NCBI GenBank assembly: GCA_002009975.1 | Contig: MTLP01000022.1 | Location: 1 to 64,000, forward strand | Direction: 5' to 3' | Length of the DNA: 64,000 nt | Source: Thermococcus sp. JdFR-02 | GTDB lineage: Archaea; Methanobacteriota_B; Thermococci; Thermococcales; Thermococcaceae | Shown: positions 1 to 64,000 of the stretch, piece by piece | Numbering within the stretch: the first letter of the stretch is position 1 | How the letters are laid out: every line of letters starts with the position of its first letter | Position numbers and translations under genes: made by a program | Notes under the pieces: model-generated | Databases searched by the model: none | Seen by the model: the letters and a program-made list of their open reading frames with translations, nothing else | What the model was told of the DNA's origin: nothing

Positions 1-981
1 CCAAACAAACATCCCACCCTCAGGCCTAGTCCACACAACACCACCAGGCATAAACTCCTCCAAACAATCAAGCATAACATCCCTCTTAGGCTTATAGAAC
101 TTTATGAGGTCCTCGATATGTTTCTTTAGTAAGCCTTTTTTCATAAATGTCCAGGCAATGTATTGACCAACCGTATTTGTACAGATGTCAATGGTTTGCT
201 TTCCAACTTCAATCTTTTCCATAAGCTCCTTGTCACCAACAAGCCAAGCCAATCTAAAACCGGGAACAAATATTTTTGAAAAAGTGCCGAGGTAAATTAC
301 ATTCCCGCTCTTATCATAGTGCTTTATCGCCTTTACATGGCTACCAGAATATCTCAAATCGCCATATGGATTGTCTTCAACTATAACAAATTCAAATTCA
401 TCTGCTAATTCGACTAAATGCTTTCTCCTTTCCTCACTCATTGTAACTCCAGTTGGATTTTGAAAAGTAGGTATTGTGTATAGAAGCTTAATGCCTTTTC
501 CTTCACTCTTAAGTTTCCTCAAGGTCTTTTCAAGCTGGAAAGTGTTTAGTCCATTCTCATCCAATGGAATCTGAAGAAATTTTGGCTCATAAACCTGAAA
601 CGTATAAAATGCTACGAAATAGCTTGGAGCTTCAACTATGATTGTATCAGCTGGATTAACAAACACTCTCCCTATAATATCCATTCCTTGCTGAGATCCA
701 TGGGTTATCGCTATCTCATTAGGAGTGACATTTATGCCTTGAGTCTTTTTTAGGAATTTTGAAAGCTCTTTCCTAAGCTTTTCAAATCCAAAAGTTGTTG
801 AATATTGAAAAGCTTCAGGATTTTCAGCTATTTCTAAAAACGCTTCTTTTATTTTCTCAAGAGGAAAAGTTCTGGTATTTGGAACTCCTCCAGCAAATGA
901 GATAACATCTCCCTCTCTAATTAAGCTAAGGACTTTTTTAAGTTCAGATGTATCAACACCTAAAATCCTATGTGAAAACAT
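1..981 (-). CDS. PLP-dependent class I/II aminotransferase, partial (runs off window start)
   Basis: Translated by hand from ATG at 981: MFSHRILGVDTSELKKVLSLIREGDVISFAGGVP; motifs YTIPTFQNPTG, EDNPYGDL, GTFSKIFVPGFRLAW. Not in ORF track. Confidence 0.85.
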   Translation of the reverse strand, partial: MFSHRILGVDTSELKKVLSLIREGDVISFAGGVPNTRTFPLEKIKEAFLEIAENPEAFQYSTTFGFEKLRKELSKFLKKTQGINVTPNEIAITHGSQQGMDIIGRVFVNPADTIIVEAPSYFVAFYTFQVYEPKFLQIPLDENGLNTFQLEKTLRKLKSEGKGIKLLYTIPTFQNPTGVTMSEERRKHLVELADEFEFVIVEDNPYGDLRYSGSHVKAIKHYDKSGNVIYLGTFSKIFVPGFRLAWLVGDKELMEKIEVGKQTIDICTNTVGQYIAWTFMKKGLLKKHIEDLIKFYKPKRDVMLDCLEEFMPGGVVWTRPEGGMFVW

Positions 982-1289
982 TTTAAATCCCCCAAACAGG
1001 TTAAAAGGTTTCTAGAAATATGGTTTTCTTGGATTTAAATCTTTTCACATGTTTTTTGAATAAATGACAAATATTGCAATTCCACTGAAATCTTAAATAG
1101 GAATCTTGTAATTTTTGGATTTCCAAAACCTACAAAAACTTTTGGTACACCTTTCTAAATGTTAAACAAATTAATGAGAATTATTGTCTGAAGATTTTAC
1201 GATTTAACAATAATTTATTCGAAAAACCTTATATATTTAATGCTCGTAAACCATTTACTGAAAACCATGTACATGGAGGTGCTACCAAG

Positions 1290-2984
1290 ATGAATTCTGC
1301 CATTGTAATATTGGCAGCTGCAATTATTTATGTGGCATTGTATTTTACCTATGGAAAAAGCCTTCAAAGCAAAATAGTTAAAGCAGATCCAAGCAGACCA
1401 ACACCAGCACACAAACTTTATGATGGAGTTGACTATGTCCCAGCACACCCATTAGTGCTTTATGGACACCACTTTGCCTCAATAGCAGGTGCTGGACCAA
1501 TCGTAGGTCCCGCTATAGCTATGGCATGGGGATGGTTACCAACGCTACTTTGGGTATGGTTTGGAAATGTTTTCATTGGTGCAGTTCACGACTATTTAGC
1601 ATTGATGGCATCAGTTAGATATGATGGTAAGTCTATTCAATGGATTGCAGGTAAAATAATGAGCAAAAGAACTGGTATTGCTTTCGAAGTTTACATATGG
1701 TTCACACTCTTACTTGTAGTTGCAGCGTTCGTTGCAGTTGTATCAAACATATTTGTAAACACTCCACAAGCAGCAACAGCGTCACTGTTATTCTTGTTAG
1801 TAGCAATAATCCTCGGATGGTTAATGTACAAAGCAAAGTTAAACTTCTATGCAGCAACAGCAATAGGACTTATATTGTTGGTAATAGGCGTATACATTGG
1901 GTTCAAGAACCCACTGGTAGCAAGTTACCACACCTGGAACATAGTGCTCTGGCTTTACATCATTGCAGCATCATCACTACCTGTGTGGATTCTATTACAA
2001 CCAAGAGACTATCTAAATGCCTACATACTCTGGTTCGGACTGTTAATAGGCGGTATAGCATTCATAGCATTAGCAAAGCCCTTTGAGGTTCCTGGATTTA
2101 CAATGTGGTCTGCTAATGTTGTTGGTAAGCAACCTTCACCATTCTGGCCAACGATTCCATTGGTCATTGCATGTGGTGCATTGAGTGGATTCCACTCAAT
2201 AGTTGGTTCCGGTACATCCTCAAAGCAATTGGACAATGAAATTCATGGATTATTGGTAGGATATGGTGGAATGTTCACAGAGGGATTCCTATCAACAATT
2301 GTCATTACATCTATAGCAGTTTATGGTGTTAAATTAACAGGATTAAGTGCTGATGCAGTAACATGGGGAACTCAATACATCACAAAAGGTGGATTAGGAA
2401 CATTCATTGGAGGATATGCACAAGGATTAGCTGATCTATATGGAATTGATGTAACACTAGGTAAGACCTTTGCAAGCTTGTGGGTTTCAGCATTTGCTTT
2501 AACATCATTAGACACCGCAACGAGGCTTGGAAGATTTGCATGGCAAGAAGTCTTTGGAATGGTTGTAGACACTACCCAAGGAATCTACAAGACCATAACA
2601 AACAAGTGGGTCGCATCAATCATAATTGCTTCACTTGGAACTTACTTAGCATGGGGAGCGGGTTATAAGGTGTTATGGCCCGCATTTGCTGGTATGAACC
2701 AGTTATTAGCTTCAATTGCAATGATGACCGCTGCATTATGGGCATACAAGATACAAAAAGCAGGAACATGGAGCTATGCAGTTTTAATCCCAGCATTATT
2801 CCTTTGGATAACAGTTACAGCTGGTATTATATGGTACATCATGGTAATTCCACTAAGCGGAGCAACCTTAATAGGTGCCAAGGGTTCATTGGTTGTCGGC
2901 TTGCTCTTAAACCTCCTCTTAGCTTACGACTTCTACCTTGCATGGAAGGCACCAGCAGAAGAGTATGAAGCGGCTGCTGCTTGA
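1290..2984 (+). CDS. cstA: Carbon starvation protein A family peptide/monocarboxylate transporter
   Basis: DGVDYVP, GHHFASIAGAGPIVGP, PVWILLQPRDYLN, ACGALSGFHS, ALTSLDTATRLGR motifs; polytopic membrane protein. Confidence 0.95.
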   Translation: MNSAIVILAAAIIYVALYFTYGKSLQSKIVKADPSRPTPAHKLYDGVDYVPAHPLVLYGHHFASIAGAGPIVGPAIAMAWGWLPTLLWVWFGNVFIGAVHDYLALMASVRYDGKSIQWIAGKIMSKRTGIAFEVYIWFTLLLVVAAFVAVVSNIFVNTPQAATASLLFLLVAIILGWLMYKAKLNFYAATAIGLILLVIGVYIGFKNPLVASYHTWNIVLWLYIIAASSLPVWILLQPRDYLNAYILWFGLLIGGIAFIALAKPFEVPGFTMWSANVVGKQPSPFWPTIPLVIACGALSGFHSIVGSGTSSKQLDNEIHGLLVGYGGMFTEGFLSTIVITSIAVYGVKLTGLSADAVTWGTQYITKGGLGTFIGGYAQGLADLYGIDVTLGKTFASLWVSAFALTSLDTATRLGRFAWQEVFGMVVDTTQGIYKTITNKWVASIIIASLGTYLAWGAGYKVLWPAFAGMNQLLASIAMMTAALWAYKIQKAGTWSYAVLIPALFLWITVTAGIIWYIMVIPLSGATLIGAKGSLVVGLLLNLLLAYDFYLAWKAPAEEYEAAAA

Positions 2985-3310
2985 AGCTTTCTAAACTTTC
3001 TTTTATTTATTTCTTTCTTGGAGGCGATTTAATGCTTAAAAAGATTCTATGGTGGATATCATTACCCATAAGGGTTTTGTGGGAGTTTAATAAAGGATTT
3101 AAACTTTACTATGTGAAAGGCATACAATGGGAACTCGAAGAGTTAGAAAATATCTTTGCTTTAATTTTGCTTGGTAGTTATATCGGGATTCCAAATCCCC
3201 CCATCGATTTAAGCTATCGTTTAGTACCTTACATGATTAGAGAGATTTATGTTATGCAAGAAAAATCCACAAAAGAGATAAATCTTAGAACGGGGTGGTT
3301 AAATGTTTGA
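2981..3310 (+). CDS. Small cstA-associated protein, paralog 1 (likely start ATG at 3032)
   Basis: ELEELENIFALILLGSYIGIPNPP motif shared with next gene; GGAGG RBS before 3032. Confidence 0.7.
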   Translation: MKLSKLSFIYFFLGGDLMLKKILWWISLPIRVLWEFNKGFKLYYVKGIQWELEELENIFALILLGSYIGIPNPPIDLSYRLVPYMIREIYVMQEKSTKEINLRTGWLNV

Positions 3311-3572
3311 AGGTTTAAAAGCATTCCTACGAGGATTTCTAAACTCTTTCAAAGCACGTTCTACAGATTATATAGAATTTGAAGAAAAAGAGCTTGAGAA
3401 TGTTTTTGCATTAATCCTAATGGGTTCATTTATAGGAATACCTTCACCACCAACAACACTAGTTATGCGCCTAATGCCCCATATGGTTCGGGAAATCTAT
3501 GTTATGCAGAGGAGAGTAGTTGATATGGATGATATATTTGGTGAAATTGCAGCAATGTTTGAAATAACATGA
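3303..3572 (+). CDS. Small cstA-associated protein, paralog 2
   Basis: EEKELENVFALILMGSFIGIPSPP; paralog of upstream gene; overlapping operon. Confidence 0.75.
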   Translation: MFEGLKAFLRGFLNSFKARSTDYIEFEEKELENVFALILMGSFIGIPSPPTTLVMRLMPHMVREIYVMQRRVVDMDDIFGEIAAMFEIT

Positions 3573-3573
3573 G

Positions 3574-4575
3574 GTGAATAAAATGAAAGAGTATTTAAGT
3601 CCAAAAGAGGGATTTAAGGTCCTTTTTTTCATTGGTAAGGGTGGAGTTGGAAAAACAACCACTTCAGCCGCTACCTCAGTGACCTTAGCGAAAAAAGGAT
3701 ATAAAACGTTAATAGTTTCAACCGACCCCGCACACAACTTAGGCGATGTCTTTATGATCAAGCTAAATGATAAACCGAAGAAGATTATAGAGAACCTTTA
3801 TGCAATGGAACTTGATATGGAAAAGTTAATTCAAAGCTACCTAAAACGCTTGGAAGAAAATCTAAAGCACATGTATAAATACTTGACAGTTATAAATTTG
3901 GAGAAATACTTTGAGGTGCTAAGCTTTTCACCCGGGATTGAAGAGTATGCAACCTTGGAAGCTATTAAGGAGATTTTACAAGAGGGGAACAAATGGGATA
4001 TTATAATCTTTGACACCCCACCAACAGGCCTTACTTTGAGAGTTCTAGCTTTACCTCAAATTGCCTTACTTTGGACGAACAAGCTCATTGAAATTAGAAA
4101 AAAGATTCTTGATAGGAGAAAAACAATAGAAAGAATTCAAGGAGAAAGAAAGTTTGTTATAGAAGGACAAGAGTATAAACTCCCAAGTGAAGAGGAAGAG
4201 GACGCTGTAATGAAAGAGCTTAAGAAATACAGAGAAGAAATAAAGTATGTACACAATATTATAACAAATGAAAACAAGACAAGCGTCATTGCAGTTATGA
4301 ATCCAGAGATGTTGCCCTTCTATGAAACAGAGAGAGCCTACGAAACACTAAGAAAGTTCAGGATACCATTTAAATTAGTTGTGATTAACAAGATCATCGA
4401 ACTTAAAGATGTCCCTCCTACACTTAAAGTCAAAATAGAAACTCAAAAGAAGGTAATGGAGAAAATTGCAGAGAGATTTAAAGGCGTTGATATACTTAAA
4501 GTTCCCATGTGGGAGGAAGAGCCGAGAGGTTTAGAATGGCTTGAAAAAATTGGAGGTATGATTGTTGGAGATTGA
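3574..4575 (+). CDS. ArsA/Get3(TRC40)-family SIMIBI ATPase
   Basis: GKGGVGKTT deviant Walker A, STDPAH, PGIEE, FDTPPTG switch II. Confidence 0.9.
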   Translation: MNKMKEYLSPKEGFKVLFFIGKGGVGKTTTSAATSVTLAKKGYKTLIVSTDPAHNLGDVFMIKLNDKPKKIIENLYAMELDMEKLIQSYLKRLEENLKHMYKYLTVINLEKYFEVLSFSPGIEEYATLEAIKEILQEGNKWDIIIFDTPPTGLTLRVLALPQIALLWTNKLIEIRKKILDRRKTIERIQGERKFVIEGQEYKLPSEEEEDAVMKELKKYREEIKYVHNIITNENKTSVIAVMNPEMLPFYETERAYETLRKFRIPFKLVVINKIIELKDVPPTLKVKIETQKKVMEKIAERFKGVDILKVPMWEEEPRGLEWLEKIGGMIVGD

Positions 4576-4858
4576 AGAAATTTACAAAGAGCTTGAAAAG
4601 GTAATAGAGCCTACAAGTGGGGAAGATATAGTTAAGTTAGGCATAGTAAGCAAGATCATCAAAGAAAACAATAAATTTTTGATCTTTCTGAGTTTAGCAA
4701 GAAGAACTCCTTGGAGTCCTTTTGAAATGGCGATGAACTGGACAGTTCATGCCAAGATTGTTAAAGAGATAGTAAAAGTTTTAGAGGAGAAAATAGCAGA
4801 TTTTGAGATATATGATGATATGACACTGCAGAGATATTATCCGATAAAGGGGGTTTAA
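4562..4858 (+). CDS. DUF59/MIP18-like small protein
   Basis: IYKELEKVIEPTSGEDIVKLGIV resembles DUF59 N-terminus; no conserved Cys. Confidence 0.6.
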   Translation: MLEIEEIYKELEKVIEPTSGEDIVKLGIVSKIIKENNKFLIFLSLARRTPWSPFEMAMNWTVHAKIVKEIVKVLEEKIADFEIYDDMTLQRYYPIKGV

Positions 4859-4860
4859 TC

Positions 4861-5517
4861 ATGAAAGTTTCACCTGAATTTTTACTTGCAATAATGGTTT
4901 TGGGTGCCATTGCAGCTGTGCAGTTTTTCAAAGGGAGAAAGCTTAACTTAATGATGATGCAACATTATTTAAAGGCAATAGAAGACGTTGTAAAGCCAAA
5001 GGATAAGGATTATATATGGATAGGTGGGTACGTTGGATTTAGAGCTTTTTATAAAATTAGAGAAGGTAACATTGACAAATTTGAATACACACTAACGCTC
5101 TTACCAAGACAGAGCATACTTTACTTTCCAATCTCAAAGATCATAAACAGACATGATAAGCTTTACATAGTCGTTCGTCCTTACTCTCAAATTAAAAGAG
5201 AGATACACTTAATTCAAAAGGGCTATTACAGATTTAAGCCAAAAATTGAAAATGAGCCGCTTTTGCAGAAGGATATTATTGAAGTTAATGGGAAGCAATA
5301 TGAAGCACTGTTTGAGAAAAGAAGAGACATTGAGCTTTTAAGACAATTCTTACAAGGCTTTTCAAATCCCCTGAACGTTAAACATATCTCACTAACACCT
5401 AAAACAAATGTGCTCTATATTTTCATGAAGCCAGAGCCAGAAACAATAGAGGAAGACACGCAACATATAGTAAGGTTTGTAAATGAAAAATTAAAGGAGA
5501 GCCCTTTTGATACGTGA
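4861..5517 (+). CDS. Single-TM conserved protein, possibly CCDC47/DUF1682-like
   Basis: N-terminal TM then FFKGRKLN and LTLLPRQSILYFPISKIINRHDKLYI. Confidence 0.6.
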   Translation: MKVSPEFLLAIMVLGAIAAVQFFKGRKLNLMMMQHYLKAIEDVVKPKDKDYIWIGGYVGFRAFYKIREGNIDKFEYTLTLLPRQSILYFPISKIINRHDKLYIVVRPYSQIKREIHLIQKGYYRFKPKIENEPLLQKDIIEVNGKQYEALFEKRRDIELLRQFLQGFSNPLNVKHISLTPKTNVLYIFMKPEPETIEEDTQHIVRFVNEKLKESPFDT

Positions 5518-5527
5518 TTCTTCGTCT

Positions 5528-6466
5528 TTAAATTTCTTCTTTTACATAAACGTATGCTTCTCTCAAGTCGATTCTTTCCCTTAAGAACCTCAATATATAT
5601 TGTCCACAATTAGAACCAATTAAATTCTCTCTAGTGTCACCCACTGATAATATCACGTCATAACCCCTCTCTTTGAGATCTTCCACAAATCTTCTGTGCT
5701 TTATGGGCATTCCGCTCTTTAAATCAACATCATTCCTGAGGTTGTTTTTCTTGACACTGACAGTTGGATTTAAGGGAGTTATTTTGATTAAAAAGTATTC
5801 TTTTGGGAAATACTCTTCAATAACATCTGCCTCGACCACATTTTCTTCAGCTAAAGCGAAATTGAGCGTTATCTTTTTTCCTCCTTCATCATAAAATCTT
5901 GCTCCATAATCAGCAATTTTCTCAAAGCCCCACTTTTTGACGGGTATTATTTCATCCCTCTGCTTTGAATCAGTTGAATGAATTGAAAACTGAAGCTGGA
6001 AGTTAGTTGGAAACATTTCTTTTTTGAGCTCTAAAAGTCCTTCAAAGAACCTATCAGTTCCTATTGGAGCTATCGTGGAAAGAGATGGATGAAAGTTTTC
6101 ATATTTTTCACCTAAAACCCTCAAAGCATCGAGAACAGCAGGATTAAAAGAAGGTTCTCCCATTCTTGCAAATTGAACCTTAAATTTCTTTGTTCTGACT
6201 TTTCCATCTGGAAAGCGCCTTTTTATAGGATACTCCACCTGCTCTAAAAGTTCTTCCACAGTTAGCTTCCCTTTATAAAAGAAGCCAGCATCACACATTT
6301 TACATCCAACGGGACAGCCATTGAGCGATGAAATTATCAATACCCATTTTTCGTCTATATTTTTAGTAGGAGTTGACTCTACAAACTCAACTATGTTTCC
6401 CCTCGATGTCTTTCCGATATAAACCTTAGCTACTCTCTCATCCCCAATCTCCTTAAGTATCTCCAT
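5528..6466 (-). CDS. RlmN/Cfr-like radical SAM protein
   Basis: CPVGCKMC CxxxCxxC, MGEP, SIH and C-terminal NCGQ motifs. Confidence 0.8.
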   Translation of the reverse strand: MEILKEIGDERVAKVYIGKTSRGNIVEFVESTPTKNIDEKWVLIISSLNGCPVGCKMCDAGFFYKGKLTVEELLEQVEYPIKRRFPDGKVRTKKFKVQFARMGEPSFNPAVLDALRVLGEKYENFHPSLSTIAPIGTDRFFEGLLELKKEMFPTNFQLQFSIHSTDSKQRDEIIPVKKWGFEKIADYGARFYDEGGKKITLNFALAEENVVEADVIEEYFPKEYFLIKITPLNPTVSVKKNNLRNDVDLKSGMPIKHRRFVEDLKERGYDVILSVGDTRENLIGSNCGQYILRFLRERIDLREAYVYVKEEI

Positions 6467-7265
6467 ATCTCTCCCTCCTCCAAATCTCCATTGCAGTTTT
6501 TATTCCATCTGCGATGCTTAAAGCTGTCTGCCTATATATCCCATTTTTGACATCTCCTACTAAAAAGACATTTTCCTCATTTAAAACTTCTCTTGCAAAG
6601 TCCAAATTTGGTTCCCTTCCAATGGCTACTAATATTACATCAAATTCAAAATTTCCAGCTGTTGTTTTAGCTAATCGCTCTCCAACATCTAAAACCTGAC
6701 CCTTAACAACGGAGACATTTTTCCTCTCTTTTATATATTCTCTGAGTAGGGGTAATGCTTTAGGCTCACTTCTTGTGAGTATTATAACCTCCTTTGCCCT
6801 TTCACTCATAGTTAGTGCATAATCAAAAGCTACATCCCCTCCACCAATTATTAAAACCCTCTCAAAGTTCCCTTCCGGAACATCAATCACATGATAAAAT
6901 AGCCTTGATGTGTTCAAGTTAAGTCTTTTTGGTTTAGTCCCGCTGGCTATAACAACGTACTTAAATGTATATTCTCCTTTATTTGTAATAACTCTGAAGA
7001 GATTTCCTTTTTTCAAAATTCTCACAACCTCTTCGTATAGAATTTTGAGCTCATATTTTTTGACATATTCTTGAAGAATTTCAACAACTTTTACTCCCTT
7101 AATCCCATCTGGAAAGAACATTGTATTTTCAACAGAATAAGCGTTCCTTATTAAACCACCAATTGCTTCGCGTTCAAATATGAGAGCATCTATCCCATAA
7201 CGCTTGAGCTGAACAGCAGTTGCAATTCCTCCAATACCCCCTCCAACTATTCCGACAAGAGCCAC
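6453..7265 (-). CDS. Thioredoxin-reductase-like FAD/NAD(P) oxidoreductase lacking CxxC
   Basis: GGGIGG FAD motif, IIGGGDVA, AIGREPN, VFLVGD. Confidence 0.8.
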   Translation of the reverse strand: MALVGIVGGGIGGIATAVQLKRYGIDALIFEREAIGGLIRNAYSVENTMFFPDGIKGVKVVEILQEYVKKYELKILYEEVVRILKKGNLFRVITNKGEYTFKYVVIASGTKPKRLNLNTSRLFYHVIDVPEGNFERVLIIGGGDVAFDYALTMSERAKEVIILTRSEPKALPLLREYIKERKNVSVVKGQVLDVGERLAKTTAGNFEFDVILVAIGREPNLDFAREVLNEENVFLVGDVKNGIYRQTALSIADGIKTAMEIWRRERYGDT

Positions 7266-7882
7266 TCTTTCACCTCCTCCAGCAGAGGAGTTACAGCAAA
7301 TCCATGAGCTATTGCCCTTATAGTTCCTTCATGAAGAGCTCTGTTTTGAGTTAAAGTTCCATCTACTGGGAATATGACCCTAAATCCTCTTATAAAAGCT
7401 TCCCTGGCTGTTGTTTCACAGCATAGATGTGTCATAACGCCTGTTATTACAATTGTTTCAACTTTAAGATTTTTCAATAGTTCTCCCAAGTTGGTTTTAT
7501 AAAAAGCGCTGTAGGAAGTTTTGTCCAAAATGTAATCACTAAAAGGCTTAAGATCATCCACAATGTCAAAAAACTCGCTTTCTTTTTCTAATTTACTGCC
7601 CCACCAAAACTCCATCAAATTGTTTTCATCATGATGTCGGGTAAAGATTATTGGAGCATTGATATTGTCATAAAATTCTCTTAAATGTTCTATGAATTCT
7701 TTTGATGAAGGAAGAAATGCTTTAGATCCTTCATTAAGGAAATATTTTTGAAGATCTATCCCCAGTATGGCAACTCTTTTAAACTTCCTCAATTTCTTCC
7801 ATTGCCTTTCTCGAAAGTATTTTTCCCTTAGTTTCACCAAAAAGCTCTCACTAAAGTAACGTTCCTTCATAACTAACACCAT
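7247..7882 (-). CDS. Isochorismatase/cysteine hydrolase family protein
   Basis: IDLQKYF, KTSYSAF, GVMTHLCCETTAR triad motifs. Confidence 0.9.
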   Translation of the reverse strand: MVLVMKERYFSESFLVKLREKYFRERQWKKLRKFKRVAILGIDLQKYFLNEGSKAFLPSSKEFIEHLREFYDNINAPIIFTRHHDENNLMEFWWGSKLEKESEFFDIVDDLKPFSDYILDKTSYSAFYKTNLGELLKNLKVETIVITGVMTHLCCETTAREAFIRGFRVIFPVDGTLTQNRALHEGTIRAIAHGFAVTPLLEEVKEWLLSE

Positions 7883-8883
7883 TAAGTTTTCATTACATAA
7901 AAATACCTCTCTAAAGAACCATGAACCCTCTGATAGTGTTTTTCCAGAACTTTAAAACCAATCCTCTCTGCAATTTTTTCAGCATCAAAGCTCTTTGGAA
8001 AAGCTATACTTAAATAACCATCCAAAACCTCATATATGCTTTCTAGGGCTTTTATATATAGTTCATCTTTCCTCCTTCCAGCTAAAGTTGCAGAAGTCCC
8101 ATAGGGGGGATCAGTTACAACGGCTTCAAAAGTCTTATCTGGAAAGACTTCTTTGAGTTTTGTAGCATCCCCCACTCTTAGATCATAATCCTTAACTCCA
8201 TAATGCTCTAAGTTAATTTTCGCCCCTTCTACCATATCCCTTCTTATATCAACACCATAGACTTTCAATCCCATTAAACCAGCTTCAATTAAAATACCTC
8301 CAGAACCCATAAAAGGATCTAAAACTTCATTTTTGGCTCTTGCGAGATTTACTAAAGCCCTTGAAATTCTTGGATGTAAAGAGATCGGCTTAAAGAAAGG
8401 TCTGTGATGGGCTTTTCTTTTTTCAAACTCCTTTGGACTGAAGCGATGCTTCCTAATTCCAACCCAAAGCTTATTGCCACAATAAACTCTAACAACTGTT
8501 TTTGGAGTCTTCAAATTAACTTTTAAACCCTGGTGATAAATTATTGCACCAAGTTCTCTCTCAATCTCTCTAACCTCATATTTACAATTTAGCATTGTTT
8601 CATTATCAACAGCAAAAGGCTCTTTAACTAAGTTCCTCCACTCAATATCCTTTGCAGTCTCATAAAGCTCCTCCAAACTTTTAGCTTCAAAAAGTAAAAC
8701 ACCGTATTCATGAGCCATGCCTAAGCGATTTAAAAACGAATAAGCCCTTTCATCAGCATTGGAAGTTAAGAGCAAGTAATCTCTCCCAAGAACTTTGAAA
8801 TTATTATCCGCTAGCTCCAAAAGGGCTTTAACTTCACTTTCTGCTAAGCTTGGTAAATTCCCAAGGATCTCAACATAAAGCAT
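7882..8883 (-). CDS. tRNA (guanine-10-N2) methyltransferase Trm11/TrmG10-like, THUMP plus MTase
   Basis: [33 protein letters not shown]. Confidence 0.8.
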
Positions 8884-8924
8884 GGAGAAAAGTTGGAGAG
8901 AGGGCTTTTAAACTTTGCTCCAGT

Positions 8925-9935
8925 TTATGGATAACTTTTCCCATAGAGCCTCCAGAGTGCTTCGTTAAGCCATTTACTGTGAATTTCTTTTCCATAGAAC
9001 TTAACCCTGCATGCTGGCGCTTCAATTGCTCCAACGTACTTATCCGCAGCTCCGTAATACATAATCCACTTTCCTTTATATCTAACTAATGCCTCAGCAA
9101 AAACGACGTTCGGAACATTCCCTATTTTCTCCCAAAGCAACTGTGGCTCAAATATAGGCTCGTCAGACCTTGCAATGACTTTGTATGGATTGGAAGGGTC
9201 AAGAAGAGCCCATCCAATACTATAACCCTTTTCCCAGCTTGCTCCATTATAAAACAATAAAATCCCTTTGTCTGTCAATATTGGTGGAGGTCCTGGTTCT
9301 ACAAGACGCTCATCAAACATTCCCATTCTCGCTTCAAGTATTGGATTTTTCCAATCAGCTTTCCAATGTATGAGATCTTCACTATATGCAATCCATATCT
9401 TCCAGTCTCCAAAAAACATGATATAGGTTCCATTTATTTTAACTGGGAGTATTGCACCACTTTTTGTCCATGGCCATTCAGGGAAAACAATTCCATGCTT
9501 TTTCCAATTTATTAAATCTTTACTCGATGCTATTGCAAGCCTAGCGGTGGAACCGTCAAAAGCGGTGTAAGTCATATAATAAGTATCATTAACCTTTACA
9601 ATTCTCGGATCCTCACATCCCATCTTTTCCTCTGGAAGGGTAGGATAAATTATTGGCTTAGGATATTTCTCAAAGTTTATCCCATCTTTACTGATTGCAA
9701 GGGCTATATATGACCTGAATTTCTTATCTTGAGCCCTATAGAATAAATAAATAGTGTCATTGATAACTACAGCTGCAGGATTAAATGCCGCTTTAGAATC
9801 AAAGGGAAAATCTCCGGGTGACAGAATAGGTTTATCTGAAACTCTTACATATCCTTCAAGAGGTGGAGTACAATCAAAATCAAGCCCAATTACTAAAAAT
9901 ACAATAATAAATAAAGGAATAAGCAGTTTTTTCAA
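8925..9935 (-). CDS. GH130 family glycosidase/phosphorylase with N-terminal signal or anchor
   Basis: FNPAA, GCEDPR, KSGA, EPGPPP, NVPNVVF, YYGAAD; hydrophobic N-terminus. Confidence 0.85.
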   Translation of the reverse strand: MKKLLIPLFIIVFLVIGLDFDCTPPLEGYVRVSDKPILSPGDFPFDSKAAFNPAAVVINDTIYLFYRAQDKKFRSYIALAISKDGINFEKYPKPIIYPTLPEEKMGCEDPRIVKVNDTYYMTYTAFDGSTARLAIASSKDLINWKKHGIVFPEWPWTKSGAILPVKINGTYIMFFGDWKIWIAYSEDLIHWKADWKNPILEARMGMFDERLVEPGPPPILTDKGILLFYNGASWEKGYSIGWALLDPSNPYKVIARSDEPIFEPQLLWEKIGNVPNVVFAEALVRYKGKWIMYYGAADKYVGAIEAPACRVKFYGKEIHSKWLNEALWRLYGKSYP

Positions 9936-9947
9936 AATCTATCCCCC

Positions 9948-11024
9948 TTATCCATAGATCGTTTTTCCCGTTTTTGGATCAAATAGATAAATCCTGTTCT
10001 TTTGTGGTTTCCAGTATATCTCCCCTCTACTAATCCTTATGTCCTCAGGAACCCTGACGACTATGTCTGTGTTGCCATAAGTGATGTGACCATAGTTCTC
10101 TACACCAAGCTTCTCGACACCTAGGAGTTTTCCTGATATATAGTCATCTTTCTGTTCTAATGCAACATCCACATGTTGGGGTCTAAATCCTAGGATAATT
10201 TCTTCAGCCTCAGGCACATCGGGAGAGAGTTTTAATGTGAAGTATTCAGTTTCAAAGAACACCTCTCCATCTTTTCTCCTTATTTCTCCCTTTATTAAGT
10301 TCATTGGAGGACTTCCAACAAAAGTTGCAACGAATGTGTTAGAGGGTTTGTAGAATATCTCATCGGGTGTTCCAACTTGCTGTAAAACTCCTTTATTCAT
10401 AACCGCTATTCTGTCAGCCATTGTCATTGCCTCAACTTGATCGTGAGTAACGTAAATTGTCGTAATGCCAAGTTCATAACTTAAAAGTTTTTTAAGTTCA
10501 AAACGCATTTGAGTTCTAATCTTTGCATCCAAGTTTGAGAGAGGTTCATCCAACAAGAAAACCTGAGGCTCTCTAACTAAAGCTCTAGCCAAAGCCACTC
10601 TCTGCTGCTGTCCACCGCTTAATTGACTTGGTTTTCTATCTAACAAATCCGCTATTCCAAGGAATTCAGCAACTTCCTTTACCTTTTTAGCTCTCTCTTG
10701 CTTTGGAACTCCAGACATTCTTAGAGGAAATTCAATGTTTCCAAAGACAGTCATATGAGGATATAGAGCATAGCTTTGAAAAACCATAGCAATGTTTCTC
10801 TTTGTAGGATCAATCTCATTAACGAGTGTATCCCCTATCCAAATTTCACCCTCGTTTGGAGTTTCAAGTCCTGCTATCATTCTAAGGGTAGTTGATTTTC
10901 CACATCCACTTGGACCAAGTAACACCATAAATTCACCATCTTTAATCTCAAGGTTTAACTTGTTTACAGCAATTAAATTGCCAAATCTTTTAGTTACTTC
11001 TTTAAGCAAAACCCTCGCCATCAT
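9948..11024 (-). CDS. Sugar ABC transporter ATPase (MalK-like)
   Basis: GPSGCGKS, LSGGQQQR, LLDEPLSNLDAK. Confidence 0.95.
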   Translation of the reverse strand: MMARVLLKEVTKRFGNLIAVNKLNLEIKDGEFMVLLGPSGCGKSTTLRMIAGLETPNEGEIWIGDTLVNEIDPTKRNIAMVFQSYALYPHMTVFGNIEFPLRMSGVPKQERAKKVKEVAEFLGIADLLDRKPSQLSGGQQQRVALARALVREPQVFLLDEPLSNLDAKIRTQMRFELKKLLSYELGITTIYVTHDQVEAMTMADRIAVMNKGVLQQVGTPDEIFYKPSNTFVATFVGSPPMNLIKGEIRRKDGEVFFETEYFTLKLSPDVPEAEEIILGFRPQHVDVALEQKDDYISGKLLGVEKLGVENYGHITYGNTDIVVRVPEDIRISRGEIYWKPQKNRIYLFDPKTGKTIYG

Positions 11025-11938
11025 CCCTTACCTCCAGTGATTACTATTCCTCTAATCAGGTATTTATTAAGCAGGAGGAATAATATTATCGTGGGAGCAG
11101 AGGCAACTATAGACCCCGCTATGATTGGGGTGTATTCAACCCACATAGCTCTTTGGAAAGCAAAACTTAAACCTACTGGAAGTGTAAAGTTCTCTGGTGA
11201 TCTTAAGAATATCAATGGTCCTATAAATGCGTTCCAAGAACCAAGGAATTGATATACAGCTACTGCTCCTAGTGCTGGTCTTGCAAGGGGCAACGCAATA
11301 AAGAAGAATGATTTTATTGGCCCACACCCATCTAAGCGTGCTGCTTCAAATATTTCATTTGAGAGCGACATAAAGTACTGTCTCATTAGGAAAATACTTG
11401 AAACATTTGTTAGCCCAAGTAATGCCAATCCAAAGATGTTGTCTATTAATCCAAGCTTGTAGATTATGATGTAGTTGGGAACTAAGGTTACGAACATTGG
11501 GATCATCATAAGCGAAAGTAGAGCTGAGAATATTGCATCTCTTCCTGGAAACCTTAGGCGAGCAAAAGCGTAACCTGCCATTGTCGAAAAGAGGATATTT
11601 CCAGCAATAATTAGTCCAGCATAAAGTGCAGTATTTCTAATCCATCTTGGGAAAAGTTCTAGTCTAAATAACTTTTCATAATTTTCCAATGTAAAAGGAT
11701 TTGGAATCCATTCTGGAGGATATCTAGAGGCTTGAGCCCAATTCATGAATGATGCTATGATTGATCTAATAAAGGGAGTTAAATAGACTAAAGCAAAAGT
11801 TATGAGGACTACGTAAGTTATTAAAATCCAAGCCTTTTTTATGAGGTTCTCCCTTTCCTTGGGAGTCATCTTAAAGCCCTCCCGTACTTCTTTTGGAAGA
11901 TGTATGTAGTTGTGAATATTATAGCAAACAAGAACCAA
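11021..11938 (-). CDS. Sugar ABC permease (MalG-like; probable start ~11869)
   Basis: EAARLDG EAA loop, TM pattern. Confidence 0.9.
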   Translation of the reverse strand: MVLVCYNIHNYIHLPKEVREGFKMTPKERENLIKKAWILITYVVLITFALVYLTPFIRSIIASFMNWAQASRYPPEWIPNPFTLENYEKLFRLELFPRWIRNTALYAGLIIAGNILFSTMAGYAFARLRFPGRDAIFSALLSLMMIPMFVTLVPNYIIIYKLGLIDNIFGLALLGLTNVSSIFLMRQYFMSLSNEIFEAARLDGCGPIKSFFFIALPLARPALGAVAVYQFLGSWNAFIGPLIFLRSPENFTLPVGLSFAFQRAMWVEYTPIIAGSIVASAPTIILFLLLNKYLIRGIVITGGKG

Positions 11939-12822
11939 CTTTTAGCTGCTGCAACTCCAGGTCTAATCCTTGTAAATGCTTCATTATATATGTCCAAGGC
12001 AACTGTATAACCAGCACCTCCCGGACCTCCACTTGCTCCTGCCATAACCCATGCTAGATCAAACATCTGCAGTGCGCCGATTAAGCCCATGACAACGACG
12101 TAAACTATCATAGGTCTAAGCATTGGTATTGTTATGAAAAAGAATCTTCTGATTGGACCTGCTCCATCAAGCATTGCGGCTTCATAGAGTTCCTTTGGTA
12201 TTGCCTGCATAGCTGCTAAAAATGACACCATGAAGTGACCGCTGGTTCCCCAAATTGCAACCATTGAAATTGCTAGAAGGATATACCGTTTATCATTTAA
12301 CCAATCTATTGGTTGAAAACCAGGCACTGTGAGATCAAACACATAATTAATAAATCCATTTTTCATGAACAGCCAAATGAAAATTAGTGAGATTATAACC
12401 GAAGAGGTCGTTGCAGGAAGAAAATAAGAGACTTTAAAAAATTGTTGTCCCTTAATTTTTTGATTAGCAAAAGAAGCCAAAACAATAGCTAAAAATGTTT
12501 GAACTGGAACTACAATAGCGGTATAGATTAAAATATTCTTCAAACCTGTATAGAAAGGAGCAATTAAGTAATAAGAACCATGAAGACCTCTACTTAAATC
12601 TCTAAGCACGATTGCAAAATTTTTTAAACCAACAAACTGCATCTCACCAATATAATCCCACTTAAAGAAGCTCAGGTAGAAGGCAAATATCATAGCAAAG
12701 TATCCAAAAACTAGATTTAATAAAACTGCAATTGAAATCAAAGAGAGACCAGCTACAATCTCCTTATTTTTAGACTTCTCATAAAAAGAAGAAAATGATT
12801 TAAAAAGAGGCATAAAAATCAC
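11866..12822 (-). CDS. Sugar ABC permease (MalF-like)
   Basis: ELYEAAMLDGA EAA loop. Confidence 0.9.
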   Translation of the reverse strand: MIFMPLFKSFSSFYEKSKNKEIVAGLSLISIAVLLNLVFGYFAMIFAFYLSFFKWDYIGEMQFVGLKNFAIVLRDLSRGLHGSYYLIAPFYTGLKNILIYTAIVVPVQTFLAIVLASFANQKIKGQQFFKVSYFLPATTSSVIISLIFIWLFMKNGFINYVFDLTVPGFQPIDWLNDKRYILLAISMVAIWGTSGHFMVSFLAAMQAIPKELYEAAMLDGAGPIRRFFFITIPMLRPMIVYVVVMGLIGALQMFDLAWVMAGASGGPGGAGYTVALDIYNEAFTRIRPGVAAAKSWFLFAIIFTTTYIFQKKYGRALR

Positions 12823-12823
12823 C

Positions 12824-14176
12824 TCAACCGCTTAGCTCTTCTTCCACAATTTGCTTCATGGTTGCTATGGCTTCCTCGGGAGTTATTTCTCCTCTCATTG
12901 CTGCTGCCATTGCATCACTGAATTTACCCTCTAAGATACCTGACTTTGGACCCCATAGGAATACTACCACATTGTCATACTTGAATGATAGTGTCTTTGC
13001 GTGTTGTGGCCACATGTCTGGATCATTCTCAAAGCCCTTTAGGCTTGGTAATGCGTGACCACCTTTAACTACAAGCTCTTTTTGTCCTTCTGGACCTAAG
13101 ACATACTCAACAAACTTCCATGTCTCTTGTGGGTGCTCAGACTTTGCGTTTATACCTAAGATAACGGTATATGCCATAGTTGCTCTTCCTTTCTTTCCAG
13201 CTGGAACTGGAGCAATGTCCCAATCTTCACCATACTTGAAGTCTGGGAATTGATCCGCTAAGAATGGGATCATCCAGTTACCACTTATCACCATTGCAAC
13301 TTCTTGTTGACCAAAGGCATCTCCTAACCAACCAGCTCCAACGTCACCTGGTTGGACAACATAGGGTGTCTTTCCTTGGTTTTCCATTTCAATCTTACCA
13401 ATTCTGTACAAGTTAATGTACCATGTTAATGTTTCCTTGACAACTGGGTTGTCAAACCATGAAGCATCTGCTGGTTTTTCAAACCATGGCTTTGGAGCGC
13501 CATTGCTAATAGCAACTGGAACATACCTGTTGAATCCTCCCAAATATATGGCCAATCCTGGCTTTCCAGTCTTTTCGGCAATAATCTTTGCATATTGCTC
13601 TAATTCTTCCCAGGTTTCAGGAGGCTTTGTTAAACCAGCTTGTGCAAAGAGCTTCTTGTTATAGAATAGGGCTAACATACTCCAGTCTTTTGGAAGCCCA
13701 TAGAGCTTTCCATCTTTCTTAAATGGTTCTAATAGGAATGGATAGAATTGGTCAATAAAGCTCTTGTCTGCGAGGTCAGAGATTGGATATAATGCTCCTT
13801 TTTCTATGAAGATTGGTGACCATGAGCTGTCAACGTAGAAGACATCGGGTGCTACCCCGGCTCCAAATGAAGCTAAAATGTTCTCATGGAACATTTGGGT
13901 GATGACTTCGTATTTAACCCCTATTGTTGGATTTTTCTTTTCGAATTCTTCAATGAGTGCTTGATACTTCTTCATCTCAGTTTCTCCAGCACTCCAGCCA
14001 GCAAACCTTATGAAAACTTTCTCTTGGGTTTCAACCTTTGTTTCTACTTTTGTTTCTGTCTTTACAATGGTTTCTGGAGTTGCTGTTTCTTTTTCTCCAC
14101 CTATACATCCAGCTGCAACAATAGCCAACAAAAGCACTGAAACTAAAACAAGACTGTGGACCATTTTTTTCTTCAT
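12824..14176 (-). CDS. Sugar ABC substrate-binding lipoprotein
   Basis: AAGC lipobox, T/E-rich linker, APDVFYVD, YGLPKD, LFYNKKLF. Confidence 0.9.
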   Translation of the reverse strand: MKKKMVHSLVLVSVLLLAIVAAGCIGGEKETATPETIVKTETKVETKVETQEKVFIRFAGWSAGETEMKKYQALIEEFEKKNPTIGVKYEVITQMFHENILASFGAGVAPDVFYVDSSWSPIFIEKGALYPISDLADKSFIDQFYPFLLEPFKKDGKLYGLPKDWSMLALFYNKKLFAQAGLTKPPETWEELEQYAKIIAEKTGKPGLAIYLGGFNRYVPVAISNGAPKPWFEKPADASWFDNPVVKETLTWYINLYRIGKIEMENQGKTPYVVQPGDVGAGWLGDAFGQQEVAMVISGNWMIPFLADQFPDFKYGEDWDIAPVPAGKKGRATMAYTVILGINAKSEHPQETWKFVEYVLGPEGQKELVVKGGHALPSLKGFENDPDMWPQHAKTLSFKYDNVVVFLWGPKSGILEGKFSDAMAAAMRGEITPEEAIATMKQIVEEELSG

Positions 14177-14321
14177 GCTTCAACACCTCTATACAGGGGA
14201 CTTCACATTTTATACTACAATAATATTATATAAACTTTATCTTTATTTTCTACAATATATTTAAATAGTAAAAATGTTATCTTAATTTAGTGCTGATGGT
14301 GTCGATGGGGGGAACATATTT

Positions 14322-15383
14322 ATGGAGAATCTCACTCTAACGGTTATTAAAAAGCTCCAAGAGTTGGGCTTAACAAAAAGAGAAGCAGAAGTTTATCTAA
14401 CGATCTGGATAAAAAAAAGTGCTACAGTGAAGGATTTGTTAGATTCTTTAGACGTTCATCAACCCCAACTTTATAACATAATTCAAAGCCTTATTAGGAA
14501 GGGTTTTGTAAGAGCTTCAGCTGGAAGACCAAGAGTTTACATAGCAAGTGATATTACTTCTTTAATAGATGTTCAAAAGATGAAACTTGATATTCTAAAA
14601 AGAACTCTTGAAGAAGAGCTTAAGAAGATAAGGAGCAGATCAGAGGAAGAAGGACCCTATATTTCAATAGTTCGAAGTTTGGATGGAATTATCTCAAGTG
14701 TAATTGAAACTATAAACTCTGCAGAAGTTGAGATCAGAGCAGAACTTCCATATTCTATCTTTAAAGAACTCAAGCCTTATTTTTTGAGTGCTCTTCAAAG
14801 AGGAGTAAACTTGTATCTTCTAGTCTACCCAGGATTAGGAACGTTCAGTGAATTTGAGTTGTTTAAAGATCAAGTAAAGATAAAGACTTCTGAACTTGGG
14901 AATTTTCTTTTAATAATCTCTGATCTTTCAGTTGGAGTGTATTCCAGAAGAAGATTCTTTAGTACCAACAAATCACCAGTCTCAAACTCCGAGATTTATG
15001 GATATGTTGTGCAGGAAAAAGATCTCTTTCTTAGGCTTTTGAACATTCATAATAACTTGTGGCTGAAGGCTAAGGATGTACTCTGCTGGCAACCAAGACC
15101 AGAGATTTACCCCAAAACCTTTATAGAATTCTCTATGGCACTGGAGGAAATTAGAACACTTCTAAAGCTTAAATATACACCTATCGTAAGCGTTGAGGGA
15201 AGAGATGTAAAAGAAGGATTGCCCATAAAGATTAGGGGGAAAGTACGTTCTGTTAACAAATTAGGAATTATAAGCAACTTTGTTTTGGAAACTAATGAGG
15301 GAACAATGACTGTAGGAGGTTTTGATGCAGAGGTTGAAGACATTGAGGCTCAACGGATTACTATAGAAAAAGTTGAAAAATAG
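14322..15383 (+). CDS. TrmB family sugar-sensing transcriptional regulator
   Basis: N-terminal wHTH (LGLTKREAEVY...GRPRVY), C-terminal VGGFDAEVED; divergent from ABC operon. Confidence 0.9.
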   Translation: MENLTLTVIKKLQELGLTKREAEVYLTIWIKKSATVKDLLDSLDVHQPQLYNIIQSLIRKGFVRASAGRPRVYIASDITSLIDVQKMKLDILKRTLEEELKKIRSRSEEEGPYISIVRSLDGIISSVIETINSAEVEIRAELPYSIFKELKPYFLSALQRGVNLYLLVYPGLGTFSEFELFKDQVKIKTSELGNFLLIISDLSVGVYSRRRFFSTNKSPVSNSEIYGYVVQEKDLFLRLLNIHNNLWLKAKDVLCWQPRPEIYPKTFIEFSMALEEIRTLLKLKYTPIVSVEGRDVKEGLPIKIRGKVRSVNKLGIISNFVLETNEGTMTVGGFDAEVEDIEAQRITIEKVEK

Positions 15384-15400
15384 TCTCAGGGGGATTAAAT

Positions 15401-16099
15401 ATGAATGAAATAGGCATGATTTGGGACTTCGATGGTGTCCTAGTTTTTACTCCCCATGAAGAAGCTTGGAGAAGAGCAGCTGAGCACTACGGTGTTAACG
15501 ACTTTGATCACGACTTCTATGTCCATTATGTCTCAGGAAAGCCAAGGTATGAAGGAGCAGACAACATATTAACTCTGAAAGGCGTCTATGAAAAGTTTAA
15601 TGCCCAAACAGAAGAAGAAAAACAAAAACTCCTCCATGAATTTGCAGATTTCAAGAACAAAATCGTGAATGAGATGTTTGACAAAGGAGAGTACGAAATT
15701 AATGAAAATGCCATAAAATTTCTAATTGAAGCAAAAAAAGCAGGAATAAAGCATGCTTTAGCCTCGGCATCAAAAAATGCAGCAAAGCTTAGCAAGAAAA
15801 TAGAAGTTGAATTCAACGGACAAAAAGTTTCCTTAAGTGATCTCTTTGATATCAATGTAAGTGGTTTAGCTCCTAGCAAAAAAGAAGTCTTTAAAATGGC
15901 TTTGAAAGAGCTAAAATCTAAGTTTCCTAATCTAAAGGTATTCATAGTTGTTGAAGATGCTCCAGCTGGAATAAAGGCAGCTAAAGAGCTAAACATGTTA
16001 ACCCTCGGTTATATAAGAGAAGCTGACCTTAAGGCTGACTTAACTTTTAGAGACTTTAATGAGGTTAGTTTAGAGAAAATTAGATCTCTAATAAGGTAA
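15401..16099 (+). CDS. HAD hydrolase, beta-phosphoglucomutase-like
   Basis: WDFDGVL, ASASKNA, VVEDAPAGI; adjacent to GH65. Confidence 0.85.
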   Translation: MNEIGMIWDFDGVLVFTPHEEAWRRAAEHYGVNDFDHDFYVHYVSGKPRYEGADNILTLKGVYEKFNAQTEEEKQKLLHEFADFKNKIVNEMFDKGEYEINENAIKFLIEAKKAGIKHALASASKNAAKLSKKIEVEFNGQKVSLSDLFDINVSGLAPSKKEVFKMALKELKSKFPNLKVFIVVEDAPAGIKAAKELNMLTLGYIREADLKADLTFRDFNEVSLEKIRSLIR

Positions 16100-16111
16100 G
16101 GAGGTCCATCC

Positions 16112-18361
16112 ATGAAATACAGCTTCAAGTTTAAAGAATATGACCCCAAAATAGAAGGAATTTACGGAACAATTCTCACATTGGGAAATGGGCATATTGG
16201 GATCAGGGGCGAAATTGAACTTGAACCAACAATCTATGGAACAACGATAGCTGGAGTTTATGATTATGCTCCCTACTTTTATAGAGAGATCATCAATGCC
16301 CCAAGGGTGATAGGAATACAAGCACTTTTCAACGGCGAACCGATATGCTTAAGCGGTCAAAAGCTCCTAAACTACGAGAGAGAGCTGGATATCGAAGATG
16401 CAACACTGAAAACTTTTGTAAGTGTAAAGACTCAAAGCGGTGCTAAAATAGACTATGAGAGCATAAGGATAGTTCATGGAAAGAGAAAGAATTTGGCTAT
16501 TCTAAAATTTAAAATCAAAGCAGATAGAGATGGTCTTTTAACGTTAATAAGTCCAATTGAGACAGATGTAGCCAATCCATCGTATAGGAACGAGATAATG
16601 ATAAAACATTACAACGTTGAAGAGCTTGAGGAAAGTAAAAAGGGAATCTACGCAGGCGTTCGAACCTTAGATGGAAAGTATAAAATTGAAATAGCCAGTT
16701 CTCTTGTAAGTGAAGGCAATATCAAAAGAACAGTTGTTAAAAATACAAAAGGCATAACCGAGATCTTAAACGTTAAAATTGAAAAAGGCAAGACCTATGA
16801 ATTCATAAAATATATAGTTATAATCTCCTCTGAGGATTCAAACCTGAAAGATAAAGCATTTCAAGAGATAGAGGAGGCTAGAGCTCTTGGTTTTGATAAA
16901 CTCTACAAGGAACATAAAGAATATTGGGAAAAAATTTGGGAAAAAGCCAACATTGAAATAGATGGTGATGATCAAGCTGAAAAAGGCTTAAAGTTCAGTC
17001 TCTTCCATTTAATTCAGTCCATGCCAAAGGATAGCAAAATATCATTAACCGCAAGGGGAATTCATGGCTTTGGTTATAGAGGACACGTCTTTTGGGATAC
17101 GGAAATCTATGCATTGCCATTCTTCATGGCTGTCTTTCCAGAAAAAACTAGGGAAATGCTAATGTATAGATACAATAACTTAGATGCCGCACGAGAAAAT
17201 GCAAAGCTTAATGGATATAAAGGGGCTCAATTTCCATGGGAATCAGCAGATGATGGTTATGAAGCAACACCACCCCTTATTCCTCTTGATATGATAGGAA
17301 AAGGTGTAGTTAGAATATACACCGGTGAGGAGGAACATCATATAACCGCTGATATAGCCTATGCAGTGGAACTTTATTACAAATTCACTAACGATGATGA
17401 CTTTATGTCCAAATATGGGCTTGAAATTATCTTGGAAACCGCAAGATTTTGGGCAAGCAGAGTGGAATATGATAAAGAAAAGGGCTATGTTATTAAGAAA
17501 GTTATTGGTCCAGATGAGTACCATGAACATGTAAACAACAACTTCTTCACAAATTTAATGGCAAAATATAACCTCATTTTAGCAGCCGAGTACTATAGAA
17601 AAGCTAAAGAACTCGGAGGAGATTGGCTCGAAACTGTAAAAAGAATTGGAGTGAATGAAGAGGAAGTTATGAAATGGCTCGAAATTGCTGAAAAAATCTA
17701 CATTCCAAGGCAAGTAAATGGAGTCTTCGAACAGTTTGACGGCTACTTTGATCTAATGGATTACACGATTGATCCCTATGGTATTGGAGAAAATAGGCTT
17801 CCAGAGGAAGTAAAGAGAAACTTAGGAAAGACAAAGCTGATTAAGCAAGCCGATGTCATAGCAGCGCAGTATCTCCTTAAAGAACAGTTTGACCTCGAAA
17901 CAATCAAGAAGAACTTTGATTACTATGTCGTTAGAACCACTCATGCATCATCACTTTCAATGCCCGCATACAGTATAGTAGCATCATGGCTCGGCTATGA
18001 GGATTTAGCCTACGACTACTTCATAAAATGTGCCTTCATAGACCTTCACAATATTTACGGCAACACTCAAGATGGCTTCCATTTAGCAACTGCTGGTGGA
18101 GTTTGGCAAATACTCTTTAGAGGTTTCTGCGGAATCGAGATAAAGGGAGATACTTTGAAAATTACACCAAGACTCCCACAAAAATGGAGATCAGTAAAGC
18201 TAAAATTCTTCTTTAAGGGAGCATTACTTAGCTTGGAAATCAAGAATGATGAAGTGAAAGCTAAAGTCATCAATGATAAGAGCGCCAAAATTAGCGCATT
18301 TAGTAAAGATGTTCTTTTGAAGCCCGGAGAAGAGATTATTTTAAGAGGTGAAGCAAGATGA
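16112..18361 (+). CDS. GH65 glycoside phosphorylase (kojibiose/trehalose/maltose type)
   Basis: GYRGHVFWDTE, GPDEYH, KQAD, HASSLS. Confidence 0.92.
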   Translation: MKYSFKFKEYDPKIEGIYGTILTLGNGHIGIRGEIELEPTIYGTTIAGVYDYAPYFYREIINAPRVIGIQALFNGEPICLSGQKLLNYERELDIEDATLKTFVSVKTQSGAKIDYESIRIVHGKRKNLAILKFKIKADRDGLLTLISPIETDVANPSYRNEIMIKHYNVEELEESKKGIYAGVRTLDGKYKIEIASSLVSEGNIKRTVVKNTKGITEILNVKIEKGKTYEFIKYIVIISSEDSNLKDKAFQEIEEARALGFDKLYKEHKEYWEKIWEKANIEIDGDDQAEKGLKFSLFHLIQSMPKDSKISLTARGIHGFGYRGHVFWDTEIYALPFFMAVFPEKTREMLMYRYNNLDAARENAKLNGYKGAQFPWESADDGYEATPPLIPLDMIGKGVVRIYTGEEEHHITADIAYAVELYYKFTNDDDFMSKYGLEIILETARFWASRVEYDKEKGYVIKKVIGPDEYHEHVNNNFFTNLMAKYNLILAAEYYRKAKELGGDWLETVKRIGVNEEEVMKWLEIAEKIYIPRQVNGVFEQFDGYFDLMDYTIDPYGIGENRLPEEVKRNLGKTKLIKQADVIAAQYLLKEQFDLETIKKNFDYYVVRTTHASSLSMPAYSIVASWLGYEDLAYDYFIKCAFIDLHNIYGNTQDGFHLATAGGVWQILFRGFCGIEIKGDTLKITPRLPQKWRSVKLKFFFKGALLSLEIKNDEVKAKVINDKSAKISAFSKDVLLKPGEEIILRGEAR

Positions 18362-19287
18362 TTGAAAAAGTGTTAAATTTAAATAAGGGGGTTCTTTCAG
18401 TTAAACCTCTACAAAAGCTCTCTCATCCAATTTTAAAGCCGTCAAAAGAGGGTTTTGACTCAAAGAATATTTACAATCCTACAGTTGTTAAAGTTAAAGA
18501 CACTATAATCATGCTCTATCGTGCAGAAAGCAAAAAGGATAAAATAACAGGAAGGATAGGGTTAGCCTTAAGTCAAGATGGAATAAACTTCTTGAGACAC
18601 CCAGAGCCAATACTAGAACCAGAGTATGATTATGAAGTTATGGGAGTTGAAGACCCAAGAGTTGTAAAAGTCGGCAACACATATTATATGACTTACACTG
18701 GTTATGACGGCAAGACAGCAAAGCTTTGTATTGCAAGTTCAAAAAACTTAGTAAATTGGAAAAAACATGGTGTAGTCTTTGAAGACTTTCCACAAACAAA
18801 AGACTGGACAAAGAGCGGTGCTATCTTGCCTCAGAAACTAGAAAAGGGAGAATTTAAAGGGAAATATATTATGTATTTTGGAGACTCAAATATATGGTTA
18901 GCCTATTCTAATGATTTGATAAATTGGGAGTACATTGAAAACCCGGTGCTAAAACCAAGAAAAGACAACTTTGATAATGTGCTTGTAGAACCAGGACCAT
19001 TTACAATAATGACAGAATTAGGAATTTTACTAATATACAACAGTGCTGGAAAAGAAGGGGATACGTTAAAATACAAAGTTGGAGTTGCTTTATTTGACAA
19101 AGAAGACCCAACAAAGCTAATAGCTCGTACAGAAAAGCCAATTCTAGAGCCCACTTATGAATGGGAAATCAATGGATGGGTAAATAACGTCGTATTCGTT
19201 GAAGGATTAATTGAGCATGACAACAAAATCTATATCTACTACGGAGGAGCAGATAAATACATTGGATTAGCTTATTGGGAGGTATAA
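18358..19287 (+). CDS. GH130 family glycosidase/phosphorylase (cytoplasmic)
   Basis: YNPTVV, GVEDPR, KSGA, EPGP, YYGGAD. Confidence 0.88.
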   Translation: MIEKVLNLNKGVLSVKPLQKLSHPILKPSKEGFDSKNIYNPTVVKVKDTIIMLYRAESKKDKITGRIGLALSQDGINFLRHPEPILEPEYDYEVMGVEDPRVVKVGNTYYMTYTGYDGKTAKLCIASSKNLVNWKKHGVVFEDFPQTKDWTKSGAILPQKLEKGEFKGKYIMYFGDSNIWLAYSNDLINWEYIENPVLKPRKDNFDNVLVEPGPFTIMTELGILLIYNSAGKEGDTLKYKVGVALFDKEDPTKLIARTEKPILEPTYEWEINGWVNNVVFVEGLIEHDNKIYIYYGGADKYIGLAYWEV

Positions 19288-19345
19288 AGGCTCAGTGGGT
19301 GTTCACTTCTTCATCAATCAGCATGCTTGCTAATCGTCATCGCCT
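19288..19345 (-). ncRNA. Box C/D methylation-guide sRNA
   Basis: Minus strand: AGGC-G-ATGACGA (C)-TTAGCAAGCATG-CTGA (D')-TTG-ATGAAGA (C')-AGTGAACACCCA-CTGA (D)-GCCT; two 12-nt guides and AGGC/GCCT terminal stem. Confidence 0.8.
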
Positions 19346-19433
19346 AAATTTGTTTATTTTTATTCTCTTTTAAACTTAGCTAAAATAGCTAAGCTTTTAT
19401 GATATAATGTCCAATAATTATTGAAAAAATTTC

Positions 19434-20642
19434 GTGGTGATTGAAATGATACATGCATCTAAAAGGTCGATGGGGATTGAATATGCCATCAGGGATGTTG
19501 TATTGCCTGCAAGAGAACTTGAGAAAAAAGGGATAAAAGTAATCAAACTTAACATTGGTGATCCTGTTAAGTTTGATTTCCAGCCTCCACAGCACATGAA
19601 AGAGGCGTATTGTAAAGCTATTATGGAAGGGCACAACTATTATGGGGATAGCGAGGGAGATTTAGAGCTTAGGAAAGCAATCGTAGAGAGGGAAAAGAAA
19701 AAGAATGGAGTCAACATAACACCTGACGACGTTATGGTAACCGCAGCAGTTACCGAGGCATTACAATTCATCTTTGGTTCCATCGTTGAGGAAGGAGATG
19801 AGGTTTTAATTCCAGGGCCGAGTTATCCTCCATACGTTGCTCTAGTTAAGTTCTATGGAGGAATTCCAAAAGCATATCTAGGAATTGAAGAAGAAGGATG
19901 GCAGCCAGATATAGATGATATGAGGAAAAAGATAAGCGAGAAAACAAAGGCAATAGCAGTTATAAACCCAAACAACCCCACAGGAGCTCTTTATGGTAAG
20001 AAGACTTTGAAAGAGATCATTGATTTAGCTGGAGAATATGACATCCCCATTATAAGTGATGAAATTTATGATTTAATGACTTATGAAGGAAAGCATGTTT
20101 CTCCAGGCTCATTAACTAAAGATGTTCCCGTTATAGTCATGAATGGACTTTCAAAAGTTTACTTTGCAACAGGCTGGCGTTTAGGATACATGTACTTTGT
20201 TGATCCAGAAAACAAGCTTGCTGAAGTTAAAGAAGCAATTGGAAAGCTCGCAAGAATTAGGCTTTGTCCAAACACTCCAGCGCAAAAAGCGGCGATTGCC
20301 GGATTAATAGGTCCAATGGACTATCTCGATGAATATATGGCGAAGCTAAAAGAAAGGAGAGACTACATTTACAAGCGCTTAAATGAAATTCCAGGAATAA
20401 GCACGCAAAAACCTGAAGGAGCGTTCTACATATTCCCCAAGATAGAAGAAAGAAGCAAATGGAAGAGTGATAAAGAGTTCGTGCTTGATGTCCTAAGAAA
20501 TGCCCACATATTGGTAGTTCACGGCTCTGGATTTGGAGAGGGTGGAGAATGGCACTTCAGAGCAGTGTTCTTGCCACCTGTCGAGATTCTTGAACAAGCT
20601 ATGGACAACTTAGAAAAGTTCATGAAAGAAAAACTAAAGTAA
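19434..20642 (+). CDS. Alanine aminotransferase-type PLP aminotransferase
   Basis: IEYAIRD, LNIGDP, INPNNPTG, SDEIYD, SKVYFATGWRLG. Confidence 0.85.
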   Translation: MVIEMIHASKRSMGIEYAIRDVVLPARELEKKGIKVIKLNIGDPVKFDFQPPQHMKEAYCKAIMEGHNYYGDSEGDLELRKAIVEREKKKNGVNITPDDVMVTAAVTEALQFIFGSIVEEGDEVLIPGPSYPPYVALVKFYGGIPKAYLGIEEEGWQPDIDDMRKKISEKTKAIAVINPNNPTGALYGKKTLKEIIDLAGEYDIPIISDEIYDLMTYEGKHVSPGSLTKDVPVIVMNGLSKVYFATGWRLGYMYFVDPENKLAEVKEAIGKLARIRLCPNTPAQKAAIAGLIGPMDYLDEYMAKLKERRDYIYKRLNEIPGISTQKPEGAFYIFPKIEERSKWKSDKEFVLDVLRNAHILVVHGSGFGEGGEWHFRAVFLPPVEILEQAMDNLEKFMKEKLK

Positions 20643-20665
20643 TCTCTTCACTTTTTAATTTGTTT

Positions 20666-20875
20666 TTAACCGCCTGAGACAACTGGTATTACTTCAACGT
20701 AATCCCCATCTTTTATTTTAGCATCTTCTAGGGCAACTTTCCCATTAACCTTGGCTATGGCACTTTCTGTGTTGAATCCAACTAATTTTAAGATATCCTT
20801 AACTTTCAATCCCTCTCTAAATTCAAGCTCCCTCTCAATGTTTCTTCCGATGACCTTGACCTTTATCATAAACAC
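20666..20875 (-). CDS. Ubiquitin-like SAMP/ThiS/MoaD protein
   Basis: Beta-grasp size, C-terminal IPVVSGG. Confidence 0.9.
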   Translation of the reverse strand: MFMIKVKVIGRNIERELEFREGLKVKDILKLVGFNTESAIAKVNGKVALEDAKIKDGDYVEVIPVVSGG

Positions 20876-20907
20876 TCCCTCCCATTGATGATTTGAAATA
20901 AAAGGTA

Positions 20908-20985
20908 TGGCGCCCCGGCGGGGATTTGAACCCCGGACCTTGAGGTCCGCAGCCTCACGCCCTATCCAGACTAGGCCACCGGGGC
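20908..20985 (-). tRNA. tRNA-Arg(GCG)
   Basis: GCCCCGG...CCGGGGCGCCA acceptor, anticodon arm TGAGG-CT-GCG-GA-CCTCA, GGTTCAAATCC T arm. Confidence 0.97.
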
Positions 20986-21065
20986 ATCCAAATGAAGTTT
21001 CCAGGATTTGCTTATAAATTTTGCCTATGGTCTTTATTTAGCTTTTAAGCCTTTTAAGAGAAAGG

Positions 21066-21080
21066 CGAAAAACTTATAAA
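21066..21080 (+). promoter_or_regulatory. BRE/TATA promoter of tRNA-Gly
   Basis: CGAAAAACTTATAAA about 35 nt upstream of the tRNA. Confidence 0.7.
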
Positions 21081-21099
21081 CCTTCTTTTTTCCTAATAT

Positions 21100-21399
21100 C
21101 TATCGGCAGTTATGCGGTGGTAGTCTAGCCTGGCCTAGGACAGCGGCCTGCCACGCCGCGGGCCCGGGTTCAAATCCCGGCCACCGCACCACCACTAATT
21201 TTTCAAGCCTTGAGAGAGCATCTTCTTGCGAAACTATTCCTGCAAGAACCATATTAACCACCCGCGAGAGATTATAACCTCTGCGCCTAACTTCCGCGAC
21301 CAAATCCTCATAAAGGTACAAATGAACACGTTTCTTTCGCCTTGTTTCAGCTTTAACTCCCGAATGAGAGCCGCTATTTTTATGCCCACGTTTGCCCAT
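21100..21399 (-). CDS. Integrase N-terminal fragment int(N)
   Basis: Shares VVRWPGFEPGPAAWQ (att read antisense) with int(C); RHH-like KKRVHLYLYEDLVAEVRRRGYNLSRVVN. Confidence 0.88.
   Translation of the reverse strand: MGKRGHKNSGSHSGVKAETRRKKRVHLYLYEDLVAEVRRRGYNLSRVVNMVLAGIVSQEDALSRLEKLVVVRWPGFEPGPAAWQAAVLGQARLPPHNCR
21114..21191 (+). tRNA. tRNA-Gly(GCC), provirus integration target
   Basis: GCGGTGG...CCACCGCACCA, anticodon arm GCGGC-CT-GCC-AC-GCCGC. Confidence 0.97.
21147..21192 (+). repeat. attL, 46 bp (tRNA-Gly 3' half from the anticodon arm)
   Basis: CCTGCCACGCCGCGGGCCCGGGTTCAAATCCCGGCCACCGCACCAC identical to 44840-44885. Confidence 0.97.
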
Positions 21400-21455
21400 T
21401 TTGACCCACTACTATTCCTGTCTATATTATAATATATGAACATTTGGAGTTCACC

Positions 21456-21776
21456 TCATGCTTTAAGCCATTCCCAATAGATCCTACCTAGTTTTATTGT
21501 CCTGGAACCAAAGGCTTTAGAAAAAGCGATGTAATCTTTCCCGTTTATGATAACCCTCTCAAGGATTCCGAGCTCTTCGAGGCGTTTGATCATGTTGTAA
21601 ACCTGTCTGTCTGAAATGTTGCTTACTTCCGCGACTTCTTGAACAAATCTTTTTAAGTTTCCAAGGAAGAGTTTACCGTTGTGCTCTATTTTTAACTTCT
21701 CGAGCAAGTTTTCATACGCCAGCTTGTTGCCTTTTATCATTCCATACTCAAATGCTTTATCTAACCATGAAGTCAT
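21456..21776 (-). CDS. Viral winged-helix DNA-binding protein
   Basis: ISDRQVYNMIKRLEELGILERV wHTH; GGGTGA RBS. Confidence 0.75.
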   Translation of the reverse strand: MTSWLDKAFEYGMIKGNKLAYENLLEKLKIEHNGKLFLGNLKRFVQEVAEVSNISDRQVYNMIKRLEELGILERVIINGKDYIAFSKAFGSRTIKLGRIYWEWLKA

Positions 21777-21786
21777 ATTTTCACCC

Positions 21787-21892
21787 GTGAAATGTTTTTT
21801 TCATAAAGCTATTTCTCAAGGACAAAAGAAGCTTTCTCATGCCTTTTTTCTTCAAAGTTGCATGAGTGCTATAGTGAAATAAAGATTTCATA
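21787..21892. promoter_or_regulatory. Two GTGAAAT-N5-TTTCATA operator-like palindromes upstream of the wHTH gene
   Basis: 21787-21805 next to RBS; 21874-21892 abutting minus-strand TATA at ~21891-21900. Confidence 0.6.
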
Positions 21893-21972
21893 TTTATAAA
21901 CCCCTTACCATACAGGCTTGCTTGAGCATCAAGGAAATATTCTGAAAAATTAAGGCACAATTGTGCCACGGC

Positions 21973-22281
21973 TCAAGCCTCCTCTTCAATGCAAGGTTCA
22001 TTATAATAATAGCATTGTAAATCTTTGATGAATCTTCTAAGGAACTCATCTTTCTTGCTTGCTTCAACAAGTACTGCTCCTGCAATAAGAAGCTCTTCAG
22101 GAATGCTGAGTGAAATTTCCCCTTGGCTAACACTGAAAAGCCAGACATCAGCCCCATAAGTCAATTCAACTGCAACTTCCAATTCTTTTCCTTTGAATCG
22201 TATCTTCGCTAATACAATCACCTCATTCTCTAAATCAACCTCAACTTTCTTAACCTCTAAAACCTTCACCAAACCCATCAA
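21973..22281 (-). CDS. Viral hypothetical protein
   Basis: GGGGGTGG RBS; in early-gene run. Confidence 0.7.
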   Translation of the reverse strand: MMGLVKVLEVKKVEVDLENEVIVLAKIRFKGKELEVAVELTYGADVWLFSVSQGEISLSIPEELLIAGAVLVEASKKDEFLRRFIKDLQCYYYNEPCIEEEA

Positions 22282-22297
22282 ACCACCCCCTTTGCTT

Positions 22298-22447
22298 TTA
22301 TATTAACAAAACAATACCAAAGAAAGCGTCAAAATTGAAGAGATGAACATTGTTCAATTTTGTAATTAAGCGTGTGCTAAGATCTCTCCCTTTACTCACT
22401 CTATCCTGTACATCTATGTCCATTGATTTTGAACATTGTTCAATCAT
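22298..22447 (-). CDS. Possible 49-aa viral ORF (not in track)
   Basis: MIEQCSKSMDIDVQDRVSKGRDLSTRLITKLNNVHLFNFDAFFGIVLLI; TGATG coupling to upstream gene. Confidence 0.45.
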   Translation of the reverse strand: MIEQCSKSMDIDVQDRVSKGRDLSTRLITKLNNVHLFNFDAFFGIVLLI

Positions 22448-23034
22448 CAAACTACCCCCTTAAAGAGAAGCTTGAAAGTATCAACAACTTCTTCTGGTTT
22501 CATCTTAACAACAAAATCTTTCTCAATAACTGCATATCTATCTCTTGAAATTCCCTTTCCCCTGACCTCTGATCTTGGAACAACTCTGCTTGCATTGAAC
22601 AAATAGAACTCCTCCCACTCAACATTAACAAAATAGTATAAATCCCTGTTCAAAAGCCTTGAAAGATAGTAAAGTGTCTCAAACTGAGCCCAATTAACAG
22701 TAAGCTTTAAGCCCTTAGTTGTATAAGCATGCTTAAACTTCAGCTCGAAAAAGCCAAGATAACGTTTCCTCCTCCCATTATCCATAACCAAGACAGGAAT
22801 TGCATCAATATCATACATGATCAAGTTATGAGGAAACAGCTGCCTCATGACTGCTGAAAACAAAAGCTTGTTCTGAGCATCATTAAGCTGATTAACGAGA
22901 AAACGCTTAAGTTTCTCATCCTTTATAGTCTCATTTATATACTCCTTTACCGCTTCTATCTCCTCAATAGGCTTTGCCCTAAACTCATTACGAGAAAGCT
23001 GAGAAGAATAAAACGAAAGAACTTGCTTCCTCAT
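22447..23034 (-). CDS. Viral PD-(D/E)XK nuclease-like protein (resolvase-like)
   Basis: YDIDA...GFFELK and downstream Q (WAQFETL). Confidence 0.65.
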   Translation of the reverse strand: MRKQVLSFYSSQLSRNEFRAKPIEEIEAVKEYINETIKDEKLKRFLVNQLNDAQNKLLFSAVMRQLFPHNLIMYDIDAIPVLVMDNGRRKRYLGFFELKFKHAYTTKGLKLTVNWAQFETLYYLSRLLNRDLYYFVNVEWEEFYLFNASRVVPRSEVRGKGISRDRYAVIEKDFVVKMKPEEVVDTFKLLFKGVV

Positions 23035-23348
23035 AAGACTCCCACCTCACCTTGAGATTCGAAGATTTCCTCGACATGGTCCATGTCGAAGATTCCTTCG
23101 TCTCCAGGTCCTACTGTCGAAGATTCCTTCGAACTTCCTGGAGTCGAAAGTTTCTTAGACACTTGACTCAGCCACTTCAAGAACTCAATAATAGCTTCAC
23201 CCTTCTTCTCACTGATCTCAAATTCATCCCCTGTCCCATAATTCACGTAAGCTATCCACTTATGCCTCTTACTGTCATAATAGAAACTGATCTTCTCAAT
23301 CTTGCTTATATCAATCCCAAACTCACGCCACTCAACAACTACTTTCAT
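23031..23348 (-). CDS. Viral hypothetical protein
   Basis: ATGA-coupled within early operon. Confidence 0.75.
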   Translation of the reverse strand: MKVVVEWREFGIDISKIEKISFYYDSKRHKWIAYVNYGTGDEFEISEKKGEAIIEFLKWLSQVSKKLSTPGSSKESSTVGPGDEGIFDMDHVEEIFESQGEVGVL

Positions 23349-23857
23349 GCCCTCACCTCCTGGACCTTCAGCTCTCCAGTCTCGACGTTCAAAACATTCC
23401 TGACAACCCTAACCTTCCACCTATCCCAACTCCTGGAGATCCATGTTCCTGTTGAGCCCTCATTCCTCTTCCACAAGATTGCCGTTACCTTGAACTCTTT
23501 CCCATCAAAGCTCTCAAAAACAAGCCAGGCTCTAAGCTTTGCAACACCACTAGAGCGATAGCCATAATAGATTGCCTCCGCAAAAATAGGAGCGTATCTA
23601 ATGATAATCTTCCTCTTTCTCTTTCCTTTAAGCTGCAGAAATTCCCTATTGTTCCACTTCTTGAACTTTTTAAATTCTATATCAACCTCTGGTGGTTTGA
23701 ACTCTCTAACCCCAAGTTCTGGTAAAGAAAAGTCGTAGTGGGCAAAGAAGCTTCTGAGCTGCTCATATTCTGCTTTAGTTATGAAACGAGGCATATTGTA
23801 TGGTGGAATTATAAATTTGACATCACCAACCCTGACAACAACAGCAGCTTCGCTCAT
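23345..23857 (-). CDS. Viral hypothetical protein (basic, Trp-rich)
   Basis: ATGA-coupled; GGGGTGA RBS. Confidence 0.75.
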   Translation of the reverse strand: MSEAAVVVRVGDVKFIIPPYNMPRFITKAEYEQLRSFFAHYDFSLPELGVREFKPPEVDIEFKKFKKWNNREFLQLKGKRKRKIIIRYAPIFAEAIYYGYRSSGVAKLRAWLVFESFDGKEFKVTAILWKRNEGSTGTWISRSWDRWKVRVVRNVLNVETGELKVQEVRA

Positions 23858-24231
23858 CCTTTCACCCCCACTTTGATGATGGGAACCTCAGGAACTTCGG
23901 TTTCTGGAATTTGATAACGAGATACGAGAATAGCCTTCTCCTCTTTGCTCCAATGTGCGTGGGCAAGGGATTGCAATTTGGTGAGAATCTCTTTATATTT
24001 TTTATAAGGAACCTTTTGCCTAAGCCTTATTTTGTAGTATTTCCCATCAATAATTATTTTCACAGGCACGTCAAGGCTTTTAAGGACCTGCTTAACACGC
24101 TCAAGCTCCAGAACCTCAGCTTTCCCTGGCACCTCGTCATCATCAATAAGAACCTGAATCTGCTGAGCCTCCCACCTAGCTTTAGCCTCCTCAAACTTAG
24201 AAAGATGTTTAACTTTGGTCCGACCTTTCAT
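23854..24231 (-). CDS. Viral hypothetical protein
   Basis: AGGAGGTGA RBS; directly downstream of mcm. Confidence 0.75.
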   Translation of the reverse strand: MKGRTKVKHLSKFEEAKARWEAQQIQVLIDDDEVPGKAEVLELERVKQVLKSLDVPVKIIIDGKYYKIRLRQKVPYKKYKEILTKLQSLAHAHWSKEEKAILVSRYQIPETEVPEVPIIKVGVKG

Positions 24232-24235
24232 TCTT

Positions 24236-27025
24236 TCACCTCCTTAAAGTTGGAATAAAAACATCCGCGCGAATCTCCATTATTTCACCCTCTTTTTTCA
24301 AAATCTCCAAAATTTTATCTAAATCTCTCCTTGTAAGACCCTCTTGCCTCACTTTCTCAAGAACATGCTCATATGTTGCTTCACCTTTTTCTCTGTAAAG
24401 CCTAACAATTACATCCTTCACAATCTCATCATACTGAGCAACCTTCGAAGAAACACCCGCAACTAGATAATTCACATCAGGTAGTCCAGTTTCAGGATCA
24501 CGGAGCGTTGTATTGTACATAAACTCCATAAGCATAATTGCAACTCTTGCATCTTCAACTGTAACAACGTCACTTAATCTCATTCTTGCAGCAGCTTGAG
24601 CTAATCTGATCAAAGCCTCAGCTTGCCTTGCCGTTGCCGTTGTTATATCTTGAACACGCATGCCTTCAGCTTCATTTCGCAAAACCTTCTTGAACAAGTT
24701 CCTAAGATTGAGATATGCCTTCTCAAGCTCTTTTTCAGCCTCTTTTGAGAGTCTCGGAAAAACATGCTTTCTAGCATATGCAACATATTTCCGCAAAAGC
24801 TCTGGAGAAATTTTAGGCTTAACAACCTCAGTATCACCACTCCTAATCTTTGCAATATGTCTAAAAATCTCACGATCTTTCTTGTCATCAGGATCATCTA
24901 AAATCGTGAAGATTAAATCAAACCTGCTAAGGATCGTTGGAGGAAGTTTTATCTGCTCAACAATTGGTTTATAGCGGTTGAATCTTCCATGCTTTGGATT
25001 AGCTGCAGCAATAACTGTAGTTCTTGTGTTTATGATAGTCGTGATTCCCCCTTTACTGATACCCACCCTTTGCTGTTCCATTGCCTCATGGATCTTGTTC
25101 CTATCCTCTTCACTCATCTTATCCAGCTCATCTAAGAACGCGAAGCCTCCATCAGCAATTGTCAAAACACCAGCTTCAATAATCCAACCACCAGAAACAT
25201 CATCTCTGACTGCAACTGCAATCAGGCTCTTACCGGTTGAGTTTGGAGCGCTGGTGTAAATGCTTCTCGGGGCTTTACTAGCTGCTTGCGCGAGTATTGT
25301 AGATTTAGCAGTTCCCGGATCGCCAACAAGAAGAATATGAATATCTCCCCTAAGCCAAGTTCCATCAGGCAACTCTACTGGAACTCCTCCAAACAAAGCT
25401 AAAGCGAGACCAAGCTTAACTTCCTTCATACCCTTCGTCGCAGGAGCTATAGAATCAATAATATCGTCAATAAGTGTTGGACTCTGAGCAAGCTTTTTAA
25501 TTTTCATTTCATCCTCCGGAGTGATTTCAATATCTTCAAAAGAGGCAAACTCAGAGATAATGTTATTCACAATCAAAGCTTTTTCCTTGATTGGAAGCTT
25601 TGTAGCCTTTGAAGAATCAGCCCTAAGTCTGAGAATACCTACAAGGGTAATCCTATCTCCAGGTCTCACTTTATCAACCAAATCACCAAGAACAATGGCA
25701 TCAACGTGCCTTGGCAATTCACCACCAGACAGTTGTTCAGGTTTATCTTGGATCCTGATCCTCTGAGCATTCACAAACTCGCTCTTATCCTCATCTAAAA
25801 CCATATCCTTACTTCCACAATCGGTGCACCTAGATGGCTTTACCATAAAAGTAAAAGGCTTTTGAATGCGAATCATTTCATGACCACATTGCTTGCAGAC
25901 AAAGACTGCTTTCCTTACAAATGGCTGAATCGCTGATATTCTTGAAACAACGCCCTCCACTTGGATAAAACGATTGATATGATTAGAACCAATTTGTCTT
26001 GGCATTAAAGTCTCTGGTAGATTGTAAAAGCGGACTTGAATATCAAGAACTTCTCTTGAATCCTCTGGAATACCCAACTCATCTTGAATCTCCTCTATGG
26101 CTACTCTCAAGCCATCCTGAGCTGCAAGTAATGCCTCCTCAGGATCCTTAAGAACAGCCCTAGCGGTATTTGGACATGCAGCATTCAAATGCTTCCAATC
26201 AACATCAATAGCCTTAATAGGCAAAGTAGTCAAAGCCTCAATAATCTTATCACGATAAATCAGCTTATCTTTTCCATCAAAACGGACAGAATAACTCTTA
26301 AAGAAATCTGCAAAAGCCCTAATCATCTCTTCCCTTTCCCTACCATCAGCTAAAGCCTTTGCTTCTTTGAGCTGCTCCCTTTGAAGCAAAACCATCAACT
26401 GCTCATCAATATCCCTACGAACATCATCAAGAAGCCTATAGTACAGTGTTTTTCTAATCTCAGTTGGTTGAACAATGTCAGTATTATTAAGAACTCTTGA
26501 AATAGCCTGAGATAGTGTAGTAGATGTATATCTATTACCCAAGGATTGATTGATCTTTTTGGTTTTATCTTCTATTGTCTCTCTATCATAGAATTTCTCT
26601 TTACCATCTTCATGTGAAGGAAGAGTATAAAGAGCTAAAATTGGTATAGCTTCATTTGGTCTTCTTAGGTCAATTGCCTTTTTTACAGCTTCAATTAATA
26701 TCTCAAAGTCTTTTGCATTGTTTTGCATTTGGATTTGCAGTTTTGCATTGTTTTGCATTTGGGATGCAAAATGTGAGAAGTCTTTATTTTGAATTTGCAT
26801 GTCTTGCAAAGTTGGAAAATTATCTTTTTGCACAATTTCTTTATTGTTTACAATATTCTCTAGTTCTTGAACTGTGATGAAGTCTTTTTCAGAATAGCCA
26901 AATTTGAGCATTAGGTAATGTCTCAGTGCAAGATCCTGGATCTTCTTAACCTGCACTCTCTGAATCCCCATGTCTTTTAAGAACTGTAAGTACTCTTTTC
27001 CAATTTCAGCACTCATAAAAATCAC
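24236..27025 (-). CDS. mcm: Viral MCM replicative helicase with ~230-aa N-terminal extension
   Basis: CKQC..CTDC zinc finger, GDPGTAKS, LDELDKM, AAANP, SRFD, C-terminal wHTH. Confidence 0.95.
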   Translation of the reverse strand: MIFMSAEIGKEYLQFLKDMGIQRVQVKKIQDLALRHYLMLKFGYSEKDFITVQELENIVNNKEIVQKDNFPTLQDMQIQNKDFSHFASQMQNNAKLQIQMQNNAKDFEILIEAVKKAIDLRRPNEAIPILALYTLPSHEDGKEKFYDRETIEDKTKKINQSLGNRYTSTTLSQAISRVLNNTDIVQPTEIRKTLYYRLLDDVRRDIDEQLMVLLQREQLKEAKALADGREREEMIRAFADFFKSYSVRFDGKDKLIYRDKIIEALTTLPIKAIDVDWKHLNAACPNTARAVLKDPEEALLAAQDGLRVAIEEIQDELGIPEDSREVLDIQVRFYNLPETLMPRQIGSNHINRFIQVEGVVSRISAIQPFVRKAVFVCKQCGHEMIRIQKPFTFMVKPSRCTDCGSKDMVLDEDKSEFVNAQRIRIQDKPEQLSGGELPRHVDAIVLGDLVDKVRPGDRITLVGILRLRADSSKATKLPIKEKALIVNNIISEFASFEDIEITPEDEMKIKKLAQSPTLIDDIIDSIAPATKGMKEVKLGLALALFGGVPVELPDGTWLRGDIHILLVGDPGTAKSTILAQAASKAPRSIYTSAPNSTGKSLIAVAVRDDVSGGWIIEAGVLTIADGGFAFLDELDKMSEEDRNKIHEAMEQQRVGISKGGITTIINTRTTVIAAANPKHGRFNRYKPIVEQIKLPPTILSRFDLIFTILDDPDDKKDREIFRHIAKIRSGDTEVVKPKISPELLRKYVAYARKHVFPRLSKEAEKELEKAYLNLRNLFKKVLRNEAEGMRVQDITTATARQAEALIRLAQAAARMRLSDVVTVEDARVAIMLMEFMYNTTLRDPETGLPDVNYLVAGVSSKVAQYDEIVKDVIVRLYREKGEATYEHVLEKVRQEGLTRRDLDKILEILKKEGEIMEIRADVFIPTLRR
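26699..26881 (-). repeat. Iteron-like TGCAAA array inside mcm (putative origin)
   Basis: TTTTGCATTG/TTTTGCATTT at ~10-bp period 26711-26760 plus further TGCA palindromes; encodes QMQNNAK twice. Confidence 0.7.
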
Positions 27026-27333
27026 CGAGAAGAGTGATAGTCAAGAATTTCCACTTGTACAATATCCCCAAAATTTATCCCTAGCTTTTCTCTAATATCT
27101 TTAGGGATAACTATTAGTCCTCTGTCCTCTAAACGTTCAGAAATGGTGGCATATTTTCCAACTACTGGTTTCTTTTTAACAATCTTTGTAATTTTTGCCA
27201 CTCTACATTTTATGTAATCTCCCCTAGTTAGATTAAGAAGTTCTCTAGTGCTCTTTGGAATTACTATTCTGCCACCTTTTACAACTCTTGTGTGATATTT
27301 TACGATTGGAGTTCTATCCTCCATTGCTATCAC
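27022..27333 (-). CDS. AbrB/MazE/SpoVT-type DNA-binding protein (two swapped hairpins)
   Basis: GGRIVIPKSTRELLNL..GD and RGLIVIPKDIREKLGI..GD. Confidence 0.9.
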   Translation of the reverse strand: MIAMEDRTPIVKYHTRVVKGGRIVIPKSTRELLNLTRGDYIKCRVAKITKIVKKKPVVGKYATISERLEDRGLIVIPKDIREKLGINFGDIVQVEILDYHSSR

Positions 27334-27349
27334 CCGAATAATTCCTATT

Positions 27350-27457
27350 ATGTGATTAAATCACATTATTTAAATACTTTTCGGTTAGTGAAAATTACAC
27401 ATATCAAAAATCATAAATAATATGCGTGAGAATTTCATAATATCATGATAAAATCAC
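27350..27457. promoter_or_regulatory. Divergent promoter region with RTGA-N5-TCAY operators
   Basis: Palindrome ATGTGATT-A-AATCACAT 27350-27366; related sites at 27388, 27426, 27445; minus-strand BRE/TATA CGAAAAGTATTTAAATA. Confidence 0.7.
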
Positions 27458-27473
27458 AAATGGAGGGAGGATA

Positions 27474-27818
27474 ATGAGCGAATCTCAGGAATCTATTATT
27501 CGATATCATGCAAAAGTCACTAGTGGAGGTAGGATTATTATTCCTGATATAACCCGAAGGATATTGGGAATAAAGAAGGGTAACATTGTAAAACTAAAAG
27601 TTTCTAAGGTAGATAGTGTTAAAGAAAAAGAAAAGCGCGTGATAATAAGAACGGGTCCAGAAGTAATTTTTGAAGCAAAAGTTGGAAGTAGAGGCTTGAT
27701 TACTATTCCCGACAAAGCAAGAGAACTTCTTAAAATTTCAGATGGAGATTATGTAGAAGTGGAACTTCTAGACTATAAACCTGCCACTTTGGGACTTATA
27801 GAATTCCTCCGGACTTGA
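27474..27818 (+). CDS. AbrB/MazE/SpoVT-type DNA-binding protein, divergent paralog
   Basis: GGRIIIPDITRRILGIKKG and RGLITIPDKARELLKI..GD. Confidence 0.9.
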   Translation: MSESQESIIRYHAKVTSGGRIIIPDITRRILGIKKGNIVKLKVSKVDSVKEKEKRVIIRTGPEVIFEAKVGSRGLITIPDKARELLKISDGDYVEVELLDYKPATLGLIEFLRT

Positions 27819-27938
27819 ACAAAGAAGTTAATAAGTAAAGCTCTACTTAGGAAAAAATCAAAACCTTAAATAATTCTTCTCTTCAATGTGAAAAAGTTTA
27901 TATTTTGAGATGTTGTTTATTTTGTTTGGTGAATGTAA

Positions 27939-28226
27939 GTGCCGGAGTGTCCTTATTGTGGTAAGTGGTTTAAGACTAAGAGAGGTCTTGAACAGCATAT
28001 TACTAAGGTCCACAAGATTGATACTCCTTTTGGCAAGGCTTTGAATCCGGCATCGTTTGATTTTATGGGTAAGCTTAAGAGAGAGGAAGAGCGTGCTAAA
28101 AGGCGCCAGCAGAGGAAGAAATCTTCTGGTGGATTTGGTTTGGGATTTGGAGATCTTTTTGGATCATCGTCTGGTTCTAAAAAGAAGTCTAAGAAGAAAA
28201 AGAAGGGTCCGTTTGATTTCTTCTGA
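27939..28226 (+). CDS. C2H2 zinc-finger protein with basic tail (cargo)
   Basis: CPYCGKWFKTKRGLEQHITKVH. Confidence 0.8.
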   Translation: MPECPYCGKWFKTKRGLEQHITKVHKIDTPFGKALNPASFDFMGKLKREEERAKRRQQRKKSSGGFGLGFGDLFGSSSGSKKKSKKKKKGPFDFF

Positions 28227-28255
28227 TTGATTTTTGTATTGTTTGGTGATGTGAT

Positions 28256-29125
28256 ATGGGATTGAAGGATTTTCTTAAGAAAGCGGGAGAAGTCACGAAG
28301 AAGGCTGTGGATAGGGCAGCAAAGGAAGTGAAATGGCGTAGGAAAGTTGGTGAGGCAAAGAGGGAGATTCTCTCAAGGTTCACGGTCAAGCAGCTGGAGA
28401 GGATTGCTAATTCTAAAAGAATATCCCTTTATCGACAGGATCCATTTACGGGAGAGCGTGAACGTCTCCGCTCTAAGGGAGCAATTGTTGATAAGATTGC
28501 TTCTAATCTGAGCTTTCAGCAAGTTGTTGACTTGGCCAGGAGGTACAAGGTGAGATATTCCGACGTTGTTCAAGATCTTGAGAAGTTTAGGCAAGAGTTG
28601 TTTGAGGAAAAGCAGAGAAAGAGAGGGGAAGAGGAAATTCTGAGGGATATTTATGAAGTTGATGAGTTTGAAGAGGAATTTAGGAATGAATCTTCTAAAG
28701 TACTTGAGATGATAACTGAATTCGAACCAATGGGTATAGTGAGAGATGAAAAAGAGTTGAGAAATCAATTAGCTTCATGGCTTTCAGCCAAGCTTGGTAA
28801 GAGAGTTGTCAAGCTTGAATATCCATTTGAACACGGAAAAGTTGACATCCTTATTAAAGATGAGATAGCTATTGAAGTCAAAGTAGCAGACGGAAAACAA
28901 AAGTTGAAAAACCTTGTTGGGGAAGTTACAACTGACAAAATGTATTTCAGTAGTGTTATTGCAGTTATTTTTGATATTGGAAAGGATGTAGGGCTTGATT
29001 TCTTTGTTAATCAGTTGAAAGCCTTGGGTGCAATTACTGTTGTGATTCCTGCCCAAGTAAAGAAGAGTGGTCGTAGGCAGGAGATAGTTATTCGTCAGGG
29101 TCGGAGGAAGATAATTATTAGGTAG
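28256..29125 (+). CDS. Cargo protein with C-terminal PD-(D/E)XK nuclease domain
   Basis: EKELRNQL...EYPFEHGKVDILIKDEIAIEVK. Confidence 0.75.
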   Translation: MGLKDFLKKAGEVTKKAVDRAAKEVKWRRKVGEAKREILSRFTVKQLERIANSKRISLYRQDPFTGERERLRSKGAIVDKIASNLSFQQVVDLARRYKVRYSDVVQDLEKFRQELFEEKQRKRGEEEILRDIYEVDEFEEEFRNESSKVLEMITEFEPMGIVRDEKELRNQLASWLSAKLGKRVVKLEYPFEHGKVDILIKDEIAIEVKVADGKQKLKNLVGEVTTDKMYFSSVIAVIFDIGKDVGLDFFVNQLKALGAITVVIPAQVKKSGRRQEIVIRQGRRKIIIR

Positions 29126-29172
29126 TTTGGCAGGATACTCTGACAATCTTTTAGATAGTAGGTTGCCATGGG

Positions 29173-29943
29173 GTGATTAAAATGGATGCTAAACAAAGTT
29201 CCGAAAAGGATAAAAACTTTGAAAATTGGCTCGCTCTTCTCGTTAGATTCTACTTCATTGCAATAATATTCGGATTTTTAACAACAGTGTATGGCATTAT
29301 CTCTGGAAATGTATGGGAAAAACTCGGGAATTTGATGATCATGACTACTAGCGTTGCTATTACTGTTATAATGGTGTATTTTATTGCTCTCCAGACAAAA
29401 GCTACTAGAGAAATGGCTGAAAAAACTTCAGCCCAAGTTCAACTAACTCATGATATGGTAAAACAAATGGTTCAAGAAACGGCCATCATGAATGAAACTC
29501 TTATTGAAATGAAAAAACAACGCCTGAATATTGAAGAATACAAAAACTATCTCATTGAATATCTTAGGTACCTTGTCTTAAGATTGGAAGGAAATGCAAC
29601 TAGTGGCTATCAAAACGTTGAAGAGCCCTACTTGTTTATTTCGAAGAGATACAAGGATAGGATTGGCACGTCTTCTCTTTCTCCTGCAGAAGAGGGTTTC
29701 ATACGGAGAGTTTCGAGATTCATCGAGAAGTTCCTTAAGGCGCATGGTTTAGAACCTCAGGAAATAAGGAAATACAATAATTTAATCTCTGATTACAGTA
29801 GAGGCAATAGCCAACTTTTAAAAACTATTCGGGAGAGACCTAAGGAACTTCTGGAAATTACAAAACCTATTTTTCAGATGGTCGAGGAGATGAGTGATAA
29901 AGAATTAGAAGAGGAGATTTTGAGGACCTTGGGATTTTCTTAA
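29173..29943 (+). CDS. Cargo 2-TM membrane protein (FIALQTxATR family)
   Basis: Two N-terminal TMs then coiled coil; motif shared with 32020-32865. Confidence 0.75.
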   Translation: MIKMDAKQSSEKDKNFENWLALLVRFYFIAIIFGFLTTVYGIISGNVWEKLGNLMIMTTSVAITVIMVYFIALQTKATREMAEKTSAQVQLTHDMVKQMVQETAIMNETLIEMKKQRLNIEEYKNYLIEYLRYLVLRLEGNATSGYQNVEEPYLFISKRYKDRIGTSSLSPAEEGFIRRVSRFIEKFLKAHGLEPQEIRKYNNLISDYSRGNSQLLKTIRERPKELLEITKPIFQMVEEMSDKELEEEILRTLGFS

Positions 29944-29958
29944 TTAAAATGCCATGAG

Positions 29959-30429
29959 GTGGTGTTGGTGGACAATATGGTTTGGATAACTTTTTTTCTC
30001 ACACTTCTTTCCGGTGCCATTACAGCCCTAATAGGGGTTCATACCCAACATTGGTATTCTAAAAAGAAGACTCAAGAACGAATGATTAAAGCGTTAAGAG
30101 AAGAAATTCGAACAAATATTAAACGACTAGATTACAGTATTCAGTCTTTACAGAAAAAAGAAAAAACTGATAGAGAACTAACGCCTTATTTAACTGTTTG
30201 TTATGAGACATTCATAACTCAAGCTCCTGAATTATATTATGAATTATCATCAAGGACCAATTATCTTGTTGATGAAGCCTATGCAGATCTTCAAATGCTC
30301 AATAGGTTGTATACATTAGTAAATTTGGCAGTATCATTTACTGATGAGATTCCAGAACCTGAGATTAAGTTTTTGAAGGAAGTAAAGGAAAAATTAGAAA
30401 ATGTCTTAAGTGATTTGGAAAAATTGTAA
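29959..30429 (+). CDS. Cargo single-TM protein
   Basis: N-terminal TM then helical domain; stop codon lies inside the 91-bp mcm copy. Confidence 0.7.
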   Translation: MVLVDNMVWITFFLTLLSGAITALIGVHTQHWYSKKKTQERMIKALREEIRTNIKRLDYSIQSLQKKEKTDRELTPYLTVCYETFITQAPELYYELSSRTNYLVDEAYADLQMLNRLYTLVNLAVSFTDEIPEPEIKFLKEVKEKLENVLSDLEKL

Positions 30430-30513
30430 ACAATAAAGAAATTGTGCAAAAAGATAATTTTCCAACTTTGCAAGACATGCAAATTCAAAATAAAGACTTC
30501 TCACATTTTGCAT
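30423..30513 (+). repeat. Exact 91-bp inverted copy of mcm-internal 26764-26854
   Basis: ATTGTAAACAATAAAGAAATTGTGCAAAAAG...CTCACATTTTGCAT equals reverse complement of 26764-26854. Confidence 0.95.
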
Positions 30514-31424
30514 TATCCTCTTCTTTTTACTCTAACGATGGACTCTCCAAGATGGTTGTCAAAGATTTTAACAACTGGTGTTTGGTCAAATGTTAGTGTG
30601 ACAGTGTGATAGAGTGTCATTATTTTATCGTAGAAGTCTGAATCATTTTCCAAGTATTCTATTTTTAATCCTAGTTGTTGGGCTTTTTTGCGAGTTATAT
30701 GCCTGTCATGTACTTTTGTATCTTCATGGCTTGAGAGGTATTTTGCTATTTTTCGTGCTTTTTCAGCAGCATTTTGTTCTCCTTTAAACATGTATTTTTC
30801 GAGCCATTCTTGGACAAGTTCTTTTGCCAGTTCGGTTGCATATTCACATTCTATGAGTAAACCTGGTGGATATTGCCTTAATATTGGTATCCATGCGGCT
30901 ATTGCATTTGGGTTCTCTTCACATTCCTTCTTTGCTTTTTCAAATTGTTTTTGGATTGCTTCAGCTGATACCATCTGATGACCGTTTTCTGTTGGTATAA
31001 CAAACTGTGGATCTATTGGACCTAACGAGGAGTGTGATGCCATAACTATGACATCTGCTGCGGTTGCTATCATGGTTGCAGCGGACATTGCAGCTTGTGG
31101 GATTATGACACGTATGTGGTTGTATTTTTCTCTTAAGTAATCTACAAGGGCTTCAGCAACGGTTGGTGAACCACCAGGACTATGTAGGACTAAATCTAGT
31201 TCGTCTCCTTTTAGATTTCTTGTAATTTCGATGAATCCTTCTATGTCAATATCTGTTAGTGATACTAAGTGTGGAGGATTAGTTGGATCCATCCAAGCTG
31301 TTGCATAAAGAATAGTATCCCTACCAGTGTATTCGTAGATATCTTTTAAAAGATTCTGCCTGAAATGGTCATAAGGGTTAGGAAAATCTTCTATAGCGTT
31401 TAGAACGTCGTGCCAATTCACCAA
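30513..31424 (-). CDS. ClpP/S49-like serine protease (SDH_sah family), cargo
   Basis: LHSPGG, AMSAATMIA, SSLGPIDPQ, HDRHI. Confidence 0.85.
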   Translation of the reverse strand: MVNWHDVLNAIEDFPNPYDHFRQNLLKDIYEYTGRDTILYATAWMDPTNPPHLVSLTDIDIEGFIEITRNLKGDELDLVLHSPGGSPTVAEALVDYLREKYNHIRVIIPQAAMSAATMIATAADVIVMASHSSLGPIDPQFVIPTENGHQMVSAEAIQKQFEKAKKECEENPNAIAAWIPILRQYPPGLLIECEYATELAKELVQEWLEKYMFKGEQNAAEKARKIAKYLSSHEDTKVHDRHITRKKAQQLGLKIEYLENDSDFYDKIMTLYHTVTLTFDQTPVVKIFDNHLGESIVRVKRRG

Positions 31425-31437
31425 AAGGCTCCCACCT

Positions 31438-31626
31438 TCAAATTGATCTTGAACGTAGAATATAGTTTTTCTTTGCTTTATGTCTTGTTTTCCTACGTAA
31501 GTTTAGGTAGAAGTTATCTATTCTCTCAAGTCTTTCATAGAGTGTTATAGTGTTATATAAGCGTGTATTATCTCTTGATCTTTTTATAAGTTCTTCAAAC
31601 TCAATCTGTATTTTTAATTCTGCCAA
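31438..31626 (-). CDS. Small basic protein upstream of the protease
   Basis: GGGTGA RBS and upstream AAAAAATTTTATAAA promoter; TTG start. Confidence 0.55.
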   Translation of the reverse strand: MAELKIQIEFEELIKRSRDNTRLYNTITLYERLERIDNFYLNLRRKTRHKAKKNYILRSRSI

Positions 31627-31744
31627 TCTTCTTCACCCAATAAAGAGTTAGTATCAATTTTATAAAATTTTTTCTACATGCTATATACTATAATAGTGGA
31701 TATTATATAACGAAAACTTCATCTTTTAGGGCAAAGAGATCTTG

Positions 31745-31923
31745 TTCATCACAATCCAAGAGCTTGAGGATATAATACATATAAAAATTTGGAAAAAATA
31801 ATTTTTCCAAGTATTTCCGCAACGGAAATAGAAAAAGAAGCAAGGGAATCTTTTCCAATTGAAATGGAAAACAATGGAAAAATGGAAATCCAATTGGAAA
31901 AGAATGGAAAAGAGTTTGAAATA
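31745..31923 (+). repeat. Non-coding variant of the mcm iteron region with TGGAAA repeats
   Basis: Homologous to reverse complement of 26699-26881; core 31862-31923 matches 52/62 nt ungapped by hand count; in-frame stops, no ORF. Confidence 0.85.
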
Positions 31924-32019
31924 TATATCATAACAATCAAAAGCTAAAACCCTATTTATAACTTAAAGCGCAGTTACTGTTATTAATTAAAGAAAACAAA
32001 AAAAGATTGGTGGGAGGAG

Positions 32020-32865
32020 ATGCACAGAGAGTATACTTATTTCCGTACATTAATACTCCTTCTGCTATTGATAGTTGTTCTTGCTGTGATTATAGGAGTT
32101 ATACTCAAGCAATATCCTACTGCCGGAATTTATCTAAGTGCAACAGGTACCATAACAACAATATTAATGATCATATTCATAGCACTTCAAACTGAGGCTA
32201 CTAGGAAATCTGTTGAGGAGATTAGAAAAGACAGGCTCATGCCCGTTATGAAAAAAGTAATTGGTGCTCTTGGCATAACTAAAAAATTAATTATAGAAAA
32301 TAAGAATAATCTTAATGAGGGAAACTATTCTATTTATTTAATATCTCCTACGGTATCTACTACGGCACCAACCAAAATATTGAAGGATACCCTTCTCACA
32401 ATGGGTGAGGATTATATTGCAACTGTTAAAGCAAATGATTTACTAAAAGAATACGGAGTGGATATAGATAATTATAATAGAGAGATTGTTAATTTGATGA
32501 GTATTCTTAGAGAAATAGAATCGGTATTGTTAAGCGATAAAATTCTTCAGATCAAGTTACTGAAAATCCTCAAGAAATGGGAATTAAAAACAAACATTAC
32601 GGCTCCAAAACTTGAGACAATAATTAATAATTTTAGCAAACATGACTTTAATAGGAAATGGACTAGTGGGACTCCATATGAAAAATATCTAGAGTTATGG
32701 AGAGAATTAAAAGATTTCTTTAACAAGTACTCTGAAGAGAATGAAGAATTGAGAAAACTTCTTAAAAAACGACAAAAATATGTTGGAAGAATAATGGAGC
32801 ATTCTGATGAACTCATTGAGAAAATAGGCAAGATAGTAGAGGATATAAGCCGTGATGTCTTGTAA
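32020..32865 (+). CDS. Cargo 2-TM membrane protein (FIALQTxATR family)
   Basis: Two N-terminal TMs, FIALQTEATR; GGGAGGAG RBS; TATA at ~31953. Confidence 0.75.
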   Translation: MHREYTYFRTLILLLLLIVVLAVIIGVILKQYPTAGIYLSATGTITTILMIIFIALQTEATRKSVEEIRKDRLMPVMKKVIGALGITKKLIIENKNNLNEGNYSIYLISPTVSTTAPTKILKDTLLTMGEDYIATVKANDLLKEYGVDIDNYNREIVNLMSILREIESVLLSDKILQIKLLKILKKWELKTNITAPKLETIINNFSKHDFNRKWTSGTPYEKYLELWRELKDFFNKYSEENEELRKLLKKRQKYVGRIMEHSDELIEKIGKIVEDISRDVL

Positions 32866-32936
32866 CAGATTATAATATCACCATTTTTCCCTTGTTTCAT
32901 CTTTGAATCTTCTTTTGGATCATAACATCACCTCCA

Positions 32937-35006
32937 TCACGTTTCACGTGAGTAGTTATAGAATAGGTCCCACAGTGTCCAAGCTACTAAAAACACAAAG
33001 AGAACGAATGTTACTCCGCTGTTGGTTAGGTTTGGTTTTTCTCTGAGAATGCCAAGCCACATTGCTTGCATTATTAGTGCAGCACCAATGCCGGAGAGGG
33101 GATTTTGGGTTTGCCAGAGGACCACGATTGTTATCACGAAAATAAATCCTTGTGGGAGTATTAGCTTGATCATGCTGTCTGCTTTGATTGCGTTCACTAC
33201 AGTATCTCCAAAACTTCCGCCTGAGTCTAAAAATGCTTTTGCATATTCATTTATTGGTACTATTGCTTGTGAAAGGTTTTCTGGAATTGTGGGCTTGATT
33301 TCTGGAATTGTACTTGTTGTCTCATTTCCTTGCGGCTCAAGGTAAACGCTTATTGTTAAATCGCTTGTTAGTTCGATGTTTAGTGTTCTGTTTTCATAAT
33401 TTTCTTTTGAGAATGTGAGCGTATAATTTCCCTCAACTAATTGTAGACTTTCTCCAGAATTGAGATAGTTTGTTTCGTTGTTTACAGTGACGCTAACGTT
33501 GTTTAGCATGGTATTATTTGAGGCATCATAAAAATACAGTGTTATTAGTTTTACGTTGTCAAGCATTATATTAGTGAAATTCACTATTATCCCGTTTGCA
33601 TTAATGAGTTTCTGCAATGTAACGCTTTTGTAAAGCTCTTTTTCGAATCTAAAGACATACGTGCCATATTTAACTAAAGCACTATCACCGCTGTTAAAAG
33701 TTCCTAAGAGGGAATTATTCGCATAAACTGTAAAATTATTAATTAGCTGATTATTCACGTCATAAGCATAGAAATAAACCGTATAGCTTTGTCTATCTAA
33801 CGTTAGAGTTAGAGTAGTGTCGCTTTGAACGTCTAAAGTTTGCTGAGCATCAACATAATACTGCTTTTGAGCTAAAAACGTATGAGTGCCTGCAGGTATT
33901 ATAACACTATCACCGCTGTTAAAAGTTCCGTAAAAAGTATTATCTATGTAAACATCCACGCCATTGAGAGTATTCCCTAAATCGTCTTTGAAATCAAAAG
34001 TTACTGTAACAGGATTATTCACTTCTTCGGCTCCTATCGTAGTAGAGGGTTCTTGGTCGGTGTATTTGCGGACAAACACGTAATCCATTTGATAATGTTC
34101 TCCAAACTGGAAAAACGTTATCCTCCACCCTTGCACATTCACAGTTGTGGCGTATGAAGTTGTCCACGTTTGTCCACCATATGTTACTTTTCCAATCACT
34201 TCACTACTCTTTAACGTTGTTTCAATTGTGAAAATATCCCCATTTGCTGGTTGAAATGTTGATATTGTATTATAAATGGTATTATCAACTCTCACATTAA
34301 AATCCGCTGAAACTACCTTCTTGTTTGCTCCAATGTTGTATGTTTGATAGCTGTCAGGTGCCGCTCCTACAAAAATACTACCTGCATTAGGATAGTTTGA
34401 CACATGCTTAACTTTTGCTTTTATTATATAGCCATCCGTATTTGGAAATGTCCAGACACTTCTGAAATAATTCCAACCTGTTGAACTATCATAATCAATA
34501 TCCACCCAACTATTTGAGACAGTTGGAGCAGCATCAAGGTTGTACCATTCCCATTTCGTGTTATCAAACGTATTAAAATCATCAAAAAACTCAAAAACTG
34601 CATTCCCATCACTTGCATCTGTCGCTTGTGAGTTCCCATAGTAAAGATAAATTGTAGTGCTTCCTCCTGCTAGAATTGAGGGCACTTTAACCCAAATTAT
34701 AGCTTGTTGGTTTGTAGCATCCCAAGACTCTATATAATAGTTTAAGGGATTTCCTTGTGCGTCTGCAAATCTTATATCACTTCCATCAGCGTTTACTTTG
34801 TTCCAACTGTCAAAGTTTGTTGAATCTAGAGTTACCTTTACTTGAAAATCTGTTAAATCATACGCGTTATTATTTGTAATTGTTATCTCTCTCCTATAAA
34901 GCCAATTACTATAAACACTCGCCCAAGGATCGTTAGTGTTTGCTTGAATTAATGGGATTAAGCTTGATAACACTAAAAACAAGATAAGAAGTGAGAGCTT
35001 GCGCAT
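32937..35006 (-). CDS. Virion adhesin candidate: signal peptide, DUF2341, lectin-like, PEGA/Ig-like repeats, C-terminal TMs
   Basis: WLYRREITI, DGSDIRF, IWVKVP, IYLYYGN, FEFFDDF; GTFNSGDS repeats; many N-x-S/T sequons. Confidence 0.8.
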   Translation of the reverse strand: MRKLSLLILFLVLSSLIPLIQANTNDPWASVYSNWLYRREITITNNNAYDLTDFQVKVTLDSTNFDSWNKVNADGSDIRFADAQGNPLNYYIESWDATNQQAIIWVKVPSILAGGSTTIYLYYGNSQATDASDGNAVFEFFDDFNTFDNTKWEWYNLDAAPTVSNSWVDIDYDSSTGWNYFRSVWTFPNTDGYIIKAKVKHVSNYPNAGSIFVGAAPDSYQTYNIGANKKVVSADFNVRVDNTIYNTISTFQPANGDIFTIETTLKSSEVIGKVTYGGQTWTTSYATTVNVQGWRITFFQFGEHYQMDYVFVRKYTDQEPSTTIGAEEVNNPVTVTFDFKDDLGNTLNGVDVYIDNTFYGTFNSGDSVIIPAGTHTFLAQKQYYVDAQQTLDVQSDTTLTLTLDRQSYTVYFYAYDVNNQLINNFTVYANNSLLGTFNSGDSALVKYGTYVFRFEKELYKSVTLQKLINANGIIVNFTNIMLDNVKLITLYFYDASNNTMLNNVSVTVNNETNYLNSGESLQLVEGNYTLTFSKENYENRTLNIELTSDLTISVYLEPQGNETTSTIPEIKPTIPENLSQAIVPINEYAKAFLDSGGSFGDTVVNAIKADSMIKLILPQGFIFVITIVVLWQTQNPLSGIGAALIMQAMWLGILREKPNLTNSGVTFVLFVFLVAWTLWDLFYNYSRET

Positions 35007-35012
35007 GAGTTA

Positions 35013-35168
35013 TCACCTCAGTACACCAATTTTTGTAAGAATTTTCTCTATTCTACTAACACTCTTCAAAATTTCTTCATTGTTATGTGCAAGTTTTTTG
35101 ATTCTTTTAAGCTCGAACTCGAGTGCAATTTTTTGAGTTTCGTCAATTCTCCTAACAATTGGTAGCAT
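35013..35168 (-). CDS. 51-aa coiled-coil-like viral protein (not in track)
   Basis: MLPIVRRIDETQKIALEFELKRIKKLAHNNEEILKSVSRIEKILTKIGVLR; TAAATG coupling; fills the gap. Confidence 0.7.
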   Translation of the reverse strand: MLPIVRRIDETQKIALEFELKRIKKLAHNNEEILKSVSRIEKILTKIGVLR

Positions 35169-35516
35169 TTATAACAACCTCCCCCATGCTATTGAGATCA
35201 TTACAATTATGTAACTCAAGTATGTGATTACTCTAAGAGCCCAAGCCCATGTCTCATCTACTCCAAGAGCTCGCCAGAGGTGATAGTTACCTCCAATGAT
35301 ATTAGAGAGAAGTGTTTTTACAACATCATATGCTCCCCAAGGTGTGGGTGTGTCTGGATTGATATTCTCAATTTTCTCAAGTGTTTGTTGCAGCTCTGGT
35401 TGCTCGTTTAGGTTGATATAAGAAAAGTCTGGATATACTGATCCAACTATGGCAATTGCAATGTTTAATATAAATATAAAATACATGAAGTTTAATCCAG
35501 CATTTGTTAATCCCAT
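35169..35516 (-). CDS. Viral membrane protein (minor structural candidate)
   Basis: N- and C-terminal TMs; GAGGTGA RBS. Confidence 0.75.
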   Translation of the reverse strand: MGLTNAGLNFMYFIFILNIAIAIVGSVYPDFSYINLNEQPELQQTLEKIENINPDTPTPWGAYDVVKTLLSNIIGGNYHLWRALGVDETWAWALRVITYLSYIIVMISIAWGRLL

Positions 35517-35520
35517 TTTC

Positions 35521-37557
35521 TCACCTCGATTCTCCTCTATATATTATCAAGCTAAGGATCGAAATTCCCATGAGGCTTGAGAGTAGCCATGCTGGAGTGT
35601 CAATTATTCCAGAAATCTTCCCAATTCCAAGAATAAACGTGGCGATAAGTGGAGAAATGAATTTAAATCGTGCTGGTGCTATTAAAAGTCCACCGATGCC
35701 AAAAATTCCTATAAGTGCAGCAACTGGAAATACGGTGTTAGAAGTTTTCGATGTTCCTAACGCTTCATTTACCCAAACTCCCCAAGTTTTCTCAAACCCA
35801 TTATCTCCTTTTATTTCAATGTATGCAAAATCAGCATCTTCTGGAGGGATAAATGAACCTATATAATATCTTGAGTATTCGGTAATGTTGTAAGTTGTAA
35901 TTGTTTGTCCTTGCCTTGAGAATGTTATTTTTAGATTAAAGTAGTTTGTTGCATTTAAATCGTCAACAAACTCAATTTTAACAACTTTTGATTCTGCATC
36001 CCACCAAGCATCAGCATAAAGCCCACCTCTTTCTTCTATGGATGAGCTTAGTAATATTGTGATACCTTCTCCACTAAAAGTGAACCATGCTGCTGCTCTT
36101 GTAATGTTGTTTGAATCTGTGAATTTAATGTAATATTTTCCTCCAAGGACACCAAGAACCGTATTTGTTGATTTTGCAGTATCAGCATAGACTATCTGTC
36201 CTTTAGTATTTTTGATTGTTAGAGTTCCTGCTTCAACTGGAATTATTGAAATGCTTTCAATTACTCCGCTTGCATCAGAGGAAAGAAATGCAATATCTGA
36301 TTCTAAAGCGTTAACAATGTAAATTGAGCTTACACCTCCAGCGCTTAAAACTACTTTATATGTACCATTAGGAGCATCGTAAATCTTGTTTGAGCCGTAC
36401 CAGTCATAGTAAGCTAGTAACGTATCATTTGCATCATAAAAGCTAACTGTCGTTGGAACTGGAAGGTGAGTTCCACCATCTGGATAGACCTTGTAGATAG
36501 TGCCATTTATGTTTATGCTGAAGCTTTCTGTTCCTTCAATGTTTAGGATGTAATCCTCACTTATGAATGAATTAAAAACAACCAATTCATCTATAATTGT
36601 ACCTGTTGTGTTTGAGATGTCTCCAATTTTTGAGAGTGTGAAGTTTCCTTGCCAGTTAAATCGTATGATGCTTTGATTTAGAATAATGTATCCATATCCT
36701 GCTTTCCATCCAAATGCTGCCTGAACATAAGCTCCAATTGTTGGTGTTATTCCGTCTAAAATGTATGTATTACCATTGCTATCCTGGACATAAAGATACC
36801 CATTTGAGTTTATTCCTAAGTTGTCAAGAATTCTAATGTCTTTTGTGCCATCCCACTTAAGCCAGAACTTTAAAGCTCCCTCTGTAAGATTGTATATTTG
36901 ATTCAAGTAAATCTCGGTTCTATTGAGGAGAAAGCCTTGGATAGTGTTATCAGCACCAGGTGGAATATATTTCAGCTCTGTAAGTTTTGATTTTATTCCA
37001 ACATTGTCATTGGTGAAGTAGATATACATTGCATCAAATGTTGTATAGAAGTCACCTTGAGCAAGTGTTCCTGATCTGTATGCTTCAATTGTAATTGTAA
37101 AGGAACTGCCATAAATATCGAATAATTGTTGGATATCCTCATGATATTCGGTGTATTGAGATCCTTCGTTTATTTGATCACTTACTCCGGTCCATACAAC
37201 ATTGCCGTTCACTTTGACTCTGATATTGTATGTTACTCCCTCAAGAGTTCCATCACTATCATCTACCAGATAAGCATGCCACTTTAATCTAAATCCTGCG
37301 AGATATTTCTGATCTCCCAAATCAACATATATTGTTTTCAAGACTTTCCAGGATCCACTTTCATCCACTGTATGTGTTATTGATATGGTTGTGTTATCAC
37401 TTGTAAGTGTGAAGCCTTCAAAGCTCAAATATTCAATCTGTTCTGCTCTAACTTTTTGTGTAATTAATGAGAGTGAAATGAGAAAAATGAAAAATAAAGA
37501 TAAAGATTTGTACATTGTTCTCACCTCACATGACTTTTCTTTGTTGACTCTCTGCAT
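35521..37557 (-). CDS. Virion protein with LamG/concanavalin-A-like domain and C-terminal TMs (probable start ATG at 37515)
   Basis: GALKFWLKW...GTIIDELVVFN LamG-like motif; signal peptide after MYK; three C-terminal TMs. Confidence 0.7.
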   Translation of the reverse strand: MQRVNKEKSCEVRTMYKSLSLFFIFLISLSLITQKVRAEQIEYLSFEGFTLTSDNTTISITHTVDESGSWKVLKTIYVDLGDQKYLAGFRLKWHAYLVDDSDGTLEGVTYNIRVKVNGNVVWTGVSDQINEGSQYTEYHEDIQQLFDIYGSSFTITIEAYRSGTLAQGDFYTTFDAMYIYFTNDNVGIKSKLTELKYIPPGADNTIQGFLLNRTEIYLNQIYNLTEGALKFWLKWDGTKDIRILDNLGINSNGYLYVQDSNGNTYILDGITPTIGAYVQAAFGWKAGYGYIILNQSIIRFNWQGNFTLSKIGDISNTTGTIIDELVVFNSFISEDYILNIEGTESFSININGTIYKVYPDGGTHLPVPTTVSFYDANDTLLAYYDWYGSNKIYDAPNGTYKVVLSAGGVSSIYIVNALESDIAFLSSDASGVIESISIIPVEAGTLTIKNTKGQIVYADTAKSTNTVLGVLGGKYYIKFTDSNNITRAAAWFTFSGEGITILLSSSIEERGGLYADAWWDAESKVVKIEFVDDLNATNYFNLKITFSRQGQTITTYNITEYSRYYIGSFIPPEDADFAYIEIKGDNGFEKTWGVWVNEALGTSKTSNTVFPVAALIGIFGIGGLLIAPARFKFISPLIATFILGIGKISGIIDTPAWLLSSLMGISILSLIIYRGESR

Positions 37558-37852
37558 AGAATGCTGCTACCAATATTGCAATGAATGTTCCGAAAATCAG
37601 CACTAAAGGTGTCTGGTGCCAGAGAGTGAGAAAATAGCTAACTAAAGGAGCTGTCAATGGATTAGCCATTGCAACATCAATGATTGGAATCTTAATTAAC
37701 CCAAGAACTACTGAGAGCACTGAAAATACAAAGATTATTATAAAGATAAAGATCAAACCAAGAAATGATTCTCTAAAATAGCCCACGCTTACCCCTCCTG
37801 CTTTTTTTAGGAGAAGGTAAAATTGTTGATGGCTTAAACTTTGGAAGAACAA
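37526..37852 (-). CDS. Viral membrane protein
   Basis: Two hydrophobic helices. Confidence 0.7.
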   Translation of the reverse strand: MFFQSLSHQQFYLLLKKAGGVSVGYFRESFLGLIFIFIIIFVFSVLSVVLGLIKIPIIDVAMANPLTAPLVSYFLTLWHQTPLVLIFGTFIAILVAAFYAESQQRKVM

Positions 37853-39701
37853 AGATTTTATTCTTGTTTAGTCGCTTGGACTTCTTCCACCATGCTGAAT
37901 CATAAAAACCTAAAATAGCAACCTCTCCTTTTGGAAATCTTGGCTTTCTACGTACTCTTGTTTTAGCGAGTCTTGTTAATAAAACACTTGCAGAAGCTAT
38001 TAGCGCTACTTTTTGTGAAATTAGTTCCTTTTTCATACTTTGCTTTGATAAAATCATTTGAGGTATATTTGTTTCTTGAATTGTTCTTGTTTTCTCAATT
38101 ATTTCTTGCTCTTGTTTTATTCTTTGCTCTGGTTTGTTTATGAGAATTTTTTCCTTTTTAGATGATAACTTAAACATATTTTTATTGATTTCATATATGC
38201 TTGGCTCAACTTTGTATGTGGATCTTATTTGCTCTTTGCCTTGTCTGCCTTGTATAATGCTACTAGTCACTTCTTGCTCTTGTATATCCTTAATTTCAGG
38301 AATAATTCCAATTATCAAATTATCTTCATCTTCTTTGAAGCGTATTCTTTGAAACATTGGAGAAAGAGTAGCTCCAGCACCAATCACAGCAGTAGAGATG
38401 CTAATTTTTTGAACACCCCTTTTCATGAGCTGAGTTGCGACGTTTATATCTTGTTTTGCTTTTTCTACAAGAATTGTTTGTGGGATAATTGCAGCACCTC
38501 TACGGATTTTGAAAAAGCTTAGTTTACCTGTTGCATCTCTTGCATACCATCCAGAATGAACAACTTTATCTCCCTCTTTTAGCAACCATTCTGTTATCCC
38601 ACCTTTACTGTAAACTTCAATTGATTTTGTACCTTTTTGGATAAGCATGTATCCTTTTTGTGGGTCAATAATTAGCTTTTGTGTTGGTTCTGGACCAGAG
38701 AACACTTTCTCCCAAGGAGGAAGTCTTGGTCCTCCTTTGTTAATATTCACGTTTTTCGCTTGTATCACATTGTTTACTCTAGAGCTGCTTATGAGTGCTG
38801 AGAATGCTCCACCAGCCAATAATCCACCAGCTACTTCACCAAAAAGCTCTCCACTATAAAAGCTTTGTATGAATCCTTCTTTTATTGCTTTTCTGTTTAT
38901 CCAAATCTTTGGTGCTTGTGTTAAGAGTATTGGAATTTCTATAGGCAACATAAAGAATCCTATTGCACCTTGAACGATGTCTTTTCCGGTTTCTTTCACA
39001 GCCCAAGTAGCTCTAGAATCACCTGTATATGGTGTGTTCTCTATTCCAAAACTCTCAATAACGAACTGTGTTGGTGAGAATATCCAGTTCTCTGCTTGCT
39101 TGTTTCTCTGTAACTCTTCAAATGACATTGTTTGTGTTCCAATTAAGAAATCTGACTTATTCTGCTCAAACAAGCTTTGGTCATTGTTAAGCCCTAAAAA
39201 CTCTCTAGTTTTGTATATTCCTCTGTAGTATGCATCCATTCCTCTAAATAACTGCTCTTCTTTTGTTTTGTCGCCGAGTGAATGAGATTTTCCTGAAAGG
39301 TCATCTTCTTCTTGAACATTAGTATTTTTCTCACTTTTTACAGGAACCCTTTTATTGACTGCCACAAAACCGGTATCACTAACAAATCTATCTCTCTTTT
39401 GAGTTTCTATAAGCAACTTAGCTTTAAATAATGCCTCATTTGCTTGTTTTTCAACATATTGGTTAGATCTTTTTTCAAGCTGTATCTCATAGTGATCTCC
39501 CCTATCTATTGCACCTTTAAAAATAGCTATATCTCTCTTATACTTTTCCACAATCTCCTCTCTTGGTGGTTCTGCTTGTGCATAATCGTAATTCTCGATT
39601 GGGTGAGATAAATTAACTGTTATGTTGTATTCTGGATTATAATAAACATATCTTGTTTGTCCGTTTTTTGTTTTTGTAGTTCCAACAAAGATCAGTGCCA
39701 T
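37773..39701 (-). CDS. Large viral protein with Gly-rich hydrophobic core and basic C-terminus
   Basis: 642-aa ORF coupled (TAATG) to the ATPase gene. Confidence 0.75.
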   Translation of the reverse strand: MALIFVGTTKTKNGQTRYVYYNPEYNITVNLSHPIENYDYAQAEPPREEIVEKYKRDIAIFKGAIDRGDHYEIQLEKRSNQYVEKQANEALFKAKLLIETQKRDRFVSDTGFVAVNKRVPVKSEKNTNVQEEDDLSGKSHSLGDKTKEEQLFRGMDAYYRGIYKTREFLGLNNDQSLFEQNKSDFLIGTQTMSFEELQRNKQAENWIFSPTQFVIESFGIENTPYTGDSRATWAVKETGKDIVQGAIGFFMLPIEIPILLTQAPKIWINRKAIKEGFIQSFYSGELFGEVAGGLLAGGAFSALISSSRVNNVIQAKNVNINKGGPRLPPWEKVFSGPEPTQKLIIDPQKGYMLIQKGTKSIEVYSKGGITEWLLKEGDKVVHSGWYARDATGKLSFFKIRRGAAIIPQTILVEKAKQDINVATQLMKRGVQKISISTAVIGAGATLSPMFQRIRFKEDEDNLIIGIIPEIKDIQEQEVTSSIIQGRQGKEQIRSTYKVEPSIYEINKNMFKLSSKKEKILINKPEQRIKQEQEIIEKTRTIQETNIPQMILSKQSMKKELISQKVALIASASVLLTRLAKTRVRRKPRFPKGEVAILGFYDSAWWKKSKRLNKNKIFVLPKFKPSTILPSPKKSRRGKRGLF

Positions 39702-40504
39702 TATCTCACCACCTGTTCAAGGAGTAGATCTAAGTCAATACCGTCGATCTTCTCGCTTATTTCATCAAATGCGTTTGCAATGCCAAGCTTTTTGATGATT
39801 TTTTCTCCTATATGACCTGCAAATGCCCTTACATGTGCGTTCTTTAGCCTTCTATATTCTTCTTCATCATTTGGAGCTGAAAACTTGAAATTCATTGTTG
39901 GAACAATGCCGCTTCTTGCGATTATCTGAGAAAAGCTTACTATTTTTCCAGATTTCTTCAGTTGTGTTGTTGCTTTTAGCAAAGCCCAAAGTCTTGGAGG
40001 AATCCATGCTCCTGCATACCCTCTACGGTAAACGTGAACTAAAATATCTGTACGTCTGTGGAGAACATCTAATTCCCAAAATGCAGGAGTACAAAATATA
40101 AAGACTTGTTTTAGTGCTCCAATTGACTTTAGAGCTTCATCAAAGAGTATGTTTTGTGAGCTCATTGCTCTTCTATGATGTAAAACGTTCTGAGCCTCGT
40201 CAATGATATGAACAGTTCCTGCTGGCGTTTGTTTTTGACTCTTTAAGCGCCTAAACATTATTGCAACGTCTGCAACTGTAAAGTAGACATTGTTTTCAAG
40301 CTCAAATCTCGCTCCATAGCTGTCTCTTAGATAATAAGCAATAGCCCTTGCGAGTGCAGATTTTCCAGTTCTTTCTCTCCCATCAACTAGAATGACAAGA
40401 TCCTCTTGTTCCTTCATTGCAACTTTAAATGCTCTACCTATCATCTCGAAGAACTTATTCGCCATTTTCTTCTTCCTCCACTGAGAGGGTTTGTGGGATT
40501 TCAA
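39701..40504 (-). CDS. P-loop ATPase, putative packaging/extrusion ATPase (probable start ATG at 40465)
   Basis: Walker A GRERTGKS, Walker B HIIDEAQ; within structural module. Confidence 0.85.
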   Translation of the reverse strand: MKSHKPSQWRKKKMANKFFEMIGRAFKVAMKEQEDLVILVDGRERTGKSALARAIAYYLRDSYGARFELENNVYFTVADVAIMFRRLKSQKQTPAGTVHIIDEAQNVLHHRRAMSSQNILFDEALKSIGALKQVFIFCTPAFWELDVLHRRTDILVHVYRRGYAGAWIPPRLWALLKATTQLKKSGKIVSFSQIIARSGIVPTMNFKFSAPNDEEEYRRLKNAHVRAFAGHIGEKIIKKLGIANAFDEISEKIDGIDLDLLLEQVVR

Positions 40505-40910
40505 GCTGCATTATGTCTAATAGTCCATGTTTAACTGCAAACTTAACAAGAGCCTCAGCGACAATAATGAGGACATTTGCTTTGACATCCAAGGATATCT
40601 GCTCAGGCTTGAGTTCGAAACTCTTGAGGTGCTTGTAAATCTCGAACGCCTTTTTTTCCTTCTTATTTAATTCATCTGATTTTATCTTTGGCTCAATGAG
40701 TGTAAAAACCTCATCAATACTTGTTTGAAGATTTTGGAAGAGTTTAATATCAAATTTCCCATTAATATATTTTGATCTAAACTGAGCTAAAGAGGAATTT
40801 AAATCTAAAAGAGAAAAAGTCATGTAGAGGCGAAAAGCCTCATGGGGTCTTGCCATATCTTTTTTTATTGCTTGAGCTTCGTATTCAAAGAAGACATCTA
40901 ATTTTGTCAT
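40455..40910 (-). CDS. Viral hypothetical protein
   Basis: Coupled ORF in late operon. Confidence 0.7.
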   Translation of the reverse strand: MTKLDVFFEYEAQAIKKDMARPHEAFRLYMTFSLLDLNSSLAQFRSKYINGKFDIKLFQNLQTSIDEVFTLIEPKIKSDELNKKEKKAFEIYKHLKSFELKPEQISLDVKANVLIIVAEALVKFAVKHGLLDIMQLEIPQTLSVEEEENGE

Positions 40911-41803
40911 ATCTTGACCACCTTTGTGGTGTTTTGTATTGTTTGATCGGCTAAGTGTCTAAGCAGTTCTGGAGAGATTTCAACATTCACTTGCGGTGGT
41001 TTTCCAAAACTCTTTAACATCATTATTGCAAATGCAAGACCAACAAGAACCAAGAATACCGCAAATGCGAATTTTACAATGTCGCTCTTGAGGACTGAGC
41101 TCATTTGTAGTGCGTATAAGTCCATATTTCCAGTAACTTTTGGAGCGCTTGCTCCATGTGAGTACTCTCCTATTAGGTTTAGATCAAGTTGTCTGACAAC
41201 AAGAACTTGTCTGTTAGTCTTGAGCTCCTCAAGTTGCATATTTTCCTTTACTTCAACTACTTGTGCATTCTTGTCAACAAAAGCCCTCATTTCCTGTTCT
41301 GTCCGCTTTAACTCATCATTAAGTGCTTTTAATGTTGCTTCAGCTTCTTTGAGTTTCTTTTCGTCCTGTATCTTACTCATTGAGTTTAACAACTTATTGT
41401 AGTCGTAGTTCAGCTCAAGATACTTTTTAATCAAATCATCTCTTCCAAGCTCTTTGAGAGCTGTTAAAATTGCCCACATGCTTGGATGTATTGAAGTACC
41501 ATATTCAACACTTAGTATGTAGAGTGGTTTACCCCAAAGGTATGTCTTGTGAGCAGGATTAACAATGAAATTGAGCTTTGATTTTCCAACCTTTATCCTT
41601 AGAATGTTTCCAATAATATCTTTAGTATAGCCAAATTTTGTTATTGCACCGTGCAGGATGTAAAAACTACCTGGTCCTGGAATCCTTCCTTTAATGACAG
41701 TTCCACCAAGAGCAAGAGCAATTATTGAGACTGTTGTTAGTACTGAAATTGTCATTATCATCATTATAAGGAATGTTGAACTGACAACAACAGGTACGCC
41801 CAT
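40907..41803 (-). CDS. Viral membrane protein with central coiled coil
   Basis: N-terminal TM, KKLKEAEATLKALNDELKRTEQEMR, C-terminal TM. Confidence 0.75.
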   Translation of the reverse strand: MGVPVVVSSTFLIMMIMTISVLTTVSIIALALGGTVIKGRIPGPGSFYILHGAITKFGYTKDIIGNILRIKVGKSKLNFIVNPAHKTYLWGKPLYILSVEYGTSIHPSMWAILTALKELGRDDLIKKYLELNYDYNKLLNSMSKIQDEKKLKEAEATLKALNDELKRTEQEMRAFVDKNAQVVEVKENMQLEELKTNRQVLVVRQLDLNLIGEYSHGASAPKVTGNMDLYALQMSSVLKSDIVKFAFAVFLVLVGLAFAIMMLKSFGKPPQVNVEISPELLRHLADQTIQNTTKVVKI

Positions 41804-42276
41804 TAGTACTCACCCCCAAATGGGAAAAACTTTCTTCTCCTTGGTAATTGAGGGATATTTGCCTGATAACTAATGACTTTCGAGATTTGACTTATTTTAT
41901 CCAATAGATGTCCGCTCTTTGCTCTTGAGAGATGAGCATTAACATAAATCTTAAGCATCTCAAAGTCTTCAATCGTCGCTTTTAGTTCATCTCCCATAAA
42001 TTTTGGAATTTGGAACAGCTCAATGAGTTCTAACTTTGCGAGTGATGCCCTAACCATGCTAATTTCTTTCTCAGAAAAGTTAGCAAGACTTAAACTTGGA
42101 TCCTTTAGCGTTATAAGTTTCTCCAAGCGACTTGGGAAATATCTTTCACTGTCTCTGATCGCATTAATAATAACGTCATTAGTTTCAAAACTTGGTGTTG
42201 CTTTAATTTCAGTTCTAAATTCCTTTAGAACGTCATCCAATGGATTTAATTGTGGATATTCATTAAATTCATTCAC
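41803..42276 (-). CDS. Viral hypothetical protein
   Basis: Coupled ORF, GAGGTGA RBS. Confidence 0.7.
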   Translation of the reverse strand: MNEFNEYPQLNPLDDVLKEFRTEIKATPSFETNDVIINAIRDSERYFPSRLEKLITLKDPSLSLANFSEKEISMVRASLAKLELIELFQIPKFMGDELKATIEDFEMLKIYVNAHLSRAKSGHLLDKISQISKVISYQANIPQLPRRRKFFPFGGEY

Positions 42277-42583
42277 CTCTACCCCTCCTGAAAGTGTTTA
42301 CCCAATTTTGATCTAAGAAAACTCCAACCGTGTAAACAAGTCCAGCTATGAATGCACCCCACCACATAAATGCCAGTCCCCATTCATTTCCTTCAAGCTG
42401 AAGAACACTTCCAGAATCCGTTATTACGTTTAAATCAAAGCTATAAATTCCAGCAATTAAAAAAAGTGCACTCCCCACTGCAATTAGGAGTGGATTATCA
42501 CCATTCGCTCCAGCAATATACATTGCTGCTGCAATTACGAGTACTACTAAGTATATTTCCAACAGCATAGTATCCCACCTCAA
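42269..42583 (-). CDS. Viral 3-TM membrane protein
   Basis: Three hydrophobic helices; directly after capsid candidate. Confidence 0.75.
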   Translation of the reverse strand: MRWDTMLLEIYLVVLVIAAAMYIAGANGDNPLLIAVGSALFLIAGIYSFDLNVITDSGSVLQLEGNEWGLAFMWWGAFIAGLVYTVGVFLDQNWVNTFRRGRGE

Positions 42584-42604
42584 AAATAAATTGAAGAAAA
42601 AGGA

Positions 42605-43015
42605 TCAGCCTCTACCTATAAAAGCGTAAACTGCACCTATGAGCATTCCAAATACTGATACTAATATTGTCAGACCCCATGCCTCGAAACCTTGTCCTGT
42701 ATAGCTAAGGAAATTTTGATACGGTGTATAGAAAGTGCTATTTGCTGAAATCTTTGCAGAAACTGTTGGTTCGACTTGTGCTACAACCATAATTGCAATG
42801 AAAGCTGTAATAAAAACTGCTGCTAATGCTGCACCAACTCTTGGATCTAATGAACCTCTTCTCCTTGCGAAATTTATTTCCCAAGGCATGATGACTGGTG
42901 TTCTTTGCTTTTCAAGTTTCTCAAGCCTACTTAGTGCCTTTGCCTGTGCCTTCTCTAACCCTACTACCACAAAACTCAAAACAAGCAAAATTGGCGTCGG
43001 TAGTTTAAACTTCAC
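42605..43015 (-). CDS. Putative major capsid protein, spindle-virus hydrophobic-hairpin type
   Basis: Leader ending RRRG, then two hydrophobic helices with NST sequon between; strong GAGGAGGTG RBS; first gene of structural operon; T-rich run after stop. Confidence 0.7.
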   Translation of the reverse strand: MKFKLPTPILLVLSFVVVGLEKAQAKALSRLEKLEKQRTPVIMPWEINFARRRGSLDPRVGAALAAVFITAFIAIMVVAQVEPTVSAKISANSTFYTPYQNFLSYTGQGFEAWGLTILVSVFGMLIGAVYAFIGRG

Positions 43016-43226
43016 ATGCCCACCTCCTCAAATAGGATTCCAACAGAAAAATTAGCCCCAAATCTTTAAATAACTTAGTCAAACGCTTTCTTTGGGCTAA
43101 AGAAGTCATAACAATGCTTATTATGTTTGTCAAACTTTCTAAATTAAGGCATATAATATAATCTAATTAATATGGTTGGAAAATCTTGCTCACTATGACA
43201 AACAAAAAAGAAAGTGTGTGAGAAAG

Positions 43227-43514
43227 TTAGACAAGCTCTTCGATTGCCTTGAGTAGAGACTTCTTCGAGTCACTTCTTGTTCTCATCTTCAAAAGAGGAG
43301 CAAGTTTCTCTGGAGGTATCCTAAGTGAAAGAGATAAAACAGCAAGTTCATAGACCTTTGCTCTGTTACTAAGCTCGTATTTTTCCTGTAATCTTTCAAC
43401 TATTTTTCTCAATGTTTCGTTCTCTCTAATATATGTGTAATCGTCTTTTTTCTCTTTGAAATATTTCAGCAATATTATCTTTTGTGCTTGTTCTAACTCT
43501 AACACTTCAGCCAT
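43227..43514 (-). CDS. Putative ribbon-helix-helix regulator
   Basis: YTYIRENETLRKIVERLQEKYELSNRAKVYELAV strand-helix-helix pattern. Confidence 0.55.
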   Translation of the reverse strand: MAEVLELEQAQKIILLKYFKEKKDDYTYIRENETLRKIVERLQEKYELSNRAKVYELAVLSLSLRIPPEKLAPLLKMRTRSDSKKSLLKAIEELV

Positions 43515-43525
43515 AATTCTTCACC

Positions 43526-43630
43526 TTATTTTCTTGCCTTTTTCTTTATTGTCCTTCCAAGCCTCAAACCAAGTAGCATTGAAACAATTCCCAATCCAGA
43601 TAAAACTACCATCCAAAAAACCCAACTCAT
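43526..43630 (-). CDS. 34-aa single-TM micro-protein (not in track)
   Basis: MSWVFWMVVLSGLGIVSMLLGLRLGRTIKKKARK; AGGAGGTGA RBS; ATGA overlap. Confidence 0.7.
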   Translation of the reverse strand: MSWVFWMVVLSGLGIVSMLLGLRLGRTIKKKARK

Positions 43631-44055
43631 TTTTTCACCTCCTTTGCAGGCTGGAAGCTTCGCCGTTCACGGCGAGGAGGAAAGCTCGTAAAGTTTATCT
43701 TCAGGAGATCCCATCCCAACGAGATCATGCCAACGAGGATTGTTAATAGTCCTATACTAGTGAGTCCAAAACCAACTTTTTCATCCCAACTCATCGGTGG
43801 ACCCTCATCAGAAGCCCAACAACACGTAGGAAATTCCTTATCAGTGAAATTGTGGGCTTCTAAGTACCTATCGACTGCATACATGCAAGTGCCTCCACAA
43901 GCAACCCTTATTCCAAGCTCTTTTTCAGCCCATTCAATTGCCTTGTATGTATTTTGAACACAGAGAGGAGGTTCCGCATGCTCTAGGATAACCCACCCTA
44001 CTACGAATAACAAAATCCCTATGCCGAGGACTACGAGATCCTCTTTGTATGTCAT
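43627..44055 (-). CDS. 2-TM protein with Cys-rich loop
   Basis: Two TMs, five Cys in loop; ATGA-coupled to int(C). Confidence 0.75.
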   Translation of the reverse strand: MTYKEDLVVLGIGILLFVVGWVILEHAEPPLCVQNTYKAIEWAEKELGIRVACGGTCMYAVDRYLEAHNFTDKEFPTCCWASDEGPPMSWDEKVGFGLTSIGLLTILVGMISLGWDLLKINFTSFPPRRERRSFQPAKEVKK

Positions 44056-44885
44056 TCCTCCAACACCTCTTTTAGCTTATCAACAACGCGAGAATAAGCC
44101 GTATCGGCTTTTTTCATCAAATCGAGATAGTGCTTCTCAAGAACAGAGCGTGAAACTCTGCTATGAATAAAGTTCACAAGATATCCGTCAATATAATCAA
44201 TGAGAAAATTAGTGTGCCATTTCCTTATCGTTGAGGGATTAACGCGCCCATAGTGGAGCTTCTTGTTAATCGTATCGTACTTCACATTTACTTGGCTTAA
44301 CTCATGTACAAGCTCCGCTGGAAAGTATACGAAAAAGGCTGCTTTCGTGCCTTTTCTCCCCATGAGTGGATACTTCGCCGCTTTGCCAAAAACAATGACT
44401 TTTGAAGCATCGTAGTTTGTGAGCATGTCATGAACAGCTGAGAGCCTCGCTCCGCTATAAACAAGAAGCTTGAAGAAAAGCAAAGTATCTACATCTGCAT
44501 GCTTCTTGAAGTACTCATAAGCCTCTCTGAGCTCTTCAATTGAGATGTAGATTTCTCTTTTACCAGTTTGCTTGATTTTGATAATCTCTTTCAACTGCTC
44601 GTGCTCTTCCCTTGTAATCACGTTTATCTCTTTCAAGAAGTGTATGAAATTTCTAAGTGCCTTGCAGAGGTTACGCTTGTAGTTTTCCTTGATTAATGCT
44701 TTTTGCAAGTCTTCATAGCTGTGTACCTTGTACTTAGCAAAAAATCTCTCAAGTGCTCTTAAGTAGTCTTTCGCTGTCTTTGCGGCTACTTTTTGTGAGA
44801 GCCATTCGCCAAATTGCTCCTTATATTTATTCCACCACTCCTGCCACGCCGCGGGCCCGGGTTCAAATCCCGGCCACCGCACCAC
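44052..44885 (-). CDS. Integrase C-terminal fragment int(C), SSV/pTN3-type tyrosine recombinase
   Basis: SGAR, KGTK, TIRKW, FIHSR, KHY catalytic positions; begins inside attR. Confidence 0.92.
   Translation of the reverse strand: MVRWPGFEPGPAAWQEWWNKYKEQFGEWLSQKVAAKTAKDYLRALERFFAKYKVHSYEDLQKALIKENYKRNLCKALRNFIHFLKEINVITREEHEQLKEIIKIKQTGKREIYISIEELREAYEYFKKHADVDTLLFFKLLVYSGARLSAVHDMLTNYDASKVIVFGKAAKYPLMGRKGTKAAFFVYFPAELVHELSQVNVKYDTINKKLHYGRVNPSTIRKWHTNFLIDYIDGYLVNFIHSRVSRSVLEKHYLDLMKKADTAYSRVVDKLKEVLEE
44840..44885 (+). repeat. attR, 46 bp
   Basis: Identical to 21147-21192. Confidence 0.97.
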
Positions 44886-45247
44886 AACTCATTCTTAGAA
44901 GCTTCTTCAATCTCTTCTTGGGATAAGTGCTCTTTTAGAAATCTGTTGGTCAATCTGAATAAGCTGTACTCTTTGTTGAGAACCTTTTCTACATCAACAT
45001 TTTTGAAATTGTTAGTAGAGCCCTATACTTCCTTTTCAAAGATCTTTAAGAGTTTTCCACACTTAAACTAGATATATCAGCCAATGATTGAGATTAAACT
45101 CCAATCGTTGGAATGTCAAGTTCAAGCCTCTAATTCCGAAGTTGAAGCCTACTATAAACGAGAAGAAGTATAAGATCAAACTATCCTAAACGATATAAAT
45201 GACAAAATCTAACATTTAACTAAGAATCACTTGGAGGGTATTAACAA

Positions 45248-45661
45248 ATGACCATTTTTGCCCCTTCCATTGCAAAGATATTATCTAAAATCTCCACCAA
45301 TGTATGGAACAAAATTGTTATGGATGAGCTAGAATTCAAACTCAGAGATCAACTTAAAAGATATGGATTTGGCAAGTTTGCCACTCTAATGATTGCTATA
45401 GGTTTAAACGATTATCAGTTTAAAGAACCGGCGGAAAGGGTCTATTGGTCCGAGATACATGAAATAATAAAAAACAAATCTGTTCCTAAAACTACAAAAG
45501 AATTAGAAGAGTTATTAGCTCCTTTCTACGAGAATAAACGATTACACAGGATCAAAATCAAGAGATTACAAAAATTTCTCAATAGTTGTATAACATATAT
45601 TTCTGGAATTCAAGTCCATCCGAAGTTAGTAGAAACTTTAGGTTATGATACAATACCATAA
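45248..45661 (+). pseudogene. Truncated AGOG-like N-glycosylase/DNA lyase
   Basis: LMIAIGLNDYQ...YW...KRLHRIKIKRLQK resembles AGOG N-half; catalytic C-half absent. Confidence 0.5.
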
Positions 45662-45673
45662 GGAGAGTTGTAA

Positions 45674-46654
45674 ATGGGCTTAAAGAGTCTTCATGCCAAT
45701 TTGCAAAATGAACTTGTTAAAATAGGTAATAAATTTGGATTCTTAGCTACAAAAGAGTATCATCTAAAAAATCTTTATCCAAGATACTCACCAATAGTCG
45801 ATGTAGTCTGGTTCTATCAACTCTCAGAAGAACAGTCATTAGCAATAAGCAAAGTATATGATTTATGGCGTTATTGGAAAGGTTCAAGAGCATTGTATCC
45901 ATATGTAGCCTTTGAAATTACATCTTTAGATGCCACCTCAAAGACAATCATGAGTGAAATCTGGAATCTAAAGCTTGCTGGGTTCAGATATTCTTTTAAT
46001 GTTGTTCCTAGTAAAAATCCAAAACATCCAGATTACATGCACAAAGAGAGAGCTGAAAGAATAGCTAGGACATTAAAACATTTTTCTGGAGTGAGTGATG
46101 CTTTTGTTGTTTCAATAGAAGAGCTTAAAGAAGCCATTTATAATATGAAAAGTTCTCCTATCAAGGTATTATCTACAAGGAAACCAACATTATTCAAAAT
46201 TCCACATTTGAGAGATAATCTCCACAATAACATAATACACAAGTTAGCAGAATTCGGAAAAAAACATGGTTTCATCCCTATGGTTGAGTACACTCCAAGC
46301 TGGCTCAAAAAGTTTGAGAAGAGAGCAACTTTTATTCGGCATGATGTTGTATGGCTCCTAGAATTGCCTGTTGATACTGAGATTCAGTTTAAGGAGTTCT
46401 TAAGATTTCTGGGGATTAATCCAGTTAGAGACGTTAATCCTATTGAAGTACTAGCTTTTGAAGTTGAATTAGGAGCTTTTAATAAGCACAGCATCGGCAG
46501 TGTTCTCAATCTTGCCAGAATATCCAGAAGAGGTGTTTTAGTAATAGAGAATAAAAAGCCCAATCTTACGGAGACTGTAAGGCTTATCTCATCCAACAGA
46601 GTAGATGTAAAGAGTGTTACTGAATTTAAAGAGCTGTTTAAGAATCTAAAGTAA
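45674..46654 (+). CDS. Protein with two tandem restriction-endonuclease-like domains
   Basis: LHANLQ..GF..EY..DVVW..AFEI repeated as LHNNII..GF..EY..DVVW..AFEV. Confidence 0.65.
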   Translation: MGLKSLHANLQNELVKIGNKFGFLATKEYHLKNLYPRYSPIVDVVWFYQLSEEQSLAISKVYDLWRYWKGSRALYPYVAFEITSLDATSKTIMSEIWNLKLAGFRYSFNVVPSKNPKHPDYMHKERAERIARTLKHFSGVSDAFVVSIEELKEAIYNMKSSPIKVLSTRKPTLFKIPHLRDNLHNNIIHKLAEFGKKHGFIPMVEYTPSWLKKFEKRATFIRHDVVWLLELPVDTEIQFKEFLRFLGINPVRDVNPIEVLAFEVELGAFNKHSIGSVLNLARISRRGVLVIENKKPNLTETVRLISSNRVDVKSVTEFKELFKNLK

Positions 46655-46997
46655 CAATCATAAAGTTTTTTACCAAGTTTAAAAATTAAAAGAAGAGAAA
46701 ACATTCCTAACTCCACTATTTTAAGAGTTTTTAATGTCATCAATTATCTTCTGAGTAAGTTCTATCTGCCTGTACTTCAAGATCATAGATAGTACTATTC
46801 CAATGTTACCTTAAGTAAAATGTTCCGAACTCAAGTAGAGCTATGATTGCATTAACCAAACTCTCATATATACTCAATAACCTAGCCTAGTAAACTCATG
46901 ATTTTAAACCATTTAACAATTAGGAGATTCTGTCCACCATTTTCGAATCAATCTGTTAAAAACATCCTTAAAACAGAAAAGGAAAAATCAAAAGTAA

Positions 46998-47810
46998 CTA
47001 ATCCCCAGTAGCTCCCTTTAATGCATCTTTACAGCCACACCTTCTCTCCCTTGGAATGTATTCAATAGCCTTCATTAATAACAGTTTTATCTCCTCGCTT
47101 TTTTTCGCCATTAGCTCAACAACCTCTGTATGGGTGAGCTTTGTTGGACTTATTCCAGCTGCAAAGTTGGTAACTATCGCAACGCTTGAATAGCACATTT
47201 CAAGCTCTCTTGCCAATATAGCCTCTGGTACTTGGGTCATTCCAACCACATCTGCTCCTAGAATCTTGAGCATTCTAATCTCCGCTTTAGTTTCAAACCT
47301 AGGTCCTTCCATACAAGCATAAGTCCCCTTTGGATGATAGGGGAATCTAAGCTCTTTTGCTGCTCTTATTATTGCATTCCTAAGCTCTGGACAATAAGGT
47401 TCTGTAAAGTCAACATGGGCAACAAATTTCCTATCATGTGGACTCTCCTCACCATCATAGAAGGTATAAACTCTATTCTTTGTAAAATCGATGAGCTGAT
47501 CCAAAACAACAAAATCTCCGGGTTTCATATTTTCATTTAGAGAGCCGACTGCGGAAGTTGCTAAAATCCTCTCAACCCCTAACTCATATAACCCCCAAAT
47601 GTTTGCTCTGTAGTTTATTTTATGGGGCGGAACGCTGTGTTTTTCACCGTGCCTTGGCATAAATACGATCTCTTCCCCTTTGTATTCTCCAATTTTAACC
47701 TTAACTTCCCCATAAGGAGTTCTTATTATCTCTTCTCTTATATTTTCCAAAAGTCTTGGATCATAAACTCCACTACCACCAATAATAGCTATTCTTGGCA
47801 TCTGCATCAC
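46998..47810 (-). CDS. mtnP: 5'-methylthioadenosine/purine nucleoside phosphorylase
   Basis: IIGGSG, RHG, HKINYRANIW, EGPRFETKAE, VGMT. Confidence 0.88.
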   Translation of the reverse strand: MMQMPRIAIIGGSGVYDPRLLENIREEIIRTPYGEVKVKIGEYKGEEIVFMPRHGEKHSVPPHKINYRANIWGLYELGVERILATSAVGSLNENMKPGDFVVLDQLIDFTKNRVYTFYDGEESPHDRKFVAHVDFTEPYCPELRNAIIRAAKELRFPYHPKGTYACMEGPRFETKAEIRMLKILGADVVGMTQVPEAILARELEMCYSSVAIVTNFAAGISPTKLTHTEVVELMAKKSEEIKLLLMKAIEYIPRERRCGCKDALKGATGD

Positions 47811-47926
47811 CTAAGAATACTTGGAAATAAGGCTTAAAATGTTGTTGATAATTGCTGCTCTATTTTTTAATCATAAAATATTAAAAACAGACGTAAGTAG
47901 TTACGACAGAAAACGAAAAAATAAAA

Positions 47927-48148
47927 TCAACTTAATTCGTCATAGACTACTCCAACCACTTCACCATCATCTAATGAAACAAAACTTATTTTTAACTTTT
48001 TACCTGTTTTTGGATCAACAACAACAAAATCAGGCTTTTTTAAATATTCACTCCTAGGCAGATGCCAAACATCGCCGTAATGTTTTTTTAGGCTTTCAAA
48101 AAATTTCTTGACATCCTTTCTAACAACCGTTGTCATAGATATCACCAA
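47927..48148 (-). CDS. Small hypothetical protein
   Basis: GGTGA RBS, upstream TATA, plausible composition. Confidence 0.6.
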   Translation of the reverse strand: MVISMTTVVRKDVKKFFESLKKHYGDVWHLPRSEYLKKPDFVVVDPKTGKKLKISFVSLDDGEVVGVVYDELS

Positions 48149-48247
48149 TATATTATACTACTTTTGAATATAAAAGACTTTCTAATCGCTATTCGTTAAA
48201 ATTAATATCGACAATTGCCTTAATGTTTAAAAATAGAGAAAGTAACA

Positions 48248-49105
48248 TCACTTAGATTTTTTGCATAGCATAGAACCTTGAGGAACTTTCAATTCTCTTG
48301 CAATCGGTTTACATTTGGCTTTGAGTAGATAAAAGATCTTATCCTCCTTTATTTCGTTAAGGGTTTCAAAATTCCCCTGTCCTTTTGCAATTATTACATC
48401 TGCCCTTTCAAAGAGTTCTTTAAATTCCTTACTAACCCTATCAAATGGAGCTCCCACAATCCTTGTTCCTGTTGAGATTATCTCAGCAATTTCATCAAAT
48501 TTGGCATTTTTTAAATCCTCAATCGTTGCATCATTAATTATTGCCCCCTCTTTCCCAGCAACATAAATATCCAAATGCGGAAACTCTTCCTTGAGTTTTT
48601 CTAAAAAGAGCTTATCAAAGTAAATTTCACCACAATTATCAGTCAAATAAAGAAGAACTTTGCTTTTTCCCAGCTTTTCAAAGAGTTCATCGCTCTCATC
48701 TACATAAAGCTCTTCGCTGAGCATTGTTAAGATGTCTTCCTCTATCCTTTTTAGCTCATAGCCAACGGCAAAATCTATTACGTTTCCAGCTATTGCCAAC
48801 TTTAGGGCTGTTTTCAAATCTATGGAAATTTTTCTCTTTAAATCCTCAACAACCTTCTCTGCTAACCTATTTGACACTTCCTTATACTTTCTAAAGGGAT
48901 CATCCTCATCGAGGAACTCATAAAGCTCAAGAAATATCTCACTTCCAGTTGTCGCTGGTATTGAATCTTCATTAAAGTACTTTTCAACCAGCTTTGCTGT
49001 AAAAATCATAGCTTCCTTTCTTTTTATTAAATCATCAGTGCTGAACTCCACTATCTTTTGAGCTTGATTTATCATGCATGAGAGGCATTCATAATGCACT
49101 TTCAT
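48248..49105 (-). CDS. DUF89/ARMT1-like damage-control phosphatase
   Basis: GNVID, DNCGE, IINDAT, KGQGNFE, KAKC. Confidence 0.9.
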   Translation of the reverse strand: MKVHYECLSCMINQAQKIVEFSTDDLIKRKEAMIFTAKLVEKYFNEDSIPATTGSEIFLELYEFLDEDDPFRKYKEVSNRLAEKVVEDLKRKISIDLKTALKLAIAGNVIDFAVGYELKRIEEDILTMLSEELYVDESDELFEKLGKSKVLLYLTDNCGEIYFDKLFLEKLKEEFPHLDIYVAGKEGAIINDATIEDLKNAKFDEIAEIISTGTRIVGAPFDRVSKEFKELFERADVIIAKGQGNFETLNEIKEDKIFYLLKAKCKPIARELKVPQGSMLCKKSK

Positions 49106-49145
49106 TTTATCACCCTACAATTAATGCCCCAAAGATCATATAAAA

Positions 49146-50489
49146 GTGCCTATTCTTAGGAAAAGTTTTAAATGTATAAAACCGAACATTTGTTCGGTGG
49201 TGCGTATGGAGACCATTGAGAAGGCTAAATTCGGAAAGTTTCACTATAATCTGTTAGCAGTTTTGGGAACAATCTGGGCGTTTATAGCAATAAATACTAT
49301 AGCTGCAAGTTTTTTAATTCCTCTACTAAAAAAAGAACCTGCGTTTCAAGGGAGCTTGGCTAAATTAGGTTCCCTCGGTTCAGCTGCTTTATTTGGAATG
49401 CTTTTTGGAGCTTGGCTTTTTGGAAGCTTAGCCGATTATATAGGAAGAAAAAAGAGCTTAGCGATTGCAGTGACAACTTTTGGGCTTGGCTCAATAATAA
49501 GTGCCTTTTCTCAAAGCTTAGATCAGCTTATAGCTTTGCGTTTTGTAGTTGGTTTAGGCTTAGGTGGTTCATTGCCAGTGGCAAGTTCATATTTTGCCGA
49601 GTTCATGCCTCAACGAATCAGAGGAGCTATGATATCAATATTGGAAAGTTTCTGGGCGATAGGAACGATAATTATTGGAATAGTCGCTTTGGCAATCGGA
49701 ACGAGCTGGAGAAACCTTTTATTCTTTGGCGGTACAGTATTGCTAATCTTACCTATACTATTAGCCCTTCCAGAGTCTCCAAGGTTTTTGCTTGTTAAGG
49801 GTAGAGTTGAAGAAGCCGAAAGAATTATAGAAAAGATTTTTGGAGTCAAAGTAAAGCTCAAAAAGCTTGAAGAGAAGCATGAAAAAGTTACAATAGCGGA
49901 ACTTTGGGAAAAATTTGCAAAAACAACATTAATGCTGACAGTTGCATGGTTCAGCATTGCTTTTGCATACTACGGCTTTTTCATCTGGCTACCAAAGTTC
50001 CTAGCTTCAACTCTAAGCATTACCGTCTTTAAGAGCTTTCAATATTTCATTATAACAGCTATAGCTCAACTTCCCGGTTATTACAGTGCAGCCTATTTAA
50101 TTGAAAAGATTGGAAGGAAAAAGACATTGTCAAGTTATCTCCTAATCTCAGGTTTAGCTGGTATTATGTTCTATAAATTTGCAAGTTCAGGCAATGTAAA
50201 TTTAATAATGCTCAGTGCGATACTCTTCAGCTTTTTCAACTTAGGTGCTTGGGGAGCTATTTACGCCTACACACCAGAGCTATATCCGACTAACGTTAGG
50301 GGTACTGGAACAGGATGGGCTGGAGCAATGGCAAGAATAGGAGGTGGTTTAGCTCCAATAATAGCTGGAAAATTAATGGAAAGTTACACCGTTGGAGTTG
50401 CTGTTCTCGTTATTGCAATAGTCTCAATAGTTGGTGCAGTGGATGTTTTGCTCTTAGGTGAAGAGACAAAAGGAAAAGCCTTAGCTTGA
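49146..50489 (+). CDS. MFS transporter (probable start ATG at 49206)
   Basis: GSLADYIGRK, PESPRFL, ELYPTNVRGTG. Confidence 0.92.
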   Translation: MPILRKSFKCIKPNICSVVRMETIEKAKFGKFHYNLLAVLGTIWAFIAINTIAASFLIPLLKKEPAFQGSLAKLGSLGSAALFGMLFGAWLFGSLADYIGRKKSLAIAVTTFGLGSIISAFSQSLDQLIALRFVVGLGLGGSLPVASSYFAEFMPQRIRGAMISILESFWAIGTIIIGIVALAIGTSWRNLLFFGGTVLLILPILLALPESPRFLLVKGRVEEAERIIEKIFGVKVKLKKLEEKHEKVTIAELWEKFAKTTLMLTVAWFSIAFAYYGFFIWLPKFLASTLSITVFKSFQYFIITAIAQLPGYYSAAYLIEKIGRKKTLSSYLLISGLAGIMFYKFASSGNVNLIMLSAILFSFFNLGAWGAIYAYTPELYPTNVRGTGTGWAGAMARIGGGLAPIIAGKLMESYTVGVAVLVIAIVSIVGAVDVLLLGEETKGKALA

Positions 50490-50550
50490 TTTTTTATTTT
50501 TATCGAAAAATAGTTTAAGGAAGAGTTGCAATATTCTTTGGGCGATATTT

Positions 50551-51129
50551 ATGGCCGAAGAAAAGTTGCCAAAAGGAATTTTAGAAAATCTATTCCCAAA
50601 TGAGGAAGTTCTCTACACCGTGAAAAAGAAGTTTAGCCTTGAAGCAAAGCCCAAATGGCTTGTTGTGACAAATATGCGCATCCTATATATTGACGAGAAG
50701 CTCTTAGGAAGATACGATCTAATAGCGGTTCCCTATGAAAAACTTGAGTTTGTGTATTTTAAAGCTACCAAAGTCTCATCAGAGTTCGTTATTAAAAAAG
50801 AAGATGGAGAAGAGCTTTCTCTTTCAAGACTTGACAAAAATGAAGCTATGAAAGCAATAGAAGCAGTTAGAGATGCTTTAAATGCGATAGCAGTTGAACC
50901 AGTGACAATCCAAAGAAAGAAGAAATTGATGAGTGAGGAATGGATTATTCATAAACCAAAAGAAACTGTAAGCAGGGCAATAAGAGTACAGCGCTCAGTT
51001 CCAACTCTTGTTAAAGAAAAGGAGGACCCAATTGAAAAGCTAAAAAAGCTTAAGGAGCTTTATGACATGGGCATTATAACTCAGGAAGAATACGAAGAAA
51101 AAAGAAGAAAACTTCTTGAAAAAATATAG
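50551..51129 (+). CDS. Bacterial-type PH domain plus SHOCT domain protein
   Basis: LVVTNMRILY PH motif; EKLKKLKELYDMGIITQEEYEEKRRKLL SHOCT. Confidence 0.85.
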   Translation: MAEEKLPKGILENLFPNEEVLYTVKKKFSLEAKPKWLVVTNMRILYIDEKLLGRYDLIAVPYEKLEFVYFKATKVSSEFVIKKEDGEELSLSRLDKNEAMKAIEAVRDALNAIAVEPVTIQRKKKLMSEEWIIHKPKETVSRAIRVQRSVPTLVKEKEDPIEKLKKLKELYDMGIITQEEYEEKRRKLLEKI

Positions 51130-51147
51130 CGCCTCTTCATTACATCT

Positions 51148-51348
51148 TTACCATATCCAAAGTTTAGGGTCTGCTTCCTCCCTGCCTTGAAGGGTGAGGA
51201 GTCCTGTTGGAGGCTTATAGTCAGCCGCTAAGGAGTAACCCAAAAGAAAACCCCAGAGAATACTAAAAGGGACAATATAAGGAACATCACTCTTATCTGG
51301 CTTTTCATAGAGGGTCACCTTCTCATTAATGTTATTATTTGTCTGCAC
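51148..51348 (-). pseudogene. Truncated membrane-protein fragment ending in an IS605-like end hairpin
   Basis: One TM, then CTCCTCACCCTTCAAGGCAGGGAGGAAG. Confidence 0.4.
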
Positions 51349-51349
51349 T

Positions 51350-51721
51350 TCACAACCTCAACGAAGTAGGCATAGTAAAATCCTGATAGAGAACTATTAG
51401 AGAGAGCACCAACATGAACAAAGCAAATCCAGCTATCACTACCCGTTTAATGTAAGATGCATCTTTGAGAAATTTTAAATTCTCCAATATAACAATCGAG
51501 ACAAATACTGCAAATGTCATTGCATCTGAAGCCATTAGATTCAATGGGATTCTCCGATTAATCTTGAGCATAATAACTAAAAGTAGGTATGGAAATGTAA
51601 CAATTCCCGCTTTTTGGAAGCTCTCGAGTGAGATATCCCCAAACTTTTTGTAGTTAAGCAATATGAATGAGAACAAAGAAATAAAGAGGACAGGATAATA
51701 CGTTGGGTTCATTAAGCTCAC
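51350..51721 (-). CDS. 4-TM protein, candidate immunity protein 2
   Basis: Hydrophobic; directly after precursor 2. Confidence 0.65.
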   Translation of the reverse strand: MSLMNPTYYPVLFISLFSFILLNYKKFGDISLESFQKAGIVTFPYLLLVIMLKINRRIPLNLMASDAMTFAVFVSIVILENLKFLKDASYIKRVVIAGFALFMLVLSLIVLYQDFTMPTSLRL

Positions 51722-51724
51722 CTC

Positions 51725-52081
51725 TCATGCTGTGAGTCCACCACCGATTGTTGCAAGGGCTCCTCCGAATACTGCACCTAAACCACCACTAGCTATAGCA
51801 ATGCCAACTCCCCCAACAACAAGTGAAACACCAACTCCAATCATGGAATTTGCATCCGATAACTCCAGAGCATATCGTCCAGCCCTTGCATGGTAGTATT
51901 CTGCCATAGTTTTGTCTCCTCTAAGAAGAGCTCTTTCGTATTAATCCATATAGTAATTGTACATCTTTTTAGCAAAATGCCTTTTAATTGCTCCTATCTC
52001 AGCTTTTTCAGCAACTGCTCCATCAATTACCATTCCCACAGCCATCAACACCAGTCCCAACACCAAAGCTTTTCTCCACAT
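51725..52081 (-). pseudogene. Archaeocin-like precursor 2 with in-frame premature TAA (51941-51943)
   Basis: MWRKALVLGLVLMAVGMVIDGAVAEK...YYMD*YERALLRGDKTMAEYY...GGLGAVFGGALATIGGGLTA in one frame. Confidence 0.8.
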
Positions 52082-52086
52082 TTTAA

Positions 52087-52650
52087 TCACCCCAAACTTT
52101 CGGCAATTTTAAGTGTTATTGTACTCTCAATCAGAGCAGCAATGAAGATTAAAATCATCGAGATAGCAACAAGCTTGAAGAATTCCTTAGCATCCTCCTC
52201 ACTAATCATCTCCTCCTTCTTGCCCAAAGCAAATCTTAAGGCTTCGTAAGGAATCTTGAAGCCAGCTGCTCCGGCTATAATTAAAGCGGGGATTTCGAAA
52301 ATGCCGTGGGGGAAGATTAGGAGAAAGAATGTTTTAACTTCGCCTAAGCTTAAGGAAGACTGGAATAATACTCCCAAGTTAATTCCATTCATGATTAAGT
52401 TTAGAAAAGTCAAACCCCCAAAAGTCAAAACACCGCCAAATGAAAGGAGAAGAATAACTTTGAAATTGTTTGCGAAGATATAAGAAAAACTTAGCTTTTC
52501 TTCACTAAACTCTCTTTCTAAAAATGGGGCAATATTGACATTTTCATGTTCATGAATTTTATAATGGGTTGAGAGTGAAATCCCAAGGAGAAACCCAATA
52601 AAAAATAGTAGAGATGAAAGGAAAATAGGCCTGTTGAGCTTCTCCTTCAA
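52087..52650 (-). CDS. SpoIIM/DUF95 family membrane protein
   Basis: IFANN, NG..G, PHGIFEIPA, AALIES. Confidence 0.92.
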   Translation of the reverse strand: MKEKLNRPIFLSSLLFFIGFLLGISLSTHYKIHEHENVNIAPFLEREFSEEKLSFSYIFANNFKVILLLSFGGVLTFGGLTFLNLIMNGINLGVLFQSSLSLGEVKTFFLLIFPHGIFEIPALIIAGAAGFKIPYEALRFALGKKEEMISEEDAKEFFKLVAISMILIFIAALIESTITLKIAESLG

Positions 52651-52865
52651 TTTTGAGCCTCCTTTGCCATTGGTAGGAGGAATTCTATGGCATATCCAAG
52701 CTCTGCGTATATTATTGTAAAGGCTAGCATTGCCCCAAGGAAGTCTGTCACTGATTTAATGGGAAGGAAGTCGTTAAAGAGTAACGCTATGCTCACAGTT
52801 GTTCCAAAAGCCATTATGAACCCAACGACAAGTAAGCCAATGTACTTTCTAATAGATCCCTTCAT
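52647..52865 (-). CDS. 2-TM protein, candidate immunity protein 1
   Basis: ATG at 52865 after GGGGG RBS: MKGSIRKYIGLLVVGF...; track's longer start overlaps the precursor. Confidence 0.65.
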   Translation of the reverse strand: MKGSIRKYIGLLVVGFIMAFGTTVSIALLFNDFLPIKSVTDFLGAMLAFTIIYAELGYAIEFLLPMAKEAQN

Positions 52866-52876
52866 ATAACGTCCCC

Positions 52877-53143
52877 CTAGGCCCACACCGCAAGACCAAC
52901 ATAGGGTATTGCCTTTGCTACAGTTTTTAAACCAAACTTTAGAGCAAATTTTGTGGCTACTGCAGCGCTTCCTAATGCTGCAGTGCCTGCCTTTACCCCA
53001 CCCATAGCTTGTCGCCAATCTCCTGTTTTGTGCCACCTATAAATCCCATATGCTATATCAAATTTCCCTTTTTCAACTGCTCCACCCACTACCATTCCTA
53101 CAGTCATCAACACTAGCCCTAACACTAAAGCCTTCCTCCACAT
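52877..53143 (-). CDS. Archaeocin/bacteriocin-like precursor 1 (88 aa)
   Basis: MWRKALVLGLVLMTVGMVVGGAVEK leader; cationic Ala/Gly-rich core ending AIPYVGLAVWA; adjacent to SpoIIM. Confidence 0.75.
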   Translation of the reverse strand: MWRKALVLGLVLMTVGMVVGGAVEKGKFDIAYGIYRWHKTGDWRQAMGGVKAGTAALGSAAVATKFALKFGLKTVAKAIPYVGLAVWA

Positions 53144-53511
53144 TTGAAAACCACCAATCGAGTTCGTGTTCTTAATACTATTTAAAGTTTTCTTTATAAT
53201 TCCATAATTACTATTGACATTTTTATGATGATTGAACAGAATATATAACAATCACAAATAGTAAGTTGTGGTTCCCATTAAGTCATTGAAAATTTGTAAG
53301 TACGTGAGTTTTTGAGCAAAGCAATGCAATGGAAGATCAAAAATCAGATTGCTAATCTGACTGAAAGAAAGTTTTGCAAGTACTTGTCCGATTTCCACAG
53401 GAGAATTGATCTGACTCTCAATCTAAATAGATTGTACAACTTCACAGGGGGTAGAAACTAAAGTTCATATCATTAACCTAAGGGTTATAAACTTAATCTA
53501 CATCTCTTATT

Positions 53512-54876
53512 TTGGTGGTGAAAGTGGCTTTAGAAAATTTGGGAAAAGCCTTAAATAACGCCCTAAAAAAGCTTGCTCGTGCTAGAACTGTTGATGAAGC
53601 TGTAATAAAAGAAGTTGTGAGAGATATTCAAAGAGCTTTAATCATGAGTGATGTTAATGTTAGATTAGTCCTTGAATTGACGAAAAAAATCGAAAAGAGA
53701 GCGTTAGAAGAAAAATTACCCCCTGGAATTTCAAGAAAGGAGCACATAATCAAAATAGTTTATGAAGAGCTGACAAACTTCTTGGGAAAAGAAGCCAAGC
53801 CAATTGAGATTAGAGGAAAACCTACTGTTCTCTTAATGGTTGGTATTCAAGGTTCAGGTAAAACCACAAGTGTTGGAAAATTGGCGAGATATCTGCAAAA
53901 GAGGGGTTATAGAGTGGGATTAGTTTGTGCAGATACTTGGAGACCCGGAGCATATCATCAACTAAAGCAACTCGCTGAACCCTTTGGAATTGAAGTTTTC
54001 GGGAATCCAGAGGAAAAAGATGCGGTGAAATTAGCTAAAGAAGGTGTAGACTATTTTAGGCAAAAAGGAGTTGATGTGATTATCGTTGATTCTGCTGGAC
54101 GACATAAAGAGGAGAAGGGACTAATTGAAGAGATGAAACAGATAAGCAGTGCAATAAAACCCCATGAAGTTATTTTAGTAATTGATGGAACAATCGGGCA
54201 GCAAGCATATAACCAAGCCTTAGCCTTTAAAGAAGCGACTCCAATCGGTTCAATAATAGTAACAAAGCTCGATGGGAGTGCAAAGGGAGGAGGAGCATTA
54301 TCTGCAGTTGTTGCCACGGGAGCACCAATTAAATTTATTGGCGTTGGTGAGAAAATTGATGATTTAGAACCCTTTGATCCAAAGCGCTTTGTCTCAAGAT
54401 TGCTTGGTTTAGGAGATATTCAAGGACTCTTGGAAAAGTTTGAAGAAGCGAGCAAAGAAGTAAAAATTGAACAGGATATTGAGAAATTCATACGTGGGAA
54501 GTTTAACTTGAGAGATATGTATACTCAATTAGAAGCTATGCAAAAGATGGGACCTCTAAAGCAAATATTACAGATGATACCCGGGCTAGGGTATGAATTG
54601 CCAGATGATATGGTTAGGATGAGTGAAGAAAGGCTTAAAAAGTTTAAAGTCATTATGGACTCAATGACGAAAGAGGAACTTGAGAATCCTTCCATAATCA
54701 ATTACTCAAGAATTAAAAGAATTGCAAGAGGTTCTGGGACTTCTGTTAGAGATGTGAGGGAGCTATTAGAGCAATATAATCAGATGAAAAAATTCTTTAA
54801 GAGTATGAATAGGAGAAAATTGGCAAAGATGGCAAGAAAATTAGGTGGAATGAATTTTGGAGGGTTTGGAATATGA
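53512..54876 (+). CDS. srp54: Signal recognition particle protein SRP54
   Basis: [34 protein letters not shown] domain RIARGSG. Confidence 0.97.
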
Positions 54877-55112
54877 TGGAGGCATTTGTTTTGGTTATAG
54901 TAAAACCCGGAAATGAGGAGAAAGTGTATAACAAATTAAAGGAATGTCCCAAAGTTAAAGAGATATACAGGGTCTACGGAGAATATGACATAGTATTAAG
55001 GGTGGAAGTTGATAACATCAAGGCTTTAGATGAGTTTCATGACACCATTTTGAGAAAGATTAGAGAGATTGAAATGACTGAAACGCTAATAGCAAGTTCA
55101 TATCGAGTTTAG
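54873..55112 (+). CDS. Stand-alone Lrp/AsnC ligand-binding (RAM) domain
   Basis: AFVLV...VYGEYDIV...TETLI. Confidence 0.88.
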
Positions 55113-55122
55113 AGGTGGGGAG

Positions 55123-55635
55123 ATGAAAAAACTAGTCGCGATAATTCATTTAGACACTTTAAAAGTTGATTACGACCCCTCTTTTAAATTTAGATGTTTG
55201 GAAAACTGTGCAAAGTGTTGTGCTGAACTCGATATACCCTTAAGAGACGAGGATATAATGAGGATCGAAGATCTCGGCTTCAATGCTTGGGAATTTGTAG
55301 ACTACAACAAGATGTTCTATAGAGGAGACAAATTCATTGGCTATGCTTTGAAAAAGAGACCTTTCGATGGTTTATGTCCCTTTTTAGACGAAAACAGCAG
55401 ATGCAAGATATATCCGAGCAGACCTTTAGCTTGCAAGCTCTATCCTTTCATGCTGGTAAAACAAGGAAACATAATTGAGGTATATGTCAAAGATCCCAAC
55501 TGTCCGGGAGTAGGGGATAGAGATGGAAAACCAGTAAATTTTGAATTTGTTATGGAGTACTTTGGGGAAGTTATTGAAGAATATAGAAGGAAATTAAACT
55601 ATACTCGAGTTCCAAAAGCTGCTGGAACGCCATGA
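55123..55635 (+). CDS. YkgJ family CxxCxxCC Fe-S/Zn protein
   Basis: CLENCAKCC, CPFL, CKIYPSRPLACKLYPF. Confidence 0.9.
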   Translation: MKKLVAIIHLDTLKVDYDPSFKFRCLENCAKCCAELDIPLRDEDIMRIEDLGFNAWEFVDYNKMFYRGDKFIGYALKKRPFDGLCPFLDENSRCKIYPSRPLACKLYPFMLVKQGNIIEVYVKDPNCPGVGDRDGKPVNFEFVMEYFGEVIEEYRRKLNYTRVPKAAGTP

Positions 55636-55734
55636 ATTATAAACGCACAACATTGTATTGCGATGAGATTTTGATATAACCGAAACCTATTTATACATTT
55701 TTTTGTCAATCATGAATCCAAGAGAGGTGATAAT

Positions 55735-56448
55735 ATGAGTCAAATAGAAGCAGTTAAAGAAAAGCTTAGAGTAGTTAGGATTCTTAAGCTCTTAAAAAAG
55801 ACGTATACGTACGATGATCTGTCAAAAATAACTGGTTTGCCAATAACTGTGCTTAATCGTTACGTTAGAGGAAAAGTCCTACCAAGCACAGATAGAGCAA
55901 AAGAGCTTTTGCAAATGCTTTCACCATACATAAATATTGAAGAAGAAGTTAGGAGAAGAATAGAGTTCGATGAGCACGGACTCTTTGACAATATGAAAAT
56001 ACTAAGCGATACCGCTTTAATGAGCCTAATTGCTGAAGAGATAGCTTCAAAATACATGGGAAAGGATGTTTCAAAGGTTTTAACAGCAGCAACAGATGGA
56101 ATTCCTTTAGCGGTTCATATAGCAGACGAATTAAACGTTGATGTAGTTTATGCTAAAAAGAAAAAAGAAGTTGGAGTAGAGAAGTTTTATGAAGTCAACT
56201 ATGTTCCAAGTGCTTCTGGAAGTGTCATGACGCTTTATCTACCCCAATGGGCATTGAAGAAGGGTGATAATGTTCTCATAGTTGATGATGTTATAAGGAG
56301 CGGTGAAACTCAAAGAGCATTAATTGACATGTGCAAACAAGCTGGAGCTGTTCCAATTGGGATGTTTTTCCTAATTAGTGTTGGAGACTTTGTCGATAAG
56401 CTCAGGGAGGAGTATAATATTCCCGTAGATGTGCTGGTGAGATTATGA
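55735..56448 (+). CDS. HTH plus phosphoribosyltransferase (PurR-like regulator)
   Basis: N-terminal HTH; VLIVDDVIRSGET PRPP motif. Confidence 0.88.
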   Translation: MSQIEAVKEKLRVVRILKLLKKTYTYDDLSKITGLPITVLNRYVRGKVLPSTDRAKELLQMLSPYINIEEEVRRRIEFDEHGLFDNMKILSDTALMSLIAEEIASKYMGKDVSKVLTAATDGIPLAVHIADELNVDVVYAKKKKEVGVEKFYEVNYVPSASGSVMTLYLPQWALKKGDNVLIVDDVIRSGETQRALIDMCKQAGAVPIGMFFLISVGDFVDKLREEYNIPVDVLVRL

Positions 56449-57629
56449 TAAATACTGAAATAAGAATGCTCAATAGCATACTAAGAGGAGGGATTAGAGA
56501 AGGGAACAGCATAATGTTTTCCGGTTCTTTTAATGATGATCACAGGATTTTGATGCATCAATTTATTTTTGCCCTTCTCAAACAAGATTACAAAGTATTG
56601 CTCGTAGAGTTCAAGCAGAGCCCAAAGAGTCTGCTAAAATGGCTTGAAGAGTATAAAATCGATTACGATAAGTTCATAGAAAAAGAGCAGCTCAAGATTA
56701 TAGATGGACACACAAATTTATATGCAAAAACACAGGTGGTTGGAAAAGATGTACTTTCAAACCCAATGGATTTGCCCATAACAACGGCTATCCTGAGGAG
56801 AGAATTAACTTCAAAGGGATACAACTTTTTAGTTATAGATGATCTCTCAATTCTTTACGCCGTCCTTCCAAGCAAAGATGAGTTCTTTAAAATAACGGTT
56901 AGATTCATAAACTCCCTTCTCTTAGAAGGAATTGTAACCGTAACCTCATTCATTGAAAAGCTTGCATCTCCCACAGAGTTCTCTCTCCTAACTTTGCCTT
57001 TTGGATACGTGATCTCCATTGAAGATGATAAGGTGAGGATAAAGAAAGCTCCACATCCAATCGGACCCGTGGATTACTTCAAATACATAAAGACAGATGA
57101 AGGAATAAAATCCTATGAAGAGCACTATGAAAGCTTGGAGAAGATAAAGGAATCTCTCTATTTAGACGATGAGGGAATTTTATGGAGCGGAAACCAAAGG
57201 GTTCAAGTAATAGACGAGGAGAGCGAGGCAAAGTTAATAGAAAGTCTATTCGAGTATTACGGCAGTCAATCTGCCAAGAAATTCATGTACTTCTGGGGAA
57301 GGGAGGAGTTTTTAGGGCGTGGAAAGCTGTATTTGCAGATTTATAGAAGCTTGGATAAAGTTTTGAAAAGAATAATTCACGATACAAAGGTGACTGGTGG
57401 GGGAACACTTGAAATAGGACACATGGAGGAAGATATAATCATAATAAGAGCTAAAAACCTATTCCCAAGGATTCCAAACTTTGGAGAACAAATTCACCTC
57501 CATGATGTTGGAGGATTAACACAAATAATAGAAGAAGTTATTGGTGGAAAATGGGAAGGGGATGAAGTTAAGTGTGAAGCAAAAGGTGACAGTTATTGTG
57601 AATTCATTATAAAGAGGGTTAGCAAATGA
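56445..57629 (+). CDS. Degenerate KaiC/RecA-like domain fused to V4R
   Basis: LRGGIREG, Walker A degenerate (GSFNDDHR), LVIDDLS; C-terminal EVKCEAKGDSYCEF. Confidence 0.75.
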   Translation: MINTEIRMLNSILRGGIREGNSIMFSGSFNDDHRILMHQFIFALLKQDYKVLLVEFKQSPKSLLKWLEEYKIDYDKFIEKEQLKIIDGHTNLYAKTQVVGKDVLSNPMDLPITTAILRRELTSKGYNFLVIDDLSILYAVLPSKDEFFKITVRFINSLLLEGIVTVTSFIEKLASPTEFSLLTLPFGYVISIEDDKVRIKKAPHPIGPVDYFKYIKTDEGIKSYEEHYESLEKIKESLYLDDEGILWSGNQRVQVIDEESEAKLIESLFEYYGSQSAKKFMYFWGREEFLGRGKLYLQIYRSLDKVLKRIIHDTKVTGGGTLEIGHMEEDIIIIRAKNLFPRIPNFGEQIHLHDVGGLTQIIEEVIGGKWEGDEVKCEAKGDSYCEFIIKRVSK

Positions 57630-58081
57630 AATGTCCGATTTGTGGAGTTGAGATGGAAAATATTGAGGAGCATTTAAAGGGTCATATAAACTTTGAAAGA
57701 AAGCTTCTAAAGGAGGAACTTGATTCTCTGAAGAACATGGATCGTTTTATGCTTTATAACGTGATGGGGAAGACTATAGTAGTTAATACAAAAATCGATA
57801 AGCCTTTTACTTTCCACTGCTCAGCAGAGAATTGTGGCATAGACATAAAATTGGAAGGAACGATCAAGGTAACTGACTTTAAAGATTACATTGTCACAAA
57901 GGCAATAGCCCTTTCAAAAATCGAGAGCTTTAAAGAGCTTTTAAAAAGTTCCTTAGATGACAAGCCCTTAGTTTTTGAAGGGTATGTAAATGGGAAAAAA
58001 GTCAAGCTTCCTGCAGAGAGCACAGAGGATTTTTCAAGAAGATTTCTCTCAATGAAAGACTCGTATTACATACTTCGTTAA
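57626..58081 (+). CDS. Zinc-finger hypothetical protein
   Basis: CPICG..EEHLKGH. Confidence 0.65.
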   Translation: MKCPICGVEMENIEEHLKGHINFERKLLKEELDSLKNMDRFMLYNVMGKTIVVNTKIDKPFTFHCSAENCGIDIKLEGTIKVTDFKDYIVTKAIALSKIESFKELLKSSLDDKPLVFEGYVNGKKVKLPAESTEDFSRRFLSMKDSYYILR

Positions 58082-58539
58082 GGCTTTAAGTTCATATCCT
58101 CCTTTACGATTTCCATTGCAACATGGGTAGTCGTTTTTTCAACTCCGTCAATAGACAGTACACTCTTTACGAATTTGTTCATATCTTCCCTTCCTCTGAA
58201 CTTTGCCACAACGATTATGTCAAATTCCCCAGTTACGTCATAAACGCACATCACATGATCATCCTTAGCTATCTCCTTTTCTATCTCTATTATCCTTTTT
58301 CCTTGAGCTCTAACACCAATTATAGCTGTAAGACCATAACCGAGCTTTTCATAATCTAATTTTGGGTAGAAGCCTTTTATCACACCTTCCTCTTCAAGTC
58401 TCTTAATTCTATTATACACAGTGCCAACTGCAATCCCTAACTCTTTAGCGATTTCTCTATAAGATAGACGAGCATCTTTTTGTAAGAGCGTTAATATTTG
58501 CCTATCCAAGTCATCTATCACTATCATCCCCCTTTCCAT
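58078..58539 (-). CDS. Lrp/AsnC family transcriptional regulator
   Basis: DDLDRQILTLLQKDARLSYREIA, VTGEFD. Confidence 0.93.
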   Translation of the reverse strand: MERGMIVIDDLDRQILTLLQKDARLSYREIAKELGIAVGTVYNRIKRLEEEGVIKGFYPKLDYEKLGYGLTAIIGVRAQGKRIIEIEKEIAKDDHVMCVYDVTGEFDIIVVAKFRGREDMNKFVKSVLSIDGVEKTTTHVAMEIVKEDMNLKP

Positions 58540-58591
58540 AATTTACCGTAAAGTTTAAATATTCTTCCCTTTTCAATCCTTCTTGGACTGA

Positions 58592-58669
58592 GGACCGGTA
58601 GCCTAGCCAGGATAGGGCAGCGGCCTCCTAAGCCGCAGGTCCGGGGTTCGAATCCCCGCCGGTCCGCCA
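58592..58669 (+). tRNA. tRNA-Arg(CCT)
   Basis: GGACCGG...CCGGTCCGCCA, anticodon arm GCGGC-CT-CCT-AA-GCCGC. Confidence 0.97.
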
Positions 58670-58736
58670 AAACAAAAATCTAGCCTTTTTATAATTTTCT
58701 TCCAAATTAAAAATAGAAGAGTACAAACTAGTGAAG

Positions 58737-59903
58737 CTACCACTTTGATAGGAGGTAATCCTTCTCCTTCAAAAATATCTCTGCTCTTCTTTCAATGATC
58801 CTCTCAGCTTCTAATGTACTCATGTCTTTAGTTTTTTCAACGAAATCTGCTGTCTTTGCAAAGTAAAGCGGAACTAGTGGTTCCGGCTTTTCTAATATTC
58901 CATTCTTGTAAGCAACAGCAGCATCGTATAAAACATGGCTCCAAAGAATGTCATCGAAGTCAAATGTTTTTAGAGCTTTTTCAACACTTCCAAATGTTTC
59001 CTCTGAAAGAACTTTCTTCAAAATATCTCTATTCTCCTCAAATCCTTCTTTTGCCTTAATTTTTAGTTTCTCAAGGTTAATTTTAACTTCTTCTGGTTCT
59101 GCTTTTTCGACCTTTCCTACTAGAGGTACCTCCGTAATCTCCCTCACATTTTTCCAAACATTTTCATATTTCTTCATCAGCATAAATAGGGTCCCAACAA
59201 CTTGATTGAACATTGGGCCTAGACTCTCTGCTGGGTCCTTTGGGTTATGAATCTTTAAACCTAACGCCGTTTGAATAACTTTAAACCCTTCTGCAATTGC
59301 TGTAGTTGTTAAAAAGATGTCAACTCCAAATCTTGCAACGTCAGTCTTCCAAACTTCTCCATTTTTTAAATAGACATCAAAGAGCCTTGAACTTACTCCA
59401 AAATCTCCTCCAATTGGCTGTCTGACTTTAAATCCATACAAAGCGGTTGTCATTGGAAAGGCGATGTTGTTCGTTATAGTTCCATCGTATTTATGCCTAA
59501 TATAATATGGAACAACAAAATCGTAGCCATCAACAATAGGCTTTGCAAATTTATAAATCCACTCTGGAGTTATGCTCCTCAAATCACTATCAACAAAGAT
59601 CAAAATTTCTGCACCTTTTTCTCTTGCAAGTTCCATTAGCTCCTTCATAGCACTCCCTTTTCCGGGAATAGGCCATTTATAAACAAAGCTTAAAACTTCA
59701 ATTCCTTCTGGGACTTTTGTGCTTAAAACAACGTCTCTTGTGCCATCTTTACTTCCGCCATCAGCGTTTACTATTATTCCTCCCCCAAAATACTTTTTTA
59801 AGCCTTCTGCAACCTGTTTAACGACAAAGCCAATTGTGTCAGCGTTATTATAGCTCGGGATTCCAACCATAATTTTCATCCTTTCATCCCTCCAAAAATA
59901 CAA
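58737..59903 (-). CDS. GT-A glycosyltransferase, glucosyl/mannosylglycerate synthase-like
   Basis: GIPSYNN, PGKGSA, VDSDLRS, RHKYDGTITN, RQPIGGDF. Confidence 0.8.
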   Translation of the reverse strand: MYFWRDERMKIMVGIPSYNNADTIGFVVKQVAEGLKKYFGGGIIVNADGGSKDGTRDVVLSTKVPEGIEVLSFVYKWPIPGKGSAMKELMELAREKGAEILIFVDSDLRSITPEWIYKFAKPIVDGYDFVVPYYIRHKYDGTITNNIAFPMTTALYGFKVRQPIGGDFGVSSRLFDVYLKNGEVWKTDVARFGVDIFLTTTAIAEGFKVIQTALGLKIHNPKDPAESLGPMFNQVVGTLFMLMKKYENVWKNVREITEVPLVGKVEKAEPEEVKINLEKLKIKAKEGFEENRDILKKVLSEETFGSVEKALKTFDFDDILWSHVLYDAAVAYKNGILEKPEPLVPLYFAKTADFVEKTKDMSTLEAERIIERRAEIFLKEKDYLLSKW

Positions 59904-59975
59904 CCATCCAAAGTGGTTTATATTGGGGAAAGCATTATATACTTTTTGTTTTTAGAACAACCTTGAGGGATATAT

Positions 59976-61004
59976 ATGGCAGAAAGGAAACTCCGAGTAG
60001 GAGTCATAGGATGTGGCAACATTTTTAATTTAGCGCACAGAAATGCCCTAAAAAAGCTGGAAAACATCAAAGTTGTTGCTTTTATGGACATTAAAGTGGA
60101 AAAAGCAAAACAAGCAGCGAAAGAGTTTAATGCAAGCTATTATAGAAATCTAGATGAGTTTCTTGATTTAGATTTAGACGTTGTTGAAATTCTAACTCCA
60201 ACCTACACACATGCAGACTTGGCTATTAAAGCATTAAAGAGTGGAAAACATGTTATCGTTGAAAAACCAATAGCCTTAACCTCTGAAGAAGCTGAAAGAA
60301 TGATAAAAACTGCTGAAAAAGAAGATTTAAAGCTCTTTGTAGGACATGTAAGACGTTTTGACAAAAGATGGATGCAGATAAAAGAGATACTCAAAAAAAG
60401 AAACATTTTACCGATGCATATAAAGAAATCAGAAGTTCAAAGATTGCCTTTTCCAGAGACTTACTGGTATTGGAAGAACAACAAAAGCGGAGGAGTTGCA
60501 ATAGACTTAGGGGTTCACGTTACAGACTTCTTGAGATGGTACTTTGAGAGCGAGCCTGTTGAAGTGTTTGCTCTTGGTAAAATGATAAAAAAAGAAGCAA
60601 TAGCAAATAACACTTACGATCATTTTGTCATGATGATTAAGTTTAATGGAGGAAAAACAGGAATAGCTGAAGTGAGCTGGGCTTATCCATATCCAGCGCG
60701 CTATGGAGTTTTCTATCATCATCTAGATATCATCGGCAAAAATGGAAGAATCAGGTATACCCCAATGGATACCCCAGTAGTTGGAGTCGCGAAAAGGCAC
60801 TTTGAAATGCCACGCTTTTCCCCATTGTTATCAACATTCCCAGATGCCTTTGAGAGGGAATTAAGACACTTTATAGAATGCATATCCAGAAACAAAGAAC
60901 CTGTTGTGACAGCACATGATGCAAAGATAGCCCTAGAGATAGCAGAAAAAGCCCTTGAATCCGCTAAAAGAGGAGAAGCGGTTAGAATGGAGGTGAGAGA
61001 ATGA
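59976..61004 (+). CDS. Gfo/Idh/MocA oxidoreductase
   Basis: GCGNI, VEKP, GGVAIDLGVH. Confidence 0.92.
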   Translation: MAERKLRVGVIGCGNIFNLAHRNALKKLENIKVVAFMDIKVEKAKQAAKEFNASYYRNLDEFLDLDLDVVEILTPTYTHADLAIKALKSGKHVIVEKPIALTSEEAERMIKTAEKEDLKLFVGHVRRFDKRWMQIKEILKKRNILPMHIKKSEVQRLPFPETYWYWKNNKSGGVAIDLGVHVTDFLRWYFESEPVEVFALGKMIKKEAIANNTYDHFVMMIKFNGGKTGIAEVSWAYPYPARYGVFYHHLDIIGKNGRIRYTPMDTPVVGVAKRHFEMPRFSPLLSTFPDAFERELRHFIECISRNKEPVVTAHDAKIALEIAEKALESAKRGEAVRMEVRE

Positions 61005-62023
61005 TTAGGTTTGGAATCATAAGTTATGCTCATCCTCATGCCATAAGATATGCTGAAACCATAGTAAATAATCCAAAGGCTAAGCTCTATGCAATTTCCG
61101 GTGACGGTGCAAACAGTGATGTTGCAAAAAGGGAAGCACAAAGATTTACAGTCAAAGGTTCTATAGTAAGATTTTACGAAAATTATGAACAGCTTTTGAA
61201 AGATAAAAAGGTTGATGCTGTTTATATTGCAATTGAAACTTACAGACACAAAGAAGTTGCAATTAGGGCTGCAGAAGAGGGGAAGCACATACTTTTAGAA
61301 AAACCAATAGCATTAAATCTTAAAGATGCTGAGGAGATTATTAAAACTGCAAAAAAGAATGATGTTAAGTTAATGGTTCCATTCAATCCACGTTTTACAA
61401 CCCCATTAATGAAAGCCAAGGAAATGATAGAAAGGGGAGAGATAGGCAAGCTAGAGTATATAAATGCAATTTCAGAATATGTAAAACCTCCAATCTTCTT
61501 AGAGGGGCTGGATTTGAGCTGGTTCTTAGATAGCAAAAAATCTGGTGGCGGTGGCTTTATGGACACAGCACCACATGGAATCGATTCCCTTCTATGGCTA
61601 GTAAAAAGCGAACCTAAGAAGGTTTATGCCGATATAGGCTCAAAGATCTACGGATTTCCAGTGGATGATATTGGAACAGCAGTTTTAGAGTTTAAAAATG
61701 GCGTTATAGCAGTTTTAAGTGCTGGATGGGGCAATCCAAAAGGTTACTCATACAACCTTGAACTTAAGTATTACTTGGTTGGAAAAGAAGGATTCTTGGA
61801 TGTAAGAACAGTTTACCCAGATTTTACAGTGTATCAAGATAGAGCTGAGAAGATCTATTGGGAAAGAGTGGATGTTGAAAACATTGTTAAAAGCTTCGTA
61901 AATTCAATAATCTACGATAAGGATCCTCCAATTACTGGAGAAGACGCCAAGAAGAACCTTGCAATAATTTTAGCCGCTTATGAATCTTCTAAGACTGGAA
62001 AGGTTATTAAACTTTCCCTGTAA
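61001..62023 (+). CDS. Gfo/Idh/MocA oxidoreductase
   Basis: LEKP, GGGGFMDTAPH. Confidence 0.9.
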   Translation: MIRFGIISYAHPHAIRYAETIVNNPKAKLYAISGDGANSDVAKREAQRFTVKGSIVRFYENYEQLLKDKKVDAVYIAIETYRHKEVAIRAAEEGKHILLEKPIALNLKDAEEIIKTAKKNDVKLMVPFNPRFTTPLMKAKEMIERGEIGKLEYINAISEYVKPPIFLEGLDLSWFLDSKKSGGGGFMDTAPHGIDSLLWLVKSEPKKVYADIGSKIYGFPVDDIGTAVLEFKNGVIAVLSAGWGNPKGYSYNLELKYYLVGKEGFLDVRTVYPDFTVYQDRAEKIYWERVDVENIVKSFVNSIIYDKDPPITGEDAKKNLAIILAAYESSKTGKVIKLSL

Positions 62024-62124
62024 CTTTACTTTTTTCAAAATACAACAACTGAAAGTGGTTCTATCATAACGCTTATATATCCTATGTTGCATAATTTTAG
62101 TGACATGTACCGAGGTGGTGTCTA

Positions 62125-63447
62125 ATGAAAAAGGCAGTACTTAGCCTATTTTTGATTGGAGTTTTAGCCTTTGCTGTTGTAGCAAGTGGATGTGTAAGTA
62201 AGGAAGAAACAACGCCCACAACTTCAGAACAACCAAAAGAAACTACGCCTGCAAAACTTATATGGGTTTCAACCCAACTTAATCCACCCGAAGAGAGAGC
62301 ATTTGTCCAAGAGGTTCTTCTAAGCGAATTTAAGAAGGAGACAGGAATTGATGTTGAGTTTATTGCCATATCCTATACAGACTTGGCAACAAGACTTGAA
62401 GCTGAAGAAACAACTGGCAAGGTTACAATTGATGTAATTGGTGAATTACACGGAGGATTGGATTACTTTAACTCAAAAGGCTGGCTAATGGACCTAAGCA
62501 ACATGCCAGCCTTAAGTGGAAGAACTTTCATCTCAACCTTTGAAAAGTATGCAACAATTGGTGGAAAGAAGGTTTATGTTCCATGGATGAGCGCTACCTA
62601 CGTAATGGTAATTAACAAGAAAGCTTTTGACTATCTCCCAGATGGACTAACAAAGGATGATGTTATGAAAGGAACCGAGAAGTGGACTTATGACGCATTC
62701 TTAGCTTGGGCTAAGAAGCTTAAAGAAGCAACTGGTTCACCACAAGTTGGATTCCCAGCAGGTCCAAAAGGATTATTCGTAAGATTCTTGCACGGTTACA
62801 TATACCCTGCATATACTGGATATCAAGCAAAAGCCTTTGATTCACCAGAAGCTGTAACAATGTGGAACTACCTTAAGAGCCTCTGGCCATACGTGCACCC
62901 AGCAAGTACAACATGGGATGCTATGTCAGATCCACTCCTTAAGGGAGAAGTCCTAATCGCTTGGGATCACACTGCAAGAATTAAGAATGCTATTGAAACA
63001 AGACCAGATGACTTTGTAGTTGTTCCAGTTCCAAGAGGACCAAAGGGAAGAGGATTCATCCTAGTCGTCGCTGGATTAGCCATTCCACAAAACGCTCCAA
63101 ATCCAGATGCAGCTTGGAAATTAATTGACTACCTTACAAAGCCAGAAACACAAGTTAAGGTTCTCGAAAAGGTTGGATTCTTCCCAACAGTTAAAGAGGC
63201 AAGCGGCGCTCTACCAGCAGGACCACTTAAGATCTTAGCTGAGGGTGTTGCTGCTCAGTCATCAACACCAGATGCAGTAGTTGCTATGATTCCAAACTTG
63301 GGTGCAAAGGGTGGTGAATTCAAAGCTATTTACAAGGAAGCATTTACAAGGATTGTCTTAAACAACGAAGATCCAGCAACAGTTACAAAAGAACTTGGTC
63401 CAAAGCTTAAGGGATTGTTCGAGGAAGTAGGAATAGAAGTTCCATGA
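62125..63447 (+). CDS. Sugar ABC substrate-binding lipoprotein
   Basis: ASGC lipobox, T/E linker, AWDHTAR, PRGPKGRGF. Confidence 0.9.
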   Translation: MKKAVLSLFLIGVLAFAVVASGCVSKEETTPTTSEQPKETTPAKLIWVSTQLNPPEERAFVQEVLLSEFKKETGIDVEFIAISYTDLATRLEAEETTGKVTIDVIGELHGGLDYFNSKGWLMDLSNMPALSGRTFISTFEKYATIGGKKVYVPWMSATYVMVINKKAFDYLPDGLTKDDVMKGTEKWTYDAFLAWAKKLKEATGSPQVGFPAGPKGLFVRFLHGYIYPAYTGYQAKAFDSPEAVTMWNYLKSLWPYVHPASTTWDAMSDPLLKGEVLIAWDHTARIKNAIETRPDDFVVVPVPRGPKGRGFILVVAGLAIPQNAPNPDAAWKLIDYLTKPETQVKVLEKVGFFPTVKEASGALPAGPLKILAEGVAAQSSTPDAVVAMIPNLGAKGGEFKAIYKEAFTRIVLNNEDPATVTKELGPKLKGLFEEVGIEVP

Positions 63448-63460
63448 GGGAGGAGGAAGA

Positions 63461-64000
63461 ATGAAGATTAAATCTGAATTCCTTCCCTACCTTTTAATTT
63501 TACCTGCCTTTGCGTATTTAATGTTCTTTGTTGGTTATCCTCTAGCTCAGGCATTGTATTTAGCCTTTACTCAGAATGGTGCGTTTTCTTTAGCCACAGT
63601 TCGTAGAGCGATTAGCGATTATTATTTTTGGACTGCTTTAAAATATACCCTCGGTTTAGCTGCTATAATAGTTCCAACCCAAGTTATTTTAGCATTGGTT
63701 TTAGCATTGGTTATGAATAAGAGTTTTAAGGGTAGAGATTTGAGTATATACGCTCTTGTGATTCCCTTAACAATAAGTGATGTTGCTGCTGGTCTTATCT
63801 GGTACTCAATGCTTTCACCCTACGGGTTTTTAAATAAGCTCCTAATGAATATTGGGATTCTTGATAACCCAATCTACTTTTTTGGATATCAATTTAGGCA
63901 TATGGAATTCTTGGCAATAGTTTTGGCTGAGCTTTGGAGGGCTACCGCTATAGTTTTTGTTATAATCTTAGCAGGTCTCCAGATGATAAGTAACGAATAT
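63461..64000 (+). CDS. Sugar ABC permease, partial (runs off window end)
   Basis: MKIKSEFLPYLLILPAFAYLMFFVGYPLAQALYLAF; GGAGGAGG RBS. Confidence 0.85.
   Translation, partial: MKIKSEFLPYLLILPAFAYLMFFVGYPLAQALYLAFTQNGAFSLATVRRAISDYYFWTALKYTLGLAAIIVPTQVILALVLALVMNKSFKGRDLSIYALVIPLTISDVAAGLIWYSMLSPYGFLNKLLMNIGILDNPIYFFGYQFRHMEFLAIVLAELWRATAIVFVIILAGLQMISNEY

What the first reader, a model, noticed from the sequence alone, without database searches (positions are those of the whole stretch)
30423..30513. Exact 91-bp inverted copy of the element's own mcm-internal sequence between convergent cargo genes
Seen: identical to the reverse complement of 26764-26854. It fills the whole gap between 29959-30429 (supplying its TAA) and the protease gene. 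Perfect identity implies recent copying or active homogenisation. Inference, three options: (a) incA-like self-titration site keeping the integrated origin quiet or setting copy number; (b) read-through from the minus-strand protease operon yields RNA fully antisense to mcm mRNA; (c) a recombination arm. Together with 31745-31923, it gives a self plus non-self pair of origin fragments flanking the protease cassette in direct orientation.
Basis: partly seen in the sequence, partly recalled or inferred. Interest (0 to 1): 0.85.

Follow-up and report, generated by a model that had tools for sequence, protein, structure and literature searches.

The report
Inverted partial origin-array copy in archaeal provirus
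An integrated archaeal virus carries a perfect 91-base inverted copy of a repeat-rich stretch inside its own replication-helicase gene, most likely a fresh recombination scar from a fragile candidate origin rather than a proven control element.

Summary
Positions 30423-30513 match the reverse complement of 26764-26854 at 91 of 91 bases, and these are the only two copies in the 2.36-Mb genome. k=31 unitigs of two runs from different studies are consistent with the duplication.

The element is a 23.7-kb TPV1-like provirus in tRNA-Gly. The copied piece is mcm codons 58-88. It lies in a low-confidence linker between a small N-terminal domain and a winged-helix domain, and the linker DNA holds a unique array of nine TGCAAA motifs. 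Similar arrays with allele-specific motifs sit at the same place in 7 of 9 long-form viral or plasmid mcm genes examined. This resembles lambda ori inside gene O.

The second fragment (31729-31940) is a frameshifted mcm piece from a different allele, with eight TGGAAA motifs. Both fragments sit at the two ends of the only cargo module shared with a sister provirus.

None of 7 other mcm loci has such ectopic copies. I therefore read both as recombination or inversion footprints of a fragile candidate origin. As by-products, the 3.57-kb early-gene segment becomes invertible and a few extra binding sites are added. Titration, antisense RNA and a selected switch remain untested.

The parts
30423..30513 (+). 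L: exact 91-nt ectopic copy of mcm codons 58-88, sense on the + strand and inverted relative to mcm. It holds 4 TGCAAA motifs, including one TTTGCA-N5-TGCAAA palindrome. It lacks the five 10-bp tandem units.
   Evidence: unitigs
26764..26854 (-). Source segment inside mcm (codons 58-88), immediately 5' of the 10-bp tandem units.
26712..26832 (-). TGCAAA motif array: 9 copies in both orientations, with 10-bp tandem units at 26711-26759. It covers mcm codons 65-105. It is the only cluster of 6 or more per 150 nt in the 2.36-Mb genome, and it is the candidate origin or iteron array.
   Evidence: fold z -2.21; AF2 pLDDT below 50 at residues 64-101
24236..27025 (-). mcm, 929 aa. It has an MCM_N/OB/P-loop/lid core (aa 236-834) and a virus-type N-terminal extension of about 228 aa (small domain, linker, winged helix).
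26855..30422 (.). 3568-nt segment between the inverted arms. It holds mcm codons 1-57, AbrB-like gene 27022-27333 (-), a divergent promoter gap, AbrB-like 27474-27818 (+), a Zn-finger ORF 27939-28226, the RecB-like nuclease 28256-29125, and ORFs 29173-29943 and 29959-30429. Recombination between the arms would invert it and cut mcm off from its start.
   Evidence: topology
31729..31940 (+). R: pseudogenised fragment of a different mcm allele (codons about 43-115), with one frameshift and two stops.
31790..31910 (+). TGGAAA motif array inside R: 8 copies, 10-bp tandem units at 31863-31911, and three strong palindromes. It is the only such cluster in the genome.
   Evidence: fold z -3.67, 0 of 200 shuffles
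30513..31424 (-). ClpP-like SDH-type serine protease (PF01972), a cargo gene. It is absent from TPV1 and 72% identical to the gene in the G086 sister provirus.
31438..31626 (-). 62-aa ORF upstream of the protease in the same operon. It is 42% identical to the 71-aa ORF at the same place in G086.
29959..30429 (+). 156-aa membrane-anchored ORF whose last Leu codon and TAA stop come from L. Its homologue in G019 runs about 9 residues further.
32020..32865 (+). 281-aa ORF to the right of R. It has no family and no TPV1 or G086 homologue.
21147..21192 (+). attL: the 3' half of tRNA-Gly(GCC), which lies at 21114-21191.
44840..44885 (+). attR: direct repeat of the tRNA-Gly 3' half. It overlaps the start of the SSV-type integrase ORF 44052-44885 (-). 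The N-terminal integrase piece lies at 21100-21399 (-).

Best explanation
L is a recent, unselected recombination footprint. It is a partial ectopic copy of a repeat array that lies inside the linker-coding part of the provirus's own mcm gene. That array is most likely the viral origin, or at least the binding array for the winged-helix N-terminal extension of the MCM.

The array appears to be a fragile, recombination-prone site. It has twice left an inverted partial copy in a gene-free gap of the neighbouring variable region. R is the older copy, taken from a TGGAAA-type allele that was later replaced or has since evolved. L is the new copy, taken from the present TGCAAA allele.

My preferred way of making L (inference) has two steps:
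1. The segment from the mcm linker to the 156-aa ORF/protease junction was inverted, with a 91-nt staggered break in the array. Fill-in of the stagger duplicated the 91 nt in inverted orientation.
2. Homologous recombination between the two arms flipped the segment back and restored mcm.

Templated repair of a break in the convergent gap is the alternative.

What L does now is a by-product. It makes the 3568-nt early-gene segment invertible, and the flipped form separates mcm codons 58-929 from the promoter and codons 1-57. It also offers four extra TGCAAA sites.

Shown: the copy, its source, the arrays and their allele-specific motifs, and the mosaic context.
Inferred: origin function, fragility, and the inversion route.
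For: (1) L is exact and short, and no diverged homology continues on either side. This fits a single recent copying event and not gene conversion of an older fragment.

(2) L and R come from the same 200-nt part of a 2.8-kb gene. Both are inverted relative to mcm and both sit in gene-free gaps. In a search of 61 genomes with the N-terminal extension, the only two orphan fragments found were these two.

(3) They lie exactly at the two ends of the only cargo module shared with the G086 sister provirus, namely the protease and the small ORF. G086 has neither fragment. 5 of the 11 ORFs that lack a TPV1 homologue form the block 29173-32865 that contains both fragments.

(4) 0 of 7 other long-form mcm loci hold an ectopic copy of their mcm 5' 450 nt. 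0 of 5 showed one by self-BLAST. It is therefore not a conserved design.

(5) The source is a special DNA site. 7 of 9 long-form mcm loci have a cluster of 5 to 9 copies of one hexamer at codons about 22-121. The motif differs by allele: TGCAAA, TGGAAA, TGGGAA, GGGACA, TGAAAA, GTTCAA, ACGAAC. 1 of 100 shuffles of the element gives any hexamer cluster of 6 or more.

(6) The array codes for residues with pLDDT below 50 (64-101), lying between two folded parts.

(7) A preprint reports frequent mcm exchange in these virus families and proposes origin recognition by the N-terminal winged helix (PMC12934983, passages read).

(8) One end of L coincides with the start of the 10-bp tandem units.

(9) The present orientation matches TPV1 synteny.
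Against: - Two fragments of the same small region flanking one cassette in the same orientation could equally reflect selection.
- L keeps a palindromic site pair. R keeps three near-perfect palindromes and all of its tandem units despite a frameshift. That is not what long neutral decay predicts.
- No close relative of this provirus was available, so 'absent in relatives' rests on elements with at most 43% MCM identity.
- No read evidence for a flipped isomer was obtainable.
- The staggered-break route is recalled from eukaryotic inversion literature and was not tested.
- The 91-nt unitig depth is 2.5 times its flanks, not 2.0 times, and this is unexplained.
Confidence: 0.45

Rival explanations
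1. Selected iteron decoy (incA-like). L, and perhaps R, are kept because they bind the array-binding protein, presumably the MCM N-terminal winged helix. L would titrate or handcuff the resident initiator-helicase to limit replication of the provirus or episome. R would titrate the helicase of a competing TGGAAA-type virus, giving incompatibility or superinfection exclusion.
For: - L retains 4 of the 9 TGCAAA motifs, including one palindrome.
- R retains 8 TGGAAA motifs, three palindromes and the tandem units, with fold z -3.67.
- A real full-length mcm with a TGGAAA array exists in G110:C3.
- Both motif clusters are unique in 2.36 Mb.
- A new self copy lying beside an old non-self copy is what 'the copy tracks the allele' would look like within one lineage.
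Against: - 0 of 7 other mcm loci have extra arrays.
- L lacks all five tandem units, which are the densest part of the array.
- Binding is untested.
- Gene-free gaps are also where neutral insertions survive.
Confidence: 0.2
2. Selected inversion switch. The 91-bp arms are kept because flipping the 3568-nt segment turns full-length mcm off and on. This would give the lysogen a stochastic replication lock.
For: - Perfect inverted arms bracket the mcm start, its promoter region and the early operon.
- The unitig graph allows both orientations.
- As I recall, and did not check here, Thermococcales recombine short homologies efficiently.
Against: - No invertase lies next to the arms. The only recombinase found is the SSV-type integrase 14 kb away.
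- The flipped form gives no in-frame fusion, because the 156-aa ORF reads the arm in another frame and stops there.
- No joint or strand-change record appeared in 4 runs, although contigs cannot show rare isomers.
- It is not seen in 7 other loci.
Confidence: 0.12
3. Trans-antisense control. The protease operon transcript runs through L and carries up to 91 nt perfectly complementary to mcm mRNA codons 58-88, lowering MCM synthesis when the cargo operon is on.
For: The geometry is correct. After the protease stop the minus strand has only a T4 run at 23-26 nt, and the first T5 runs are at 61-65 and 90-94 nt. A 3' UTR of 25-90 nt antisense to mcm is therefore plausible.
Against: - The target lies 170-260 nt inside the ORF, far from the start.
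- L has no special RNA fold on either strand (z -0.70 and -0.39).
- R would have no target in this genome.
Confidence: 0.08
4. Assembly artefact: the duplication does not exist in the DNA.
For: The genome is a 44-contig assembly from a metagenome-type sample. Repeats shorter than the read length can be mis-joined.
Against: - A single 3628-nt unitig has both ends inside the same end of the repeat. The 91-nt unitig has 2.5 times the flank depth. The same break points recur in a run of another study.
- Only the orientation of the inner segment remains open.
Confidence: 0.02

Closest known systems
Thermococcus prieurii virus 1 (TPV1; proposed 'Sethviridae')
   Same: - 18 of 29 main ORFs have colinear TPV1 homologues: SSV-type integrase, AbrB/Zn-finger/nuclease block, two lectin-type genes, ATPase.
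- Its mcm has an N-terminal extension.
- It also has a motif array (TGGGAA/TCCCAA, 7 copies) at the homologous place in the mcm 5' part.
   Different: - TPV1 has no ectopic copy of the array, no protease cassette and a different motif.
- Its mcm is annotated as two ORFs.
Phage lambda ori inside gene O, and allele-specific iterons of lambdoid phages (recalled, not checked here)
   Same: - A repeat array lies inside the initiator's own gene, in the part coding a flexible linker between the DNA-binding domain and the rest.
- The motif differs between alleles.
   Different: - Here the initiator is an MCM helicase with a winged-helix extension.
- Origin function and binding are not shown.
- Lambda has no ectopic partial copies.
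Extra iteron clusters of iteron plasmids: P1 incA, F incC, R6K (recalled; a review by Chattoraj 2000 is listed in the references of PMC2926602)
   Same: A second cluster of initiator-binding repeats lies outside the origin on the same replicon.
   Different: - Those loci hold full iterons, often more than the origin has, and they are conserved within the plasmid family.
- L holds the 4 least regular of 9 motifs, is inverted, and is absent from 7 related loci.
Self-loading initiator helicases with cognate iterons: SaPI Rep and the SCCmec MCM-like Cch (search listing and abstracts only: PMC9371898, PMC7581432, bioRxiv 10.64898/2026.10.17.759575)
   Same: A helicase is fused to an N-terminal origin-binding domain, with allele-specific repeats next to or in its gene.
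   Different: - They are bacterial and their iterons lie outside the coding sequence (as I recall).
- No decoy copies have been described.
Inverted duplications at inversion breakpoints (staggered-break model, Drosophila; recalled)
   Same: An inverted copy of the sequence at one breakpoint lies at the far end of the inverted segment.
   Different: - That is eukaryotic.
- Here the segment is in the ancestral orientation, so a second flip must be assumed.
- Nothing was tested.
Invertase-driven switches (Hin/Gin, fimS; recalled)
   Same: Inverted repeats bracket a promoter-bearing segment.
   Different: - There is no dedicated invertase next to the arms.
- The arms are 91 bp of coding sequence, not short recombination sites.

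Membership tests
TPV1-like spindle-virus provirus | Colinear homologues of TPV1 core genes | tested here: met
   18 of 29 ORFs hit TPV1 at E<=1e-5 in the same order. DNA identity is 71% over the Zn-finger and nuclease genes.
TPV1-like spindle-virus provirus | SSV-type integrase split by integration into a tRNA gene, with flanking att repeats | tested here: met
   PF16795 at E 1.8e-40 in ORF 44052-44885. A 57-nt direct repeat of the tRNA-Gly 3' half lies at 21147 and 44840.
Origin embedded in the initiator gene (lambda O type) | Array of short repeats inside the initiator ORF, in a linker-coding part | tested here: met
   9 TGCAAA motifs lie at codons 65-105. pLDDT is below 50 at residues 64-101. 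7 of 9 related loci show the same feature.
Origin embedded in the initiator gene (lambda O type) | Motif specific to the allele | tested here: met
   Seven different hexamers occur in seven loci. R and G110:C3 share TGGAAA.
Origin embedded in the initiator gene (lambda O type) | Initiator binds the repeats and replication starts there | not testable with these tools
   Only indirect hints exist. The N-terminal extension model gives weak winged-helix matches, with 0 hits at E<=0.001. The cumulative GC skew minimum falls in the bin 26001-27000, but this is confounded by gene orientation.
Iteron copy-control locus (incA-like) | Cluster of the same initiator-binding repeats outside the origin | tested here: inconclusive
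   L has 4 TGCAAA motifs but none of the five tandem units.
Iteron copy-control locus (incA-like) | Conserved in related replicons | tested here: not met
   0 of 7 other long-form mcm loci have an ectopic copy.
Iteron copy-control locus (incA-like) | Deletion raises copy number, and extra copies lower it | not testable with these tools
   This needs an experiment.
Antisense (countertranscript) control of a replication gene | Transcript complementary to the rep mRNA | tested here: inconclusive
   Complementarity is perfect by construction, and the T-run positions allow read-through. No stranded RNA was laid.
Invertible DNA switch | Inverted repeats flanking a promoter-bearing segment | tested here: met
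Invertible DNA switch | Dedicated recombinase beside the segment | tested here: not met
   No recombinase family was found among the ORFs in 21456-35006. The integrase is 14 kb away.
Invertible DNA switch | Both orientations present in the population | tested here: inconclusive
   No joints were seen in 4 runs, but all are k=31 contigs that cannot resolve a 91-bp arm.

The most novel reading that the evidence does not exclude
Thermococcales viruses and plasmids keep their origin as an allele-specific iteron array inside the linker-coding part of a self-loading MCM. This provirus has weaponised spare arrays. The self copy (L) would throttle, or flip off, its own helicase during lysogeny. The non-self TGGAAA array (R) would act as an origin decoy that soaks up the helicase of a competing virus. 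That would be an incompatibility-type superinfection exclusion not described for archaeal viruses.
Probability: 0.12. Interest if true: 0.8.

Novelty: new variant of a known kind. Interest (0 to 1): 0.5.

Why it matters
A 2026 preprint proposes that Thermococcales viral MCMs recognise their own origins through an added winged-helix domain. In the passages I read it names no sites. The arrays found here give concrete candidate sites with natural specificity variants: TGCAAA, TGGAAA, TGGGAA, GGGACA, TGAAAA, GTTCAA and ACGAAC. Domain-swap and binding tests therefore become straightforward.

The provirus also offers a natural experiment. One genome holds a full self array, a truncated self copy and a foreign array. 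If the copies turn out to be functional, this would be the first iteron-decoy or flip control seen in an archaeal virus. If they are scars, they mark the candidate origin as a recombination hot spot that drives the module shuffling already noted in these families.

Tried and rejected
Searches for close relatives that led nowhere:
- The search for related loci with the whole MCM found no relative in genome contigs, viral contigs or metagenome contigs.
- With the nuclease, it found nothing in viral contigs and one 38%-identical 3.2-kb contig in genome contigs.
- With the protease, it found 15 metagenome loci of only 35-40% identity (one at 58% over 31 residues), which I did not examine further, and nothing in viral contigs.
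- A degenerate 18-nt iteron pattern in viral contigs gave more than 113 unspecific hits. None of the 80 stored loci encodes an MCM relative.
- An alignment of seven N-terminal extensions was too poorly conserved to search with.
- G022:C21 has a nuclease 87% identical but shares only the Zn-finger/nuclease block.
- I fetched G020, G102, G117 and G110:C124. They showed no long-form MCM (only a 260-residue core match in L072) and I dropped them from the counts.

Annotation and structure searches:
- PADLOC gave no defence family for the protease, its small partner or the neighbouring ORFs.
- Foldseek of the N-terminal extension model against the PDB gave 0 matches at E<=0.001.

Reads:
- Parts of the stretch without cover in X2-X4 (for example 30288-30483 and beyond 31563 in X2) prove nothing.

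Ideas considered and rejected:
- An in-frame fusion created by inversion. The 156-aa ORF reads the arm in another frame.
- L as a converted remnant of an R-like fragment. There is no flanking homology.
- A target-site duplication around L. None is visible.
- L as an RNA structure or hairpin terminator. The fold z-scores are -0.70 and -0.39.

Tools and papers not available:
- The TPV1 paper (PMC5935114) is not held.
- Supplements of PMC12934983 (Supplementary Text S1B, Figures 9-10) and of PMC6972569 may describe origins or repeats. I could not see them.
- Literature searches found no description of iterons inside mcm. That covers three searches of the held library only.

Full report
**Observation**

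The 91-nt stretch 30423-30513 is an exact reverse complement of 26764-26854. The match extends to 94 nt with one mismatch. BLAST of the whole assembly (window = contig C7 of a 44-contig, 2.36-Mb genome) finds only these two copies.

The copy fills the gap between two convergent ORFs:
- ORF 29959-30429 (+) takes its last Leu codon and its TAA from the copy.
- The stop of the protease ORF 30513-31424 (-) begins with the copy's last base.

Public unitigs back the duplication independently of the window's assembler.
- In run X1, which may be the source sample, one 3628-nt unitig covers 26825-30452. Both of its ends therefore run 30 nt into the same end of the repeat.
- The repeat itself is a separate 91-nt unitig at depth 218, against about 86 for its flanks.
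- In X2, from another study, unitigs stop at 26793 and start at 30484, the same branch points.

This graph requires an inverted duplication. It cannot say which way round the inner 3568 nt lie. No joints were reported.

**Context**

The window holds a 23.7-kb provirus bounded by a direct repeat of the 3' half of tRNA-Gly (21147 and 44840). An SSV-type integrase is split by the integration.

18 of its 29 main ORFs have colinear homologues in Thermococcus prieurii virus 1 (TPV1 annotation). The host belongs to a family of about 2-Mb archaea whose cellular MCMs are 52% identical to the core of the viral one, and the only titled relative found is a Thermococcaceae MAG.

Five consecutive ORFs (29173-32865) have no TPV1 homologue and form the variable block. 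Both mcm-like fragments lie inside it.

**The source of the copy**

mcm (24236-27025, minus strand, 929 aa) has the usual MCM core plus an N-terminal extension of about 228 residues. An AlphaFold model built on six sequences shows three parts:
- a small folded part (residues 5-60);
- a stretch with pLDDT below 50 (residues 64-101);
- a well-predicted helical/winged part (residues 104-234).

Its PDB matches are all weak (0 at E<=0.001) and of the winged-helix kind.

L is codons 58-88. The DNA of codons 65-105 carries nine TGCAAA motifs in both orientations, including palindromes, plus five 10-bp tandem units. This is the only cluster of 6 or more per 150 nt in the genome. The region folds better than shuffles (z -2.21).

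**The array is a family feature with allele-specific motifs**

I looked at nine long-form viral or plasmid mcm loci. Seven have a cluster of at least five copies of one hexamer in the 5' linker region:

| Locus | Motif | Copies |
|---|---|---|
| This element | TGCAAA | 9 |
| TPV1 | TGGGAA/TCCCAA | 7 |
| G110:C3 | TGGAAA | 6 |
| G069 | GGGACA | 9 |
| Own contig C9 | TGAAAA | 7 |
| pTN3 | GTTCAA | 6 |
| Own contig C19 | ACGAAC | 6 |

G083 has none. G070 has only four, and it has inverted repeats upstream of its mcm instead. One of 100 shuffles of the 24-kb element gives any hexamer cluster of six or more.

The protein on either side of the array is conserved between TPV1 and this element. The array therefore sits in a hypervariable coding linker. 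This is the arrangement known for lambda ori inside gene O (recalled).

A 2026 preprint proposes that these N-terminal winged helices recognise the viral origin. In the passages I read it names no sites (PMC12934983). Older plasmid papers place predicted origins near Rep genes, in intergenic repeats (PMC6972569 section 12; PMC2926602 passages). That the array is the origin remains my inference.

**The second fragment**

R (31729-31940, + strand) aligns to mcm codons about 43-115 at 71-72% DNA identity. It needs one frameshift and contains stops, so it is a pseudogene piece and not an independent intergenic element.

Its repeats are uniformly TGGAAA (8 copies, unique in the genome). It has three strong palindromes (z -3.67, 0 of 200 shuffles).

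G110:C3 has a full-length mcm with the same motif and 75% identity over the array. R therefore stems from a different allele. 'Non-self' is a fair label, although R could also record an earlier state of the resident allele. The resident array still has one TTTTCCAA half-site.

**Where the fragments sit**

A sister provirus in the same tRNA-Gly of genome G086 shares the structural genes, the protease (72%) and the small ORF (42%) at the same position. It differs in three ways:
- It has a different replication gene (697 aa, no Pfam family), with its own intergenic repeat and palindrome region.
- It has different neighbours on both sides of the cassette.
- It has neither L nor R. The gaps there are 10 and 37 bp.

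L and R thus lie exactly at the two mosaic joints of the one shared cargo module.

**Are ectopic copies a design feature?**

The first 450 nt of each mcm were searched against their own 4-34-kb locus. Extra copies appeared only in this window (L at 91 of 91; R at 63 nt and 84%). None appeared in the 7 other loci. Two hits of 15-19 nt at E 0.007 in G070 are noise. Self-BLAST of five loci agreed. A 61-genome search with the N-terminal extension found orphan fragments only here.

None of these relatives is close (43% MCM identity at best). All attempts to find closer ones failed.

**Interpretation**

Several features fit footprints of recombination at a fragile site better than a conserved control device:
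- one small source region was used twice;
- both copies are inverted relative to mcm;
- both lie in gene-free gaps at mosaic joints;
- one copy is perfect and one diverged;
- the arrangement is absent from other elements.

One route gives exactly the present layout. First, the segment between the array and the convergent gap is inverted, with a 91-nt staggered break in the array, and fill-in duplicates those 91 nt in inverted orientation. Second, recombination between the arms flips the segment back and restores mcm. This is inference. The model is recalled from eukaryotic work. It would also explain why one end of L coincides with the edge of the tandem units.

Whatever its origin, L has consequences:
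- It makes the early-gene segment invertible. The flipped form separates mcm codons 58-929 from the promoter and codons 1-57, and creates no in-frame fusion.
- It offers four extra motifs.
- It places up to 91 nt of mcm antisense in the likely 3' UTR of the protease transcript. The first T5 run is 61-65 nt past the stop.

I give the scar reading 0.45, a selected decoy 0.20, a selected switch 0.12, antisense control 0.08 and artefact 0.02.

**Points against my reading**

- R's DNA features are better preserved than its reading frame.
- L keeps a palindromic site pair.
- A self copy lying beside a non-self copy is also what allele tracking by selection would produce.
- The 2.5-fold unitig depth is unexplained.

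**Verdict**

The most useful result is a by-product: allele-specific repeat arrays inside the linker-coding part of Thermococcales viral and plasmid mcm genes. They are concrete candidates for the origins that these self-loading helicases are proposed to recognise.

Novelty: a new variant of a known kind. Interest: 0.5.

Noticed in passing
window 26712-26832; L016 429-523; L049 294-408; L068 11558-11688; L050 10648-10739; L186 4086-4170; G000:C19 33817-33902: 7 of 9 long-form viral or plasmid mcm genes carry a unique cluster of 5-9 copies of one hexamer in the linker-coding 5' part. Each allele has a different motif. These are candidate embedded origins.
   Followed up: partly
G086:C10 294439-319619 (L063, L064): A sister provirus lies in the same tRNA-Gly, with the same structural genes and the same protease cassette. 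Its replication gene is different (697 aa, no Pfam family), and it has its own repeat and palindrome region at 301122-301372.
   Followed up: partly
window 27022-27333 (-) and 27474-27818 (+): Two AbrB/SpoVT-like genes face away from each other across a 140-bp gap directly upstream of mcm. TPV1 has only one at this place.
   Followed up: no
window 30423-30513, run X1: The 91-nt repeat unitig has 2.5 times the depth of its flanks rather than 2.0 times. This could mean a third context in the sample, or it could be noise.
   Followed up: no
G000:C8 97542-102605: The cellular MCM lies in a 1699-aa open frame, with the P-loop domain matched in three separated pieces, as expected for inteins. The genome has three further mcm genes on C7, C9 and C19.
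   Followed up: no
L016 (TPV1) 880-1100: TPV1 mcm is annotated as two ORFs. The break follows a run of about ten G, so it may be a homopolymer slip or a sequencing error.
   Followed up: no
window 26000-32500, runs X2-X4: Three marine metagenome runs from other studies hold pieces of this provirus with no base differences listed. Cover is patchy, and in X2 it stops at 31563.
   Followed up: partly
window 30513-31424: The closest phage-database relatives of the ClpP-like SDH protease are in bacterial phages (Gordonia, Shewanella, Porphyromonas; 34-40% identity), not in archaeal viruses. No PADLOC family matched.
   Followed up: partly
L048 (G070:C1) 9049-9093 and 9360-9491: This long-form mcm lacks a strong internal array. 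It has a palindrome and an inverted repeat pair 250-700 nt upstream of its start instead.
   Followed up: no
window 33675-33718 and 33900-33943: A 44-nt direct repeat (82% identity) lies 225 nt apart inside the 689-aa DUF2341/PEGA lectin-type gene. It probably reflects an internal domain repeat.
   Followed up: no

Follow-up and report, generated by a model that had tools for sequence, protein, structure and literature searches.

Extra iteron clusters, such as P1 incA, control copy number and cause incompatibility. [quoted passage not shown] In phage lambda, the origin is located in gene O, and the binding repeats lie within the initiator's own coding sequence (PMC5043065). Extra ectopic copies of ori lambda can stop the virus (PMC4488673, Valenzuela and Sharan 2015; PMC3349717, Hayes et al. 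2012). These decoys were engineered and plasmid-borne, oop transcription was also required for the effect in one of the studies, and the parts of the two papers cited here describe no natural captured decoy. For Thermococcales viruses, a 2026 preprint (PMC12934983) proposed that the N-terminal winged helix of the viral MCM recognises the viral origin, reported that the mcm module is frequently exchanged between viruses, and found classical ORB sequences lacking. The word "iteron" is absent from its main text, and no cis element is named in its section 22 or in passages of its discussion.

The window (the whole 64,000-nucleotide stretch of DNA analysed, from Thermococcus sp. JdFR-02) contains an integrated virus with an intact mcm gene of the kind described in that preprint (N-terminal winged-helix extension; TPV1 gp01/gp02). 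The 5' part of this resident mcm carries an array of hexamers, and a second array, here called the orphan, lies outside any gene. Like the repeats of ori lambda, the mcm arrays are placed within the coding sequence of the putative initiator, where they occupy the segment for a linker that adjoins the DNA-binding domain, and the repeat sequence varies between related elements. In lambda, O dimers bind iterons that are inverted repeats of 19 bp, whereas an mcm array consists of about 10 hexamers that face both ways. The putative initiator is MCM, the replicative helicase, extended by a winged helix, and the host is an archaeon. Like P1 incA, the orphan is a candidate initiator-binding array away from the origin and without a gene of its own; unlike it, the orphan differs in type from the resident MCM, while incA clusters match the plasmid's own initiator. 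The cognate extra site in this comparison is a third copy (copy3), not the orphan. As with ORB and Orc1/Cdc6, an initiator winged helix is predicted to pair with short repeats, but here the winged helix is part of the helicase polypeptide, the repeats have other sequences and the arrays are intragenic. The hexamer arrays, their type-specificity and the orphan appear to be new, as no earlier description was found in the article texts searched.

The integrated virus and its resident MCM

The features of the integrated virus are as follows.

21147-21192, + strand: attL, the 3' part of tRNA-Gly(GCC) (gene 21114-21191), a 46-bp exact direct repeat of 44840-44885
24236-27025, - strand: resident mcm, 929 aa (domain matches, structure model)
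26712-26832, - strand: resident array, 9 TGCAAA/TTTGCA units in the linker-coding part of mcm (unit count)
27022-29125: block adjoining mcm, conserved with TPV1 gp28-gp26 (TPV1 comparison)
27022-27333, - strand, and 27474-27818, + strand: two AbrB/SpoVT-like genes of this block
27939-28226, + strand: zinc-finger ORF of this block
28256-29125, + strand: nuclease gene of this block
29126-32936: lineage-specific 3.8-kb island with no TPV1 counterpart (gp24-gp25 are there instead)
29173-29943 and 29959-30429: two ORFs of the island
30420-30513, + strand: copy3, a third copy of the mcm 5' end, 94 nt, inverted relative to mcm (93/94 nt identical to mcm 26857-26764)
30513-31424, - strand: SDH-type protease gene in the island
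31438-31626, - strand: island ORF left of the orphan
31745-31925, + strand: orphan, a non-coding internal piece of the 5' part of a TGGAAA-type mcm (blastn, units, ghost frames)
31789-31947, + strand: mcm-like ghost frame, 52 codons open (LEKIIFPS...EMENNGKMEIQLEKNGKEFEIYIITIKS, then a stop; translation)
32020-32865, + strand: island ORF right of the orphan, paralogue of ORF 29173-29943
44052-44885, - strand: SSV-type integrase, C-terminal part (Pfam Phage_integr_3, E 1.8e-40)
44840-44885, + strand: attR, where the 46-bp repeat recurs as the integrase reading frame begins

The integrated element extends from about 21193 to 44839, and the N-terminal part of its integrase is matched by the TPV1 integrase at 21253-21408. 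Gene order collinear with TPV1, a split integrase and a duplicated tRNA att site were all found, which identifies a TPV1-like provirus with SSV-type integration. Collinearity is interrupted only at 29126-32936. A 678-aa structural protein was matched by TPV1; a 642-aa structural protein had no match in phages, viral contigs or family genomes.

Both extra fragments of the mcm 5' end, the orphan and copy3, sit in the island. Of the array, copy3 has 4 TGCAAA units, which make up the left half, and none of the five direct units. It precisely fills the gap between two convergent ORFs and had been missed by the original prediction. ORF 29173-29943 is 98% identical (13 differences in 772 nt) to part of a 3403-nt contig of another sample, with flanks unlike on both sides, which points to recent cassette-level recombination in the island. 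Two DNA runs from other studies (X2 and X3) gave contigs identical to most of the provirus. At 31563-32691 there was no X2 contig and hardly any X3 contig (depth 0.7 in the bin 31672-32338), which is a hole and not evidence of absence. The hole covers the orphan and most of ORF 32020-32865, and no contig joins across it. Contigs of RNA libraries had matches at the tRNA, at short conserved pieces and at the cassette of ORF 29173-29943, and nowhere else.

The MCM_N, OB, P-loop and lid domains of the resident MCM begin at residue 236 and are preceded by an extension of about 235 aa, which consists of a small domain, a disordered linker and a winged helix in this order. In the AlphaFold2 model, pLDDT is below 50 for the array-encoded residues 60-99 and about 80-96 for residues 100-196, which fold into a helix-turn-helix and a beta hairpin. 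Among the PDB matches listed by Foldseek, most were winged-helix proteins, all at E 0.02 or worse, and the Orc1/Cdc6-origin DNA complex 2qby_B stood at rank 28 (E 0.094). A word-based protein search with the extension matched only itself, and protein searches of plasmid, phage and viral-contig collections found no relative. A profile search of 1.84 billion representatives returned 20 proteins at E 0.001 or better; these are known without their DNA, and only their linker peptides were compared. One of them, P0007, has a linker peptide identical to that of the TGGAAA-type mcm. At position 5 of the recognition helix, three types (TGGAAA, AGGAAA and GGAACA) have Arg, and the TGCAAA type has Ser. 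A simple recognition code in which Arg corresponds to GGAA was rejected, as TPV1 (TGGGAA type) does not fit; its gp01 translation has Ala at this position.

The orphan and its repeat units

A blastn search of the whole 2.36-Mb genome with 31700-31990 aligned 31745-31924 with 26881-26698 on the opposite strand (69.0% identity over 184 columns, 2 gap openings, E 7.5e-21). Within this alignment, the core 31862-31923 matches 26760-26699 ungapped at 52/62 positions, and half of the differences (5/10) are C>G changes at the centre of the direct units, one in each of the five. The similarity covers only nt 145-327 of mcm: it begins 45 nt ahead of the first unit and stops at about 31925, 15 nt past the last. 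FITIQELEDII is encoded at 31745-31777, in a frame other than that of the open frame 31789-31947, which contains the peptide ...EMENNGKMEIQLEKNGKEFEI...; as the two peptides lie in different frames, one frameshift must lie near 31775-31790. The start codon is absent and a stop lies 5 codons upstream. The orphan has the features of a pseudogene fragment, namely homology to mcm coding sequence, no start, a broken frame and truncation. No mcm body adjoins it, no mcm context was matched in its flanks by tblastx against L211, G068:C3 and seven other elements, and Rfam had no match at the orphan. The one Rfam match inside mcm was sub-threshold (30.7 bits against a gathering score of 55). The original prediction had been made from the letters alone, and its description of the locus held: a non-coding stretch homologous to the viral mcm 5' repeat region, an ungapped core, ghost translations resembling MCM, and a reading frame broken while the repeat spacing was kept.

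The orphan has eight exact TGGAAA/TTTCCA units, at 31790, 31865, 31875, 31883, 31895 and 31905 on the + strand and at 31804 and 31852 on the - strand, and one palindrome, TTTCCG (31814-31819) caa CGGAAA (31823-31828). The layout is a direct unit, an inverted unit, the palindromic pair, an inverted unit and five direct units; the starts of the last five are 10, 8, 12 and 10 nt apart in the orphan and the resident mcm alike. TGCAAA/TTTGCA of the resident corresponds to TGGAAA/TTTCCA in the orphan at identical spacing. The change had been described in the original prediction for the five direct units and one inverted unit, which was confirmed, and it extends to two further sites that had not been listed: the upstream palindrome, TTTGCAagacaTGCAAA in the resident and TTTCCGcaaCGGAAA in the orphan, and the first unit. 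The two arrays differ in 10/11 centre columns, 4/51 other unit positions and 49/135 non-unit positions, so that the differences are concentrated in the unit centres (Fisher p 5.5e-5). The only unswitched unit is a TTTCCA kept within the resident mcm (TGGAAA on the + strand, 26813-26818).

Closely spaced copies of one short sequence in roughly helical phase, as in iteron origins, are present in the orphan. At a density of at least 5 copies per 130 nt, it was the only TGGAAA/TTTCCA locus in the genome (8 copies), and the mcm 5' end was the only TGCAAA locus (9 copies). For any hexamer, 12 loci in the genome had at least 6 copies per 130 nt, and the three densest clusters were the resident mcm array, the orphan and the array of a second mcm gene of this genome (C9). 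Folded as single-stranded DNA, the orphan reached -22.8 kcal/mol (z -5.45; 0/200 shuffles as good), compared with z -2.23 for the resident array. The resident array also contains an exact 22-nt duplication, 30 nt apart.

The direction of the switch, assumed in the original prediction to be from TGCAAA to TGGAAA in the orphan, is probably the reverse; as the resident mcm keeps one TTTCCA, the change probably happened in the resident lineage. (T/A)GGAAA is also common to the orphan, G068/L211 and G025/G040, and together with the TTTCCA of the resident this makes the resident TGCAAA type look derived. Outside the units, the orphan is equally distant from the resident and from G068/L211 (identity 0.64 to each). 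The orphan is no recent copy of the resident array.

Hexamer arrays across mobile-element mcm genes

All 12 mobile-element mcm genes that were read as DNA carry 5-9 copies of one lineage-specific hexamer, in both orientations and about 10 nt apart, in the stretch that codes for the disordered linker just before the winged-helix domain. Nine hexamer types were found, and close gene pairs have the same type; since the 12 genes are related and were collected through their similarity, they do not count as independent samples. The types are as follows.

C7 (resident): TGCAAA
C9: TGAAAA
C19: ACGAAC
G068:C3 and L211: TGGAAA
G025:C1 and G040:C44: AGGAAA
G056:C71: TATCCA
G001:C13 and G016:C21: GGGGAA
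G016:C8: GGAACA
TPV1 gp01 (cultured virus): TGGGAA

In 12/12 genes the array lies within the initiator gene, a position that the orphan does not share, and across these kin the repeat sequence is specific to the initiator lineage. The JdFR-02 genome has three mcm arrays, each of which is the sole cluster of its own hexamer. The prediction that some element would have a TGGAAA-type mcm came true: in-frame 5' ends of this type were found in G068:C3 (another genome of the same family) and in the metagenome contig L211, and P0007 has the same linker peptide. None was found in the JdFR-02 genome.

Spacings of 8-12 nt and the use of both orientations put one and the same hexamer in different frames (MQ, AK, LQ). 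Between the orphan and G068:C3, 1/50 unit-core positions and 44/123 other positions differ (p 6e-7). This divergence accrued mostly while the fragment was a working gene. When three within-type gene pairs were pooled, 3/131 core positions and 24/279 others differed (p 0.017). By comparison of these genes, the constraint on the array is shown to act on the DNA and not on the peptide.

The G+C content of the array is 10-18 points below that of the gene body in 6/8 genes, with 2 exceptions, and no discrete unwinding element was defined. Immediately downstream of mcm, G056:C71 and G016:C8 have far denser GGGTGA/GGTGAA arrays. These downstream arrays resemble classical repeat-rich origins more closely. 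In pT26-2-family plasmids, most putative origins have been placed in intergenic regions near the Rep gene (PMC6972569). In view of the GGGTGA/GGTGAA arrays and of these plasmid origins, the in-gene arrays could be operators or loading sites instead of origins.

Searches with a loose TGGAAA spacing pattern gave 18 stretches in viral contigs and at least 120 in genome contigs. Among the 138 matches listed, one was an mcm 5' end by blastn and tblastn (L170, whose coordinates are those of the G068:C3 match); the remaining loci, 10-nt tandem repeats of bacteria and phages, were discarded as not mcm. A tighter pattern gave 0 stretches in viral contigs and 13 in metagenome contigs, of which L211 was real and the other 12 were chance.

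The original prediction had also asked whether relatives retain such orphan copies, and none was seen. There was no orphan array near the mcm genes of 8 other mobile elements (the C9 element here and seven in family genomes) within about 15-20 kb around the gene, or only 3.7 kb for G068:C3. TPV1 has none, the orphan as a DNA query found no other orphan in 96 family genomes, and homologues of ORF 32020-32865 in 5 genomes have no array nearby. The same query had no match in phages and plasmids, where the low-complexity filter may hide matches.

Possible explanations for the orphan and their significance

Most likely, the orphan is a young relic of replication-module exchange. Specifically, some 180 nt from inside the 5' part of the mcm gene of another mobile-element lineage would survive as a dead fragment in a TPV1-like integrated virus that has its own intact mcm, and this fragment would preserve the complete array of that lineage, with the unit (T)GGAAA in place of the resident TGCAAA. 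The N-terminal winged helix of each MCM may bind the array in its own gene, and this array may serve as an iteron-type origin, or as an operator for the initiator, within the linker-coding stretch, with the hexamer defining the specificity type of the replicon. Recombination during the exchange of replication modules between co-infecting relatives would have delivered the orphan. As a whole, we rate this account, a relic of module exchange with arrays bound by MCM as origin or operator, at a little short of an even chance. The single frameshift suggests a short time as a pseudogene. With one frameshift and a 52-codon open ghost frame, inactivation appears to be recent, and the intact units then need no selection, so that the orphan would be no selected device. 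Several observations sit uneasily with a mere relic. Both borders of the orphan closely bracket the array, every one of the ten unit cores is intact, and its two palindromes come closer to perfection than those in the coding copies. Its predicted fold is also stronger than that of the resident array, and none of the shuffles equalled it. A second fragment has a left border that differs by just 24 nt and became fixed at a distance of 1.3 kb, and the orphan lies between the divergent ORFs 31438-31626 and 32020-32865, where a protein-binding array could matter.

A TGGAAA-type MCM entering the cell could still bind the orphan. The original prediction went further and saw in it the origin of a related virus, captured and kept as a decoy or silencer. 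The first part stood, in that the mcm repeats of related elements (G068:C3, L211) are of this different type; no computed result supports the capture and retention as a decoy, given the lack of a TGGAAA-type mcm in the genome, the mosaic island and the lack of other orphans in the elements and family genomes searched. As a decoy or incompatibility determinant, the orphan would titrate or handcuff an incoming TGGAAA-type MCM and lower the replication of a rival, which we regard as unlikely. In its favour, mcm genes of the TGGAAA type were found both in a second genome of the family and in a metagenome, and the orphan array is complete and equal to or better than the coding arrays. The three mobile-element mcm genes of this genome have three hexamers, no two alike, as expected if shared specificity is not tolerated, and plasmid-borne ectopic copies of ori lambda block lambda replication (PMC4488673, PMC3349717). 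However, those experiments used plasmid-borne copies, while the orphan is a single integrated copy of about 10 hexamers. It is located in a mosaic island beside a second mcm-5' fragment, no counterpart was found in the 8 other elements, TPV1 or the 96 family genomes (DNA search), and there is little decay in any case, hence no readable signal of selection. For silencing as RNA, the known TGGAAA-type genes are 64% identical outside the units, so there is no known close pairing target. Less probable still is a second, heterotypic origin used in trans, by which a co-resident TGGAAA-type MCM would replicate the excised element, or which would serve as a spare origin after an exchange. The complete array architecture, the AT-rich flanks and the strong palindromes agree with such a role, and because replication modules are frequently exchanged in these viruses (PMC12934983), a transient two-origin state is plausible. 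Against it, the cognate initiator, present in G068:C3 and L211, is absent from the JdFR-02 genome, both mcm and array of the element itself are intact, and there is no parallel case among the 8 other elements and TPV1.

It is similarly improbable that the orphan is a regulatory operator, through which the winged helix of the resident MCM, with relaxed specificity, or another regulator would control the divergent flanking ORFs 31438-31626 (-) and 32020-32865 (+). In a variant of this explanation, copy3 would be the cognate secondary site for looping; it has four resident-type units and is 99% identical to the gene, and two AbrB-like regulators adjoin mcm. However, the central base of every orphan unit differs from the resident type, and the MCM extension has no relationship (hhalign probability 0.9%) to ORF 21456-21776, the only other winged-helix ORF of the element included in the comparison. 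The arrays may also lack any function at the DNA level, being by-products of slippage and duplication in a fast-evolving linker-coding region, with the orphan as pseudogene scrap. The predicted disorder of the array-encoded residues and the 22-nt duplication in the resident array are compatible with this, and since tandem duplication acts here, there would be fewer independent "concerted" changes. But slippage gives direct tandem copies, not inverted units and palindromic pairs in a conserved layout, and this layout is conserved across genes with only 20-32% protein identity in the array region. The unit cores are conserved relative to the spacers, the units occupy different reading frames, and the low G+C of the array in 6/8 genes is likewise unexplained; we consider an absence of function doubtful. 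The most far-reaching scheme is that the mcm-borne hexamer array of Thermococcales is an origin read by the MCM winged helix, that the hexamer is the incompatibility type, and that the orphan is kept to exclude or exploit TGGAAA-type relatives. We give this scheme only a small chance.

The arrays in the mcm genes are a concrete candidate DNA target for the winged-helix origin recognition proposed in the preprint (PMC12934983). Natural specificity variants one base apart are available (TGCAAA, TGGAAA, TGAAAA), and gp01 of TPV1, a virus in culture, has an array as well (TGGGAA). This opens origin recognition by a fusion of helicase and initiator to direct tests, and the mcm arrays may become useful as replicon components in the genetics of hyperthermophiles. 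Should the hexamer determine compatibility, the coexistence of three MCM-encoding elements in a single genome would be explained, and orphan arrays would gain a possible role in virus-virus conflict. If the far-reaching scheme above is true, archaeal viruses would have their first natural origin decoy in the orphan. If the orphan is only a scar, it would still be a dated trace of the replication-module exchange that has been inferred from phylogenies.

An mcm fragment within the provirus island

The provirus carries an SSV-type integrase at its right end and, outside 29126-32936, shares the gene order of the cultured Thermococcus prieurii virus 1 (TPV1, NC_016899.1). Its ATPase is 76% identical to TPV1 gp20 over 251 aa and is followed by homologues of gp21-gp23, one protein with a lectin domain has 51% identity across residues 197-678, and the block of nuclease, zinc-finger and AbrB genes adjoining mcm is also collinear. 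Immediately upstream of mcm are two AbrB/SpoVT-like genes in divergent orientation, the nearer overlapping its start by 4 nt; TPV1 has one (gp28). The 3.8-kb island at 29126-32936 gave no tblastx match to TPV1, where gp24-gp25 occupy its place. Within it are two membrane-protein ORFs that are paralogues of each other (31% identity over residues 10-109), an SDH-type protease gene, and a non-coding stretch referred to here as the orphan.

Features of the provirus
21147-21192 (3' end of tRNA-Gly) and 44840-44885: attachment direct repeat, 46 bp, bounding the element
24236-27025 (-): resident mcm, 929 aa
27022-27333 (-) and 27474-27818 (+): AbrB/SpoVT-like genes
29173-29943 and 32020-32865: membrane-protein ORFs
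30420-30513: second mcm-5' fragment
31745-31925: orphan

Read on the plus strand, the orphan shows homology to mcm sense-strand sequence from the 5' part of the gene, as the original prediction had claimed. A blastn search of the whole 2.36-Mb genome gave 69.0% identity over 184 columns (E 7.5e-21), and 31862-31923 matches ungapped at 52/62 positions. The two ghost translations were recovered as well: FITIQELEDII is read from 31745, and LEKIIFPSISATEIEKEARESFPIEMENNGKMEIQLEKNGKEFEIYIITIKS occupies the open frame 31789-31947. Because their frames differ, a stop lies five codons upstream of FITIQELEDII, there is no start codon, and the homology ends 15 nt past the last repeat, the orphan is an internal mcm fragment (nt 145-327 of the gene) with one frameshift and both ends cut off.

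The second fragment matches resident positions 26857-26764 at 93/94 nt, in the opposite orientation. It takes up precisely the interval between two convergent ORFs and carries four TGCAAA units without the five direct units; it could mediate inversion of 26858-30419 or serve as a cognate secondary binding site. Fragments of the mcm 5' end have landed in the island twice, with left borders 24 nt apart in gene coordinates. RNA-library contigs of another sample contain ORF 29173-29943 at about 98% identity (13 differences in 772 nt within a contig of 3403 nt), and the sequences bordering it there are unlike those of the provirus on either side. The ORF is a mobile cassette, and the island is thus a site of recent cassette-level recombination. 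In two independent metagenome DNA runs of other studies (X2, X3), contigs match the provirus exactly to the left and right of 31563-32691, which includes the orphan. Across the stretch itself, X2 gave no contig and X3 hardly any (depth 0.7 in bin 31672-32338). Polymorphism of the region, or a gap in assembly, may account for this.

Hexamer arrays of the orphan and of mobile-element mcm genes

The resident unit is TGCAAA/TTTGCA (9 copies), and that of the orphan is TGGAAA/TTTCCA (8 exact copies and TTTCCGcaaCGGAAA). Both share one layout, namely a direct unit, an inverted unit, a palindromic pair, an inverted unit and five direct units, the last starting 10, 8, 12 and 10 nt apart in each, so the repeat spacing was kept while the reading frame was broken, as predicted. 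The two differ at 10/11 centre columns, 4/51 other unit positions and 49/135 non-unit positions (Fisher p 5.5e-5). The predicted concerted switch in both orientations is thus real and not chance; the sole unswitched unit is a TTTCCA within the resident mcm. Across the whole genome, no locus but the orphan packs at least five TGGAAA into 130 nt, and for TGCAAA the mcm 5' end alone does so. Only 12 loci hold at least six copies of any hexamer per 130 nt, and the three densest are the provirus mcm array (contig C7), the orphan, and the mcm array of contig C9. Dense arrays in both orientations also occur outside mobile-element mcm genes, with AACACC x7 at C2:72660-72781 and ATTAAC x7 at C4:81439-81556.

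Two further mcm genes of mobile elements occur in the source genome, one on C9 (protein 40% identical to that of C7) and one on C19 (30%), and each array is the genome's only cluster of its hexamer. Three MCM-encoding elements with three different hexamers therefore coexist. Relatives of the 235-aa N-terminal extension were found in 7 of 97 family genomes searched, including the source genome; the gene on metagenome contig L211 came from a metagenome scan, and TPV1 gp01 was included because of the TPV1-like nature of the provirus. In all 12 compared genes a single hexamer, oriented both ways, is clustered at the equivalent position, directly before the conserved block ...AIxxxxxLxRPxDAxP.... 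As these genes are kin gathered by similarity, array presence is one family trait, not 12 independent observations.

Hexamers of the arrays in 12 mcm genes (C, source genome contigs; G, other genomes of the family)
C7, resident mcm: TGCAAA
C9:83583-86153 (L010 1393-3963): TGAAAA, x7
C19:33537-36344: ACGAAC, x6
G068:C3 and L211: TGGAAA
G025:C1 and G040:C44: AGGAAA
G056:C71: TATCCA
G001:C13 and G016:C21: GGGGAA
G016:C8: GGAACA
TPV1 gp01: TGGGAA

In TPV1, 7-8 TGGGAA/TTCCCA units lie at 429-550 inside gp01, annotated as the 'N-terminal part of the MCM2-like helicase'; there the extension (gp01) and the helicase (gp02) are encoded by distinct ORFs, 262 nt apart. The cellular mcm (C8:97542-102605), a 1699-codon open frame matched in three separate pieces, probably contains inteins.

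Lineage and distribution of the orphan array

The TGGAAA-type mcm expected in another element exists in G068:C3 and L211. At non-unit positions the orphan is as far from these genes (72/113 and 73/114, 0.64) as from the resident array (80/125, 0.64), which rules out a recent in-place duplicate that then switched; the orphan comes from a third lineage. The orphan, G068/L211 and G025/G040 have GGAAA-core units in common, and one TTTCCA persists in the resident gene; the G>C switch most likely occurred on the resident lineage. The proposal that the orphan is the origin of a related virus thus holds as far as the TGGAAA-type mcm repeat region is concerned, but the orphan is probably not the copy that switched. 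No TGGAAA-type mcm was found in the source genome (44 contigs, completeness 99.99%); a plasmid missing from the assembly may hold one.

Relatives were expected to keep orphan copies, and none was seen. Within about 15-20 kb of eight further mcm genes of mobile elements (one on C9 and seven from family genomes, with G068:C3 represented by a 3.7-kb contig), there was no second cluster of the element's own hexamer, nor any second mcm-like array in a hexamer-agnostic scan. TPV1 has no orphan array. A DNA search of the 96 other family genomes with the orphan gave array-length matches only from within mcm genes, and the orphan's flanks matched no mcm neighbourhood.

Possible roles of the arrays and of the orphan

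Units lie 8-12 nt apart, some inverted, which puts one hexamer into different reading frames of the resident gene (MQ, AK, LQ). Conservation is higher in unit cores than in spacers: the orphan and G068:C3 differ at 1/50 core against 44/123 other positions (p 6e-7), and three within-type gene pairs, pooled, at 3/131 against 24/279 (p 0.017). In an AlphaFold2 model (8-sequence alignment, mean pLDDT 75.8), array-encoded residues 60-99 fall below pLDDT 50, and residues 100-196 form a helix-turn-helix and beta hairpin (about 80-96). The Foldseek PDB matches listed were mostly winged-helix proteins, none reaching E 0.001; an Orc1/Cdc6-origin DNA complex ranked 28 among them, with E worse than 0.001. 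Array G+C is 10-18 points below the gene body in 6/8 genes. These points argue that DNA, not peptide, is under constraint, and we consider it doubtful that the arrays have no DNA-level role. The arrays would then be sites to which the winged helix of the same MCM binds, located in a linker tolerant of almost any peptide. A clean recognition-helix code for the hexamers is contradicted by position 5, which is Arg in the TGGAAA, AGGAAA and GGAACA types, Ser in TGCAAA and Ala in TPV1 (TGGGAA; gp01 translation).

A candidate role is that of origins bound by this winged helix. The closest parallel is ori lambda, which likewise maps inside a gene, O (PMC5043065). Passages of a 2026 preprint on Thermococcales viral MCMs (PMC12934983) propose that the N-terminal winged helix recognises viral origins, and state that these viruses lack Orc1/Cdc6 genes and ORB sequences and that mcm modules are frequently exchanged. 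Its main text does not use the word 'iteron', and its section 22 and passages of its discussion name no cis element. On the other side, putative origins of pT26-2-family plasmids are reported to lie mostly between genes, close to that for Rep, and to share no consensus (PMC6972569). The GGGTGA/GGTGAA arrays directly downstream of mcm in G056:C71 and G016:C8 are far denser than the in-gene arrays and look more like classical repeat-rich origins, which also counts against an in-gene origin, as does the lack of a clean recognition-helix code. The downstream arrays may be the real origins of their elements, or repeat-protein coding.

Arrays downstream of mcm
G016:C8:77460-78150: GGTGAA about 25x, two blocks around a small zinc-finger-like ORF
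G056:C71:2751-3121: GGGTGA/TCACCC about 15x, directly downstream
C9:86961-87071: GGTTAA 6x, directly downstream

For the orphan itself, all units are intact, palindromes are sharper than in coding copies, and the fold as single-stranded DNA is stronger (z -5.45 vs -2.23 for the resident array). A decoy or incompatibility determinant would have a laboratory precedent in the origin decoys of lambda (PMC4488673, PMC3349717), but those are plasmid-borne. A single frameshift and a ghost frame still open over 52 codons make the orphan look young, so its intact units need no selection, and we regard such a determinant as unlikely. A second origin used in trans, or an operator between divergent genes, seems to us less likely still, the two being about equally improbable. 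The reading we tentatively favour is a relic left by the exchange of replication modules and bearing a heterotypic array of initiator sites. The literature consulted describes neither hexamer arrays within viral mcm genes nor orphan copies of such arrays. Iteron-like sites inside an initiator gene are already known; what is new is such an array in a helicase-initiator fusion of archaeal viruses, together with a heterotypic orphan copy.
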